This document shows, one piece after another, positions 1 through 64,000 of a DNA stretch of 64,000 nucleotides. Below the pieces are notes generated by a model that was not told the DNA's origin, ran no database searches, and saw only the letters and a program-made list of their open reading frames with translations. Origin of the DNA: Dictyostelium discoideum (taxonomy: Eukaryota); the NCBI GenBank assembly GCA_000004695.1, contig CM000154.2, positions 992,001 to 1,056,000 of the forward strand, written 5' to 3'. Numbering within the stretch: position 1 is the first letter of the stretch; each line of letters begins with the position of its first letter. The position numbers and the translations under genes were made by a program.

Positions 1-452
1 TTTAATTATTTTAATTTTTATTATTATAATTTTTATTATTATTATTATTATAACTATATTTGAGAAAATAGCGTTTTTTTTAATTTTATGTGGTAAAATT
101 TAATTAAACCTTTTTTGGAGATATTTAGAATGAAAAAAAAAAAATAAAATTAAAAAATAAACAAAAAAAAAAAAAAAAAAAAATTTTGAAATTTACAAAG
201 TTTGGTATTTAAAAAAAAAAAAATAAAATAAATTAAAAAAAAAAAATAAATTAAAAAAAAAAACAAAATTAAAAAAAGACGAGCCGAGAAAAAGTTCAAG
301 TTTTTGTTTATATTTACCAGCCACTGACTGTTTTGTTTAGATTATTATGGTAATAAGATTATTAATAATTGATTATTTCTGACTTAATCTCATTACCATA
401 ATAATTAAATTAATTTTTTTTTTTTTTTTTTTTAATAATATTTTTTTACAAA

Positions 453-497
<45 letters not shown>

Positions 498-895
498 GAT
501 TTGTTTTAATTAATCAAAAAAAAAAAAAAAAAAAAAAAAATAATTATTTTTTATTTTATTTAATTTTTTTTTTTTATTTTTTTATTTTTTTTATAACAAT
601 GATTTAATTTTAATTATTTTAATATTAATTTAGTATAGATAAATAGAACACTCAAAAATACACAAAATAATATAAATAAAAAAATGAACCTATCCATTCC
701 GTTTCAAACAAAAATTTTATTTTATTTGTTAATATTTTTATTGTTTTTTCAAATTTAATGAAGCAAAACAAGTTTAAATTGATTGTTTGTGTTATTAATA
801 GTTGGTTCAATTAATTAGAACAATTAAACAAGAAAAAACAGTGTGCTTTTTTTTTTAAATTTTTTTTTTTCCCAAAAAAACAAAAACCCATTTAT

Positions 896-2678
896 TTATT
901 TATTTTTAATTTTTTTTTCAATTGCATATGAATCATGTTCTCTTAATAATTTTGAAAATTGTTCAACATCACCTTTATGTCTACTAATACTTTTTTGTAC
1001 ATTTGATATAAAATCAGGAGTCAAAACAATTTTTTGAGAAACACAAATTCTAAGAATCTCTAAACATTTCTCTGTATCTTTTGAGAATGAACTAATTATA
1101 CCTGAATAATGTTTTATATTTGGTCTATATTAAAAAAATAAAAATAAAAAAAAAATAAAAATAATTTCATAATTAATATCTAATAAAAAAAAAAATAAAA
1201 AAATCAATTAATCAATTAACACTTACGATATATTTAATTCTTTCATTTCTAATAATAATTCATAAACTTTAACATAATTTTTTAATTTTGAATAAGTTGA
1301 AATTAAAACTGAAAAAGATTCTTCATTTGGTTGTAAACTATAAGCAGACATATAATCAATGATTCTATTTATAATTATTTCTTCATCTAAATTTTCTTTT
1401 TTTGATATCTTTCTACAACTTGCAATTCTTAAACAAGTTCTAAACATGTTATTAACTAAATGAATATCTGGTCTAATATTTTTTGAAAAAATTTCTTCAA
1501 AAATTTCTAATGATTTATCAAACTTTATATATACATTTATTTTTTATATTATTAAAAATGATTATTAATAAATGAAAATAATAATAATAATACTAAAATT
1601 ATATTTATATACATACATCATCAATATTATTACAAGTTGATATTAAAATATCATAAGTTTTAGTATCAGGATTTAAATGTTGAGTAAAACGCATTTCTTT
1701 AAGAGTATCCCAAACTTGGAAAACACCAGAAGGATTCTTTGTTTGTTTACAAGCATTGAGTATAGTATTTATGAAATAACGATCAGGTGAAATTTGAGCC
1801 ATTTTAACTTTTTTAACTAAAGTCATATAAAAATCGATTTGTTTATTACCTTCTGCACGTAATTCATCCATTTCAGAGGTGTTTTTATTTGGTTTATTTA
1901 ATTCCTTTATTAATTCTTTTTTATTTAAATAATTATCTGCTAAATATTTCTCACTGATTGCTTTAATCCAAGTTGTGTAGCTTGTTATGTCTGGTCTAAT
2001 TCCAGAATCTTTCATTTTATCAATCATAGTGATGGCTTGATCATTATTGCCAATGGTGATCATTGTTTTCATTAAGATATTGAAAAAGTTTATTGAGACT
2101 GGTACTTGATATTTATCGATTTCTTCAATGATTTTATTGACTCTTTCTTGGATTTTGTTTGAGTCAATACTAGTTGAATGATTACAAATGTCCACCAAAT
2201 TACCAAACACGTGAATACTAGGTTTGATATTATCTTTTTTCATATCATTATAGATTTTCCATGATTGATTGAATTTATGTGCTTTTGAACATGCAAATAT
2301 TAATTTATCATATGCATATGCCGTTCTTCTTTCTGGCATACGTCTTGCAACTTGTAACATTCTATCGACATCACCACGATCTGCTAATTTTTCAAAATAT
2401 TGTTTCAATGACAATGATCTATCTTGTGGATCTCTTTCCATAATATGTGAGTTATTAAATTTCTTTACAACTAAACTATTCTCTGTTGAATGATCATTAT
2501 TATTATTATTATTCTTAATTTTTATCTTTGTTTCTTTAATTTCATTTATATTTTTTATATTTTCTTTAGGTTTCGTTATAATTGTTGGTATTGATTTATT
2601 ACTTCCATAATTCCTAATAACATTTTTAATTAAAAAACTATAATTTATAATTTTAAATGATTTATTTAGATTTAACAT
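896..2678 (-). CDS. Pentatricopeptide-repeat (PPR) protein, probably mitochondrial; 3 exons (2678-1617, 1522-1227, 1124-896)
   Basis: The ATG lies at 2676-2678. Repeated ~35-aa helical motifs are visible, for example 'YDKLIFACSKAHKFNQSWKIYNDMKKDNIKPSIHVFGNLVDIC', 'ITMIDKMKDSGIRPDITSYTTWIKAIS' and 'LEIFEEIFSKNIRPDIHLVNNMFRTC'. Donor 'gat gat|GTATGT' sits at 1616; acceptor 'tataaAG' at 1523. Donor 'tc|GTAAGT' sits at 1226; acceptor 'atatAG' at 1125. The frame stays open across both junctions and ends in TAA near 896. Confidence 0.7.
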
Positions 2679-2875
2679 TTATTAATATTTTATTTATTTG
2701 ATAAAAAAAAAAAAAAAAAAAAAATTAATGAAAAAAAAAAAAAATTAAAAAAACGAATAAAAAAAAACGAATCAAACTATTTTTTATTTTTTTTTTTTTT
2801 TTTTTTAATTTCAGCAATATGCAAAATTATTTATTTTATTAATATTATTTTATACAATTTTTTTTTTTTTTATCT

Positions 2876-3849
2876 TTATTGAATACTAAGAAATGTTCCT
2901 TTTTTGATATTAATTGGATCATCAATGAGAATTGTATCTAAAATTTCATTTTTGCTATATGAACCACCAATTATTAGTGTGTAAGTTTTATTTCTTGCTA
3001 CTTTAATTGCGGAATCCAATTTTGCTTTCATACCACCTGTAACATCTTTTGAGTTACTATCTAAAGTTAATTTAATATTATCATTATTATTATTATTGTT
3101 ATTATTATCACAACCATCAATTTCTGAAACTTTAATATTACTTAATAGTTGAGCATTTTCATTTTCTTTTGGATTTGAATCATATACACCATTAACATCA
3201 CTAACATATATACATTTATTTGGTTTTAATTTATAACATAATTCTCTTATTATTGTATCACCACTTATTATTGTACAACCTAAAGTATTATCACTAATTT
3301 AAATAAAAATAAAAATTAGTATTTATTGATTATTAATTATTGATTATTGATTGTTGATTATTGTTTATATACATACAGACAAACATCACCATGTAAAATT
3401 GGTATAATTTTTGGGAAATGATTTAAACTAAAATTAATATTATCAATATTATCTTGAACTACATTATCACCACCATTATTAGTTCTCCATGATGAAAATG
3501 GTGACATTGAACAAACGTTTAGTCCATTGTTTACCAATTCTTTCTTTACAATATCTAATAGAGTTGTTACTGATTCTCTAGTTCTTAAAATACCTTCACA
3601 AAGAAATTTATTATCACCACAATTACTTGAAAGACCATATTTAACTTTATATTGATTGGCTGAATGATGTCCAAATGATCCTGCACCAATAATAAGTATA
3701 ATTTTATGATTATAATCAATTGATAGCGTTTTGATAATATAAACTAAATTATCAATGTTCTCTTTCCAAATTGTTTCTAATTTATCTTTTTTACTAATAT
3801 AAGCCCCCCCAAATTTAATTATAATTAATTGTTGTTTATTTTCTTGCAT
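2876..3849 (-). CDS. Isopentenyl phosphate kinase-like amino-acid-kinase family protein; 2 exons (3849-3377, 3293-2876)
   Basis: N-terminal 'QLIIIKFGGAYISKKDK' is the Gly-rich amino-acid-kinase motif. 'IIGAGSFGHHSANQYK' matches the catalytic GSFGH histidine motif of the IPK/FomA family. Exon 2 carries 'DVTGGMKAKLDSAIKVARNKTYTLIIGG'. Donor 'ct|GTATGT' is at 3376 and acceptor 'aattAG' at 3294. The reading frame is continuous across the junction (…GDVCL|DNTLGCTIISGDT…). Confidence 0.75.
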
Positions 3850-3879
3850 TTATTTATTTATTTAATTATTTATTTATTT

Positions 3880-3932
<53 letters not shown>

Positions 3933-4656
3933 TCTATTTATCTTTTTATCTATTTATCTATATCTCTATTTATTTATTTATTTATTATTGTTTATTTATT
4001 TTATTAATATCACAATTTTTTTTTTAATTTATAAAGAAAATTTTTTTTTTTTTTTTTTTTTTTCAAAATTTTTTTTTTTTTATTTTAAAATCTTTACAAC
4101 AATTTCCAAAAGAGTAAAAGTTAAATTGGGAAAAAAAAAAAAAATTAATTAATGATTTTTTTGAATGGCTTAAATGATTTTGATTTACAGCAATTTCCAA
4201 AAGAGTAAAGTTAAATTGGGAAAAAAAAAAAAAAAAAAAAAATGATTTATAGTAAAAAATAAATAAACAATAATTGTGTTAAAATGGAAATATCAAAAAA
4301 GAAATAATTAAAAAAACGGTTAAAAAAAAAAAATTTGAAAAAGTTTGAAAAATTTTTTTTAAAAAAAAAAAAAAAAACTTTGATTTGTTTTGAAAACAAA
4401 TTATTTATTTTTTCAAAAAAAAAAAAATTAAACCAAAAAAAAAAATTTCAAAATCAAATTAAAATATGTGTATCATTAAAAACTTGGAATATAACTATTA
4501 AAATTTTTAAAAAATAAGTTAAACCCACTATTCAAAAAACAGACAAAAAGTCAAAAAAAAAAAAAAATAAAAATAAAAATTTATTAAATTAAATTAAATT
4601 AAAATAAAATAAAATAAAATAAAATAAAATAAATAAAATAAAATAAACTTTTAACC

Positions 4657-4833
4657 ATGATTGCAAACAAGGATAAAGTTTATATTTATGACGTTTATTC
4701 TTACTTTGAGGATATAGATTATGATAATATTAAAAATAATAAAAATAATAATAATAATAAAAGTGTATTAATAAATAGTAGTAACAACAACAATAACAAT
4801 AACAATAATAACAACAACAACAACAACAACAAC

Positions 4834-4921
<88 letters not shown>

Positions 4922-5440
4922 GTTATATTGAACCAAATTTATTGTCATATTATGAAGAAAAAGAAAGTGTAAATAGTAAAAGTGGTAATAATAATTATAA
5001 TAATAGTAAAAATAAGATTCAGCTTCAACATAGAGAAATTAAAATAGGATCATATATAAATACAGAGGTTAATTATAAACAGGTTAATAGTGATAGTAGT
5101 AATAGTAATAATAATAATAATAATAGTTATCAAGATAATTTACCAATTAGTAGTTATCAAGAAAATATAGATGATGATGGTGGGAGTAATGAATATGAAG
5201 AAGAAAGAGAAGAAGAACAATATGATATTGAACCAAATAGTAATATTATTAATAGTGATGCAAAAACTATAAATTACACACCTGATATTTATTCACCACC
5301 TGTAAATAATTCAAATCGGAGTAGTATAAATAATAATAATAATAATTTTAATGCAACACATCAACCAATAATTATTAATAATAATAATAATAATAATCAA
5401 CAACAAAAACAACAATATCATCAACAATATCATCATCATC

Positions 5441-5506
<66 letters not shown>

Positions 5507-8500
5507 ATCAACAATATCAACAACAATTATTAAATTCATCAAATTTAATATCACAATTAAATAGATATTGTGGAAAGAGTAAAGATTATAAAGGTAAAGA
5601 TTGGAATGGTGAATTTCAAACGTTATTAACTCAAGAGAATAGTGAACAAAAGTTTAGAAAATTATCAAATTTAGCAAAGGATTTTGTTTCAACTGCAAAA
5701 TCATATGCAACCGTTATTATCAATGAATTATGTGTACCATTGGAGATGAAAACTATTAAACCTGTTGAAATTGGTGGATTTGCAGGTGGATTGAAATATC
5801 ATTGTCATGGTATACTATTTAAGTTTGCAATGGATACATTGTTGAATAAGGAATGTTGGATGTATGGTGGTACCACCCAAGGTGGACCAAGGGATGACTT
5901 TGCAGCCAAAGCAGCATCTAACGAATTGAAAGGATTGGTTAGTTATTATATGGCGGGTGTTCCAGGATTGAATTACCCATTGATGGCATTAATCGATTAC
6001 AAAGGGTTCCGATTGATTGCACTGTCGGTATTGCCCATTTCAAGTGACACCATCAAGTATGGATCCTCCGATAGCGGTTCAACCGTGCACAATTCAATAC
6101 CCGACCTTAACGAGAAAATGAAAGAAGCAGGAAGGAAATTAAATTTAAAATCGCATAGAGTTGGCTCGATAGCCGACCAATCGAATATTCTCTCCTCACC
6201 TGGTGATATTGAAGCTCATTTAGGTGAGGATAAAAGATATTATGTAATCGACTTTAGTCGTACCTTCCCACCAGAATCAATTACAAAACAACCAAATCTA
6301 AATAAAAGAAGTATTTTCTATAATCTACTTAGACCAGAGTTTGTAAGTAAATGGAAAGTGCCACTTTGTAGTGACTCTTTCTCTGGTTGGCAAAGAAATG
6401 ACCCAAACAAATTAACACACAATAAAGAAGTTATTGAAGCAACTGAATATTTAGTTAATGATTTGGTGAAACAATGCGCTGCAAGATTAGATAGTCAAGA
6501 TAAAGATGGTATAGTTAAAACCAAGCAAAATCAACAAACCTCTCAAATTTCATCTGCATCATCAACCACTGTAAAACTTGAATTACCTTCAGATTTTAAT
6601 GAAATTAAAAATAATTTTGCAAAGAAATTCTTACCAATTTTTCAAAAAAGATTTGAAAATATCTCTTTAAATTTTCAAGATAGTCCAACAACTCAAAATG
6701 AATTTGAATCTTCAATAAATTATAATTTATTTAATTCAATTGATTCAACAACATCTTCTTCACAATCTTCAAATTTAAATAGTAATAATAGTAACAATAA
6801 TAATAATCAAAGTAATATTTCACCAACTACTAAATCTGTTAATAATACAACTACAACTACAACTACAACTACAACAACTACAACTACTACTGCAACCACT
6901 ACAAATACAAATGATAACAACACTAATAACAACACTAATAATAATAATAATAATAATACAATGAAATTTAAACCAATGAATCCAATAAAGAATGAAGTAC
7001 CACAACAATTATCAAGAATTATTGAAGAAATGCATAGAATGGGTATTAATATTAGACATATGGGTAGAGTTAGATTTTATTCAAAATCAAAAGCAATTAG
7101 AGATTTATTATTAATGGAGATGGCAGCAAGATCAATTAAAACAATCATTAGAAATGAAATGAGATTAAAAATGAAAGAAGAACAAGGTTCAGAAGAACCA
7201 TTCAAAGAGATTGTAATTGAAATCTTTAATTCAGTATTAGATATTCAATCACCACTTTGGAAAAGAATTTTAGAATCTATAAAATCAAAATATTTTATGG
7301 CATTTTTAAAATTAAATGATGATAATGATAATAGTGATAATAGTGATGATGATGATAATAATAATAATGATGATAGTAGTATAATTGATAATGATAGTGA
7401 AGAGAAACAACAACAACAACAATCATCATCACCACCAACACCACAAGATGATGATAATAAATCAATAATATCATCAGTTTATTCAATGGGTAGTAAAATG
7501 AAAGAAGACATTGATGAGAATTGGATGGAAGGTATTAATTTAAAGAACTTAATTGATAGATTACAATTGTTAAGTGGTATTTCATTTTCACAGATGGCAC
7601 AGTACGAATTTGCAAGGGATCCATTTAGATTTCAATTTGTTGATTCAGATATTCAAGAGATTAGTGCAAATGTGAAACATATGAATATCATTGATTATGC
7701 TGAGGGTATGGCATTGTCAATGTCATCGAAATCAAAATTTGGTAGAGATAGATTAAGATTATTGAAAATGTCTGCACACAAATTCCAAATCTCATTAAAA
7801 AGTAATCCAGATAATTTCAATTGTATGTGTCAATTAGGTAGAACATTAATTCAACAAGCAGAGACATTATCACAAATCACTGGTATGTTGGGTAAAAATC
7901 TTTATCTAAAGACATTGGAAGATGGAATTTTAAAATTTTTAGATGCTCTATCAATAGCTCCAAATTTTACACCTGCCCATTATGAATTGGCTCATGTTTA
8001 TATTTTATTAGCACAATATTATCAATTGAACCTATATAAATCTTCAAAATATTATAAAAATGCATCTCATCATTTTATGAAAGCAATTGAAACTTTTGAA
8101 ATTAATAAAAATAATTATTTAAATAATAGTGGTAATGGTATTGGTGGTAGTGGTGGTGGTGGTGGTAGTAGTGGAGATAATTGTAATAATGATTTCGAAT
8201 CTGATTACTATTTTTTAAAAAATCAAAAAAATCAAGAAGAAGAAGAGGAAGAAGAAGATAAAAATGAAGAAAAAGAAGAAGATATTTTAAATGGTAATAA
8301 AGTTAAAAAAACAATTATTAAAGATATTGAATTATTATTTAAAAAAGGTATTGAAGGTTCATCAAGTTATATTATTGGTGTTTCAATAATTTGTCAAGCA
8401 TTAGAGAAATTATTTCCAAATGATTCAGAGATTTTATTATTGTTGGGTAAATCTTATATTTATAGACCTTATTATGATGATGGTAGCGCCAATGGTAAAT

Positions 8501-11192
8501 CTAAAGCAAAAGATTATCAATATCAAAATAATAAAGAATTCTATTATAAAGAGGCAACAAATGATTTCCATAGAGTATTATTAATAAATATTGAATTAAA
8601 GCATAAAGTTTTTGAAGTTGCTCATGATATTTGGTTAAAGAGTAAAACTGGTAATCGTAAATTATATTATCCCGCTGCAAATATATTTAGATTACTAATT
8701 AAAGAGAATTTTTATCGTGAAAATAAAGTTTATTCAATGTATGCTGATTCATTATTAGAAATTTTAAAAATGGAATTTAATCCACCACCACAACAATCAT
8801 TACCTAAATCATCATCATCATCATCATCATCATCAACAAGAACAACATCAACACCATCACCATCGTCGCCATCACCATCGCCATCAATTGAAAATTCACC
8901 AATTTTAAAATCAACACCATCATTACCATTAACATCAATATCATCAATGACACCAACACCAATGATACAACCAACTTTACCATCTGGATATTTATCAGAA
9001 TCAACTATACTTTTTGAACATTTATTTACAATTGGTAATCAATATATAATTGATAAATTTGAATCATCAATGGTGAATCAACGTGAAGAAATTTGTGATT
9101 TTATAAAGATGTCAAATCATTCAAAATTAATAAAGAATAAGTTAATTGAAATTTCAAAAACAAAGAAATTAATTAAACTGGATTTAAGTAGGACATTAAT
9201 TGGTGATCAAGATTTAAATTCAGTTGGTGAAATATTTGGTAACCAGTTGGAGGATTTAGATCTTTCACATTGTCCTTTAATTAGTGATTTCGGAGTTTCA
9301 GAATTTCTTTCAACTTTTGGTTTAAAATCATTACAATCCTTATCATTGGCTGGTAATTTAATTGCTGATAAAACCATTCAAATCATTTCAAATTTTTGTC
9401 CACAAATTCAAAGATTAGATATTCACAATTGTACATTTATAAACTCTGAATCATTATCTTTACTTTGTCAAATTTCAAAATTAAAAAATTTAAATTTATC
9501 AAAATGTAAAGTTTCAAATGATAATATTTTATCATTTTATCAACCAATCCCACAACAATCTCAACAACAACCTCAACTTCAACAACCTCAACAAATTCAA
9601 TCACCACAACAACCAAATTTACAAAAACAATTATCATTTAATAATGGAATAACACAACAAATTCAATCACCACCACCACCACCACCACAACAACAACAAC
9701 AACCATATATTAATAATCAATTATTTGAATTAATAATTAGAAATCAAAGTAGAATATCAGATGAAGGATTTAAAAGATTTCAATCATGGCATTGTTTAAA
9801 GATTTTAGATTTATCAGGTTGTTCAAAAGTATCGGATAATATATTTTTAAAGTTACCAAAATGTTTAAATCTTGAACAATTGATATTGGAAGCATGTTAT
9901 AATTTAACCGATGTATCAGTTATTGGATTTTCACAACAAATGCCAAATCTTTGGAAACTTTCATTAAAAGGTTGTAAATTTATTACTGATAGATCAATCG
10001 ATAGTTTAACAAATAATTGTAAAAAGATTAAAGATTTGAAATTATCACGTTGTCATTCATTAACCAATGAATCAGTGGAATGGATTGCAAATAGAATCAA
10101 TTTAACATTGGAAAGAATCGATTTATCAATGTGTCCACAAATTGCAGAATCAGCATTAATTCAAATTTTAGAGAGATGTGATCAACTTTCTTCAATAAAC
10201 TTTTCAGAGAATCCAAAAGTTTCCGATGATTTAATTACGGTTATCAATGAAAGGTTCCCGAATCTTGTTGATCTTAGATTGGATTCTTGTGGTAAAATCT
10301 CATCGGATGGTTTAAATCTTTCAAATTTAATTCAATTGAAAACTTTATCAATTATAAAATCACAAATTTATCATAACTCATTATCATTGTTAACATGTAC
10401 TCTATTGAATTTAACAAGTTTATCTTTGAAAGGTTGTTTCCAGTTAACTGACACTTCCTTCTTTTCCATTGGTCAATTGAAACAATTGGAAAGTTTAGAT
10501 CTATCAGAAAACTATAGATTATTAGATAGTTCAATGGTTTACATTTGTAGAAATTTAACAAAGTTAAAACGTTTGGATATCTCCTCTTGTTTACGTTTAA
10601 CCACTAAAACCTTTTTCTTGATTGGCAAGTATCTAACTAAAATCAGTGAATTGGTCCTCTCAGGTTGTGGTAATCTCAATGATGCTTCTCTAATTTATAT
10701 CTCTGAGAATCTATTGGCAATTCAACAATTGGATATATCAGGTTGTCAAATGATCACTGATAAAGGTATAGCTTCTTTGGCAAATAATCAAGTTCATCTT
10801 CAAGTGGTATCTTTAAAGGATTGTAATTCAATCTCTCAACAATCAATTGATATACTTAAAACTAAATGTCCCCTTTTTAAATTGGTACGTTTATCTTTAC
10901 ATTCTTTACCATTGGTTGGCGAATTAATGAATTCTCCAACAACTGATATCCTAAAACCAATCAATTTCAATGTTGGTACAACTGAAGAATGGAAACAAAT
11001 CTCTTTAGAAAAAAGAAAAAAAGAAATGGAAAGAAAAGAAAAAGAAAAACAAAAAGAAAAAGAAAAAGCTTTAGCTCCAAAATATTTAGATTTTAATAAT
11101 GAAAAATTAACTTATCATAAAATTTTAAATTATAAAAATGATAATTTAAAATTAGATCCGATGCATTTAGAAGTAAGTTTTAATTTTTTTTT

Positions 11193-11232
<40 letters not shown>

Positions 11233-11385
11233 AATTCTAATTCTAATTCATTAATTTATTTATTATTATAGAAATATCTTAAAGAAGATGAATTTATTAG
11301 AATATTCCAAGTTAAAATTGAAAATTTTAATTTATTACCATTATGGCAAAGAAATGAAAGAAAGAGGTTAAATGGATTATTTTAA
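4657..11385 (+). CDS. Large (~2.2 kaa) CLU central-domain protein with N-terminal poly-Asn/poly-Gln, central TPR-like helices and C-terminal cysteine-containing leucine-rich repeats; exons 4657-11172 and 11272-11385
   Basis: The ATG is at 4657. CLU central-domain motifs are present: 'IDYKGFRLIALSVLPI', 'KYGSSDSGSTV' and 'HLGEDKRYYVIDFSRTFPPE'. LRR_cc units appear as 'LKILDLSGCSKVSD', 'LEQLILEACYNLTD', 'LKLSRCHSLTN', 'IDLSMCPQIAE' and 'LRLDSCGKISS'. Donor 'gaa|GTAAGT' is at 11173 and acceptor 'tattatAG' at 11271. The short last exon ends '…KRLNGLF*'. Confidence 0.75.
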
Positions 11386-11466
11386 AAATAAAATAAAATA
11401 AAAAATGATAAGAGTTGTGTATATATAATTAAATTAAATTAAATTAAATTAAATTAAATTAAATTA

Positions 11467-11511
<45 letters not shown>

Positions 11512-11619
11512 TATTAAATAATAAAAATAAAATTAATTTATATTTTATAAAAAAAAAAAATTAAAATTATTTTGAATAAATAAAATTATAAATCGTTAAA
11601 ATGTTTTTATTTAAATGTA

Positions 11620-12488
11620 TCAATAATTAATAAAAGTTAGAAATAATATAATAAATAATAATACAAAATTATTTAAAAATAATGAATGATTATTTAAAAT
11701 TGAATTTGAATTTCCATAATAAGTTGGAGCAGTGAGAAATCCTAATTCACCTAAATAGAAACTTATATTTCCATATGGAGTTAACTGAATTGCTAATGAT
11801 AATGTTGGAGATGAATCTAATACCATATTAGTTTCACAATCTATAAAAACAAAATCCAATAAATCACAATCCATTTTTGTACCTTCAAAACATTTATCTC
11901 TAATTACAACTGATACACCATCTGGTTTATATTTACCAATTTGAATTGGATTATTTCTAATAATAATAATAATAATAATAATAAAATTATAATAATAATT
12001 AGTATTGGTAATAATTATTATTTTTGGAAAATAAAAATTAATTTATTGAAAAAAAAAATAAAATAAAATAAATATTTATAATTAACTTACCCTTCTGAAA
12101 TTACACAATAATCTTTTTCAATATAATTAACTCTTTCATGAACAATTTTTGTACCATTAATACACTCATCAAATTTATAATAAATTTTACAATCGTCAGA
12201 GTCGCAATCACAATTTTCAGAGACATAACAATCAGCATCTGTTTTATTACCCATTGATGATCTTTCACATGTTAATTTTGCAAAATGAAACCATAATGTT
12301 CTGAAACAATATTCATTCGATGCAATTAATGCTCTTTGATAATATAATTCACCTGTACAATCTGGATATTGATATTGTTTATATACATATTGTTTCTTTG
12401 AAAAACATTTATTTATATGAAATATATTTATTAATAAATATAATATTACAAGATATTGGAAATTTTTATTATTAAAATGAACTTTCAT
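11620..12488 (-). CDS. Cys-rich secreted protein with an N-terminal signal peptide and a C-terminal hydrophobic tail (GPI-anchor-like); exons 12488-12091 and 11956-11620
   Basis: The N-terminus 'MKVHFNNKNFQYLVILYLLINIFHI' has a hydrophobic core. About 14 Cys residues occur in the mature part. The C-terminus reads '…GNSNSILNNHSLFLNNFVLLFIILFLTFINY*', small residues followed by a hydrophobic tail, which is typical of a GPI attachment signal. Donor 'gg|GTAAGT' is at 12090 and acceptor 'tattAG' at 11957, in phase. Confidence 0.6.
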
Positions 12489-12724
12489 TTATTTTATTTA
12501 TAAAACTATTGATTATTTAATTTTTATTTTTTATTTTTATTATTATTACTATTTCTATTATTAAAAGTTTTTTTTTATTGTTGTTGTATTTTTTTTATTG
12601 CTGTTGTAATTTTTTTTATTTTTTATTTTTTGTATTTTTTTTTTTTTTTTTTTTGAGTGCGAGTGTGTGAGTATATATATATATATTTATATAAAGGGTG
12701 TTTGGGAAAAAAATTAAAAAAAAA

Positions 12725-13111
12725 TGTGTTATTTCGTTGAAAGAATTATCAAAAAAATTAATGATAATAATTTTAATTTTACAAACAAAAAAAAATAATT
12801 ATAATAATTAAAGGAAAAAAAAAAAAATCTTAATTTTTTAAATAAAAAAAATTAAGTTGGATAATAAGATTAAGATTTTCAAAGTTTGTTGTTTTAAATT
12901 TGGTTCTTAAAAAAAGTAAAAAATAAAAAAAAAAAAGATTTAAAATATAAAATATAAAATATAAAATATAAAATATAAAATATAAAAATTTATATTGATA
13001 ATAAAAATAATAAAAATAATAATAATAAATTTGAATAAATAAAAAAAATAATTAATTTTAAATAAATAAAAAAAAAACAATTAATTTAAATATATAAAAA
13101 ATAATAATTTG

Positions 13112-13143
<32 letters not shown>

Positions 13144-13615
13144 TTAAATAAAAAAAATAATAAGAAAAAAGAATGATAAATAAAACTTAACTGAATCCAT
13201 TTATGATGTTTTTTTTTCTTTCCATTAGTGGTACTTCTATCTCACAAAAATAATTATAATTTATACCCCCACCCTCAAACCCACACCCACACCAAAAAAT
13301 ATTAATATGATACATATAATCAACATTCAGTTAATATCAATGCCAATTCATATGTGCTATTTTTAAAAACAACCAAAAAAAACAAAAAAAAAAAAAAAAC
13401 CATGAATTATTTTGTGTGAGTGTGGTTTGAGGGTGTTTGGCATTTAAAATAATTGTTTTTTATCGACAAATTACAAAGAAAAATAATTTAAATTTTTAAA
13501 ACATGTATAAAAAAAAAAAAAAAAAGTTATAATCTAATATCTCAAATTTATACATATTTTAATGACATTGAAATTCAAGATTAAATTTTTTATATCGAAT
13601 TTGGGGATTAAAAAT
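12725..13615. repeat. Copy set 1 of a dispersed repeat mosaic: segment A (12725-12790), segment B (13190-13445, internally palindromic), segment C (13495-13615)
   Basis: A is repeated directly at 15228-15292 ('ttcgttgaaagaattat.caaaaaa.ttaat.ataataattttaattttacaaacaaaaaaaaa'). B recurs as an inverted copy at 15345-15600, for example 'cttaactgaatccatttatgatgtttttttttctttccattagtggtactt' against the reverse complement of 'agtactactaatgggaagaaaaaaaacatcattaatggattcagttaag'. C is repeated directly at 15745-15860 ('gttataatctaat.tctcaaatttataca…ttgaaattcaagattaaa'). The segments contain no ORF. Confidence 0.7.
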
Positions 13616-13720
13616 AAAAAAAATAAAAAAAAAAAAATGTCTTTATTGTGCAATAATTTATTTTTATTTTTTTCTATTTTTACCCTGTTTGTTTTTTTTT
13701 TTATGAAAATAATATTTGGT

Positions 13721-13758
<38 letters not shown>

Positions 13759-15227
13759 GAAAAAAAAATTATTTGTGGTCGATGAAATCGAATTCCTGTA
13801 GATTTCGTGAGATATTATGATAATATATTTAAAATATTATTATTGAAGTACCTACTTGCTAAAATGAAACATCTTTTTTCATTTTAGCATCACCTAAAAA
13901 TTTTTTAAAAAAAAAAAAAACTAATGTTTCACTTTTGAGTTGACTCTTTGTTTTTTCGCATGGATCTTTAATCCTAAAATTAAAATATGTGTGCACATGT
14001 ATGCAAAGATTTTAATTTTAATTTTAATTTTTTTTTATTTTATTTTATTTTATATTATTTTTTTTTTTTTTTCTATTATCGAAGTCAAATAAATTTTCTC
14101 ATATTAAACCGCTCTTATATCAATGGCATGCTCTACTATAGAGAGATGACTCATAGAGTCACCGTAGTGCGGTCCCTTTTGCGGATTTTTTTTTATACAG
14201 CTAAATTAACCACATCCAAAATCAACTCTAACAATTAAAACCAATACTCTTATCACAATCATGATCAACCTATTCAATCACCAATTCACAATCAGAATTA
14301 CTTGGTGAAGATATAACTTGATCTTCCATTTATTAAAATTAAGTTAACCATTGTGGTATTAGGATGTTTTTTGATAAAAGAAGTACTTTTGTAAACTTAC
14401 CACCACCACCAATTTAATTGTATTTATATAGGTTCAGTAATGGCAGATTGTTAAAAACTTTTAAAATACTTTTGGAACGAAAACAATGATAAAGTAAACA
14501 AAATTATTAAAATCATATATTCAACAGATTATTTGAAATTTGAAAAACAAAGATTTGAAAAGAAAAAATGTGCAGATACAAAAATTAAAAGAGACATTAC
14601 AAACATATCATGTTAAAATATCCATTAACTCAAGCTATGGGATGTGATATTAGGTTAACCAATCAACAATCCCAAGAACTCTACAAATTAATAATCGTTA
14701 CGTGGTGTCATTTCAAATTAGAAAAAATTTATTGTCATTGGTAAATATACATAATTCACATACACATTGATGATGGTGATGATTATGATGATGATTAAAT
14801 TATTAAATTTTTTATTTTATTATTATCAGTTTATAAAAACGCAAAATTTAATTCAGGTTTAAAGGTGATAATCATCGTACGATTAATGAAGATTATACAT
14901 CAAAAGTAAGTATTATATTCATATGATCTACACAAATCAAAAACTATATCACAAACTAACCAGAATTATTTTTTTCATAAATGTATGTACAGCGTTGTTG
15001 CAAGTGCGTCATTTCAACTAAAGACATTGTAATGGGAATGTTTTCAAAGAGAAAAAGGTGAATTCAACCCAGATAATCATCTTTAAAAAATTCATCAAAG
15101 ACAATCCTCAATTCCGACATCAACCTCTTGAACAATAAAAATATTATTACCAATTAAATTTTACAAACAAAAAAAAGAAAAAAGAAAAAAAGAAAAGAAA
15201 AAAAAAGAAAAAAGAAAATTCAACTTT

Positions 15228-15860
15228 TTTCGTTGAAAGAATTATTCAAAAAATTAATAATAATTTTAATTTTACAAACAAAAAAAAAAAAATTGTATAA
15301 ATAAAAGTACAAATTAATTCAAAGTTTTGTGTTTTTTTGTTTTTGTTTTTTTTGGTTGTTTTTAAAAATAGCTCATCATAATAATTGGCATTGATATTAA
15401 CTGAAGGTTGATTATATGTATCATATTAATAATATTTTTTGGTTGGGTGTTTTTGAGTGTGGTGGTACAAATTATAATTACTTGTTATTTTGTGTGTGTA
15501 TGTGTGAGAATAGAATGATATATAAGTACTACTAATGGGAAGAAAAAAAACATCATTAATGGATTCAGTTAAGTTTTATTTATCGTTCTTTTTTTCTTAT
15601 TATTTTTTTCATTTAGTTATTAATTTTTTTTTTTTTTTTTCAAAATTATTATTTATTTTATATATTTAAAATTAATTATTTTTTTATTTATTTATTTATT
15701 ATTTATTTTTATTTTTTATTTTTTTATTTATTTTATTTTTTAAAAAAAAAAAAAAAAAGTTATAATCTAATGTCTCAAATTTATACAAATGATATTTTAA
15801 AGACTTTGAAATTCAAGATTAAAATTTTTATATCAAATTTGCGAATAAAAAACAAAATGG
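15228..15860. repeat. Copy set 2 of the same mosaic (A' direct, B' inverted, C' direct)
   Basis: Same alignments as copy set 1. Between the two sets lies a ~1.6-kb compositionally more complex, ORF-free core at 13700-15200. Confidence 0.7.
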
Positions 15861-16143
15861 CCATTTTTAATTTAATGTTGTGTTTATTGAAAATTTTATA
15901 TGATAATTCGTGGTACTATTTTTTTTTTTATTTGAAAAACAAAAAAAATAAAAATTAAAAATATTACTTTTTATTAATATAATAATAACAAAGCAAACTA
16001 AATTGAATTTTTTTTTTTTTGTTTCTTTTTTTCTTTTTTTTTTCTTTTTTTTTCTTTTTTTTTTTCTTTATTCTTTTTTTTCTTTTTCTTGAAATTATTT
16101 GAAAAAAAAGACACAATAAAATAAATTGTAACTAGATTCGTAA

Positions 16144-16330
16144 TTAATTAATATCTTTACATGTTATTGGTTGAGGTTTAATTTCAAACAAACTACTTCC
16201 ATGGCAACTATTCAATATATTGTATGGTGTGTAGGTGGAAATATTATTATTGACAATTTCATTAATAAAATTAAATTTATTGTCTCCATTATTGTTTTTA
16301 TCAGTTCTACTATTAATATTATTATTTTTG

Positions 16331-16367
<37 letters not shown>

Positions 16368-16383
16368 TACAACTATTAATATA

Positions 16384-16462
<79 letters not shown>

Positions 16463-16590
16463 TTATTATAATTATTATTATTAACGATTGAATCTTGTTT
16501 ATTTTTGAAGAAATATTGTTTACATAATTTTAAAGTTGGTAATAAATTTTCAACATTTTGAATTTCGAAATAGTCATTAAAAGAAGACAT
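16144..16590 (-). CDS. Small hypothetical protein with an internal poly-Asn tract (148 aa, single exon)
   Basis: The ATG is at 16588-16590 and the ORF is open through to a TAA. The non-repetitive N-terminus ('MSSFNDYFEIQNVENLLPTLKLCKQYFFKNKQDS') and C-terminus ('STYTPYNILNSCHGSSLFEIKPQPITCKDIN') have ordinary coding composition. I recognise no homology. Confidence 0.35.
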
Positions 16591-16689
16591 CTTTAAAAAA
16601 TTAAGATTTTAATTATATTAAAATAAATAGATTTTATTTGTTTAATTATTTGTTTTTTTTATATTTTTACTAATTTGTTATTACTATTT

Positions 16690-16730
<41 letters not shown>

Positions 16731-17339
16731 TTTTAATAAAAAATTTATTTTATTTTATTTTATTTATTTTATTTTAAAGTAATTATACACATATATTTCC
16801 AATAATTTAACTTTTTATTTTTATTTTTTTTTTTTCTTTTTTTTTTTTTTAGTTTTTTAAATAAATCTGCATGACATTTTTTGACAATTAATTTAAATTT
16901 TTTTTTTTATTTTTTTTTTTATTTTTTTTTTTTTATTTTTTTTTTTATTTTTTTTGTTTTTGTTTTTTTTTTTTTTTTTTTTGGGGAAATTTTATTTAAA
17001 TAAACTGCAAATTTGTTAAGATAATATTATTATTTTAGTGAATTTATTTCGAAAAATTTGTATAATTGGGTGTGCATAAAAAAAAAAAAAAAAAAAATAA
17101 TAAAAAAAAAAAATAAAAAATATTTAAAAAAAAAAAATTAAAAGTAAAAAAAAAATAATAAAAAAAAACATTTACACACAGGATAAAAATATTAAAATAT
17201 TTTGCATTTAAAAAAAAACTATTTGTGTTTAAGAAAAAAAAAAAATAAAAAAATATATTTTTAATTAAAATAAAAAATAAAAAATTTAAAAAAAAAAACA
17301 GAGTTATTATTATTATTAATAAATATAAAAACAATAAAA

Positions 17340-18199
17340 ATGATTAATAATTGCAATTACTTATCAACAGACTATAATGAGCAAGCAGGTTGTATACCAA
17401 TTAGAATTAAAAAACTAGAAGGATCAACCAGTTCATTAATAACATTAGAAGATGTACAAATTATGTTGGTAACATCAGGAACCAGTGGTATAAATTGGGT
17501 GTTTCCAAAAGGATCAATTAAAAAATCCGAATCAAGTAAACAAGCAGCAAAGAGAGAAACCTTTGAAGAAGCTGGTATCAAAGGTAAAATATTACATCAA
17601 CTCCCCAAAATCACTTTAGCTGATCATAATAAAGGTGTAAACATTACTTATTATCCTTTATTTGTTGGTAAAAAAAAGAATACTGTAAGTTTATTATTAT
17701 ATATATATATATATAATTATAATTATTATTATTATTTATTCTCAATTTATTAATAATCTATTATACTTTATAGAAAAAAGAATGGATGGAACAATCAAAG
17801 AGAACCAGAAAATGGTTTAGATTATCAAATGTATTATCATTTATTGTACCAATTAAACCACATATTGAAGCTGCCATCGTTCATATACAAAGATCAATTG
17901 TAACATTACAACAACAATTGAATTCTCAATTTGATCTTATCAATACACCAATTGAAAATTTCCCCTTGGATGAAATCACCGAATTTGTAATTGAGGAATG
18001 TAAAAAACAAAAAAAAAAAGATAAAAAAGGTAAAAAAGATAAAAAAGATAAAAAAGATAAAAAAGATAAAAAGAAAAAGAATAAAGAATTAAATGGTAAT
18101 AGTAATAGTAGTAGTGGTAGTGAAAGTGAACCAATATCAAATAATAATAATAATAATATTCCAATCATTAATAATGAAACATCTCCTGTATCACAATAA
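17340..18199 (+). CDS. Nudix hydrolase of the diphosphoinositol-polyphosphate phosphohydrolase (DIPP/Ddp1/NUDT3) type; exons 17340-17684 and 17774-18199
   Basis: The Nudix box 'GSIKKSESSKQAAKRETFEEAGIKG' fits Gx5Ex7REUxEExGU. A DIPP-like stretch 'GCIPIR…VLLVTS…WVFPKG' follows. Donor 'act|GTAAGT' is at 17685 and acceptor 'ctttatAG' at 17773. The C-terminal exon has a (KKD)n basic tail. Confidence 0.8.
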
Positions 18200-18453
18200 T
18201 AAACTGATAAAAATCTAAAAATATTAAAAATCTAAAAAAATCTAAAAAAACCTTATATAAGGTTTTAATAATTTTTTAAAAATAAAAATAGGTTATGTTT
18301 TATTAATTTTTTTTTTTTTTTTTTTGTCTTAAATTTCAAAGATAAAACAGAAGTCCTCAAATCGACTTTTTTTTTTTTTATTTTTTTTTTTATTTTTTTT
18401 TTTAATTTTTTAATTTTTTTTTTATTTTTTAAAATTTTTTTTTCATTTTTTTA

Positions 18454-18491
<38 letters not shown>

Positions 18492-19025
18492 ATTTTTATT
18501 TATTTTTTATTTTTTTTTTTTTCCTGCATTGGCACAGGTCACCTTCCCAAATAAATATCCCAAATAAAAAAAAAAAAAGCCATTCTTATGATATGATCAA
18601 AAAATAGGGGATTTTTTTCAATATCTTATTTGGCTCAAAATTATAATAATAAAAAAAAAAAAAAACAAATTAAATAAATAATAAAAAAAAAAAAAAACTC
18701 TTAATAATATTTTTCAAACTTTTTTTTTTTTTTTTTCAAATAATATATTAAAAAATATCCCCCATAAAAATTTTTTTTTTTTTTTCACAATTAAGTTCTT
18801 TTATAATATATATATATAAAAAATATATATATTTTTAAAATAAATAAACCAAAAAAAAAAAAAAAAAAACCAAAAAAAAAAAAAAACCCCTTTTTTATTT
18901 TTTTTTTGGGGGGGGGGGAATCAAGTTTTTTAAAAAAAAAAAAACACACACACACATTCACCTACATAAAAAAAAGGGAATAGAAAAGAGAAAAAAAAAA
19001 GGATATCAATAAATACAATAAAAAA

Positions 19026-22000
19026 ATGGAGGCATTTAGAAATATTAAAAATAAGTTTGCAAAACATATGGCCGCTAGGAAAATTAGAGTACTATGGGCC
19101 GATTATTTAAAAGTTGCAGACATAAAGTAGGTACTAAACAATTTTCATCTCTTTCTTTCATTTTTATATCTCATCCAATCTCCTTTCATAAACAATACTA
19201 TATTTAAATCATATCATACACATAACACTTTAAATTTATAATGTTATAATAACTAATATTATAAATTTTTTTTTTTTTTTTTTTTTTAAAAACATTATAA
19301 AGAGATTCACATTTAATGGTACAAAAATTGAATAAATTTTTAGATTCATTTCAAGAAACATATAAAGAGTTGGTAGATTCAGGTCAAATTAATTCATTCG
19401 ATTTAGATAAATTCTTTGGTGATTGTTCAGATATCTTGGTATCATTATTAGATTTAGTTGAAAGAGAGTCGTCATCATCATCATCGTCTTCTACTTCAAC
19501 AGCAATAGTAAAACATACAAATAAAGATGAATCAATAGATTATATAGTTGAAATTATAAATAAATCATTAGGTGTAGCTGAATTGATATTACATGTAAGT
19601 GGTAGTTGTAGTAGTGGTATATATATATATATATATATATGCTGATAATATTTAATACTAATATTAAATAAAATATAGGATGAAAAATATAGATTGGTAG
19701 TTAAAGAAACACCAAATTTAATAAATAGAATACTTACATTATTGGATACATTAAGTACAAGTGAGAATAAAAAAGTATTATTAAGAGTTATTAGTGCAGT
19801 TGGTGAGAATACAGATAATAAATTAGAGATTGGTAGATTGGAAGGATTTAAGAAATTATTGGTTTTAATGCATAACGATAAGGAGTTAACTCAAGAGATT
19901 TTAAAAACTATTAAACACTTTTTAGATATAAAACAAACATTACCTTCAGAGGAGGAATTAATAAACAATATGAAGAAATCATTATCAATGTCTTCAATTA
20001 GTGAATTTGCAAGATTAAAAATTGGTTCTGTAGTCTCTGAAGGTTTTAAAGTTATCGTTGGTGAATTTCAAAAAGTTTTCTCACCAAATGATGAAATTCA
20101 TCCTGCTATAAAACAATTAATTGGTGAACAACCATTGTATGTATATAATAATATATTACAAATACAAAAGTTATCTCATATTAACATTTTTTATTTTATT
20201 TTATTTTATTTTTTAAAATAATATAATAGTAATAGAGGTATTGATATGACAGAAGAAAGTTCATTCATCCCATCGCGTGAATCTATTGAATTTGCTTTAA
20301 TAGAATTACAACATAGTGAATTGGTTAAAGAGAATAGTATTAATAATAATAATAATAATAACAATAGTGTTATTGAAGAAATCGACAATACTATTACACA
20401 ATTACCATCACCACCTATAGCGGTATCATTACCAAATCCTAGCATTCCAATCCCAATTTTAAATGGTAATAATGATAGTAATAATAATAATAATATTTAT
20501 TCCGAATCTTCTAGTAATTTAGAAAATAATTCAAATGAACTACAACAGCAACAAGAAGATAATAATAATAGTTTAATAACAGAAGAAGAATTATTAAAAG
20601 ATTTTATGCGTGTTCAAGGTGCATTAGTATCATTAACAAATTCAATTAAAGAGGCAGCACAAACTGTACAATTAGATTTATTGGAAACCATTAGTAAATT
20701 GTTATATAATAATCAAAAGAATCAAATTGAATTTAGAAATATGGATGGTTACTCTATATTGATTCATTTATTCGATAATCATTTAGAAGATTTCGGCACA
20801 ATTGAAGGCAGAGAATTCTTGGAGAATTGTTTCAATTTGTTTTTCGTTATAATCATTGATGGTAATAAATCAAAGAGAATTACAAATATGGATGCTTTAG
20901 ATCTATTGTTTCAAATTCTATTAAATTCAAATCAAACAGAAGTTCAATTACAATCTTTAACATGTATTCAAGATTTAATTTCAATTAATCCAATCAATAT
21001 TATTAATATTAAATCTATAAATGGTATTGATAAATTATTTCAATTATTATTAATTTTAGAAAAGGTAATTATTTAAAATTATTATTATTATTATTTTTTT
21101 TATTATTACTTTTTTTTTATTTTTTTTATATGTATTTAACAGTCGCTCAGCTTTTGGAATCTAATAGTCCAATAAGGAAGGTTAAATACTAGATTAATAA
21201 TTTATTTATAATCATTATCTATACTACTATGATTATAAATAAAATTGTGGTTAGAATATAATCATAATAATAATTTTTTTAATATATATTTTCTTTTTAA
21301 TTTAAAATATATTTTAATTATTATTTTCCATACATTACTTTTATTAAATATTATTATATAAATTTTATTTTATTAAAACTATTTTTTACTAAAATAACTT
21401 TTTTTTTTTTTTTTTTTTATAATAATTAATAAAGAAAAAAGAAAATGAAAAAGAGAAAAATAAAGAAAATGTAGAACAAAGAAATGAAAATATAGAAGAA
21501 GAAGCAGGATTTGAATCATATCAACGTCAACAACAACAACAAACAGATAATTTAGTTGAAAAAGATTTAACAAAGTTATTATTAGCAACAAGTGAATTAA
21601 TACTTTATATTGGTGTTTTATTTAGTAAATATGATACATACGTATTCGATAAGTATATATCATTATTGGAGAATTCAAATGTACAACAATCACATACATT
21701 AAATTGTTTATTACTTCAATCATCTATAACCATCTTATCGGATACAATCTATCATCAATCACTACTATCAACTAAAGAGGGTTTATTACCAAACTTTGTC
21801 GATTCAATTAGATCAATTCCATCACAATTTCAACAATTATTAATAGAAGAACAAAATCATCAAAAATTACAAGATGAACAATTTGAAAGACAAGATTATT
21901 TATTAAATCAAAGAGTAGTACAAAATGGTATTGTTAATAATAATAATAATAATAATAACAATAATAATAATAATAATAATGAAGAGAAAGAAATAAAAAT

Positions 22001-25000
22001 AGAACAAGATGATAATAATTATAATAATGAAGAAGAGGAAGAGGAAGAAGAAGAAGAAGAAGAAGCGGAAGAAGCTGAAGAAGAATATAGAATTAGAATT
22101 GATATGGAAGAGAAAACAAACTATTTAATTCAAAAACAAACTAGAATCACTGAAAAGGCTTTATTGGTTTTAGAGTTAATTATTATGTATATCCATTATT
22201 CATCCGATACTTTATTTAATGACTTTTTAATCAAATATGATGGTTTCAAATTATTTGTAACATTATTAAAACAAACAAATATCGATAATGATTTATTCGA
22301 TCTTTGTATTTGGAGTATGTGCAAAATAATCTCTCGAGAAGGTAAACAGTTTCAATTATTTTTAAATAAAAATACTCCTCTTACTCCTTCAACACTATCA
22401 CCATCACCATCACCATCTTCTACCACAACTACAACTACAACTTCAACTACGACTACAACCACCACAACATCACCTTCACCATCATCTTCAACTACAACAA
22501 AAACAGCAACCACTTCAATTAATTGGAATCAAATAATTAATAATGATATGAATATTTTAATTCAGTTATTAGAAGATAATCAAATATCAGACCAAAAGAA
22601 AGAATCAATATGTTATTGTATTGCAGAGTGGTTACATCAAATAGACTCTAATGTTGCATCATCATCATCATCATCATCAACAGGTGATAAAAAGGATTCA
22701 TCAAAGGTTTTGGAACAAAAACAATTTTCAAATTTATTGAAAATTAAATTCCAAGAGTTAGGTTTATTACATATTCTAATTAACATTATTAAAAAGAAGA
22801 GAACAGAGGAATCTCAATCATTGGTTTATGCATCATTGGTTGCAATTTGTGAATTATGTTTTGCTTGTGAAGAAAATAAACGTGTAATTGATCAATTGGG
22901 TTATATGTCTTTATCATCATTAGTAAAGAATACAAGTGTACAAATCGATGATTATCTATATCAATTATTGGTAGAATTAACTATGAATAAACCTGTGGTA
23001 ATAAGATATGAAACTCAATATCTTAAAGAATTCTTCTCACCAAATCTTTATAAAATCATTACAAATATTTTATCACCTCAACCACAATTCACTTTTATTT
23101 TACCACACTCAAAGAAACATCATGATATTTCTTCTTATAACACTTCAGTTTATCAACAACAACAACATCATCAACAACAACAACAACAACAACATCATAA
23201 TCAACAAGCACAATTATATCAACAACAACAGCAGCAAATTCAACAAGCACAATTATATCAACAACAACAATTATATCATCAACAACAACAACAACTTTAT
23301 CAGCAACAATTATATTTACAACAACAACAACAACAGCAACATTTATATCAACATCAAATTCAACATCAACAATACCAATATGGTGATGAAATTAATTTAG
23401 GAGATGATAATATTGATTTTCCAAAAGATTCTCCAATATCTAGTCCATCAACAACACCAGTTGCTTCTTTATCAAACTCATTCAATGGTTACCAAGGTAT
23501 TCATTTATATCAACAATATCAATTACAACAACAACAGCAATTACAACAGTTACAACCAAGTTTATCGCATCATTTACAACAAAGAGTTGGAATTGTAAGA
23601 GTACCAAGTTTTAAAAATTTATTCACAGTAACAAGAAGAAATAGTATTGGTTCTTGGGCTGGTTCTTTTGATGATTTATATTCACAACAACATTCTCATC
23701 AAATACCAACATCATCACAACAACAACAACCACAACCACAACAATCACCAAGAGATAATGCCAGTGATGGTGGTAATGGTACAAATAGTATTTCAAAGAA
23801 TTCATCACATCCACAATTAGCAGGTTTAGAGGAAGAGAAAGAAACCATCTATTCTTACACTCTTTTGGGTAGATCAAGAATTAGATCTCCTGATGCAGCA
23901 TTGATGTTGGTTGATTTATTACCACAATGTCCACTAATTTCCCAACAATTGAATTTGGTATTGTTAATGAAAATTTTAGAATCAAATCCACAAAATAAAA
24001 AAATGTTATGTTCATCACAAGGTTTGAAATATTTATTAAATCTCTCTCATCAATGTCCAGAAGAATTACAATCCTATTATAGTCGTGTCATTGTTATTTT
24101 AGGTTTATATGATATTTCACCAGCTGAAGTTAGACTATTATTTGATTTGGCTTGTTTCCCATCATTTGATACTCATCCACATTTAAATCAATTACAACAG
24201 CAACAACCAACAACATTACATCAAAGTTCAAATTCAACTGGTAGTAATGGTAAAAGAGAAAAGAATAGAAAATATGAATTACAAATGCAAGTTTTATATA
24301 TTATTGGCACTTTAACAGAGAGAAAAGCACCACCACTTTATTTTAATTTCGATGGATTCGATAGTTGTATTAAGACAGGACCAATCGATAAATTCCCTTC
24401 CGCTAGAAATGGTTATACATTTAGTTGTTGGATTCGTACAAATTATTTCCTTAGTGATGAATCTGGTTTATTCAGTTGGCAAGATCATTCAAATATCCAA
24501 CATAATCCACATAGTATCTTTGAGGTTTATTTCAAATCTTTACCATTGGGCAAATCATCAGAAACTAAACGTTATCTTTGTATTCAAACTAGAAATTATC
24601 CATCACCACCAGAAACTTTTTCATTCGATAAATTTGCTTTCTCTGAATGTGGTAGTTGGAATCACGTTGTTTTAACTCATTCAAAACAAAAAATAACCTT
24701 ATATGTCAATGGTAAATTCATTCAAAATTATAGTACACTTAATTATCCAAAATCAATAACAAAAGATAAACCAATCTCTGGTTGGATTGGTAAAAGAATT
24801 TATTCAGAAAATACTACCAACACCGCCACAAATAACACTATTAATGGTACAACTCCTCAGTTTTGCGCTAATACAAGTGGTAATGTTGCAGAAAGAGGTT
24901 ATTTTTGTGGTTCAATGGGTACAATTCACTTTTTCGATGGAATTTGGGACGCAAATGCTTGTCACAAAGTTTGTAGTAGAGGTAATCTTTACAATAGTAC

Positions 25001-25180
25001 CTATAAATCATTAGGAGTTGATAATAAAGAGTTTTTAGTTATAAAACCTGCTCCAATCCAATACCAAACTTCAACCACTACACTCAGTAATAGTTTTAAT
25101 AGTAGTCTTCTTAATAGTGAACCTCCACCATCATTAAGTTTCTCAATGTCTGGAGATAACTTTTTCCAACAACCATCACC

Positions 25181-25250
<70 letters not shown>

Positions 25251-27350
25251 CCAACAGGATCAAGTAATACAACATCACCAGTTTCAATTTCTAATACTAT
25301 TAATAGCACATTAACAATTGATAGTCAATCAATTTCAAATTCTCCATCAACTCCGTCGGGTAAATCTCTACCAACAACGACAACCGCAACAACAGCAACA
25401 GCATCAATAACATCACAAAATCAAAGTGAAAATTCACCATCTTCATCACCATCAATTAATAGAACTCAATCATTTTCACAAGAAAATGATGATATTACTA
25501 GTGGAAATAATAATTTAACATTATCAAATGGTGGTGAATTATTTAAATCAATACCAATTATTAATGTACCAAACGAAACTCAAGGTGCTGTTATTGAATT
25601 TATTGGTGGTGTCAATGTTCATCAAACAAGATGTCTTAAAGATGTAATTAAAGAAGTTGGTGGTATTCATTTATGTTTCCCATTTTTAGATATGGAACCA
25701 GCTCAACAAGTTGCTGGTTTAAGAATCTTATCTGGTCTATTGAACAAGAGTGAATCCAATAAAGCACAATTTAGAGAATTGAATGGTTTTGCTATCCTCT
25801 ACTATCTATTAAATAGATTCTCTGTATCAAATATCTCAAGTCCATATAGTGAGCTATCAATGGAAACATTTGAAATCATTTTCGATCTTTTATTAGATGG
25901 TATGAATAATACAGGATCCGATGTTAAACATCTTTGGAGTAATGATTGTTTAACTTTAATCTTGGATTTACTCCAATTCTGTAGTGAAGATCTTCAATTA
26001 CATGTTCTTAAATATTTAAATACAATGCTATTAAATTCACCTGATACTCTTAAACTTTGGATCACTCAATCCGATAATGAAAATCAAAATCAATCAAATC
26101 CACATTTAACTCCAAGTGTTACTGGTATAACTAGTGGTACTGATTTATTAAATGAGCATCAACATCAACAACAATTACAACAACAACAACAACAACAACA
26201 ACTTTCAAGTAGTAATAATAATGCAATTTCCTCAAATACTATATCCCCACCTTCATCCATTTTATCATCAACTTCAACAACAACTACAACAAACATTACA
26301 CAATTAACAACTACAATCAATTCAAATACGACAACTCAAGTATTATTATCATCATCTTCCTCAACTTCAGTTACAAATTCAACATCAAGTAATCTACCAG
26401 CATTTTTAAATACTGTAAACATTTCCAGATTAAATTATTTATTGGATATGGCAATGAAGCTATCCACAGATTCAACCTTTTTGTTTGGTATTATTAGAAA
26501 GATCCTTCCATCAATTGGTGCTGAAGATGTTGAATCAATTTTCGAATTTTTAACTGAAAACAAAGAAGGCTACTTTGAAAAGATTGGGACAAAATCAAAG
26601 ATATTGGAATTGGTTTATGAAGAGATGAGAAAATGTCCAACTCTAGTCGACCATCTAAGATCGATTGGTGGCTTCAATCTTGTATTCTCTTTAATTGAAA
26701 TACCAAGTGAAGAAATTCATATATTGACAATTAAATTAATTGGTCTATTATTGCATTCCAATAATAAAGCAGCTCTATTGTTTAGAAAGAATGGTGGATT
26801 CGATGTTTTAGCATCAATGATTTCAAATTATTCAATACCATCAGCTTCAGTTTGTAGAACCCTTTTACATCTATTGGTTGATCAATATAAATTCGATCCA
26901 AAATGTGTTCCACCAGAAACTAAACAAAGATCATTATCTTGGATATCTTTAGATTTCTTTTCACGTGATAAAAGTTCAGATTCTCTCTCAACTCTAGCTT
27001 CTTCAACAAATGATCTTTCAGAACCAGAGGAATCCCAATCATCATCAACAACAACAACAACCACAAACACAGATGAAGTATTAATTACAGGTGATAAAAC
27101 TATTGTATACCCAGAGGCTTTACATTCACTATTTACCATTATTCATAGTTATTATTTATTACCAATTGATGTAATTAGATTTGAAGAAATTCAAAAAATT
27201 CAAGTCACTCTCTATACTGAAATTGAACAACTTTTTGATAATACAAATATGGATATTTTATGGAATCAACCTTGGTTTGAATGGGTTTATCAGTTAATTG
27301 ATTTTTCAAACTTTGTAAATAATAATAATAATAATAATAATAATACTGTA

Positions 27351-27405
<55 letters not shown>

Positions 27406-28812
27406 CAACTAATAATAATAATAATAATAATAATAATAGTATTAATAATAATAACAATTTAAATGGTAGTGGTCAAAATATTAATACCAACCTTTCACCA
27501 TTCCAATTCTCAAAATCAAATATTGCTTATGTTAAATTATTATCAGTTTGTAAAAAATTGGTACTTTATGAATTAACCAAAAAACAATCAAAAATATTAA
27601 AATTAAAAGGTATGTTTAAAAAAAAAAAATAATAATATTGTAAAAACCATTCAAGTTTGAGCACTTTTCAAAATTTGAAAATTATGCATATTAATTTTAT
27701 ATGAGCTCCCATATAAAAATATTTGAAATTACAAAAAGTGCGCAAATTTGGATGGTTTTCACAATAATAATAATTTAAAAAATAGTACTAATATTAAAAA
27801 AATTAAAAAAAAATTTATAGAAATTTGTATAGATAATGAAGAATTTTATGTTGATATTGTAGATTCAGTTATTGATTATTTTGAACAAAATTCATATGTT
27901 TTACCAGATAATTCAACAGAATTAATAAAGAATTTGGTACAATTCTTTAAATCATTGGATGATTTAACAGTTCCATATCAAGTTTCAATGAGAATTATTG
28001 ATTTAGTTAATTCGATTGCATTCCAAAATACACCAGCCATTAGATTGCAAATGAAATCCAATGGTTTGGTTGAAATTAGAGATAACCTAATCATTCTATT
28101 ATTAGGAAATAGTAATACAAGAGCAGACTTTTTTAGTAAATTTGATTTCGAGTGTGTAGCTGATCAAAAAGCATTTAGAGATTCGGGTGGTTTATTATAT
28201 CTTTTACAATTTTTCCATCAATCCTATGGATCATTCGATAGACAAATGGAGATTTATCATGTATTAAAGAATGTAATGAGCTCAAGTAGTGAAGAGAATA
28301 GAAAAATCATTTCAAATATTTTAGAAGATCAAGTTACTATTCAAATGTTTTTTGGTGAAGATTTATTTGGTAAAAACAACAACAACAACAACACTAATAA
28401 CAATAGCAATAACAACAAAAAGAATCAAACTCCACCTACTTTAATTAATGATAATGATTTCAATTTCGTTGAATGGTTTAACTCTGAAGAACTATCATCA
28501 AAGAGATCAGATTTTAAGAATAGAATTGAAAAAGTGTTGGCACCAATTGAAAATAAATTCAATAATCAATTAGATAAACTTATGAAATTAAAAGAAAAGA
28601 GAATTAAACAACGTAGAGAAAAGATTTTCAAACAACAATCTGTAATCTCAAAACTATTACATGAAACAAATGAAAAACGTAGAATTCGTTCAAATAAAAT
28701 GAATTCACTTTATCTTGCAAAATCTCAATTAATTCCTTTTAAATCTCAAGAACGTTTAAAACTTGGTAAAGAAAGAGCATCACGTTTATCCCCTGTTTCA
28801 ATTTTAAATTAA
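19026..28812 (+). CDS. Neurobeachin/LRBA (Lvs)-like giant protein containing ARM-like helices, a ConA-like lectin domain and the DUF4704-like region, but no BEACH or WD40 region; proposed exons 19026-19126 (tentative), 19303/19316-19594, 19679-20136, 20230-21064, 21435-27609, 27821-28812
   Basis: ConA-like lectin-domain motifs are shared with LRBA/neurobeachin: 'FNFDGFDSCIKTGPIDKFPSARNGYTFSCWIRT' (compare FFNFPG…IAKWPYQNGFTFHTWLR), 'WNHVVLTHSKQKITLYVNGK', 'RGYFCGSMGTIHFFDG' and 'FIGGVNVHQTRCLKD…IHLCFPFLD'. Splice sites are 'cat|GTAAGT'/'atatAG', 'tt|GTATGT'/'aatAG', 'aag|GTAATT'/'aataaAG', 'g|GTATGT'/'tttatAG', all keeping the frame. The conservative start is the ATG at 19316. An upstream ATG at 19026 would add the exon 'MEAFRNIKNKFAKHMAARKIRVLWADYLKVADI'. 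The stop codon is TAA at 28810-28812. Confidence 0.65.
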
Positions 28813-28827
28813 TTTTAAAATCAATAA

Positions 28828-28828
<1 letters not shown>

Positions 28829-28858
<30 letters not shown>

Positions 28859-28882
28859 CAAACAAAACAAACAAAACAAAAC
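28829..28882. repeat. (AAAAC/AAACA)n pentanucleotide microsatellite
   Basis: 'aaacaaaacaaaacaaaacaaaacaaacaaaacaaacaaaacaaaac' lies just 3' of the neurobeachin-like gene. Its reverse-complement type (GTTTT/ATTTT)n lies at 32140-32230, and a (CAAAAAAT)5 octamer array at 32633-32672. Confidence 0.85.
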
Positions 28883-28951
28883 CTTTTTCATTTTAAAAAA
28901 ACCTAATACTTTTTGTTTTTATATTTAAATATATGCGTGTTTTGTTCTTTA

Positions 28952-28982
<31 letters not shown>

Positions 28983-29150
28983 AAATAAATAAATAAATAA
29001 ATAAAATAAATAAGTTATTATTATATATTAAGTTATATTTAAACTTAATGCGTGTGGGTGTTTTTGTGTGTTGATTTATATTATTACTACTATTATTATT
29101 ATTACATTTTTAATAAATAAGGATGGGTTGACAAAAATTCATTTATATTT

Positions 29151-30191
29151 TTAAAAGATTTCATCTCGGATTGGTGGTAATTGGAGGAAACTATCATTGT
29201 TTATAAAATGAGACTCTACCGATGGTACATTATGGAATAATGGTGATGATAAAATTGGTGACTGAGAGGTTGGTGTTAAAGAGAATGGTGATGCTGATGA
29301 TGATGATGAAAGTGATGATTTGAATAAAACATCACAACTTGGATAATTATTTTTATATTTGTTACAAATTGGAGGTGGTAATGAAATTGGCGTATTGGTT
29401 TCTATATTACCATTGTAACTATTATTATTATTATTATTATTATTATTGTTGTTATTAATATTATTAATGTTATTGAAATTTGGATGTGGTGTAGGTATTG
29501 AAACTAATTTCATACCATTTTTAATATTATTATTTTGAATTTGATTTTGATTTTGATTTTGATTTTGATTTTGATTATTTTGATTATTTAATAATAATTG
29601 AATTTGTTGTTGTTGTTGTTGAATTTGTTGTTGTTGTTGTTGGATTTGTTGTTGTTGAATAAGGAGTTGATCTTGTTTTTCTTTTTCAGAATCTTGGATT
29701 TGTTTTTCTAATCTTTTTTGTAATTGTCTTTTATGGAGTCTCTGTTCAAGTTCAAGTTTATATCCAACATTTGGGGAATTTAAATCTTGGATTGGTATCA
29801 AAGAAACTGGTGATAAAACTGGTGAACTACCATTTTGTGGAACTTGATATTGAGAAACTTTTAAAACTGGACTATTATTACCATTACTATTTGATGGAAC
29901 AACAGATGACTTGGTATGAGTTTTTTTTACTGTCACTTTACCAACCATTGGAGGAGAACTTGGAGAACTTGGAGAACTTGGAGAACTTGATAAATTAATT
30001 GAGTCATTTTGTAATAATTGTTGATTATTTTTATGTTTTAATTTTGGACTGCATGCTCTTGGTGATCCACTTTTTGGACTTGATGTTTTTGGACTACCAT
30101 TTTTTGAACTTCCTTTTTGGCCACATAATTTTGGACTTGATGGATCAGTCATGATAAAATCCCAAGTTGGCACTTTAAAATTTAAATTCAT
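29151..30191 (-). CDS. Hypothetical Ser/Pro/Gln/Asn-rich protein (346 aa, single exon)
   Basis: The ATG is at 30189-30191. The protein has SP-rich tracts ('SPKTSSPKSGSPRACSPK', 'SSPSSPSSPSSPP'), a central coiled-coil-like 'LELEQRLHKRQLQKRLEKQIQDSEKEKQDQ', and (QNQN)n and poly-Asn runs. It is probably a real low-complexity gene, but I have no homologue to anchor it. Confidence 0.45.
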   Translation of the reverse strand: MNLNFKVPTWDFIMTDPSSPKLCGQKGSSKNGSPKTSSPKSGSPRACSPKLKHKNNQQLLQNDSINLSSSPSSPSSPSSPPMVGKVTVKKTHTKSSVVPSNSNGNNSPVLKVSQYQVPQNGSSPVLSPVSLIPIQDLNSPNVGYKLELEQRLHKRQLQKRLEKQIQDSEKEKQDQLLIQQQQIQQQQQQIQQQQQQIQLLLNNQNNQNQNQNQNQNQIQNNNIKNGMKLVSIPTPHPNFNNINNINNNNNNNNNNNNSYNGNIETNTPISLPPPICNKYKNNYPSCDVLFKSSLSSSSSASPFSLTPTSQSPILSSPLFHNVPSVESHFINNDSFLQLPPIRDEIF

Positions 30192-30551
30192 TTTATTTTT
30201 TTATTTTTTTAATTTTAAATTATTTTTTTATTTTTATTATTTATTTATTTATTTATCAATTTTAAATACTATTATTTTTTTTTATTATTATTTATTTGAA
30301 AAATATTAAAAAAGAAAAAAAAATTAGAAAATAAAATTTGTGATTAAATACTGGAAATTGGGTTATGAATGAGAGAGAAATTTAATTATTTAAAAAAAAA
30401 AATAGATTTTTTTTTTTAAAAAAAGTTATTCAATTATTTTAAAAAAGATTATAATATTACGATTTATTATTTATTTTATTAATATAATTATTTGAAAGTT
30501 TGAAAATTCTATTTTAAAAAATTCTATTTATATTAATTAAAAGAAAAGTTA

Positions 30552-30587
<36 letters not shown>

Positions 30588-30750
30588 AAAAAAAAAAATA
30601 AAATAAAAATATAATAATATTGGATTCCAAAAAAAGACACAAATACAATGGGACCCTTTTTTAAAAAAAAAAAAAGTTTATATGTATTTTTATCTTTTTT
30701 TTTTTTTTTCCTCAAAGAATCGGTGTTTTAATTCTAATTATTATTATTAT

Positions 30751-30791
<41 letters not shown>

Positions 30792-31675
30792 GTAATTTTT
30801 AAAAACAAGTTCAATTTTAATAATGAGATTCAAGAGTGATTGACTTAAAAAGAGGTTATATATAACATTTCAATACTCATACACTCTATATTAAATTTTA
30901 ACCCCCACCACCACACAGCCACTAATATCATTTAAAAATAACATCAATGTTATGCCCTTTGAAAAAAAAAATAAAAAACAACACACTTTTTCGCAAAAAA
31001 AGATTAAAAAACTTCATATTATTTTTTTTTTCAAATAATTAATAATTTAATACACCCCAACGCCCATATTAATATAATCAAAAAAGAATTTGATATCATA
31101 TTTTTTTTTTTTTTTTTTTCTTATATTACATTGGATTTCATTAAAATATGTTTTTTTAACGGCAATTATTTTTTTTTTTTTCTATAAATGGACTTCCAAA
31201 AAAAAATTTAATCAATTTTTCACACATACAAAAAACAAATTTGTCAGCAGGATATTTTAAAAAATTTCAATATTTTCAGAGATTGTATCTATAAAAAATA
31301 ATTTCCTATTAATAGAATTTTAATTAATCACAATCATTAATCGCCTCTAAAAATAGAAACTAAAAAAATCAAATTTTTAATCACAATACATATTAAACTT
31401 AATTTTTTTTTAATAATTATAGAATACATAATATCAATATTTTCACTTTGGCCTTATTAATATAATGATTATTGATATTTTCTTACAAAAAAAAAAATTA
31501 ATTATAAAAATAAAATATAATAAAGAATTGGGTTTAAATTGTGCTATTAATGTGTGGTTTAATTGTTTTGAACAAGTGAGAACAGGATAGGTTTTTTTTA
31601 AAAAAAAAAAATAAAAAAAAATAAAAAAAAAAAATAAAAATTAATTTGATTATATTTAATTATTAATTTTATTTA

Positions 31676-31708
<33 letters not shown>

Positions 31709-32940
31709 TGAATCTTGATTAAAAAATTAAAATTAATTTGTACAAAATTAAACATGCTGTAGCTTTTATAATTCTAAATTTAGGAATGTTCGATTGAATT
31801 AATTTTTTAAATCCTCCTTTAAATTTGTGGATGTCTTTTTTGATTATGTGATTTTTTTTTTTTTTTTTTTTTAACATCACCAATCAATCAAAAAAAAATC
31901 TGATAACGATTCATTATCTTTCAAAAAGAGTTTATAATATCAATTTTATCATAAGTAATTATTTTTGAAATTTCTTATAATTTTTAAAAAACATTATTTT
32001 GAAATTATAAAAATAGAAAAAAATCCTTTGGCCCAAACTTGCAACCTATTTTTTTATTTTGATTAATTTTTATATTATTTTATTTATTTATTTTTTTCCC
32101 TTTTATTTTTTTTATTTAATTTAATTTTATTTTATTTTATTTTATTTTGTTTTGTTTTGTTTTATTTTGTTTTGTTTTATTTTGTTTTATTTTATTTTAT
32201 TTTTGTTTTATTTTTTTGTTGTTCAATAAAATAATTTTTACTCTCCCATTAGTACTTTTTCGATTCGATAATTTAAGAAATAATACAGAACCAAAAAAGT
32301 TTGAATCTAATTACATTATTTTTTTTTTAATTGAATTTTTCTAATTTAATTTTAATTTTTTTTTTTTTTTTTTTTTTTTTTTTCAAAATTTTTTAATTAA
32401 ATTTTTTAAATTAATTTTAAATTTTTTTTTTTTTTAATATTTTCTAAAACAACTTAAACAGTCACCATGTGTCAACAAAGAAATAACATTTTTTTTAATA
32501 ATCCTCAAAATAAATTTTTAGTTTAAAAATCAATTTTTTTTTTTTTTTTACTCTTTTTTTTTTTTTCAATTGTCTTTACAAAAAAAAAAAAAAAAAAAAA
32601 AATAAAAATAAAATAAAATAAAAACAAAAAATCAAAAAATCAAAAAATCAAAAAATCAAAAAATCAAAACCGAAAAAGTGATTCGTTCGTTTTACAAAAA
32701 AAAAAAAAAAATAAAAATAATCATTCTGAAAAATAATTGTCATCATTTTTTTTTTTTTTATTTTTTTTCGAAATAAAATTTTAAAAAAAGGTTTTATAAA
32801 CTTATTTTATAAACTTATAATTTTATAATTATTTTTTATTTTTTATTTTTTATTATAAAATAATAATATAAGAAAAATAATTTAATAATATAAGAAAAAT
32901 AATTTAATAAATAATTTTGTTGGAATAAAATCTTAAAGGA

Positions 32941-34224
32941 ATGGAAAATCATAATAATTCTTTAAAATTGGGTATTAATTCTAATGATGAATTCCCACCA
33001 CCACCACCACCACCACCACCATCAACAACAACAAAACCAACATTTTCATCAGAACAATATATACCAAGAGCAATTATTTTAGAGATTGTTAAAGAGATTT
33101 CTGAATCTATTCCAAAGTTTCGCGAAAAGAATTATTTTTTCTCTCATTCGTCAAAAAAGGAAGAATCAACAATTGATCGTAAATCAATACAATATCACTC
33201 AAATAGAATATTATTAAAAGATTTAATTTTAAATGATAAAGAAAATAAAGAAAAAATTATTTATAAAAATTCAACAATTACTAATAATAAAAATAAAAAA
33301 GAAGAAGAAGAAGAGAAAGAAGAAGAAGAGGAAGATCAAGTAAAAGAAATAAAAGAAGAAGAAGAAGATAAAGAAATTGAAACTATTCATATTTGGCAAC
33401 CAAAAGTATTAAAACAAAGAAAGAATGATAGTTGTGGATATTATTGTTTATATAATTCATTAACTATATTAAATAGTTGTTTCATTGGTACTGAAGAGGA
33501 AGCTAAATCAATCTATTCAGAATATTTGGAGAGTAGAGTATTATTTTGGCATTTCTATTGGGTATCGATAAAATTATTCCTAGAGAAATCTAAACAAAAG
33601 AAAAAAGATAAACAATCAAGATATCCATGGAATGAAAAGTGTATTCTAAAGGGTGTATTAGAGAGATCCTATGTGGAATATATGTTTAAAAGCGGTGTAA
33701 ATGATAATATGAATATGATAAGTCGTCAACATTATCCAATCACAGTTTTACCAGACTGGGCCATTCAGTCATTGAAAAACAATCGTTTACCAATCGATGA
33801 AATTAAAGAAATGGAACGAATTTCACAACTATTTAAATCAAGTTCAAACTATACCCATGTATTTATGATTGGTCAATCGATTCATTGGATTACCATAGTA
33901 ATCAATAAAGTTAACAATCATTCGGAATTAATCGTTTTGGATAGTAGAAATCATAATTTACTTGGTGCTACCGATGATGAAGTAATGCAATTGGTTAACA
34001 AACATCCAGAACTCTCTGACCATATGAGAAAAAGTTATCTCTTCTCTTTAATTGAACCAAAATTAATTGTCCAAATTTTAAAAGATTGTATGTTGGGTGA
34101 TGCAGATTTAACTAAAACTTTATTACAATTAAATTTAACTTGTTTCTTGGAAAATTTCTATTCACATGTAAATAATCATAATGATAATGATAATACTTTA
34201 TCAATTTTTAATAATTTAAATATA

Positions 34225-34293
<69 letters not shown>

Positions 34294-34420
34294 TATAAAA
34301 CTACCAATATAACAACTACAACCAAAACAACAACTAAAACTACTTCTATTTCATCATCATCTTCAATGACAACAACAACATTTACATCATCAACATCAAC
34401 ATCATCAACATCAACATCAA

Positions 34421-34475
<55 letters not shown>

Positions 34476-34749
34476 CTCAAATATAACACAACAACAACAA
34501 CTTATTTATTGGCTAGAGAATTACTGGCCACCATCAGTTATTGAATATAATATATGTCAAGTTTTAGATTCAATAATAACAACAAAAGAAGATATGGATA
34601 AATATTTAGAATGCCATATATTAGAATCACTCTCAGTTTGGATTAAAAGTACTTCTGATCATTTAAAAAATCATTCTGATGTTAAATTAATTCAAAGATT
34701 TTCAGTTACAATGAATTGGTTTGATAAAAAATTTTTAAATTTCCAATAA
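32941..34749 (+). CDS. Papain-fold cysteine protease domain protein (Josephin/MJD-like or UfSP/ZUFSP-like) with long Asn/Ser/Thr low-complexity C-terminal half
   Basis: The ATG is at 32941 in a single ORF. A candidate catalytic Cys sits in 'QRKNDSCGYYCLYNSL' (compare Josephin 'Q…CAQHCLNNLL' and UfSP 'GWGCGYRN'). A candidate His/Asp sits in 'SIHWITIVINKVNNHSELIVLDSRNH' (compare Josephin 'HWFTVRKLGKQWFNLNS' and UfSP 'FLILDPH'). The order Cys → His → Asp/Asn fits both families. Confidence 0.55.
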
Positions 34750-34956
34750 TCAACCTTTTTTTTTTTTTTTTCCTTAACAATTTTTTATTTATTTTTTTTT
34801 TTTTCCAACTTTTACCTTTTCCTTCTCTTTTTTTTTTTTTTAAAAAAAAAATTTTAATAAAGAAAAATAAATAACATTTTATTAAACTATTTTTTTAATT
34901 ATTTTAAATTTTATTTTATTATTATTTTTTATTTTATTTTAAAATTTATTTTATTA

Positions 34957-36573
<1,617 letters not shown>

Positions 36574-37613
36574 TTTTTTTTGGATTTTTTTTTCTTGTAC
36601 AAAAACGTTTTACGAATTATTTAAAAAAAAAAAAAAATAAAAAATAAAATGAAAAAAAAAAAAAATAAAAAAAAAATAAAAAAAAATAAAAAAATAACAT
36701 TATTAAATTACCCAAATAATCTATATCTAAAATAAAAAAAATAAAAAAAAAGAAAATTATATTTTTATAAAACTTAAAAAAACAGATTTTAATTTATAAA
36801 TCTGTTTTTTTGTTTTTTTTTAATTTAAAAAAATCTTTCAATTAATTTTTAATTTTTTATTCGATTTTTGTTATTTTTAAATTTTATTTCATTTGTTGTT
36901 TTTAAAAAAAAAATAAATGAATTAAATCTGGATTATTTTTTTTATTTTTTTTTTTTTTTCTCGTTGTTCCTTAGGAAATAAAAAAACAATTACAAAAATT
37001 GAATGACAAATAAAAAATTCTTAAAATATTAAAAAAAAAAAAAAAAACAGGATTGTTTCATTCATTTTTTTTATGTTTTAAATCATTTTGTGTATTTTTG
37101 AGTGCTCTATTTTTATATACCAAATTCATTTAGAAATAAATAAAATTATGTCATTGTTTAAATAAAAAAATAAAAAATAAAAAAAGAAAATATTAATATT
37201 TATTAATTGTGTTTATTAATAATATTATTTTTATTTTTTATTAAATTAAAACATAAAAAAAACTTGAAAGTGAATCTAAACATTTTTTTTTTTTTTTTCT
37301 TTAAACTTGATTTGTCACCAATCGAAAAATCATTTGACTTTGTATTTGGCGCCTAAATTTAAAATTCCAAAAAAAAAAAAAAAAAAAATTTTTCTTTTTT
37401 TTTTTTTTTTTTTTTTTTTTCTTTATTTAATTTAATTTAATTATTTTCTTCCCCATTCGTTGGACAACAATAATTAATTAAAATCTTTATTTTTTTTTTA
37501 TTGTTAATAATAAAAAAAATAATCACCTTCACACACACAACACACACACCAATCTTCACTGTAAATAGATTTGTAAATTACTAAAAAAAAAATAAAATAT
37601 AAAAAAAAAAAAG

Positions 37614-38307
37614 ATGGAACAAATTGATAAAATAGAAATACTTCTAAGAGAATATTCATATTTAGCAATGGGAAAAATAAGAGAGGTAGAAATATTATTA
37701 AAGTCATCAAGATTATTTGAAAATATACCAAAACAATACCACGATCAATGTGTAGTTGGTTTATTTGCCATTTCAATTATTTTAGTTTCCTTAATGTTTT
37801 CATTAATCTTTAAAAAAGGTTCATCAAATAAAAAAAAACAACTTGTAAGTGTTATCCTTATTTTTTGAATTTTTTTATTTTTTTATTTTATAAAATTATT
37901 AATTAAAGTTTATAAAGAAAACACAAAATAAACAGCAAACACCAATTAAATCACCAATTAAACAACAACAAACTCCAAATAAGAAACAACAAACTCCAAA
38001 TAAACAACATCAACAAACTCCAAACAAAAATCAAACTCCAAATAAAAATCAAACTCCAAATAAAAATCAAACTCCAATCAAATCACCAAAGGTTTCATCA
38101 AATAAATTTGAATACCCAGAAGATGACCAACAACACGAAGAATATATTTCACCTGAAAAACCAGCCGCTCGTAAAGCTAAAACTCCATCAAAGAATAAAT
38201 TGAACATGTGCTTTAGTCCACCAACTGATGCCACTCGTAAGAGAGTACCAGTAACTAGATTTGCCACCGATGCTTCAATCAATTCTAAAAAGAAATATTC
38301 AAAATAA
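37614..38307 (+). CDS. Small single-pass membrane protein with a (QTPNK)n repeat tail; exons 37614-37844 and 37909-38307
   Basis: The ATG is at 37614. A TM helix 'VVGLFAISIILVSLMFSLIF' is present. Donor 'ctt|GTAAGT' is at 37845 and acceptor 'aattaaAG' at 37908. Exon 2 encodes six 'QTPNK'-type repeats and the C-terminus '…KRVPVTRFATDASINSKKKYSK*'. Confidence 0.55.
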
Positions 38308-38354
38308 TTATTTTCATTTGATCCTTTTTAGGTTTCTTTGCTTTTTTTTTTTTG

Positions 38355-38402
<48 letters not shown>

Positions 38403-38841
38403 AGCAAGTATCAATATTATGATTAATAATATCTAATTATAATAAATTTTAAACTAAAAAAAAAAAAAAAAAAAAAAAATTAAAATTAAAAATAAAAAAA
38501 AAAATTAAAATTAAAATTAAAAAAAAAATTAAAAATTTTTATTATTAAAAAAAATATATTTGTTTCATTTTCTTAAATTTATGAAATTTCAAAATTTTTA
38601 GTGATCATTCAAACGAAAGCTAAAAACTAACCAGGGGTCGGGTTTTATACCTGAAAAAAAAATTAAAAATAAAAAAAATAAAAAAAAAATTAAAAACCCA
38701 ACAAAACGTAGGTGGGAAAAAAAAAATATCTTGAAACCTTTTTTTTTTTTTTTAAATTTTTTTTTTTTTTTTTTTTTTTTTCACCAATATTATATTTTAA
38801 TTTACAAATACTCCTTTATGTATCTATTAGATTTTTAGAAA

Positions 38842-40427
<1,586 letters not shown>

Positions 40428-40757
40428 TAATAATTTACTTTTAACAAATATATTAATCGGGTAATAAAATAAATTGTAAATAAAAAATTTAAAAAATTAA
40501 AAAAAAAAAAAAAACAGATAGACAATATCTTTTTTTAATTATTTTTTTTTTTTTTTTTTTATCAAAATTAAAGTGGGTTTGTTTTTTTTTTTTTTTTTTT
40601 TAATTTTTAGTGTAATAAAGACAATACTTTTTTTTTTTCATCCTTTAAATAATAATTAACATATATAAATTAAATTCCAAGGTTTAAAAAAACAAGGGGA
40701 ATTCCTTTTTTTTTTCCCATTCTTCAAATAATTAATAATATTAATATATATATTTAA

Positions 40758-42031
40758 AATGGATAATAAAAATGAAATACTATTTTGGAAAGTTTTTAAA
40801 AATCAATATCAACTAAAAATAATATTTTATCAAATAAAAAAATACAGAATGGGAAGTTATTAAAGATCCATTTAGAATCAATGAAAACAATAAGATTAGA
40901 TTAAACGATGTAAACAGTTTATCACGTTTATTAAAAAGTTTTTCATTATTTAAATATAAAATTGAAAATCAAGATTATATTAATATTAAAAAACATGAAA
41001 TTCAATCATTTTTCAATGGTAGTTTAATTAATAATTCAAAGGAACCTTTGAAATTTAAATATTGTTTAGAGACATTATCAAAGAGAAGAATTGATTTTGA
41101 AAATTGTGATTTAACAAAAGAAGCAATTAGATATAAAAACATTGAAGCATTGAAAGTATTAATTAATAAACCTTATTCAATGATAGTTTTTCAATCTTCA
41201 TTTGAATATGCAATTAAATTTTGTTCAGCAATACTCGTAAAAGAGATTTTAATTACAAATGAAAATAGTCACAGCAATCCAATATTAAAAATTTCAAAAA
41301 ATGAATTAATTGGAATGAATTTATTAAAATTGGCATCAGGAAATTATTTCCATTTTGAAGAAATGCTAAATTTAATATTATTCAACGAAATCAGTTTTAA
41401 ATTATATAATGAAAATTCAAAAATTAATTTTATTTCATTTAAAAAAATAAAATCTTATAAAATATTAAAAAGATTAATGGATGAAGATTTAGTTGAAAAC
41501 CCCAACTCTAAATCCAATCACTTTTGAAAATTATAATTTAAATGATCCATTAGAAATAATTTTAATAATTTTAAATATTAGTTTCAAATATTTTTGTGAA
41601 ATTTATTTTGATTGTTTTATAGGTAAAAATAACTTTTTAAAAGTAACAAAAGAATTTAAATTAAAAATTGATCAAATAAAATGGAACAATTTTTAATATC
41701 ATTAAAAATCAACCAAGAAAATAAATTTAAACAATTGGAAAAATTCTATATTGAAGAAATGGATAATCCATTCCTTAAAGGTTTCGTTAATGGTGAAATA
41801 AAATATTGTGAATTAGTTAAAAAATATTATCCAAATCAATTCAAAATAACAAAATCATCAATTATAAAAGCAATTTCTTTTGATAATATCCATATTATAA
41901 AATATTATTATCAAGAAAAAAATTATATTGGTTTAAATAATTCATTTAAATCTGATATTCAATTATTTGAATTTTTAATTTTAGAATTAAAAAATCATCA
42001 AGATTATAAATTACATTTAGAATGGTTATAA
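40758..42031 (+). pseudogene. Frameshifted copy of an amoeba-specific gene family (N-terminal 'LFWKVFKN…' motif, ankyrin-like helical repeats)
   Basis: 'MDNKNEILFWKVFKNQYQLKIIFYQIKKY' terminates after 34 codons. The homologous reading then continues in three successive frames (41048-41527, 41493-41696, 41681-42031) over ~1.2 kb. No GT…AG pairs restore a single frame. Confidence 0.55.
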
Positions 42032-42768
42032 TAAATGAATAAATAAATAAACAAATTATTATTATTAATTATTATGTATTATTATTAATTATTATTATAT
42101 AAAACAAGTGATAATTAAATTTTAAGAAATCACAAAATCTGTTTTTTTTCTAAATTTTTAATCAAAAAAATATTGTTTTTTTTTTTTTTTTTTTTATCTC
42201 AAAAAAAAAAAAATGAGAAAATAATAAAAATCTTTTAAGAAAATTGAAAATTATTAAAAAATTACATTCCCATAATAATGATATTGTTGACCTTTATTTA
42301 TCAAAAAACTATTTTTAAATTAAAACTTTAGTAACACAAAAAAAAGCATTATTTTTTTAAAACAAACAAAAATGGATAGTCGCTATCACTTTATTTAGTG
42401 CAAGGTGTATCCATACTTTGAAAACCTGCCACCCCAAAAAAACAAAATTTGTTGGTTGAGGCATTATGGGAATTCTTTCTAATCCCCAACCAACTCCCCA
42501 TTTTAATTTAAAGAAAAAAAAAATAATAAATAAAAAATAAATATTAAATAAAAAATTATAAAAATTAATAAATAATATTTTTATTAATTATATTTTTATA
42601 ATTTTTTTATTTTAAGTTTTTATTTAAATTTTAATTTTTAAGGAAAACATTTTAAAAAATTAATATTTCTATTATTATTATTTTTATTATTATTATTAAA
42701 ATTATTATTTTTATTTTTATTTTATTTTTTTTATTTTTTTATTATTATTTTTTTTTTTTTTTTTTTTT

Positions 42769-43540
42769 TTAATATGTCCACATATTAATTGGAGGGTGTT
42801 CAAATAAAGCTGATGATAACATATTACCAGTAGAGGAAAGTCTTAATTTATTAAGTACGATTCCAGTTGGATATTGTTGTGAATTTGAAGTTGCAGAGAC
42901 ATAGTATAAAATTTGTTGAGTTGTATGACCAGCGATTGTATAAATTTTTGTAGAAACTGATCTGGAAGCACTATTTGAAAAATAACCCATATCATAGAAT
43001 GTAGTAGTAGCTGGATAAAGTTTAAATAAATCAGTAATTGGAGTTGGGGAATAATTGTTAACTAAATCAACAAAACTGTATACAAGATTGGTAATTGGAA
43101 TATAAACAGAGTTGTATGGTGAACTTGCAATATTATAATTGGTTGGAATACTTGAAATAGTACATTTATTTGAAGATTGTAATTGACCACCTTGAGTATA
43201 GCTATTTACAAATAGACCAGTTGTATTTGAAAAGACTACACTATAGATTTGAGTTGCCCAATTAAATGCACTTGATGAAAATTGACCATTAATTACATCA
43301 ATAACTTTATAATTATTTGAAGTTGGTGCTAATTTTGTGACTGAAAAGGTTCCAACTGGATTTTGATTTGAAAGTCCTGAAATTACCATTGTTGAAAAAT
43401 AATTGAATTGACTAGCAGTTTGATCTGATGTTATACTAGAAATTAAATAATTTTCTTTTGGAAAGTTCATTACTGCTGGTGTTGGTAACCAACCCTCACC
43501 TGTATAAACATATAAATAAAAGTAATCATTTGAAGTCTAA

Positions 43541-43571
<31 letters not shown>

Positions 43572-43879
43572 AATTAGAAAAGATAAATAATTTTTTTAAT
43601 TTATTTTTTATATATATATATATTTTTACTTACAGTTGATTGACCCAATGCACTAATTTCATTTGTTTTTGAATTATATGTTGAAGTTTGACTTGAAATG
43701 AATTGGAAATTATCAATTTCAACACCTGCAATATAATATGCAGCATCCAAATCTATATTTCCCATATATGCTGTTGTTCCATTATTCCAAATTGAATATG
43801 CCCATTGATCTTGTGCTTTTGCTATAAATGAAAAAATACTGCAAACAATTAATGCAACAATTATTATTTTTGAATCCAT
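42769..43879 (-). CDS. Secreted Ser/Thr/Asn-rich protein with signal peptide; exons 43879-43634 and 43536-42769
   Basis: The ATG is at 43877-43879, opening the signal peptide 'MDSKIIIVALIVCSIFSFIAKAQ'. Donor 'act|GTAAGT' is at 43633 and acceptor 'aattAG' at 43537, at phase 0. The protein continues '…TSNDYFYLYVYTGEGWLPTPAVMNFPKENY…' as a hydroxy-amino-acid-rich mature protein. I recognise no family. Confidence 0.6.
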
Positions 43880-44457
43880 TTACTTTTTCTTTGTTTTTGT
43901 TTTGGGTGTCAATGGTTTTTTTTTTTTTTTTTTTTTTATATAGTTTTATTGAACATAAAATAAAATAAAAAAAAAAATTTTAAAAAAAAAAAAATAAAAA
44001 AATCTAGATATTCAATAGTTGGTGTTAACATTATTTGAAAAAAAAAAAAAATATCTGATTCTATTTTTTTTTTAATTATTTTATTTTTTTATTTTTTTTT
44101 TTTTATTTTATTATGACGTAAGATTACGAAATTACCCTGGTTTTAAGGGAAAACACATCACCAAATTTTAATTTTAATTATTATAAATTTTATAGGATAT
44201 TTTTCAATCTGTTAAAAAAATCTTGAGCACCAAAAAATAGGATTATATTTGTTGTGATTTGCGTGTGTCTAAATATCCTTTGGTGCAATATTGGTTCCCT
44301 ATATAAATCAATAAAAAAAAAAAAAAAAAAAAAGATATTTGTTTGGATTAAAGATAAAAACAAAAACAAAAATAAACCCTAAAATTAAAAAAAAAAAACA
44401 AAAATAATGAAATAATGTTTTATATTATAATTTTAATTTTATTTGGAAATATTGAAT

Positions 44458-44872
44458 TTATACTGCACGTTTGACTTCAAAGAATCTACGGAGATAATAA
44501 ATTTGCCAAATACTTAATGCTATTAAAACAAATGCTTCAAAAACTGACCACCATAAAACTCTACTATTTGTACTTTCTGCGGCTATAATAAAAATAATAT
44601 TAGTAATTATACTTTTTTTTTATTTTAAAAAAAGGATTGTAGAGAGGAAAAAAAAAAAAAATTATAATAAGTGATACTTTACTGTTTCTGTGAGCTGCTT
44701 CTCTCATTTTGAAATAATTTTGTTCATTTTTAACTGCAATAACACCATCTGATAAAGTCATAATTGATCTTTCAATTGGGGTTAAATCCTCTAATTAATA
44801 TTAAAAAAAAAAAAATTGTTAATATATATTAATTATTTAATCTATTTTTATAATTTTATGTGAAAAAAAAAA

Positions 44873-44935
<63 letters not shown>

Positions 44936-45347
44936 TATATTTATAAAAAATTGATTACTTACTCTTTTTAGCGATTTCTCTAATTGGAGAAGATTCACCA
45001 ACAGATAAAATAAAACTAACAGTTTTATCAGTTAATGAAGACATTTTATTACTGAAACAAAAACTGTAGACACCAGCAAAACTTGAACGAAGTGTTTTAG
45101 TACCTTCACTTTCACGTTGACCAGAATATACAATTCTTTTATCTGGTGAAATGATAGTGAAATCAATATCATTGAAACCACCTTGAATAACTTGAAACAT
45201 TGCTGTGAATGATAAATCTACACCAATTTCTTCATAAATACATTCTTCAACTTTTGCTGAAACTTTGAATGAAAATGATTCAACAATTGAATTACTAGCA
45301 ATACATAATAATGCAATAACTAATAATAATAATTTATTATTCATCAT
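44458..45347 (-). CDS. p24/emp24/gp25L (TMED) cargo-receptor family protein; exons 45347-44963, 44790-44683, 44582-44458
   Basis: A signal peptide and GOLD domain are present ('[74 protein letters not shown]'). The coiled-coil exon reads '[35 protein letters not shown]'. The TM/tail exon '[41 protein letters not shown]' carries the p24 hallmark 'TNSRVLWWS' and a cytosolic FF…K(R)xV tail. Confidence 0.8.
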
Positions 45348-45644
45348 TCTTTTTTTTGTTTTTTATTTATTTATTTCCAACAAAATATGATGATTTGGGA
45401 AAAAAAAAAAAAAAAAAAAAAAATTAAAATTGAAAAAAAAATTAAAATTGAAAAAAAAATTTAAAAAAAAAAATTAAAAAAAAAAAAAAATAAAAAAAAA
45501 TAAAAATTTAAAAAAAAAAAAAATAATAAAATTTTTGAACTTCTACTGACGTGTTGGTTTTTTTTTTTTCCAGTTTTAATTTAAATATTTTTATATATTT
45601 ATTTATTTATTTATATATATATATTTTTATATGGGTTTAAAATT

Positions 45645-46915
45645 TTAATAACATGTTGGAGTATATGGATAACAATCAGATGGACCTAATCTACGTGGAT
45701 ATTTTTTATGTTTGTAAATGAGGAATTCTTCATCAAAATCATCATCATCATCATCATCGTAGTCAACTTGGTTATAACGATCATAATAATTTTGATTATG
45801 ACATCCATGGTTATTTCCAGAAACTACACAACATTTGGAACCATCATGTTTAATCTTACATTCAAATCCTCTTCCACAATTCAAGTTGCAAATATCATCG
45901 CATTCAATCTTGACACAGCATTGTTTATCGAATTCATCGATTTTACATTCATGGTTTTATGGACATCTTAATGAACAAATTGGTTTATGATGTGGTGGTG
46001 TTGGTCTTGGTTTATGAATTTTAACACAACATTTGGAACCATCATGTTTAATCTTACATTCAAATCCTCTTCCACAATTTAAATCGCAAATATCATCACG
46101 TTCAATCTTTACACAGCATTGCTTATCAAATTTATCTATTTGGCATTGATGATTTGGTGGACATTTTAATGAGCATACTGGTTTTGGAGATTTACGATGT
46201 CTATGATGATGGTCATCACAAGCCCTTTTGTCCGATTTAAGATATTTACATTTTTTACCCATCTTTTCACAATCCAAATCTTTGCAATCTAAACAATCTG
46301 GATATTCTGGACCATCATAGTCATCAGAGTCTGTTCCACCAGTTGTAGTTGTAACAGATCCAGTTGTAGTTGAAGCAGATCCAGTTGTAGTTCCTTGTGA
46401 TTGTGATTCTGATGAACATATATTTTCATATTCACAAACACCATCCATACAAACACCATTGATGAGACAAGGATCATCTATTGAGCAAACCACAGGAACA
46501 AATATACATACATTAGCTGGACCACCTGCTCTTGAATATGGTAGACATAATGAAGGCAAACATTTATCATTTGAAATACAACCTTCACCTTCACATTCAA
46601 TACAATTTTCAATTGGAGTATGCAAACAACCAACATCACCATCAGAACAAGCGTCATAAGATGAACAACCGTATCCAGTAGCACACCAAGAATTTTCACA
46701 TTTATTAGCTGGTTTTTCACATTCAAATTCTATGGTTCCAATTTGGCAAGTTGAATCAATATCAGGATCAGTGCTTGCAACAAACTCTACTTTGGCAATT
46801 TTCTTCACTACTAAAGCAAAAATCAGTACATGGGTCCATTTTCACATTCTAAAAAATTTAAATTAAAAAAAAAAAAAAATAAATGTAAATATTTATTATT
46901 TATTATTTTTATTTT

Positions 46916-46983
<68 letters not shown>

Positions 46984-47347
46984 TTTCAAAATATTTACCT
47001 TTTAATTCTGGTTCACATTGATTTGTAGCATTACAGAAATAACTTTTTTCACAAGGGGCAAGGACAACAGAGGCACAGTCAATACTAGAATGACAACAAT
47101 TTGGAATTGATTCATAAACGCAAATATTATTTAAACATTCCGGAGTTGGTAATTCACAAATTGGATCTGGTCCATCAATACAATCGGCAACATCAACATA
47201 TGCTTTGCAAATTTGTATTATTATTATTATTATTATTATTTTTTTTTTTTTTATTTTAAAATTAATATTAATAAATATTAAAAATCTTTAAAATTACCTT
47301 GTTGGGAGTAGGAAATAATAAAAATATAAATAATATTCTAAACTTCA
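45645..47347 (-). CDS. Cysteine-rich secreted protein with tandem ~60-aa Cys repeat units and a central Thr/Gly/Ser linker; it contains an in-frame TAA, so it may be a pseudogene, an assembly error or a gene ending at 45957
   Basis: A putative signal exon at 47347-47297 encodes 'MKFRILFIFLLFPTPNK'. The Cys-rich exon at 47203-46998 has donor 'g|GTAAAT'. The acceptor 'tttgctttAG' at 46811 is in phase with the main ORF (46810-45957). Repeat unit 'CSLKCPPNHQCQIDKFDKQCCVKIERDDICDLNCGRGFECKIKHDGSKCCV' recurs as 'CSLRCP*NHECKIDEFDKQCCVKIECDDICNLNCGRGFECKIKHDGSKCCV', with TAA replacing CCA. The same frame then stays open to 45645. The exon 1/2 junction is out of phase as assembled. Confidence 0.45.
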
Positions 47348-48067
47348 TTATTCATAAATGGATTTATTTATATATATATATTTTTTTGATTTTTTAAAAA
47401 AAATAATATTAATAATTAATTGAGTCAGAAAAAAAAAAATTACTTTTTTAATTTGATTATTATAACTATTTTGGTAATTAATGTATCCGTTTTTTACACT
47501 TTAATGACATTCCAATTCACACAAAGTCAATATTATTTGAAATTTCAATGATGATAATTAATGAAAAATCATAATAGTTTTTATTATTTTTTTTTTATTT
47601 ATTTATTTATTTTTTTATTTTTTTATTTTTATTTTTAGGGTAATTTAATAGGAAAGGGGTGGTGGTTTTGTTTAAAAAAAAGTATTTCCAAAACAATAAC
47701 TATGTACACGTGTGGTGTGTGGGAAAATAAATTAAATAAATAAAAATCAGTTAAAAAATTTTAAATTTTTTGTTAATTTTTATATAAATTATTTAATTAT
47801 TTTAATAAAATAGAGGACTCTTCTTATCTTTTTTTTTTTTTTTTTTTTCCACGAAATAATGAAATTTTATTTTAAATTTAGTTGTGGTGGATTACAAAAC
47901 ATATACAAATTTAAATTTAACTGAAATAATATTTAATTTAAAATTTTGAAGAAAAATAAAATAATTATCTAAATATTTTTTTTATTTATAATAATATCTT
48001 GGATATAAGATTTTTAAAAAAAAAAAAAATAAAAAAAATAAAAAAAATAAAAATAAAAATTAAAAAA

Positions 48068-48383
48068 AAAAAAAAAAAACATATTTTTTATTTATTGACA
48101 CCACTCAACAAATATTTAAATAACCAAATACTATATTTTTTTTTTTTTTTTTATAGTTGTGATTAGCGCTTTTTCTATTGCTATAATCTGTTGTGTATTA
48201 AACTAAAAATAAAATAATATTAGAAACAAAAAAAAAAAAAAAAAATTTAATTATTTTTTAGATTTCAAAAAAAATAAAAAAATAAAAAAATAAAAAATTA
48301 AAAATCAAAAATTTTTAATTTAAAAAAAAAAATAAAAAAAAAAATAAAAAAAAATAAAAAAAAATAAAAAAATAAAGGGTTAC
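48068..48383. repeat. Copy 1 of a ~320-bp direct repeat, ending exactly at gap 1
   Basis: 'acatattttttatttattgacaccactcaacaaatatttaaataaccaaatactat…atagttgtgattagcgctttttctattgctataatctgttgtgtattaaactaaaaataaaataata…' recurs at 49414-49745 with about 95% identity. Confidence 0.8.
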
Positions 48384-48483
48384 NNNNNNNNNNNNNNNNN
48401 NNNNNNNNNNNNNNNNNNNNNNNNNNNNNNNNNNNNNNNNNNNNNNNNNNNNNNNNNNNNNNNNNNNNNNNNNNNNNNNNNNN
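48384..48483. other. Assembly gap (100 N)
   Basis: A run of 100 N. Confidence 1.
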
Positions 48484-48981
48484 CCTTAATTAAATTTAAT
48501 TTTTAAGATATTTTTTAAAAATAATTAATTGAGAATAAGGTTAAATTGTTGAGTTTTAATCGAATTGGGAATGATGGCTTTGAAGCTGAAGTGTTATTTC
48601 TAAAATAAAGAAGTATTAAGTATTTTGTAAATGAAATTATAATTTCAAACGGTGTATTTGGATTACTATTATATTTTTTTTTTTTTTTTTTTTTATTTTT
48701 AATTTCCATACTATATTTTAAAAAAATTTATTTTAAAAAAATTTATTTTTAAAATTTATTTTTAAAATTAACCAATTATTTGTTTTTTTATTTTTTTATT
48801 TTTTTTTATTTTTTTTTATGGGAAAAAATAATAATTTAATTCAAAAAAAAGGATTTTTTTTTTTTTATAAAAGAACCTCCCAAAAAAAATCATTTTATTT
48901 TATCCATGGTTTTTTTAATCTTTTATTATTAAATTAATAATTAACACGAATGGTAATATTTGGGTAATGTTTTTATAAATC

Positions 48982-49021
<40 letters not shown>

Positions 49022-49077
49022 AAAAAAAATGTTAAAATAAAAAATTTATTTCCAAAAAAAAAAAAAAAATTTAATAT

Positions 49078-49114
<37 letters not shown>

Positions 49115-49134
49115 TACAATTTATCACCCACACT

Positions 49135-49179
<45 letters not shown>

Positions 49180-49184
49180 ATAAT

Positions 49185-49284
49185 NNNNNNNNNNNNNNNN
49201 NNNNNNNNNNNNNNNNNNNNNNNNNNNNNNNNNNNNNNNNNNNNNNNNNNNNNNNNNNNNNNNNNNNNNNNNNNNNNNNNNNNN
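49185..49284. other. Assembly gap (100 N)
   Basis: A run of 100 N. Confidence 1.
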
Positions 49285-49345
49285 AAAAATAAAATAAAAA
49301 ATAAAAAAAAAAAAAATAAAAAAAATAAAAAAAATAAAAAAAAAA

Positions 49346-49385
<40 letters not shown>

Positions 49386-49413
49386 AAAATAAAAATTAAA
49401 AAAAAAAAAAAAA

Positions 49414-49745
49414 AACATATTTTTTAATTATTGACACCACTCAACAAATAATTAAATAAACAAATACTATATTTTTTTTTTTTTTTTTATAGTTGTGAAT
49501 AGCGCTTTTTCTATTGCTATTATCTGTTGTGTATTTAACTAAAAATAAAATAATAATAAGAACAAAAAAAAAAAAAAAAAAATTAAATAATTTTTAGATA
49601 TCAAAAAAAATAAAAAAATAAAAAAATAAAAAAATAAAAATCAAAAATTTTTAATTTAAAAAAAAAATAAAAAAAAAAAATAAAAAAAATAAAAAAAAAT
49701 TAAAAAATTTAAAAATTAAAAAAAAAAAATTTAAAAGCAACCTTC
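49414..49745. repeat. Copy 2 of the ~320-bp direct repeat, ~130 bp downstream of gap 2
   Basis: See copy 1. Confidence 0.8.
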
Positions 49746-49998
49746 ATCACTCCTCCATAAGCAATCCAATTCATTTTTATAAAAGTAACCAAAGAAAAAA
49801 AAAAAAAAAAATAAATAAATAAATAATAAAAATAAAAAATAAAAAAATAAAAAATAAATCATAAAGTTACCAAAAAGAAAAAAAAAAAAAAAATCCAAAA
49901 TAAATCATAAAGTTACCAAAAAAAGGTAAAAAAAAAAAAGGTAAAAAAAAAAAAAAAAAAAAAAGTAAAAAAAAAAAAAACAAACAAACCCTTCCACT

Positions 49999-50035
<37 letters not shown>

Positions 50036-50047
50036 CTTTTCCCAGCA

Positions 50048-50951
50048 ATGATTGATTCCGCTAGATATCATAGCCATAGTAGTGGAAATCAGGGAAGTGG
50101 ACATGGTATGGACCACACACCCTCCAGTCCTACTTCACATTCACACAGTCCAAATAGCCACCATTCATTCAGTCCAGGTGTTAATAATCTTCCATCATAC
50201 CAACAACACCAACAAATGCAACAACAACAACGTTCAATGGTAAAGAGTGATTCATCTCAAAGTATATCATCTCCTCCATCACCTTTATTAACATCTTCTT
50301 CTCCTTCAACTCCACTTTCAGAAAGTGGTATTGTTTCAAATAATAATACTAATAATAATAATAATAATGGTAACAACAACAACAACAACAACAATAATTC
50401 ACATCAACAAATGCAACATGGTCAACAAAATAACAATGGTGGTGCTCCACCAAGTTCTAAACCCGGTTATCAAACTTGTTCACATGCAAACCATGAACTT
50501 TGGTGGAGTACAAGTCCAGAATTACCAGTTAGTGAATTTTACACTCGATCTTATAAATGTAAAAGATGTTATATAAGACAACAAACTGAAAGTAAAAAGA
50601 CTAGACAAAGTCCAATTGGTAATGGAAATAATGGTCACATGGGAGGCAACAACAACAATCACTCACCACCTCATAGTTATTCTCATTCAAATCAACAACA
50701 TCAACAACAACACCAACAACAACAACAACAAAATCAACACCATCATCATCTTCAACATCAAAACCCCTATTCAAATCAAAATAGTTCAAACTCAAACTCA
50801 AATTCAAACTCAAATTCAAACTCAAATTCAAACTCAAACTCAAACTCAAACTCAAATTCAAACTCAAACTCAAACAACAACAATAATAATGTAAATAATT
50901 GTAATATTAATGGAAGTGGATTTCACCAAAATAGTAACACTAGTAATAGTC

Positions 50952-51000
<49 letters not shown>

Positions 51001-51451
51001 TAATAATAATATTAATAATAATAACAATAATAATAACAATAATAACAATGGTAATAATATAAACTCAAATATTGATAATGCCATAAATCAAACATTTTCC
51101 CAAAATTCAATATTGAGTAGTTTGGCTAATCTCTCATCATCGTATTCCTACAATGGCAACACTATAAAAAATGGCGGAGGTAATCAACAATTACAACAAT
51201 TCGAAAGAAAACAAAGCAAATACTTAGCAAAAAAACATATGAAGCACCAAGAGGAGGCGCAACTCAATGGAATTAGTGGTTATGATAATAGTAGTATTAG
51301 TGGTGGTAGTGAGGATGAACATAATTATCCAATTAATCCAATTAATTATATTGATCAAGTTATAAATAATAGTGGTAAATTTAATTCAAGTAGTATGAAT
51401 AAAGGTATTGGTATCAATCATCACCATCACAATAATAATAATAACAACAAT

Positions 51452-51528
<77 letters not shown>

Positions 51529-52305
51529 TAACAATAACAATAACAATAGTAGTAGTGGATCACCAAAATTAGATAATGAATCTGATGAGAAAAAAATTGA
51601 GTCTTATCATTATATGTTTCAAAATTTACATCCAATGATTGATCGAGATCCAAATAGTCAAGGTTACATCGACAGTTATCTATCTGGTCGTCTTGAACAA
51701 AGTCAATACTTTACAACATTTAGAATAAAGGGTAATCTTGGTGGTGTTTCTGGTAATGGTAATGGAGCGAATAGTAAAATAGGTGGATTTATAACAGAGG
51801 TTATTGTAGGTGGTAAAACTTTTAGAGGAATCGTTTTTGAAGATTTGAAGAGCTCAAATCAAACAAATAATCATTCCCAAAACTTTTCACCAAATCAATC
51901 TGGAACCAATTTAAATAATAGTAATAGCAATATACCTTCTTCAAAAAAAATTAAAGATAAAAATATTTCTCCTTCTTCTTTTTTACCAACAATAGGTTCA
52001 ACAACCTCTACAAGCAATCAATTATCTAATGGTTATAGTAATGGTAGGTTTTAAAAAATTAAAAAAAAAAAAAAAAAAAGTTTTAACAATTTAAAACTCT
52101 TTTGGATTCGATATTAATTTTATTTTATTTTAATATTATTATTATTATTGTTATTTTAGTACCAACCTCTAATGAATTAGAAGCACTTTTAATACTAGGA
52201 AAACAAGTTAAAAACGATGAAGAGTCTAAAAAAAGAAAAAAACCTTACAGTTCAGATACAGAGGATCAATCTTCGTATGCTTTAAAAACAAATTTATTTA
52301 AATAA
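50048..52305 (+). CDS. Asn/Gln/Ser-rich hypothetical protein with a Cys/His cluster; exons 50048-52043 and 52160-52305
   Basis: The ATG is at 50048. The only non-repetitive blocks are 'GYQTCSHANHELWWSTSPELPVSEFYTRSYKCKRCYIRQ' and 'YIDSYLSGRLEQSQYFTTFRIKGNLGGVSGNGNGANSKIGGFITEVIVGGKTFRGIVFEDL'. Donor 'g|GTAGGT' is at 52044 and acceptor 'tattttAG' at 52159, in phase (…NG|VPTSNELEALLILGKQVKNDEESKKRKKPY…*). Confidence 0.5.
50788..50880 (+). repeat. Hexanucleotide microsatellite (caaact/caaatt)n inside the CDS, encoding (SN)n
   Basis: 'tcaaactcaaactcaaattcaaactcaaattcaaactc…' runs for ~90 bp. Confidence 0.9.
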
Positions 52306-53171
52306 TTCTTGGAAAAAAAAAAAAAAAAAATTTTGGAAAAAAAAAAAAAAAAAAAAAAAAACCAATGTATTACACAAAAAAAAAAAAAAAAAAACAATAA
52401 ACAAATAATTTAAAAAAAAAAAAAATTATAAATAGAATAGAATATAATCATAATTGAGGTCCATCATATTTCCATAAATAAAAAAAAAATAAAAAATAAA
52501 AAATATTTTCGTTCGTGTTGGTGAAATTGCCCCACATCATTTTTGGAATAAATTTTTTTATTTTCAATTTCCATAATGGCGCAAAATTAAACCCAATATT
52601 TAATGATTCGCCCAGCCCATTCCGTTCATCACGTTATAATTTGTCATGAAAACAGGGTTCAAAGATTTTTTATTTTTTTTTATTTTTTTTTTTTAAATTG
52701 AATTTTTTTCTTTTATTTTTTTTTTATTTTTTTTTATTTTTTTTTTTTTAATTTTTGTTTTTTTCGAAATTAAAAAGATATATATAAAAAAAAAAAAAAC
52801 AACATAATTGTTTTTATTATTAAAAGTTTTTTATTTTTTAAAATATATCTTTGTGATTTTGAAATTAAATCTTTAATTTTGGTTATAATTTTTATTTTTT
52901 TATTTTTTTATTTTTTTTTCACAAAAAAGAAATTTTACCCATTTTTTTTTTTTTTTTTTTTAAATTAAATTTTTAACAACACACACTATTACCAATATTA
53001 AATATCTAAAAAAAAAAAAAAAAAAAAAAAAAAAGATATCAATAATTATAGTAATAACAATAACAATAATAATAATAATAATAATATTAGTAATATATGT
53101 AAAATTAAATAATAATTAAAATAATTGGGAAATAATAGGAAAAAAAAAATTTGAAAAAAAAAAAAAAAGAA

Positions 53172-56008
53172 ATGAGTGGTAGAAGTAATAGTATTAGTGG
53201 TGGATCAGCTTCAATTAGTAATAGTATTTCAAGTAATTTATCAAAAGAAGAATTCACGAGAAATAAAGTGATTGAAGAGGTTAGAGATGAATATGAAAGA
53301 AAGATATCAGCGATTGTATTTTGTTTACAAGAGAAATCAGAAGAGAATACAGATTTAAATTCAACAATAAAGAAATTAACCGATGAAGCAAAGAAAACTG
53401 AAGATAGCACCAATAAAGTAATCGAGGGATTACATGAGATTACAAGTCACAAAGATGAAGAAATGTTAAAAGAAAGAAAGAAATCACAAGAATTGGAAAG
53501 AAGAATTCAAACAATGTCTGAACTATTTGGTGAAATGGCTGATGAGAATGTAAAATTAAAAGAGATTCTTGAAGATACTCGTTTAAGAATGATTCAAAAT
53601 CAAAAAGATTTCAATAAAGAAGTTTCATTAGAAGTTAAAAGACAACAACAAAAATCACACCAACAGCAGCAACAAAATGGTAATAAATTATTCTCTGGTT
53701 TATCAAAGCTTATACCAGGTACACCCAATGGTAATGGTAATGCTAATGGTAGTTCAAGTACTACATTGGTTGTCACACCATCGTCATCACCAAGAAAAGA
53801 GAATTCTTTTAATTTAAATAATAATGGTTATAATGGTAGTAGTAATGGTACAACACCACCAAATAGTGCAATGACACCAACTTCACCAACATTACCATCA
53901 CATGGTAGTTCATCGAATTTATTATCAACTGAACAAATTATATTGAATAGTTTAGAAGAGATTAAAAAGATTGAAGATTTAATTGGTTTAGATTTAATTC
54001 TATTAACTGATGAAAAATGGACAAATAAATTTAGAGATGCCTCTATTAAAATGATTACAAAATCATTGTTAATTAAAATTATAGATAAGATTGAAGCCGA
54101 TCAATCAAAAGCACAAGATACAATTGAAAAGTTACGTTTATCAGTACAAGATTTAGAATCAAGAACTGATGATCTCACTCACGAGATTCAATTATCTTCT
54201 GAAAAGTTAAAGCAAACTGAAGAATCTTGTTTCAAAGAGAAACAACGTGGTGACTCTTTTAGAGATAGTGCTGTAGAATATGAAAAGAAAATTAAAGATA
54301 TCGAACAAAGAATGTATGATAATCTAAATAAAGAATCACAACGTCGTGTTGATGCTGAATATAATCTAAAGAGAATGAAGAAAAAAGTTGAAGAATTACA
54401 ATTCATGTTGGATCAAATGAATGAAGATAGTTCTGATGATGATGATGACGATGACGATGACGATGATGATGCCGTTGATAGTGATGATAGTGATGCAAGT
54501 TCTGATAGTTCTGATAGTTCTGATGAAGATAATGGTAAAAATAAAAAATCAAATTTAAAATCTTCAAAAAGTGCTAAACAAATTGATACTTCTTCCACTT
54601 TATCATCTGAAAATTCAAAAAAACAAAAAGAAGATGATGAAAAAGAAAAACAACGTAAACAACAAGAAGAGGCAATAGCTGAAAAAAAAAGATTAGAAGA
54701 TGAGGAAAAAAGAATAGCAAATGAAAAGAAGAAACAAGAAGAAGAAAAAAAACGTAAAGAAGAAGAGAAAAGAATTGCATTGGAAAAGAAAAAACAAGAG
54801 GATGAAGAGAAAAGGATTGCATTGGAAAAGAAAAAACAAGAAGATGAAGACAAGAGAATTGCAATGGAAAAAAAGCGTAAAGAAGAAAAAGAAAAAGAAG
54901 AAAAAAGAATTGAAATGGAGAGGCAACGAAAATTAGAGGAAGAGAAAAAAGAACAAGAGAAAAAGAAATTAGAACAAGAGAGAGAAGCAAAATTAGAAAA
55001 TGAACGTAGATTAAGAGAAGAGAAAAAACAAAAAGAAAGAGCTGATAGAGAAGAAAAAGAAAGATTAACTGTTGAACGTTTAGCAAAAGAACGTGAATTG
55101 GTTCAACAAGAACGTGAATTAAAAGAAAAACAACTATTAGATAAAATTAAAAAAGATAAACAAGAAAAATTAGAAAAAGAAAAATTAGAAAAAGAAAGAT
55201 TGGAAAATGAAAAATTAGAAAATGAAAGATTGGGAAAAGAGAAATTAGAAAAAGAGAAATTAGAAAATGAAAGATTAGAAAATGAAAGATTAGAAAATGA
55301 AAGATTAGAAAATGAAAGATTAGAAAATGAAAGATTAGAAAATGAAAGATTAGAAAAAGAAAGATTAGAAAAAGAAAGATTAGAAAATGGAGAGAAATTA
55401 GAAAAAGAGAAATTAGAAAAAGAGAAATTAGAAAAAGAAGAATTAGAAAACAAAAGAAATGAAGAAGAGTTATTATTAAAACAACAACAACAACAAAAAG
55501 AAAAAGAAGAAAAAGAAGAAAAAGAAAAAGAAGAAAAAGAAAAAGAAGAAAAAGAAAAAGAAGAAAAAGAAAAAGAAAGAATTGAATTAGAAAAACAAAA
55601 AGCAGAAGAAGAAGAAGAAGCAGAAAAATTAAGAAAACTAAAGGAACAAGAAGAAGAACAAAAATTAGAATTAAAAAGAATTAGAGATGAACAAAAGAAG
55701 ATTGATGATGAAAAAGAAAGAATTGAAAAAGAAAATATTGAAAAAGAAAAACAAAGAATCGAAAATCAAGAAAAAGAGAGATTAGAGAAATTACAACAAG
55801 AACAACAAAGATTATTTGATGAACAAGAAAAAAAATCAAAAGAAATTGAAATTCAATTATTAAAAGAGGAGAGAGAAGAACTTGAAGCTGAAAAAGCACG
55901 TTTAGCCTCTCTAAAAAGTGAAGCTGCTGCCGCTCGTTCAAGATCAAATTCTAGCACTTCAAACTCTTCAAATAATAGCTCCTCTTCAAATTTAAATCAC
56001 AATAATAC

Positions 56009-56076
<68 letters not shown>

Positions 56077-56420
56077 CAACTGACAATTTAAATGAAAGCA
56101 ATGGTTCAGTAACTCCACCACCAACAAGTGTCAGTAGAAGACAAAGTATAAGTAGTGGTATCGGTTCATTATTAAAGAAAGCTGTACCATCCTCACCATC
56201 CTCTTCAAAAGAAGAAAAGAAAGAAAAAGATGATACATTAAATAAATCTTCTGCATCTTTAACAAAAGAAGAAAAGAAAGAAAAAGAAAAAATTGAAAAG
56301 GAACTAAAAGAAAAAGAAAAACGTGAAAAAGAAGAAAGAAAGAAAAAAGAAAAAGTAGAGAAAAAAGAAAAAGAAAAGCGTGAAAAAGAAGAAAAGAAAA
56401 AAGAGAAATCAGTTAAATAA
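53172..56420 (+). CDS. Very large Lys/Glu-rich coiled-coil protein with an acidic poly-Asp/Ser block and (ENERL)n pentapeptide repeats; single ORF
   Basis: The first ATG in frame is at 53172 ('gaaATGagtggtaga'). The N-terminal 350 aa is heptad-like coiled coil. The rest is almost entirely E/K/R/L charged repeats ending '…KEKSVK*'. Confidence 0.6.
55255..55392 (+). repeat. 15-bp in-frame tandem repeat (gaaaatgaaagatta)n, about 9 copies, encoding ENERL
   Basis: It is read directly at 55261-55390. A second 15-mer array (gaagaaaaagaaaaa)n lies at 55497-55575. Confidence 0.9.
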
Positions 56421-56761
56421 TAAATTAATAAACATTTATTTTTTTGTGTATTTATAAAATTTTATTTTTATTAATATAATTTTATTTTTATTTATTTCCA
56501 ATCATTTTTTTTTTTTTTTTTCAAAAAATTCATAAAAATATCTTTATCCGATCATCTCCGATTTTTTGGGAAGTAAAAATAGATTTACAGAAAATAAAAA
56601 AAAAAAAATGAAAAACTAAAAGCGCTGTGTGTATTAAAAAAAGATAAAAAAAAAAAATAAAAATTCTTGTTCTTTTTTTGTTTTTTTTCTATTTCTTTTT
56701 TTTACTAATTTTTTTTGTTTACTTTTTATTTTTTATTTTTTATTATTTCTTTTTTTTTTTT

Positions 56762-57711
56762 TTAATCATCTTGATTCACAGGTGATTTTGTGTAAACAAC
56801 TGAACCTGAATCAAAACCACCCTCTTCATCATCTTCATCATCTTCATCTTCTTCATCTTCTTCGTCACTACTTTCTTGTTGTTGTCGTCTTTTATTATAT
56901 TTTAATTTCATACTTTCAAACTTTTCAACTAAAGTTGAACCCTTAAATACAACCGAACCTGAATCAAAACCACCCTCTTCAATATCGTCATCGTCATCAT
57001 CATCATTTTTAATGATTGAACCATTCTTGGAAAATACAACAGTACCAGAACTTGAAGTTTTACTACTATTATTATTATTGTTATTATAAATAAATGTACC
57101 ACCATTATTTGAGGTATCTTCAGTTCCATCCTCTCTCATAACGGTGGCTCTTTGAGTGATTGTATTAATTTTAAGTAAAGTTCCTTTTTGAAGTCCAGCT
57201 GAAGAAACAGATGAACCGTGTTGTCTTTCATCACCACCGCCATTAACATCATCATAATCATCACCCTCTTCTGCCTCTTCTGCTTCTTCTTCCTCTGCTT
57301 TCTTTCTCCTATATTCTTTCATGGTTGGTATACATTGTTCTACCATTTCACTGATGGTTGGTTGTGAATGTTCTTTTCCTTTCTTTATGAAAGGATGATT
57401 CAATAAATCCACTGCTGATGGTCTTTTATCGGCCTCTTTATTTAAACAAACTGAAATGAAATCATTAAATTCTGGTGACCAATTACCAGGTACCTCTAAT
57501 GTTGGTGCTTGTCTAAATGGAATAACAAATATAACTTTAACTGGATTTAAATTAAATAATGGTGGTTTTGATTCTGCCATCTCTATCGCTGTTATACCTA
57601 AAGACCAAATATCTGCTTTACTATCATATCCATTCGATCCTTTTGGTGGTGATATAACTTCTGGTGACATCCAATATCTTTTTTTTTTTTTTTTTTTTTA
57701 ATTATCACATG

Positions 57712-57804
<93 letters not shown>

Positions 57805-58608
57805 TAATAATAATAATAATAATAATAGTAATAATAATGATAATAATAATATTAATATAGATATAAATATTAGTATTTATTATTTTATAATTTATTAATT
57901 AATTATAAAAGATATTAGTAATATATTAATAATAAAATAAAATTAAAAAATACTTACGGAGAACCAACAACAGTTTTTTGTTTAAAACCAGTATTTACAA
58001 GGATTGCAGAAACACCAAAATCAGCCAATTTAGCTTGACCCAGTTTATTTACCAAGACATTACCAGCTTTAATATCACGATGTAAAATTTTATTTGAATG
58101 AAGATATACAAGACCCTCTACTATTTGATAGAGTATGGCAGCGATTTGTGCCTCTGTAAGTGTTATGGAACACATTTGCATTATATCTAAAATACTACCA
58201 CCATCACAATATTCCATAACAATCATTAGATTATTCTCTTTTATATAACAACCATGGTATTTGACAATGTATGGACAACGAACTGTATTCTTTAAAATTG
58301 TAATCTCTTTCTTTAATGAAGAATTCTCTTCTCCTTCCATCTCTAAAAATTTAATTGCCACAACTTCATTATTAACTGTATTTATACACGTACATACAAC
58401 TCCAAATGATCTGATCATAATAATTTATATATATATACTTATTAATATTTGATAATATATATTTTATTTTATTTTATTTTATTTTTTTATTTTTTTTATT
58501 TATATTATATATATATTACCCTTGACCAATAACTTCTAAAACTCTAAATAATTGTTCTGGATCTTCTTCTGAGATTTCAGATTTCATAGTTTTATCTACA
58601 TTATCCAT
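56762..58608 (-). CDS. STE20-family Ser/Thr protein kinase of the MST/Hippo (GCK-II) type; exons 58608-58520, 58410-57958, 57677-56762
   Basis: Exon 1 'MDNVDKTMKSEISEEDPEQLFRVLEVIGQG' plus exon 2 'SFGVVCTC…VAIKF' form the glycine loop. 'HRDIKAGNVLV' and 'AKLADFGVS' are present. Exon 3 reads '(P)YWMSPEVI…ADIWSLGITAIEMAESKPP…IFVIP' (compare MST1 'ADIWSLGITAIEMAEGKPPY…IFMIP'). Donors are 'gg|GTAATA' and 'cc|GTAAGT'; acceptors are 'gatcAG' and 'aaaaAG'; both are in phase. The acidic tail has the duplicated motif 'EEGGFDSGSVV'. Confidence 0.85.
57715..57852. repeat. (TAA)n microsatellite in kinase intron 2
   Basis: It is read directly between the acceptor at 57678 and the donor at 57957. Confidence 0.9.
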
Positions 58609-58937
58609 TTTTTTCTTTTATTTGTTTATTTTATAGATTAAAATAATTTTTAATAAACTTATTTTTATTATTATTTCTTCTTTTCCTAAAAATTCTGTTT
58701 TTTTCTTATTTTTTTTTTTTATGTAAACTTTTTAAATATTTATAATGTTAAAATTTTTTTTATTTTTTTTTATTTTTTTTCTTCTAGTACTGATATATTT
58801 TGTATTGGTATTATTATAATTATATAAATTGTAAGAGTGCGTTTTGTGGGTGTGATTTTTTTTTTTATTATTTTTTTTAGTTAATTGCAATTTTAAAAAA
58901 CTTTTTTTTTTTTTATTTTGAAATTTTTACATATAAT

Positions 58938-58977
<40 letters not shown>

Positions 58978-59211
58978 AAAATTAAAAAAAAAAAAAAAAC
59001 ATTTTTTAGCAGGCGCCGCTGTCCAATCTGATTTTGAATGGCTTGACAAAGATAGATATTTTACAAAATTTCAAGTTTCAGAAAAAAAAAAAATTAAAAA
59101 AAATAAAAAAAATTAAAAAATAAATAACAAAAATCATATGCACTTAGACACTTTTTTTTTTTTTCTTTTTTTTTTTTTCTTTTTTTTTTTTTTTATGTAT
59201 ATATATTTATT

Positions 59212-59488
59212 TTATTCTTGCGATGGTTGATTATCTTGAGTTATTGTGTCGTTAGTATTATTGTCGACAGTTTCGTCAGGTGTTGAGGTTGTTGTTTGAT
59301 CTTCAGGTTTTACTCTTATTGGAGGTCTTTTTGTGATTTTAGTGGTTGGAGTTAAAGATGGTGGTAATATATTTGATGGAATTGGTGTTTGGGCAGTTTT
59401 TAATCTTAATCTTTTCTTTGGTTGGTTTGGTGTCGTGACGGTGGTTGTTGTTGGAATTGGAGTTGGAGTGGTTGGAATTGTAGTATTG

Positions 59489-59553
<65 letters not shown>

Positions 59554-62500
59554 GTTAGTAGTGGTGGTGGTTGATTCACCTCCAATAGTTGAGGCAGTAG
59601 TATTTGGAGTTGAAGATGGTGAGCTTGAAATTGATTGACTTTCGTTGGTATTATTATTTTCATCAATCATTTGATTTTCATCATCTTGGTTGATTGAATC
59701 ATCGATTTCACCTTCTTCATCCAACTTATCGGTATCATTAGAATCATCTATCTCACCTTCATCATCAGAGATTGTGATTGCAGTTGTTGAACCATCAACC
59801 ATCTTTTGTTTCTTTGATGTATGTACTGATTCTTCCAATTCTTCAGCATTTTCATCATCATCTATTATATTTGAATCATCATTTGTAAGTATTGGTGATT
59901 CTGGTTGAATATCAGTGGTTGAAGTTGTTCCAACTGATTCAGTATTGGTTGCAGGTGTAATTTGAGTTGGTGTACTGGTAGTAGCGATAGTTGGAGTAAA
60001 TAATGATGATTGTTGACCAAATATAGATGGTTGTGAAGAGAAAATACTTGGTGTTGGTGTTATGGTGGCAGTGGTTGAGATTGATTGTGGTGAAAGTACA
60101 GGGGTTTGTTTAAAGATTGCTGGGGTTGGGGTAGTTGGAATGGCAGGTGAAGTAACAGTGGTAGTAGTTGGAGTAGTGGTTGTGGTAGTATTTGCAACAT
60201 TTGACATATTACTTAAAAATGAAGACATTCCAGGTGTTGGTTGCCTTTTTATGACACGTTTTTTTGGTTGTTCAACTGGTACAGGTGGTGGGATTGGTGT
60301 TGCTATATTAGTGGCGGTTGCTGGTATTATTGTAGTTGAGGTTGTAGTGGTTGGAGTTATAGGGGTTGGAGTAACAGGTGGTGCAAGTATATTTGTAGTG
60401 GTTGGAGTAGTTGGAGTTGAAACAACAGTTGGAGTGGTATTATTATTATTATTATTAATATTATTGGCATTATTTAAAGCTGAAGCTTTTTTCATTGATT
60501 CAAAAACTTTTAATTTTGATTTTGCTTCATCAGTTAATTTTTTATAATCATCAGCTAGTTTCTTATAATCCTCAGCTAATTTTCTAGTATCTTCTAATTG
60601 TTTCTTTAATGCTTCAATTTCTTCATTATTTGCCTGTTGTTGTTGAATTTGTTGTTTATTGGCTTGTTTATTTGCGTTGGCGATTTGAATTTTCTTTCTT
60701 AATTCTTGATTCTCTTTAAGAGTTTGTTCATTGGTTGCTGTGTTTGAATCCAATTGTTGTTTTGTGGTTGAAAATAATTCCTTTTGTTGAGTTAACGATT
60801 GATCCAATTCTAATTTATCTTTTTTGAATTTTACAGCTTCTTCTTTCCAATGTTTGGTATGTTTCTTTAAGTCTTCATATTGTTTCTTGTTATCCTCCAA
60901 TTGTTTCTTCAAGTCCTCCAATTGTTTCTTCAAATCCTCCAATTGTTGTGTTAATTCTTGATTCTCACGAATTGTAGTTTCATTGGTTTCCAAAAGTTTT
61001 TGATGTACTTCAGGATCGATGGATTGATATTTATTTAATAATTTCTGAACTTTACCAGACCAATTGGTGATTTCAATCTTTTGGGCCTCGATTTCATTGT
61101 GAAGTATTTGATTCTCTGCTAAAAGTTTCTTATTGGATTCGGTTAGAGGTAAGAGATGATCTTGAGATTGTTTTAATTTCTCTTGTAATTCTTGAACTTG
61201 AGCACCCAATTTTCTAGTTTCATCCTTTAACATGATATTACTCTCTTTGAATAGATTCATTTGTTCTAATTGAGCCAACACCTCTTGATGTTTTCTAGTG
61301 CTAACGGTAAGAGTACGCATATTCTCTTGTTCTTCTTGAAGTTTCTTTGTGACGGTTTCAATTGCTTTTTGATTGGCAGCGATGGTTGATTTCAAACGAA
61401 TATTCTCTTGTTGCAATGATTCATTCTTAACTTCGGTGATCTTTTGTTCTCTTGCTTGAACTTGAACCAATTCCTTGAGATTATTAATTTCATCCTCACT
61501 AACTTGAACCAAACCATTACCAACACTTGATGATGATGATAATTGACTATATCTATCAATTTGTTGAGTTTGTTGATTAATATTCTCAATTTGACTATGT
61601 AATAAATTATTATGATGCTTAAGATCCTTGAGACGTTCTTCCAATTCTTGAATTTGTTGTTTCAACAATTGCTCTTGTTGAATCCAAGATTGTTTGGCTT
61701 GTTCCAATTCTTGAGAGTTTGAATCAATCTTTATTTGCATTTGGTTAATGGTTTTTCTAGCTTCTACCAAATCATCTCTAAGCTTTGGAAGTACTTTAAT
61801 ATCCTCAGCATGTAACACAACCTCACGTTCATAGTTTTCAGTTGCTTTTCTACAAAGTTGATGTTGTAATTTAGCTTCATCCAATGCCAATTGTTGATCT
61901 TTTGTCAATTGTTGAATCTTTTCATAGAGTTGTTGTTTTTCAGCCAAAATTGAATCCTTCTCTGCAATGATTGAATTAATATCCTTTTGATGGCTTGAAG
62001 AGAAGTTTTCTAATTTCTCCAATTTAATTTGTTGTTCTTTAATAGTTTCTTGACTTTTAGCTAATTCTGCTTGTGCATCTTTTAATCTTTCCTCTAATTC
62101 TACCTTTGTTTTTGTATATTCTTCTTTTAATTGTGATAAATCATTTTCATTTGAAATTGCAATACTCTTATAATGAACAATATTATCTTTTTCTTGTGCT
62201 AATAAATCCTTTAAACTTTCAATTTCAGATTTAGCAAGTGATAAATCTAAATTATCTTGTTGTTGTTGTTGTTGTTGTTGTAGTTTTTGTTGTTGATTAT
62301 TATTATTATTATTATTAGTTGATAAAGTAGAAGAAGTAGTTGGTGAAATTGTTAATTGATTTGATTGAGTTCTTTCAATTATAGTATTATATCTTAATTC
62401 TGATTGATTTAATTGATTTTCTAAAAATGTAATCTTTTGTAGTAAAGTTTGTTCAGAAACTTTTAATTTAATGATAGATTCTTTAAGATCTGATAATTCT

Positions 62501-63225
62501 TTTTCTTTCTTTTCGAAACGTTCACGAGATTCATTGATTTGATGAGTCATTGCTATTGAGGTTTCTTTATGTTGTTGTTTCTCTTGATCCAATTCTTTCT
62601 TTAATTGAATACGTTGAGTTTCCAAAAGAGTTAAATCATTCTCAATTCTTCTTCTTAGTTCTGTCTCTGAGGATTCTTTTGAGGCATTCAATTGATTAAC
62701 TTTATCCAATAGATTTTCAATTGAAAGTTTCTCCAATGATAAAGTTTTGTTCATTTCAATTAAACGTTCTTCAGATGCACGAATTAATTGATTCTCACCT
62801 TTAATATTTGATAAACGTAGTTCAGCTTGTGATTTAAATTCCTCTGAACGTGAAAGTTGTGAATTTAAATTCTCAATGGATTGTTGATGTCTAACAACGG
62901 CATCCATTAATTCTTGATTCTTTTTACGATATTGTTCCAAATCTTGTGATTGATTCTTAACACTATCGGTTGAAATTTGTAATCTCTCCTTAAAGATTGT
63001 ATTTTCACTTTGAATTTGTGAGATTTGAATCTTTAATGAAGTGTTTTGTTCTCTCATTTGTTCAATCTTTCCTAATAATTCCTTATCACTAATTGATCTA
63101 TCCTTCATAACTTGTTCATAATCTTTTTGAAGTAATTGATATGATTGTTTAATCTTTTCTAATTCTTGTGTTAAAATTTCATTTGATTGTTGTTGTTGAA
63201 TTAATGTTGAAGATGATAATAATGA

Positions 63226-63261
<36 letters not shown>

Positions 63262-64000
63262 TTTAATACTATTATTGAAACTATCATTCATACTATTATT
63301 ATTATTATTATTTTTATTGATACTACCATTCATACTACTATCATTTAACATACCATTTGTTGAAGATGATAAATCTGATAATGTCATCATACCACCACTA
63401 CTGCTATTATTGTTGTTATTATTACCCACTTGATTAATTGGTTGAGAATTTGGAGAACTTACATTTTTATAATGATCTCTTTGTTTAACTAATGATTGAA
63501 TCATTTCAGCTTGACGTTCTCTTGCAGTCTTAAGATGATCCAATTCTTTCAAAGCCATTTCAAGTTTTTTATCATTTTCATTATGAGATTGAATATCTTG
63601 AGAAAGGATTCTAATTTGTCTAAGAAGATCTTGATTTCTTAATTGAAGTTCTTCAATGTTTGTAAAAGTAATTAATGAATCTGGTATGATTGAATCATCT
63701 GATGAGGTTGAGGTTGAATTATTTAATACACTATTTCCAAATAATGTTGATTGCTGACCATTAAATTGTGATTTATTTAATTGTGATTGTGATTGTAATT
63801 GTTTCTTTTCCAAAGCTTCTTGTAATAAACATCTAATTTGTTTTTGAAGATCGTTTATCTCTTGTTTCAATTTATTATTTTCTGATGATATGGTGGTGAC
63901 TTTTAATGATAATGTTTCCTTTTGAGATTGTAATTGTTGATAACTATTTAAGAGTTTCTCTTGACTCTTCAAGAGACGTTGATATTCACGATTTTGCTCA
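59212..64000 (-). CDS. Giant coiled-coil protein (TPR/Mlp nucleoporin-like or golgin-like) with Thr/Pro-rich and acidic C-terminal tail; the 5' end lies beyond the window
   Basis: The continuous minus-strand ORF is still open at position 64000. The first ~1150 aa shown are heptad coiled coil ('LEDLKKQLEDLKKQLEDNKKQYEDLKK…'). The C-terminus is 'TTPT…PVTPTPITPTTTT', followed by an acidic 'DDEGEIDDSNDTDKLDEEGEIDDS' block and basic 'KKRLRLKTAQTPIP…KRPPIRVKPE' patches that look like NLSs. The stop TAA is at 59212-59214. Confidence 0.6.

Follow-up and report, generated by a model that had tools for sequence, protein, structure and literature searches.

The 64-kb stretch of Dictyostelium discoideum DNA analysed here (the window) contains a 3652-bp intergenic spacer that separates DDB_G0288033 from a gene for a 148-amino-acid protein and that carries a mosaic of repeated segments. 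DDB_G0288033 (11623-12491, minus strand) was delimited by gene calling with a rebuilt splice model and matches a D. discoideum AX4 protein at 100 %. Its single intron is 134 nt long, its product is a secreted, Cys-rich protein of 244 amino acids, and the repeat blocks are located upstream of it. The Asn-rich 148-amino-acid gene on the other side (16144-16590, minus strand) is defined by a gene call and by orthologues in both sister species, which encode 150 amino acids in D. citrinum and 130 in D. firmibasis; an exact cluster look-up of the 148-amino-acid protein returned no match. The ORFs of the window are not on record in an exact look-up among the annotated genes of public assemblies, and a literature search for DDB_G0288033 and for the sequence and coordinates of the dutA RNA gave nothing usable. 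The initial annotation of this DNA had described the stretch as gene-free, and a second, independent D. discoideum assembly likewise has no annotated gene in 12491-16144. Given an identity of 99.6 % between the assemblies across the 20.5 kb compared, with zero differences within the central 1.4-kb core, an assembly artefact is unlikely; the mosaic structure is the same in both.

Repeat pairs were scored by gapped local alignment against shuffled controls. Block A (12707-12819 versus A' at 15200-15313; 81 % identity, score 120, shuffle maximum 44) and block C (13508-13619 versus C' at 15741-15857; 88 %, score 166, shuffle maximum 50) are direct repeats, as originally reported, with scores far above those of shuffled sequence. 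The middle block, called B in the initial annotation and M here, pairs 13014-13415 with the reverse complement of 15309-15741 (M') at 81 % identity over 448 columns. The score of 469 against a shuffle maximum of 94 bears out the proposed inversion, but the size of ~250 bp given earlier was too small: the inverted segment measures ~400-430 bp and occupies the entire A'-to-C' interval of the right copy. Local alignment also reproduces the order of A, inverted middle block and C, with the flip limited to the middle. The right copy is compact, its three blocks adjoining one another, and the left copy includes two additional spacers (12820-13013 and 13416-13507). A BLASTN comparison of 12-17 kb with the window found no further match to the complex parts of A, M and C; the other matches were low-complexity A/T sequence of 57-63 % identity.

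Reading away from DDB_G0288033, the spacer begins with an unduplicated proximal upstream region, P (12492-12706, minus strand), delimited by three-species alignment and by the start of left/right homology at 12707. Within P, the same alignment reveals a conserved GT/CA-rich box, GAGTGCGAGTGTGTGAG (12655-12672), beside a TATA-like run. The left, ancestral copy of block A is conserved in both sister species and is followed by the first of the spacers found only in the left copy, which contains a block common to all three species (~12845-12890) and, at ~12940-12985, an A-rich (AAAATAT)n microsatellite found only in D. discoideum. The complex part of left M spans 13165-13415, and three-species comparison identifies an 85-nt near-invariant block at 13155-13241. 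Seven overlapping GBF-type heptamers (KGKGKGK) on the minus strand, CA-rich on the plus strand, form the first arm of a palindrome at 13265-13293, and are followed on the minus strand by GTATAAATTATAATTATTTTTG, a TATA-like element plus T-run. The second left-only spacer, which like the first was defined by left/right and three-species alignment, contains the other arm of the palindrome, GTGTGAGTGTGGTTTGAGGGTG (13414-13436), as well as a block, ATTACAAAGAAAAATAATTTAAATTT; both are kept in the sister species and missing from the right copy. Left block C is conserved in D. citrinum and leads into D1 (13620-13773), where the left copy continues weakly in low-complexity sequence, with a boundary uncertain by ~100 nt. 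D1 aligns with D. citrinum with a score of 72 (shuffle maximum 42) and with the right copy with a score of 47 (shuffle maximum 38), and BLASTN matches 13442-13757 to 15664-16005 at 66 %; judged from these alignments, D1 probably still corresponds to the ancestral spacer and to 15898-16005. Next come the core (13774-15199), a D. discoideum-specific non-coding insert, and the right, derived copy, as delimited by alignment. The remaining distal spacer, D (15858-16143), is the 3' flank of the 148-amino-acid gene and is colinear with the sister species.

Comparison with D. citrinum and D. firmibasis reveals the direction of change. A run of five genes (~2950, 256, 148, 244 and 2209 amino acids) is preserved in order and orientation, with similar lengths, in both species, and the orthologous spacer measures 1401 bp in D. 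citrinum and 1214 bp in D. firmibasis versus 3652 bp in D. discoideum. Both sister spacers are colinear with 11.6-13.64 kb of the window and then with 16.03/16.08-16.7 kb, and between the same genes each carries exactly one A-M-C, in the order and orientation of the left copy. Given that M in both species is oriented as in the left copy, the inversion in the right copy is derived. The D. discoideum spacer has gained ~2.2-2.4 kb, which corresponds to the 1.43-kb core and the second copy (15200-15857); the size increase is thus an extra copy plus an insert, with flanking synteny intact. Because the sister species have one copy rather than an empty site, the blocks represent conserved upstream sequence and not an inserted element. 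By the same comparison, the three repeat blocks are conserved parts of the ordinary upstream region of DDB_G0288033 and not the ends of a mobile element. The initial view that two composite copies are present, and not a simple tandem duplication, stands, but the composite as a mobile element does not, given the single conserved copy in the sister spacers.

One copy per sister species is also what an old LTR element would leave behind if A-M-C represented its LTRs, the core its internal part and the sister species retained solo LTRs. Two direct repeats around an internal region, and a polypurine-like run (15165-15218) directly upstream of the right repeat, agree with this reading. However, identity within M is 86 % between the left and right copies and only 75 % between the left copy and D. 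firmibasis, which contradicts an insertion before the D. firmibasis split. Furthermore, a conserved gene spacer would consist largely of the supposed LTR, in which conserved blocks of promoter type are found; its ends are A-runs without TG..CA, no tRNA-complementary primer-binding site is visible after 13619, no trace of gag/pol is evident, and the middle third of the right 'LTR' is inverted. We therefore consider an LTR origin extremely unlikely.

The two copies have diverged at different rates. Private substitutions number 10 in the left copy, 36 in the right copy and 34 in D. citrinum, and 10 versus 36 yields, by our own arithmetic, a relative-rate chi-square of ~14.7. The right copy lacks two blocks that are conserved in all three species, and M' shows a degraded G-box, a TACAAAT in place of TATAAAT and only three heptamer matches, versus seven in the left copy. 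M' also preserves a CA-rich stretch of the ancestral spacer that was deleted from the left copy, and thus the right copy is an old copy and not an assembly error.

Quartet-informative sites, 16 of which support (left,right) and 12 (left,citrinum), indicate that the duplication may predate the split between D. discoideum and D. citrinum, with subsequent loss in D. citrinum. The corresponding scenario, in which the duplication and core were ancestral to both species and D. citrinum lost both by recombination between C and C', would draw on the 12 sites that group the left copy with D. citrinum, and on a private branch of the right copy that is as long as that of D. citrinum. Such recombination would restore the exact A-M-C-D order of D. 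citrinum. The plurality of sites and the distances nevertheless favour (left,right), an additional loss event is required, and D. firmibasis is also single-copy; we judge this timing to be rather improbable.

The 1.43-kb core has a GC content of 25 % overall and an exon-like 27 % in 14079-15136, versus 9-20 % in the other non-coding stretches of the window. It is marked by a T-run (14006-14078), an AATAAA at ~15135 and an (A6-7 G)n run (15165-15218). The 20-mer at the end of block A has a third exact occurrence at 15157-15176, at the right end of the core. The possibility that the core ends are a split third copy of block A was considered and rejected: the left boundary is not significant, and the right one, represented by the 20-mer, is real but short.

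Little in the core resembles coding sequence. As had been noted, no ORF exceeds 83 codons, and this remains so when introns are allowed; an exhaustive search for spliced ORFs (GTA..AG, AT-rich introns) gave maxima of 83 amino acids unspliced and 66 spliced. ORF lengths and stop-free runs show no excess over shuffles, codon-usage log-odds give only weakly positive fragments in mixed frames, and stop codons are distributed asymmetrically (70 on the plus strand, 97 on the minus strand). A six-frame translation had no match in Pfam, and a search of 987 amino acids of stop-free fragments from both strands against 5.8 billion proteins was also without a match, which excludes both a coding-transposon fragment and a pseudogene recently derived from an annotated gene. 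No public protein annotation overlaps the core. Neither the spacer nor the surrounding 20-kb locus of D. citrinum or D. firmibasis (40 kb in total) contains the segment, and the window holds no second copy of it.

The structured non-coding RNA locus suggested by the initial annotation finds no counterpart in our searches. Rfam returned no match at the gathering score, and the sole match (SNORD61, E = 2.9) is attributable to chance. Neither a DUSE ([AT]CCCA[CT]AA) nor the class I 11-nt motif occurs in 12.4-16.3 kb, folding of 144 sliding windows of 120 nt gave a best z of -3.4 with no convincing structure, and the palindrome is without covariation. The noted lack of a nearby tRNA gene was reproduced, as a scan of the whole 64 kb was empty. 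Dictyostelium TRE elements target tRNA genes, so that one would be expected within ~50-150 bp together with ORF1/ORF2 remnants, and a TRE insertion was rejected on this ground and by the lack of any reverse-transcriptase or endonuclease match.

The proposed alternatives of a thug/DDT-like transposon or an LTR element fare no better, as terminal inverted repeats, TG..CA ends, gag/pol and transposase remnants were all missing. If only the core is considered, its discrete, ORF-less, compositionally distinct and species-specific character and its length of ~1.4 kb are what might be expected of a decayed non-autonomous DNA transposon (thug/DDT-like), or of a dispersed repeat, lying between duplicated spacer copies. 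However, the sole long inverted pair in 13700-15230 joins the T-run (14005-14069) to the A/G run (15165-15229) and not the core ends, no short target-site duplication or transposase remnant was recognised, and neither the window nor the 40 kb of sister-species sequence holds another copy. The chance that the core is such an element appears small.

Target-primed reverse transcription was considered because the AATAAA, the A-rich run and an A-rich target match the expected geometry. The core would then be an RNA retro-copied by a non-LTR reverse transcriptase, the ~1-kb duplication an abnormally long target-site duplication, and M' would have been inverted later. Indeed, the AATAAA at ~15135 is followed by the degenerate A-rich run (15165-15218) that adjoins the start of the right copy, and the target in which the right copy starts is A-rich, reading AAAAAAATTAAAAAAAAA at 12707 in the left copy. 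Against this, the searches revealed neither a parent gene nor an ORF remnant, although a parent should still be at least 80 % identical at such an age, intron-like signals are present, A/G-rich runs are common in the genome, and the tRNA genes that TRE elements need are not there. Target-site duplications are typically far shorter than 1 kb, and the duplication here is far above that size. We consider a retro-copy very unlikely.

Several of the same signals would be expected if the core were an unannotated D. discoideum-specific lncRNA, or a very young gene, flanked by duplicated regulatory blocks. Its GC content of 25-27 % is exon-like when compared with the 9-20 % of other non-coding stretches. 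Ahead of the complex part, the plus strand shows a TATA-like motif with a T-run (14045-14072); in D. discoideum, Pol II genes typically have a T-run immediately before the transcription start (PMC6161686). An AATAAA lies ~25 nt ahead of the A-rich run at the core end, intron-like GTAAGT...AG signals occur at 14909-14993, and stop codons are fewer on the plus strand (70) than on the minus strand (97). However, protein annotation, Rfam matches and unusual folding are all lacking over the core, the right-hand regulatory copy looks degraded, and short promoter-like motifs of this kind arise frequently in AT-rich DNA. We regard such a transcription unit as rather unlikely; given that this reading concerns function, it is compatible with the history of rearrangement. 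The narrower proposal, that the core is a young transcription unit born in one step with a copied GBF-type regulatory region, is in our estimation quite improbable; if true, it would illustrate the origin of a new gene when a promoter is duplicated and orphan DNA is captured, and the inverted M' might serve as a new bidirectional or insulating element.

The conserved blocks of the left copy include motifs that match the GBF consensus, (T/G)G(T/G)G(T/G)G(T/G), taken from PMC2257962. Heptamers of this type occur 57 times in the window versus 24 +/- 5 expected, and no other listed site has as many overlapping heptamers of mixed G/T sequence as 13265-13293. This cluster, the GT-rich arm (13414-13436) and the proximal box (12655-12672) are all conserved in the sister species, and paired GBF-type elements lie upstream of DDB_G0288033, ~120 bp apart and in opposite orientation. 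Judging by conservation and motif content, these blocks would be expected to have a promoter function.

The initial annotation had suggested that an internal palindrome of block B could form a long hairpin. In the left copy, the arms (13270-13293 versus 13414-13436) do yield a fold with z = -4.4, but the right copy gives z = -0.34 and is missing the second arm, which falls outside the duplicated segment. Values for the relatives are -2.9 and -2.2. The three-species consensus fold is weak, and its covariation term penalises the fold and thus provides no covariation support. CA-rich and GT-rich arms pair trivially.

With these alternatives in mind, we consider it probable that the mosaic is a structural rearrangement of the DDB_G0288033 upstream spacer that arose in the D. 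discoideum lineage. It is an old, lineage-specific duplication-inversion-insertion event in a promoter spacer, an instance of ordinary structural evolution, and the repeats themselves serve neither as mobile elements nor as RNA. The ancestral state, which persists in both sister species, is a 1.2-1.4-kb spacer of structure P-A-M-C-D with several non-coding blocks under conservation, among them a pair of GBF-type G-box/CA-rich motifs in opposite orientation. In the derived state, ~1 kb, reaching from A to C and probably into D, is present twice in tandem, with the 1.43-kb orphan non-coding segment at the junction of the copies. The ~430-bp middle of the distal copy is inverted, with ~200 bp and ~90 bp missing at the two inversion breakpoints.

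Two mechanisms could account for this arrangement. A single replication-based template switch (MMBIR/FoSTeS-like) might have generated the duplication, the inversion and a templated insertion together. Alternatively, a tandem duplication with filler DNA may have been followed by an inversion through breakage and rejoining. All junctions fall within A/T homopolymer runs, which would provide microhomology, and the copies are 12-19 % diverged. Neither the window nor the 40 kb searched in the sister species yielded a donor of the core. Since the left copy has kept every conserved block and has evolved slowly, it is presumably still the working regulatory region, and the distal copy is decaying and probably inert.

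Recognition of this history removes a false transposon or RNA-gene lead, and provides an outgroup-backed example in which a compact, AT-rich protist genome has remodelled a promoter spacer by duplication, inversion and the gain of 1.4 kb of orphan sequence. Left and right copy together amount to a natural experiment, in which one remains under constraint while its duplicate decays, and the conserved blocks upstream of DDB_G0288033, notably the inverted GBF-type pair and the 85-nt block, are candidates for promoter dissection. Should the core prove to be transcribed, it would represent a dated case of the birth of a species-specific lncRNA or gene.

Comparison with known systems helps to place the locus. 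Like the LTR elements Skipper and DGLT-A and their solo LTRs, it combines direct repeats around an internal segment, a single copy in relatives and a purine-rich run. Unlike them, it has no TG..CA ends, primer-binding site, short target-site duplication or gag/pol, and its repeat is conserved gene-upstream sequence, inverted in the middle of one copy. The thug-S/T and DDT-S elements are, like the core, short, ORF-less and ~1 kb in size, and thug-S is multicopy and a source of hairpin miRNA loci (PMC6161686). The core differs from these elements in lacking terminal inverted repeats and a miRNA-like extended hairpin, and further copies of it were absent from the sequence searched.

Among the RNAs of D. 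discoideum, dutA (mentioned in PMC12750705) is a 1.3-kb developmentally regulated transcript that is untranslatable. Transcript-sized (~1.1-1.4 kb) and ORF-poor, the core resembles dutA, and it also shows promoter and poly(A) signals of Pol II type. Transcription of the core, however, is only hypothetical.

Rearrangements of the FoSTeS/MMBIR and DUP-INV-DUP types are known from the human and yeast literature. As in those cases, nearby single-copy DNA is directly duplicated here, an internal piece is inverted, extra sequence is present at a junction, breakpoint sequence is lost, and the junctions lie in microhomology-prone tracts. The present example differs in its small scale (~1 kb), its AT-rich protist spacer and its age (12-19 % divergence), and its one-step origin and junction microhomology are putative. 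Finally, GBF-regulated developmental promoters of D. discoideum carry paired G-box/CA-rich elements; the motifs in our spacer are ~120 bp apart and inverted, and control by GBF is putative. As in the GBF-regulated promoters of the sigN gene family (PMC2257962), the motifs come in pairs, are located in an upstream spacer and recur in related sequences.

The repeats lie within a 3652-bp spacer that separates two genes on the minus strand of this AT-rich window, whose GC content ranges from 9 to 33 % per kb and whose long ORFs carry abundant poly-Asn/Gln tracts. One of these genes is DDB_G0288033 (11623-12491), whose two exons encode a 244-aa product with 100 % identity to a D. discoideum AX4 protein; the ORF at 12087-12488 is its exon 1. 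The other is a 148-aa ORF (16144-16590) with an exact match encoded on a 5.29-Mb NCBI chromosome record (GCA_054883475.1), the annotation of which places no gene in the 3652-bp spacer. This record belongs to a second, independent assembly of D. discoideum, and its corresponding locus (L001) shares 99.6 % identity with window positions 6129-26612 and has the same repeat structure, with zero differences within the core that separates the two copies. The structure is therefore not an assembly artefact.

Repeat pairs were evaluated by gapped local alignment against shuffle controls, and all three pairs proposed in the initial annotation exceed the shuffle maxima. Block A (12707-12819) recurs directly as A' (15200-15313; 81 % identity, score 120, shuffle maximum 44), as does block C (13508-13619) as C' (15741-15857; 88 %, score 166, shuffle maximum 50). 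Block M (13014-13415) matches the reverse complement of M' (15309-15741) in an alignment of 448 columns at 81 % identity (score 469, against at most 94 in shuffles). The inverted block had been described as about 250 bp long, and its real extent is about 430 bp, the entire A'-to-C' interval of the right copy. In that compact copy A', M' and C' abut, and the left copy carries two additional pieces (12820-13013 and 13416-13507). No further copies of the complex parts of A, M or C were found in the whole window by BLASTN.

Comparison with sister species is decisive for reading this arrangement. Orthologues of DDB_G0288033 are present in D. citrinum (85 % amino acid identity) and D. firmibasis (82 %), a protein search found no paralogues, and gene order and orientation at the locus are identical in the three species. 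The equivalent D. citrinum spacer measures 1401 bp and that of D. firmibasis 1214 bp, and both are colinear with window positions 11.6-13.64 kb before skipping to 16.03/16.08-16.7 kb. Each holds a single A-M-C unit, with M oriented as in the left copy and both left-copy pieces present, and therefore D. discoideum gained approximately 2.2-2.4 kb consisting of the core and a rearranged A'-M'(inverted)-C' unit. The duplication probably reaches weakly beyond C, with the left copy ending near 13773 and the right copy near 16005, which leaves a core of approximately 1.43 kb (13774-15199).

The three-species alignment identifies A, M and C as conserved non-coding blocks of the spacer upstream of DDB_G0288033. 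Conserved features include a proximal GT-rich box next to a TATA-like run (12655-12690), a stretch of 85 nt that hardly varies from D. discoideum to D. citrinum (13155-13241), a CA-rich element (13265-13293), a 60-nt block (approximately 13310-13370) and a GT-rich element (13414-13436). The CA-rich element contains seven overlapping GBF-type KGKGKGK heptamers (G-box), the most overlapping mixed G/T matches among the sites listed. The palindrome previously noted in the inverted block is complete in the left copy (fold z = -4.4) and incomplete in the right (fold z = -0.34), and its second arm (13414-13436) sits just beyond the duplicated segment. It corresponds to an oppositely oriented pair of boxes, the CA-rich and GT-rich elements, retained in all three species. 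Its consensus fold is weak and lacks covariation support, and pairing is trivial for a CA-rich arm facing a GT-rich one. We infer that these boxes are candidate regulatory sites at the level of DNA rather than a hairpin in RNA.

The 85-nt block (..AAGAATGATAAATAAAACTTAACTGAATCCATTTATGATG(T)nCTTTCCATTAGTGGTACTTCTAT) is non-coding, has orthologous positions in the D. citrinum (L002) and D. firmibasis (L003) loci, and between D. discoideum and D. citrinum is conserved above the level of the neighbouring coding gene (85 % at the amino acid level). It is not a small ORF, because changes in the length of A/T runs shift every reading frame. An (AAAATAT)n microsatellite (12940-12985) and long A-rich expansions (13040-13140, assigned to the first left-copy piece) occur in D. 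discoideum only and are absent from both sister spacers.

For M, identity is 86 % between the left and right copies, 85 % between left and D. citrinum, 80.5 % between right and D. citrinum, and 75 % between left and D. firmibasis. Private substitutions number 10 (left), 36 (right), 34 (D. citrinum) and 58 (D. firmibasis), and quartet-informative sites group left with right 16 times, left with D. citrinum 12 times, and follow the third topology twice. Given these values, the duplication is old, roughly the age of the D. discoideum/D. citrinum split; a date shortly after the two species separated is preferred, though not firmly. That the duplicated arrangement was instead ancestral and later lost in D. 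citrinum, where the spacer now holds one unit, seems rather improbable.

The right copy has evolved significantly faster than the left (36 versus 10 private substitutions; hand-computed chi-square of about 14.7). Two blocks shared by all the species are missing from it, its G-box is degraded (three heptamer matches versus seven in the left), and its TATA-like motif is mutated. It also keeps an ancestral CA-rich stretch that has been deleted from the left copy, which confirms its genuine age. On this comparative evidence, the left copy looks like a regulatory region that is at work and under constraint, and the right copy like a decaying duplicate. An LTR or solo-LTR origin is contradicted by the dating, as left-right identity exceeds left-firmibasis identity; moreover, the hallmarks are missing and the repeat is conserved in a promoter-like manner.

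The core has an exon-like GC content (25 % overall and 27 % in 14079-15136, versus 9-20 % in the other non-coding stretches of the window), yet all searches for content in it came out negative. As originally stated, it has no ORF above 83 codons and the region has no tRNA gene, both confirmed by an ORF check and a tRNA scan; TRE elements are ruled out, with neither tRNA nor ORF remnants present. No spliced ORF above 83 aa was found in the core, and its stop-free runs do not exceed those of dinucleotide shuffles (maximum 53 codons versus a shuffle mean of 62). Six-frame translation yielded no Pfam match, and the stop-free fragments (987 aa concatenated) had no match among 5.8 billion proteins. 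A thug/DDT-like non-autonomous element is unlikely, given that the core lacks terminal inverted repeats and target-site duplications and has neither an extra copy nor any similarity elsewhere in the window or in the 40 kb compared from the sister species.

Other features could reflect transcription. Stop codons differ by strand (70 on the plus, 97 on the minus), a plus-strand TATA-like motif and T-run (14045-14072) lie ahead of the complex part of the core, and an AATAAA occurs at about 15135. An unannotated lncRNA is the most interesting surviving reading, and we give it only a small chance. Scans for Rfam families and for DUSE and class I RNA motifs were negative, and no 120-nt window in a fold scan had a z below -3.4. 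Towards its left end the core has a perfect 12-bp hairpin with a 7-nt loop (13858-13888; GCTAAAATGAAA / TTTCATTTTAGC), from which the region's top-scoring local fold derives (z = -3.4); this is unremarkable after multiple testing. At the right end, the 20-mer that ends block A (AATTTTACAAACAAAAAAAA) has a third exact copy at 15157 (15157-15176 region); three exact copies occur in the window, and allowing up to two mismatches gives five matches versus 0.3 expected. A 54-nt (A6-7 G)n run (15165-15218) adjoins A'. Together these sequences (15157-15218) may mark the site where the rearrangement was joined, or else a poly(A) tail that has degenerated. The unusual features of the core are compatible with transcription by Pol II, with a retrocopy whose poly(A) end has degenerated, or with microhomology at the junction.

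Several observations concern other parts of the window. About 25 differences between the two D. discoideum assemblies cluster at 18380-18925, including a G11 run (18907-18918) and a C5 run, which points either to a hotspot of sequencing errors or to a spacer that truly varies; outside it, the assemblies differ almost solely by homopolymer length. Two runs of exactly 100 N each (48384-48483 and 49185-49284), in a very AT-rich part (9-11 % GC), resemble assembly gaps or masked stretches. A 2204-aa F-box/LRR-like ORF on the plus strand (4657-11271), with a lysine-rich, low-complexity C-terminal tail, is publicly annotated as 2209 aa; the gene probably has a short 3' intron, so that the real protein differs from the raw ORF. 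ORFs of 161-170 aa at 54574-55086 (minus) and 60062-60547 (plus), antisense to the long coiled-coil and repeat-rich genes, are almost certainly not genes and would owe their existence to repetitive codon composition.

The locus is neither a mobile element nor a structured-RNA locus, as had been suggested, and is an ordinary, though neatly resolved, duplication-inversion-insertion that is specific to one lineage and lies in a gene's upstream spacer. Its by-products are a set of conserved candidate regulatory blocks upstream of DDB_G0288033 and a dated case of regulatory-region duplication in which one copy appears constrained and the other decaying. Every junction falls within A/T homopolymer runs, and the copies are 12-19 % diverged. 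The inner piece is inverted, with sequence lost at both breakpoints, and foreign sequence lies at the junction. Replication template switching of the MMBIR/FoSTeS-like type produces a direct local duplication, an inverted inner piece and a junction insert, and may be the mechanism here; a tandem duplication that took up filler DNA and was then inverted in part by breakage and rejoining would leave an equal outcome.

Follow-up and report, generated by a model that had tools for sequence, protein, structure and literature searches.

The plus-strand stretch 19026–28812 of the 64-kb window (the whole stretch of DNA analysed here) holds a gene of six exons and five GT..AG introns with a predicted product of 2,948 amino acids, starting with an ATG at 19026–19028 and ending with a TAA at 28810–28812. 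These boundaries had been placed correctly by the initial annotation, which also had the size of the product right (ca. 2.9 kaa) and quoted peptide strings that are all present in the translation, but its single open reading frame has to be replaced by the spliced model. The introns are 84 to 370 nt long with a GC content of 10% to 18%, and the 2,948 codons run uninterrupted across all five of them. Exon 1 (19026–19126) extends from Met1 to the first two bases of codon 34 and ends at a GTAGGT donor at 19127, while exon 2 (19303–19594) lies between an AG acceptor at 19301–19302 and a GTAAGT donor at 19595; the junction between them is crossed by the alignment with the Heterostelium orthologue P0002 ('KVADI|KDSHL' versus 'KVAEI|KDPNL'). 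The next junction, 'ELIL|HDEKYRLVV', agrees with 'KDEKYRLVV' of the relatives P0005 and P0010 and leads into exon 3 (19679–20136), which encodes an N-terminal ARM-like solenoid with a weak ARM_ARMC5 match at 19718–20047 (E = 2e-4, below the cut-off; this model is found in 5 of 18 family members). Exon 4 (20236–21064), which would be two residues longer with an alternative acceptor at 20230, encodes ARM-like repeats including 'LETISKLLYNNQKNQIEFRNMDGYSILIHLF' and carries a weak Pfam match to Arm_4 at 20654–20776 as well as 45% identity to P0005 across 20561–20980 by tblastn. Beyond intron 4 (21065–21434; 370 nt, GT..AG, 11% GC), exon 5 (21435–27609) provides 2,058 codons for the middle solenoid, a ConA-like domain and a DUF4704 region, is broken up by poly-Q/N/S/T inserts and ends at a GTATGT donor at 27610. 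Exon 6 (27821–28812; acceptor TTATAG at 27815–27820) encodes a family-specific C-terminal module up to the stop codon, and its junction with exon 5, 'KILKLK|EICIDNEEFYVD', agrees with 'KIIKVK|EVCIDFEEFYVH' of P0001. Orthologue alignments are continuous across the junctions of exons 1 and 2, 2 and 3, and 5 and 6; blastp aligns the model with P0002, P0005 and P0010 over residues 1–1122 and 2583–2940, and in tblastn the Basidiobolus protein finds a single collinear series of matches in the window, from 19313 to 28785. An exact look-up of the spliced 2,948-residue model in the searched protein collections returned no entry.

The initial annotation had assigned the product an N-terminal architecture of the BEACH family, whose typical members (BDCPs) comprise NBEA, LRBA, NBEAL1/2, LYST and WDFY3/4 as well as LvsA-E in Dictyostelium, and Pfam scans bear this out. 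A scan of the full-length protein detected Laminin_G_3 alone (33 bits), the DUF4704 match being missed because of low-complexity sequence, whereas a scan of low-complexity-free blocks gave, in this order, a weak match to Neurobeachin (PF20425), Laminin_G_3 (PF13385) and DUF4704 (PF15787) in two collinear pieces. The PF20425 alpha-solenoid block (23871–24149; profile positions 306–399 of 423) lies directly upstream of the ConA-like domain and, at 16.8 bits (E = 0.0033), does not reach the cut-off of 23.1, while the homologous position of the orthologue P0001 scores 31.1 bits. The beta-sandwich of ConA-like (LamG/pentraxin) type at 24342–25043, which includes a disordered loop of low complexity, matches Laminin_G_3 with 37.5 bits (cut-off 27.6), and its fold is confirmed at the level of an AlphaFold2 model (pTM 0.76, pLDDT 78, ca. 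14 strands) for which Foldseek retrieved 396 PDB matches at E <= 1e-3, the best of them to the PAPP-A LG module, pentraxins, BoNT Hc-N and laminin LG. The first part of the DUF4704 alpha-solenoid (25599–26045; profile 11–168 of 486, 32.8 bits, cut-off 22.9) includes the 'FIGGVNVHQTRCLKD...HLCFPFLD' block and is separated by a poly-Q and S/T/N-rich insert (26073–26402, masked by the entropy filter and missing from the alignment rows of P0001, P0002 and P0003) from the second part (26493–26891; profile 227–361), which scores 30.4 bits as a block and 28.5 bits in a scan of the whole exon ORF. With modest Pfam scores and one of the three models below its cut-off, sequence comparison supports the presence of the N-terminal module of typical BDCPs in its usual order.

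One could instead see here an unrelated ARM-repeat protein with a chance ConA-like domain, its DUF4704 and Neurobeachin matches reflecting nothing but generic solenoid similarity. The modest window scores (30–33 bits) and the sub-threshold PF20425 match fit this view, as do the family profile, which retrieves only 562 proteins and therefore leaves the many BDCP clusters behind at E <= 1e-3, and the fold of the last exon, which finds only generic ARM/HEAT matches. Nevertheless, three BDCP-derived models match collinearly around the ConA-like domain in the order seen in BDCPs, both pieces of DUF4704 fall on successive profile positions, generic ARM models score below DUF4704 on the identical window blocks, and the relatives reach 66–69 bits on this model (P0001 68.7, P0005 65.8), with 14 of 18 full-length members passing. 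We consider a chance resemblance very improbable.

Downstream of DUF4704 the protein goes its own way. Pfam finds no family in exon 6, and 'GLLYLLQFFHQS', which had initially been read as part of a DUF4704-like region, sits past the DUF4704 match in this family-specific last exon. The AlphaFold2 model of exon 6 is all-helical and begins with a terminal solenoid extension of ca. 11 helices (27838–28353; exon residues 6–177, pLDDT ca. 90) that carries the motifs IN.LA..N...R..MK..GLFD.RD and FSFE..A.Q..FRD..G.L.LL; Foldseek of this model against the PDB gave generic ARM/HEAT matches with a best E > 1 and no PH fold. A poly-N linker of variable length across the family (28366–28446; pLDDT <50 at exon residues 182–208), predicted to be disordered, connects the extension to a short helix with a near-invariant F..W motif ('FNFVEWFNS'; 28450–28479, exon residues 210–219). 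The last element is a single continuous basic amphipathic helix of ca. 100 residues (28486–28788; exon residues 222–322, pLDDT 86–96) that reaches almost to the C-terminus and is present in 17 out of 17 members with 97–103 residues and a net charge of +5 to +17. Across the family, the C-terminal module thus comprises ca. 180 residues of added solenoid, the linker, the F..W motif and the basic helix. R74, K78 and R86 (exon 6 numbering) are invariant in 17 members, W218 is kept in at least 90% of these, and the window protein retains all of these invariant or near-invariant residues along with D87 and R311. For the terminal helix, hydrophobic periodicity peaks at ca. 3.67 and no single heptad register emerges (mean z 0.03), so that a canonical coiled coil was dropped as the default reading and dimerisation is no better supported than binding to a membrane or partner.

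As the initial annotation had stated, the window encodes no PH-BEACH or WD40 region: a search of all six frames for BEACH hallmark motifs (NF[ED]YL, QYPxFPW, WIDLxFG and others) and for a WD-like repeat pattern was negative, and so was Pfam for Beach, PH_BEACH and WD40 on the 124 stop-to-stop ORFs of at least 70 residues. Within the gene, Pfam detected no Beach (PF02138), whether single exons, the complete protein or its blocks were scanned, no PH_BEACH (PF14844) in the gene or the blocks and no WD40 repeat, and only 11 residues remain between 'KLGKER', the last conserved motif of the tail, and the stop. The same holds for the relatives, with Beach, PH_BEACH or WD40 found in 0 of 18 full-length members, compared to DUF4704 in 14 and Laminin_G_3 in 12 of them. 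A candidate poly(A) signal, AATAAA, was found by pattern search 11 nt past the stop (28823–28828), and a convergent minus-strand ORF (29151–30191; 346 residues of low complexity) marks the 3' boundary of the gene at a distance of 338 bp, close to the ca. 340 bp given initially. This neighbour matches no Pfam family at the curated cut-off (Ribosomal_S17e at 18.2 and Nop25 at 18.6 bits are both below) and is unrelated to the convergent gene located 3' of the Heterostelium orthologue, which has the same ending next to a different neighbour in an independently assembled genome.

In such an AT-rich, repeat-rich region that is difficult to assemble, the ending could be suspected to reflect an artefact or decay, be it through mis-assembly, truncation to a pseudogene or a gap in the annotation, with the real gene carrying on into BEACH-WD40 via splicing or on a different contig. 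The window protein is also somewhat short at its very end, since it stops 11 residues past 'KLGKER' and lacks the terminal W motif kept by most members, whereas P0001 and P0002 run on for at least ca. 20 residues ('W[DE][YF]FKQKLWDS'); a downstream remnant of these additional residues was sought and not found. Against this stand the intact 2,948 codons with their family-invariant residues, the AATAAA and convergent gene close behind the stop, the fact that neither any frame of the window nor any of the 18 relatives encodes Beach or WD40, and the 69 family representatives from many lineages that reach the end of the family profile and terminate at the homologous point (median remainder 26 residues, at most 544). 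We regard this explanation as largely refuted already and its remaining probability as close to negligible. The earlier proposals of a decoy paralogue, a gene fission or a mis-assembly are not supported either, given an ending that is conserved in dictyostelids, early-diverging fungi, Rhizaria and Discoba, the absence of the three domains from the 18 members and the different neighbour in Heterostelium. As judged from these comparisons, the stop is neither a truncation nor the product of a recent fission or mis-assembly.

The relatives were collected by an exhaustive profile search in which the query was the family alignment with the window exons entered as separate rows, and which yielded 562 relatives at E <= 1e-3. 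Word-indexed homology searches returned only 3 matches with the window protein, low-complexity words having crowded the candidate pool, and 4 with a query stripped of low complexity; the profile of the tail alignment gave 0 matches for the same crowding, which is a limit of the search and not biology. Run against PDB sequences, the family profile matched no chain of a BDCP up to E = 10. Named members include PPL_09493 of Heterostelium album (Dictyostelia), A0A1Y1YU59 of Basidiobolus meristosporus (Zoopagomycota), hypothetical proteins of Mortierella (Mucoromycota) and Piromyces (Neocallimastigomycota), A0A0G4IMC4 of Plasmodiophora brassicae (Rhizaria), EP00761_P005904 of Pharyngomonas kirbyi (Heterolobosea) and A0A8K0AI55 of Andalucia godoyi (Jakobida), and since these lineages are distant from each other, the family is probably very old. 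All members are filed in databases as "hypothetical" or "DUF4704" proteins. The claim that a BEACH-family protein lacking the eponymous domain is not a described architecture stands insofar as we found no paper on such proteins or on such a natural architecture, but the databases already hold members under the automatic UniProt name 'DUF4704 domain-containing protein'. SpdA was considered as a candidate name and rejected, as it is an unrelated protein of 920 residues (PMC4981364). The alignments indicate that the window protein is collinear with this unnamed family over its full length, from Met1 through the ARM-like N-terminus as far as the tail, with shared tail motifs and stop position and with ca. 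50% identity to dictyostelid members and 30–34% to Basidiobolus and P0010; it is longer (2,948 residues) because of its poly-Q/N/S/T inserts.

Altogether, we conclude with a probability of roughly 0.8 that the six-exon gene is genuine and intact and that it encodes the dictyostelid representative of an old, unnamed family of eukaryotic proteins, which has the first two-thirds of typical BDCPs but natively ends without PH-BEACH-WD40. From its anatomy, this protein would be a large cytosolic scaffold whose solenoid and ConA-like surfaces may bind partners, as is thought for the N-terminal regions of BDCPs, and whose basic helix of conserved length might attach the protein to acidic membranes or a partner, or let it associate with itself. 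Without PH-BEACH it would not be expected to bind cargo tails in the manner of BDCPs (Pankiv et al. 2024), a difference that would make a parallel or accessory role in organising the endomembranes likelier than one as a cargo adaptor. The N-terminal half of a BDCP split by ancient fission, or its unfused ancestral state, would also look like this and could act in trans with a small, separately encoded PH-BEACH-WD40 protein of the LvsF-like FAN/NSMAF type to jointly reconstitute a BDCP. Such modules are separable, as exemplified by human NSMAF (PMC11554844), and the family ends roughly where DUF4704 does and adds a long helix that might serve as a docking element. Yet no BEACH gene lies within the 64 kb or near the Heterostelium orthologue, and the protein carries its own 180-residue solenoid extension and tail in place of a clean domain boundary, leaving this split arrangement quite unlikely. 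A broader evolutionary proposal, rather unlikely in our view, sees in the family either an ancestral, free-standing solenoid/ConA module whose fusion with PH-BEACH-WD40 gave rise to typical BDCPs, or a fission product of equal age; in either case it would still work with a separate small BEACH protein via the basic helix. If true, this would be a two-component BDCP that has been kept in amoebae, early-diverging fungi, Rhizaria and Discoba and lost from animals, plants and Dikarya.

Many disease mutations of the BEACH proteins LYST, LRBA, NBEA and NBEAL2 fall into the N-terminal two-thirds, to which, to our knowledge, no molecular function has been assigned. The binding of cargo tails has been assigned to PH-BEACH (PMC11554844). 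As we read it, the family described here constitutes a natural, conserved protein made of the N-terminal module only that is found in distant eukaryotes, including a genetically tractable dictyostelid, and would allow the function of this module to be examined in isolation from BEACH-WD40. It is likewise relevant to the question of whether fusion or fission gave rise to the BDCP architecture and implies for genome annotation that a DUF4704 or ConA-like match without BEACH does not equal a truncated gene model.

With typical BDCPs, the window protein shares its giant size, a long ARM/HEAT alpha-solenoid that houses a ConA-like beta-sandwich and leads into the DUF4704 solenoid, and the order of the Pfam models PF20425, PF13385 and PF15787. 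After DUF4704 the two diverge, since typical BDCPs go on into PH-BEACH-WD40 while the window protein continues into its own solenoid extension and the basic helix of ca. 100 residues. It therefore lacks the very unit that binds the cytosolic tails of cargo in BDCPs, where the CTLA4 tail is bound by PH-BEACH and not by an N-terminal solenoid/ConA fragment of NBEAL2 (PMC11554844). The small BDCP NSMAF/FAN represents the complementary half: human NSMAF consists of PH-BEACH-WD40 without a solenoid or ConA-like domain and shows that BDCP modules occur apart in nature (PMC11554844). It has no domain in common with the window protein and is relevant only as a hypothetical partner in trans.

The gene at 19026-28812 (+) encodes, with high confidence, a member of a family of ConA-like/DUF4704 proteins without a BEACH domain. 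It lies in sequence of ca. 20% GC with coding tracts of poly-N and poly-Q, a composition typical of dictyostelids, and is not the one ORF of the initial annotation but a spliced gene with a product of 2,948 aa. Based on the sequence and GT..AG splicing, its six exons on the plus strand span positions 19026-19126, 19303-19594, 19679-20136, 20236-21064 (alternative start 20230), 21435-27609, and 27821-28812, separated by five introns of 84 to 370 nt with 10% to 18% GC that all have GT..AG borders. Intron 4 (21065-21434) is 370 nt long compared to 84 to 211 nt for the other four. Alignments to relatives span the junctions of exons 1/2, 2/3, and 5/6 without a break (e.g., ELIL/HDEKYRLVV in the window and EVIL/KDEKYRLVV in a relative, with the slash marking the junction), and the junctions of exons 3/4 and 4/5 fall within variable linkers with conserved sequence on both sides. 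The spliced model indeed ends with the TAA at 28810-28812 where the stop had been placed, followed by an AATAAA 11 nt 3' of it, and the convergent gene noted ca. 340 bp further on is a 346-aa ORF at 29151-30191 (-) that lies 338 bp downstream.

The N-terminal architecture of proteins with a BEACH domain (BDCPs) that had been read from the sequence was recovered by domain models, and all peptide strings quoted for it are found in the translation of the gene. With the full-length protein, the sole Pfam match was Laminin_G_3 (33 bits). A block-wise scan free of low-complexity sequence detected, in order along the plus-strand gene, PF20425 "Neurobeachin alpha solenoid" (profile 306-399; 16.8 bits, under the cut-off of 23.1), Laminin_G_3 (37.5 bits, cut-off 27.6), and two parts of DUF4704 (profile 11-168 with 32.8 bits, cut-off 22.9, and profile 227-361 with 30.4 bits). 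The DUF4704 match is lost in the full-length scan because long low-complexity inserts interrupt the conserved domains, a practical pitfall for domain annotation in this genome; one poly-Q/S/T/N insert (26073-26402, +) separates the DUF4704 halves and another (24810-24890, +) lies within a loop of the ConA-like sandwich. Relatives score higher, with 68.7 bits for DUF4704 and 31.1 bits for PF20425 in the dictyostelid-like EukProt protein P0001 and 65.8 bits for DUF4704 in the Basidiobolus relative P0005. A model of the ConA-like block, built from the window's own sequence and a 13-row family alignment (pTM 0.76, pLDDT 78), shows a beta-sandwich of ca. 14 strands; at E <= 1e-3 it has matches in 396 PDB chains, best among them the LG module of PAPP-A, pentraxins, botulinum neurotoxin Hc-N, and laminin LG. 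That the resemblance to BDCPs merely reflects a chance similarity of solenoids is unlikely given that three BDCP-derived models are collinear and in the right order.

No piece of the gene matches Beach, PH_BEACH, or WD40 in Pfam. The claim that the 64 kb encode no PH-BEACH motif or WD40 repeat held up as well, since six-frame searches of the window found neither BEACH hallmark motifs nor WD-like repeats and a Pfam scan of its 124 stop-to-stop ORFs of at least 70 aa found none of the three domains. Matches among these ORFs instead include CLU, TPR/Mlp, PPR, kinase, Dnmt2-like methylase, emp24, and others, and tblastn with the full-length Basidiobolus relative gave a single collinear series at 19313-28785. 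The neighboring genes comprise a two-exon Dnmt2-like C5 cytosine DNA methyltransferase (34960-36120, -; PF00145, 73 and 41 bits), a protein kinase domain over two exons (56765-58424, -; Pkinase, 134 and 57 bits), an emp24/GOLD cargo-receptor exon (44958-45362, -; 83 bits), a TPR/Mlp-type nuclear-basket nucleoporin that continues past the window end (59215-63999, -; TPR_MLP1_2, 101 bits), and a weak P2X-receptor-like ORF (39108-39938, +; 19 bits, under the cut-off). An ORF of 2,204 aa at 4642-11268 (+) combines CLU (205 bits), eIF3_p135, TPR, and a C-terminal LRR; it is far longer than CluA with its ca. 1,300 aa, and the LRR addition is unusual.

The three closest relatives, P0001, Heterostelium album PPL_09493 (P0002), and a Piromyces protein (P0003), share the ending of the window protein, and none of them carries Beach, PH_BEACH, or WD40. 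An exhaustive search of 1.84 billion representative proteins, with a family profile that starts at the ConA-like domain and extends to the C-terminus, returned 562 proteins at E <= 1e-3, of which 109 also passed E <= 1e-30. Among the best 153, the profile end is reached by 69, which continue beyond it for a median of 26 residues (fewer than 100 in 57 proteins, maximum 544); a PH-BEACH-WD40 unit takes more than 700. Across 18 full-length members, Pfam found DUF4704 in 14 and Laminin_G_3 in 12 but Beach, PH_BEACH, or WD40 in none. Other additions occur after or around the conserved module in the relatives P0015/P0152 (3,758 aa) and in one member of the A3 alignment, one member with a 544-aa C-terminal extension bears the JGI label "C2H2 Zn-finger protein", and another has a Lipase_3 match; the family thus does gain domains, but never BEACH.

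In the Heterostelium orthologue, which comes from an independent assembly, a convergent gene also lies directly downstream, yet it is unrelated to the convergent ORF of the window, so that the shared ending is a property of the gene and not of the locus. Mis-assembly, which had been offered as a possible cause, is essentially excluded, as are a pseudogene and BEACH exons that are hidden and joined by splicing, given an ending conserved across the family and the absence of BEACH-WD40 coding potential from the window.

The conserved ending is a module of its own. Over the last ca. 330 residues, 17 members share the solenoid motifs IN.LA..N...R..MK..GLFD.RD and FSFE..A.Q..FRD..G.L.LL...EENR, after which come a variable linker, the near-invariant motif F..W, a long basic stretch, and a terminal R..R..G...W. 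In the AlphaFold2 model of the last exon (pLDDT 83.8, pTM 0.67), exon 6 residues 6-177 form a solenoid of ca. 11 helices, 182-208 a disordered poly-N linker, 210-219 a short helix with F..W, and 222-322 a single continuous helix. Foldseek against the PDB gave only generic ARM/HEAT matches (best E above 1) and no PH, BEACH, or propeller fold. The terminal helix has 97 to 103 residues and, at +5 to +17, a positive net charge in 17/17 members. No one heptad register fits it (mean z of 0.03 relative to shuffles), and the periodicity of its conserved hydrophobic positions is highest near 3.67; it therefore reads as a basic amphipathic helix of conserved length and not as a textbook coiled coil. The window protein stops 11 residues past KLGKER (28777-28812, +). 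P0001, P0002, and most members retain a terminal W..FKQKLWDS motif that is missing here, and no remnant of it was found downstream of the stop.

Named members of the family come from Dictyostelia (Heterostelium), early-diverging fungi (Basidiobolus, Mortierella, Actinomortierella, and Piromyces), Rhizaria (Plasmodiophora), Heterolobosea (Pharyngomonas), and Jakobida (Andalucia), suggesting that the family is older than the divergence of these supergroups. All bear hypothetical or automatic names. The view that the BEACH-less architecture is not described stands for the literature, where our search found BDCP papers and engineered truncations but no natural BEACH-less family, though not for the databases, which already hold automatically named members; the gene therefore belongs to a family that exists in databases but has not been described.

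In BDCPs, cargo tails are bound by the PH-BEACH unit, and a published assay saw no binding of the CTLA4 tail to NBEAL2's N-terminal solenoid/ConA fragment (PMC11554844). The window protein has no PH-BEACH unit. With low confidence, we suggest that it would act as a large cytosolic scaffold that engages partners through its solenoid and ConA-like surfaces, as presumed for the N-terminal regions of BDCPs, and whose basic helix could contact a membrane, a partner, or another copy of itself, probably in endomembrane organization either parallel or accessory to BDCPs. Alternatively, it may be one part of an anciently split BDCP, with a small BEACH protein of the FAN/LvsF type as its partner in trans. 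The family would fairly surprise a BDCP specialist and offers, in a tractable organism, a direct handle on the unexplained BDCP N-terminal module; its architecture is a novel variant within the BDCP kind.
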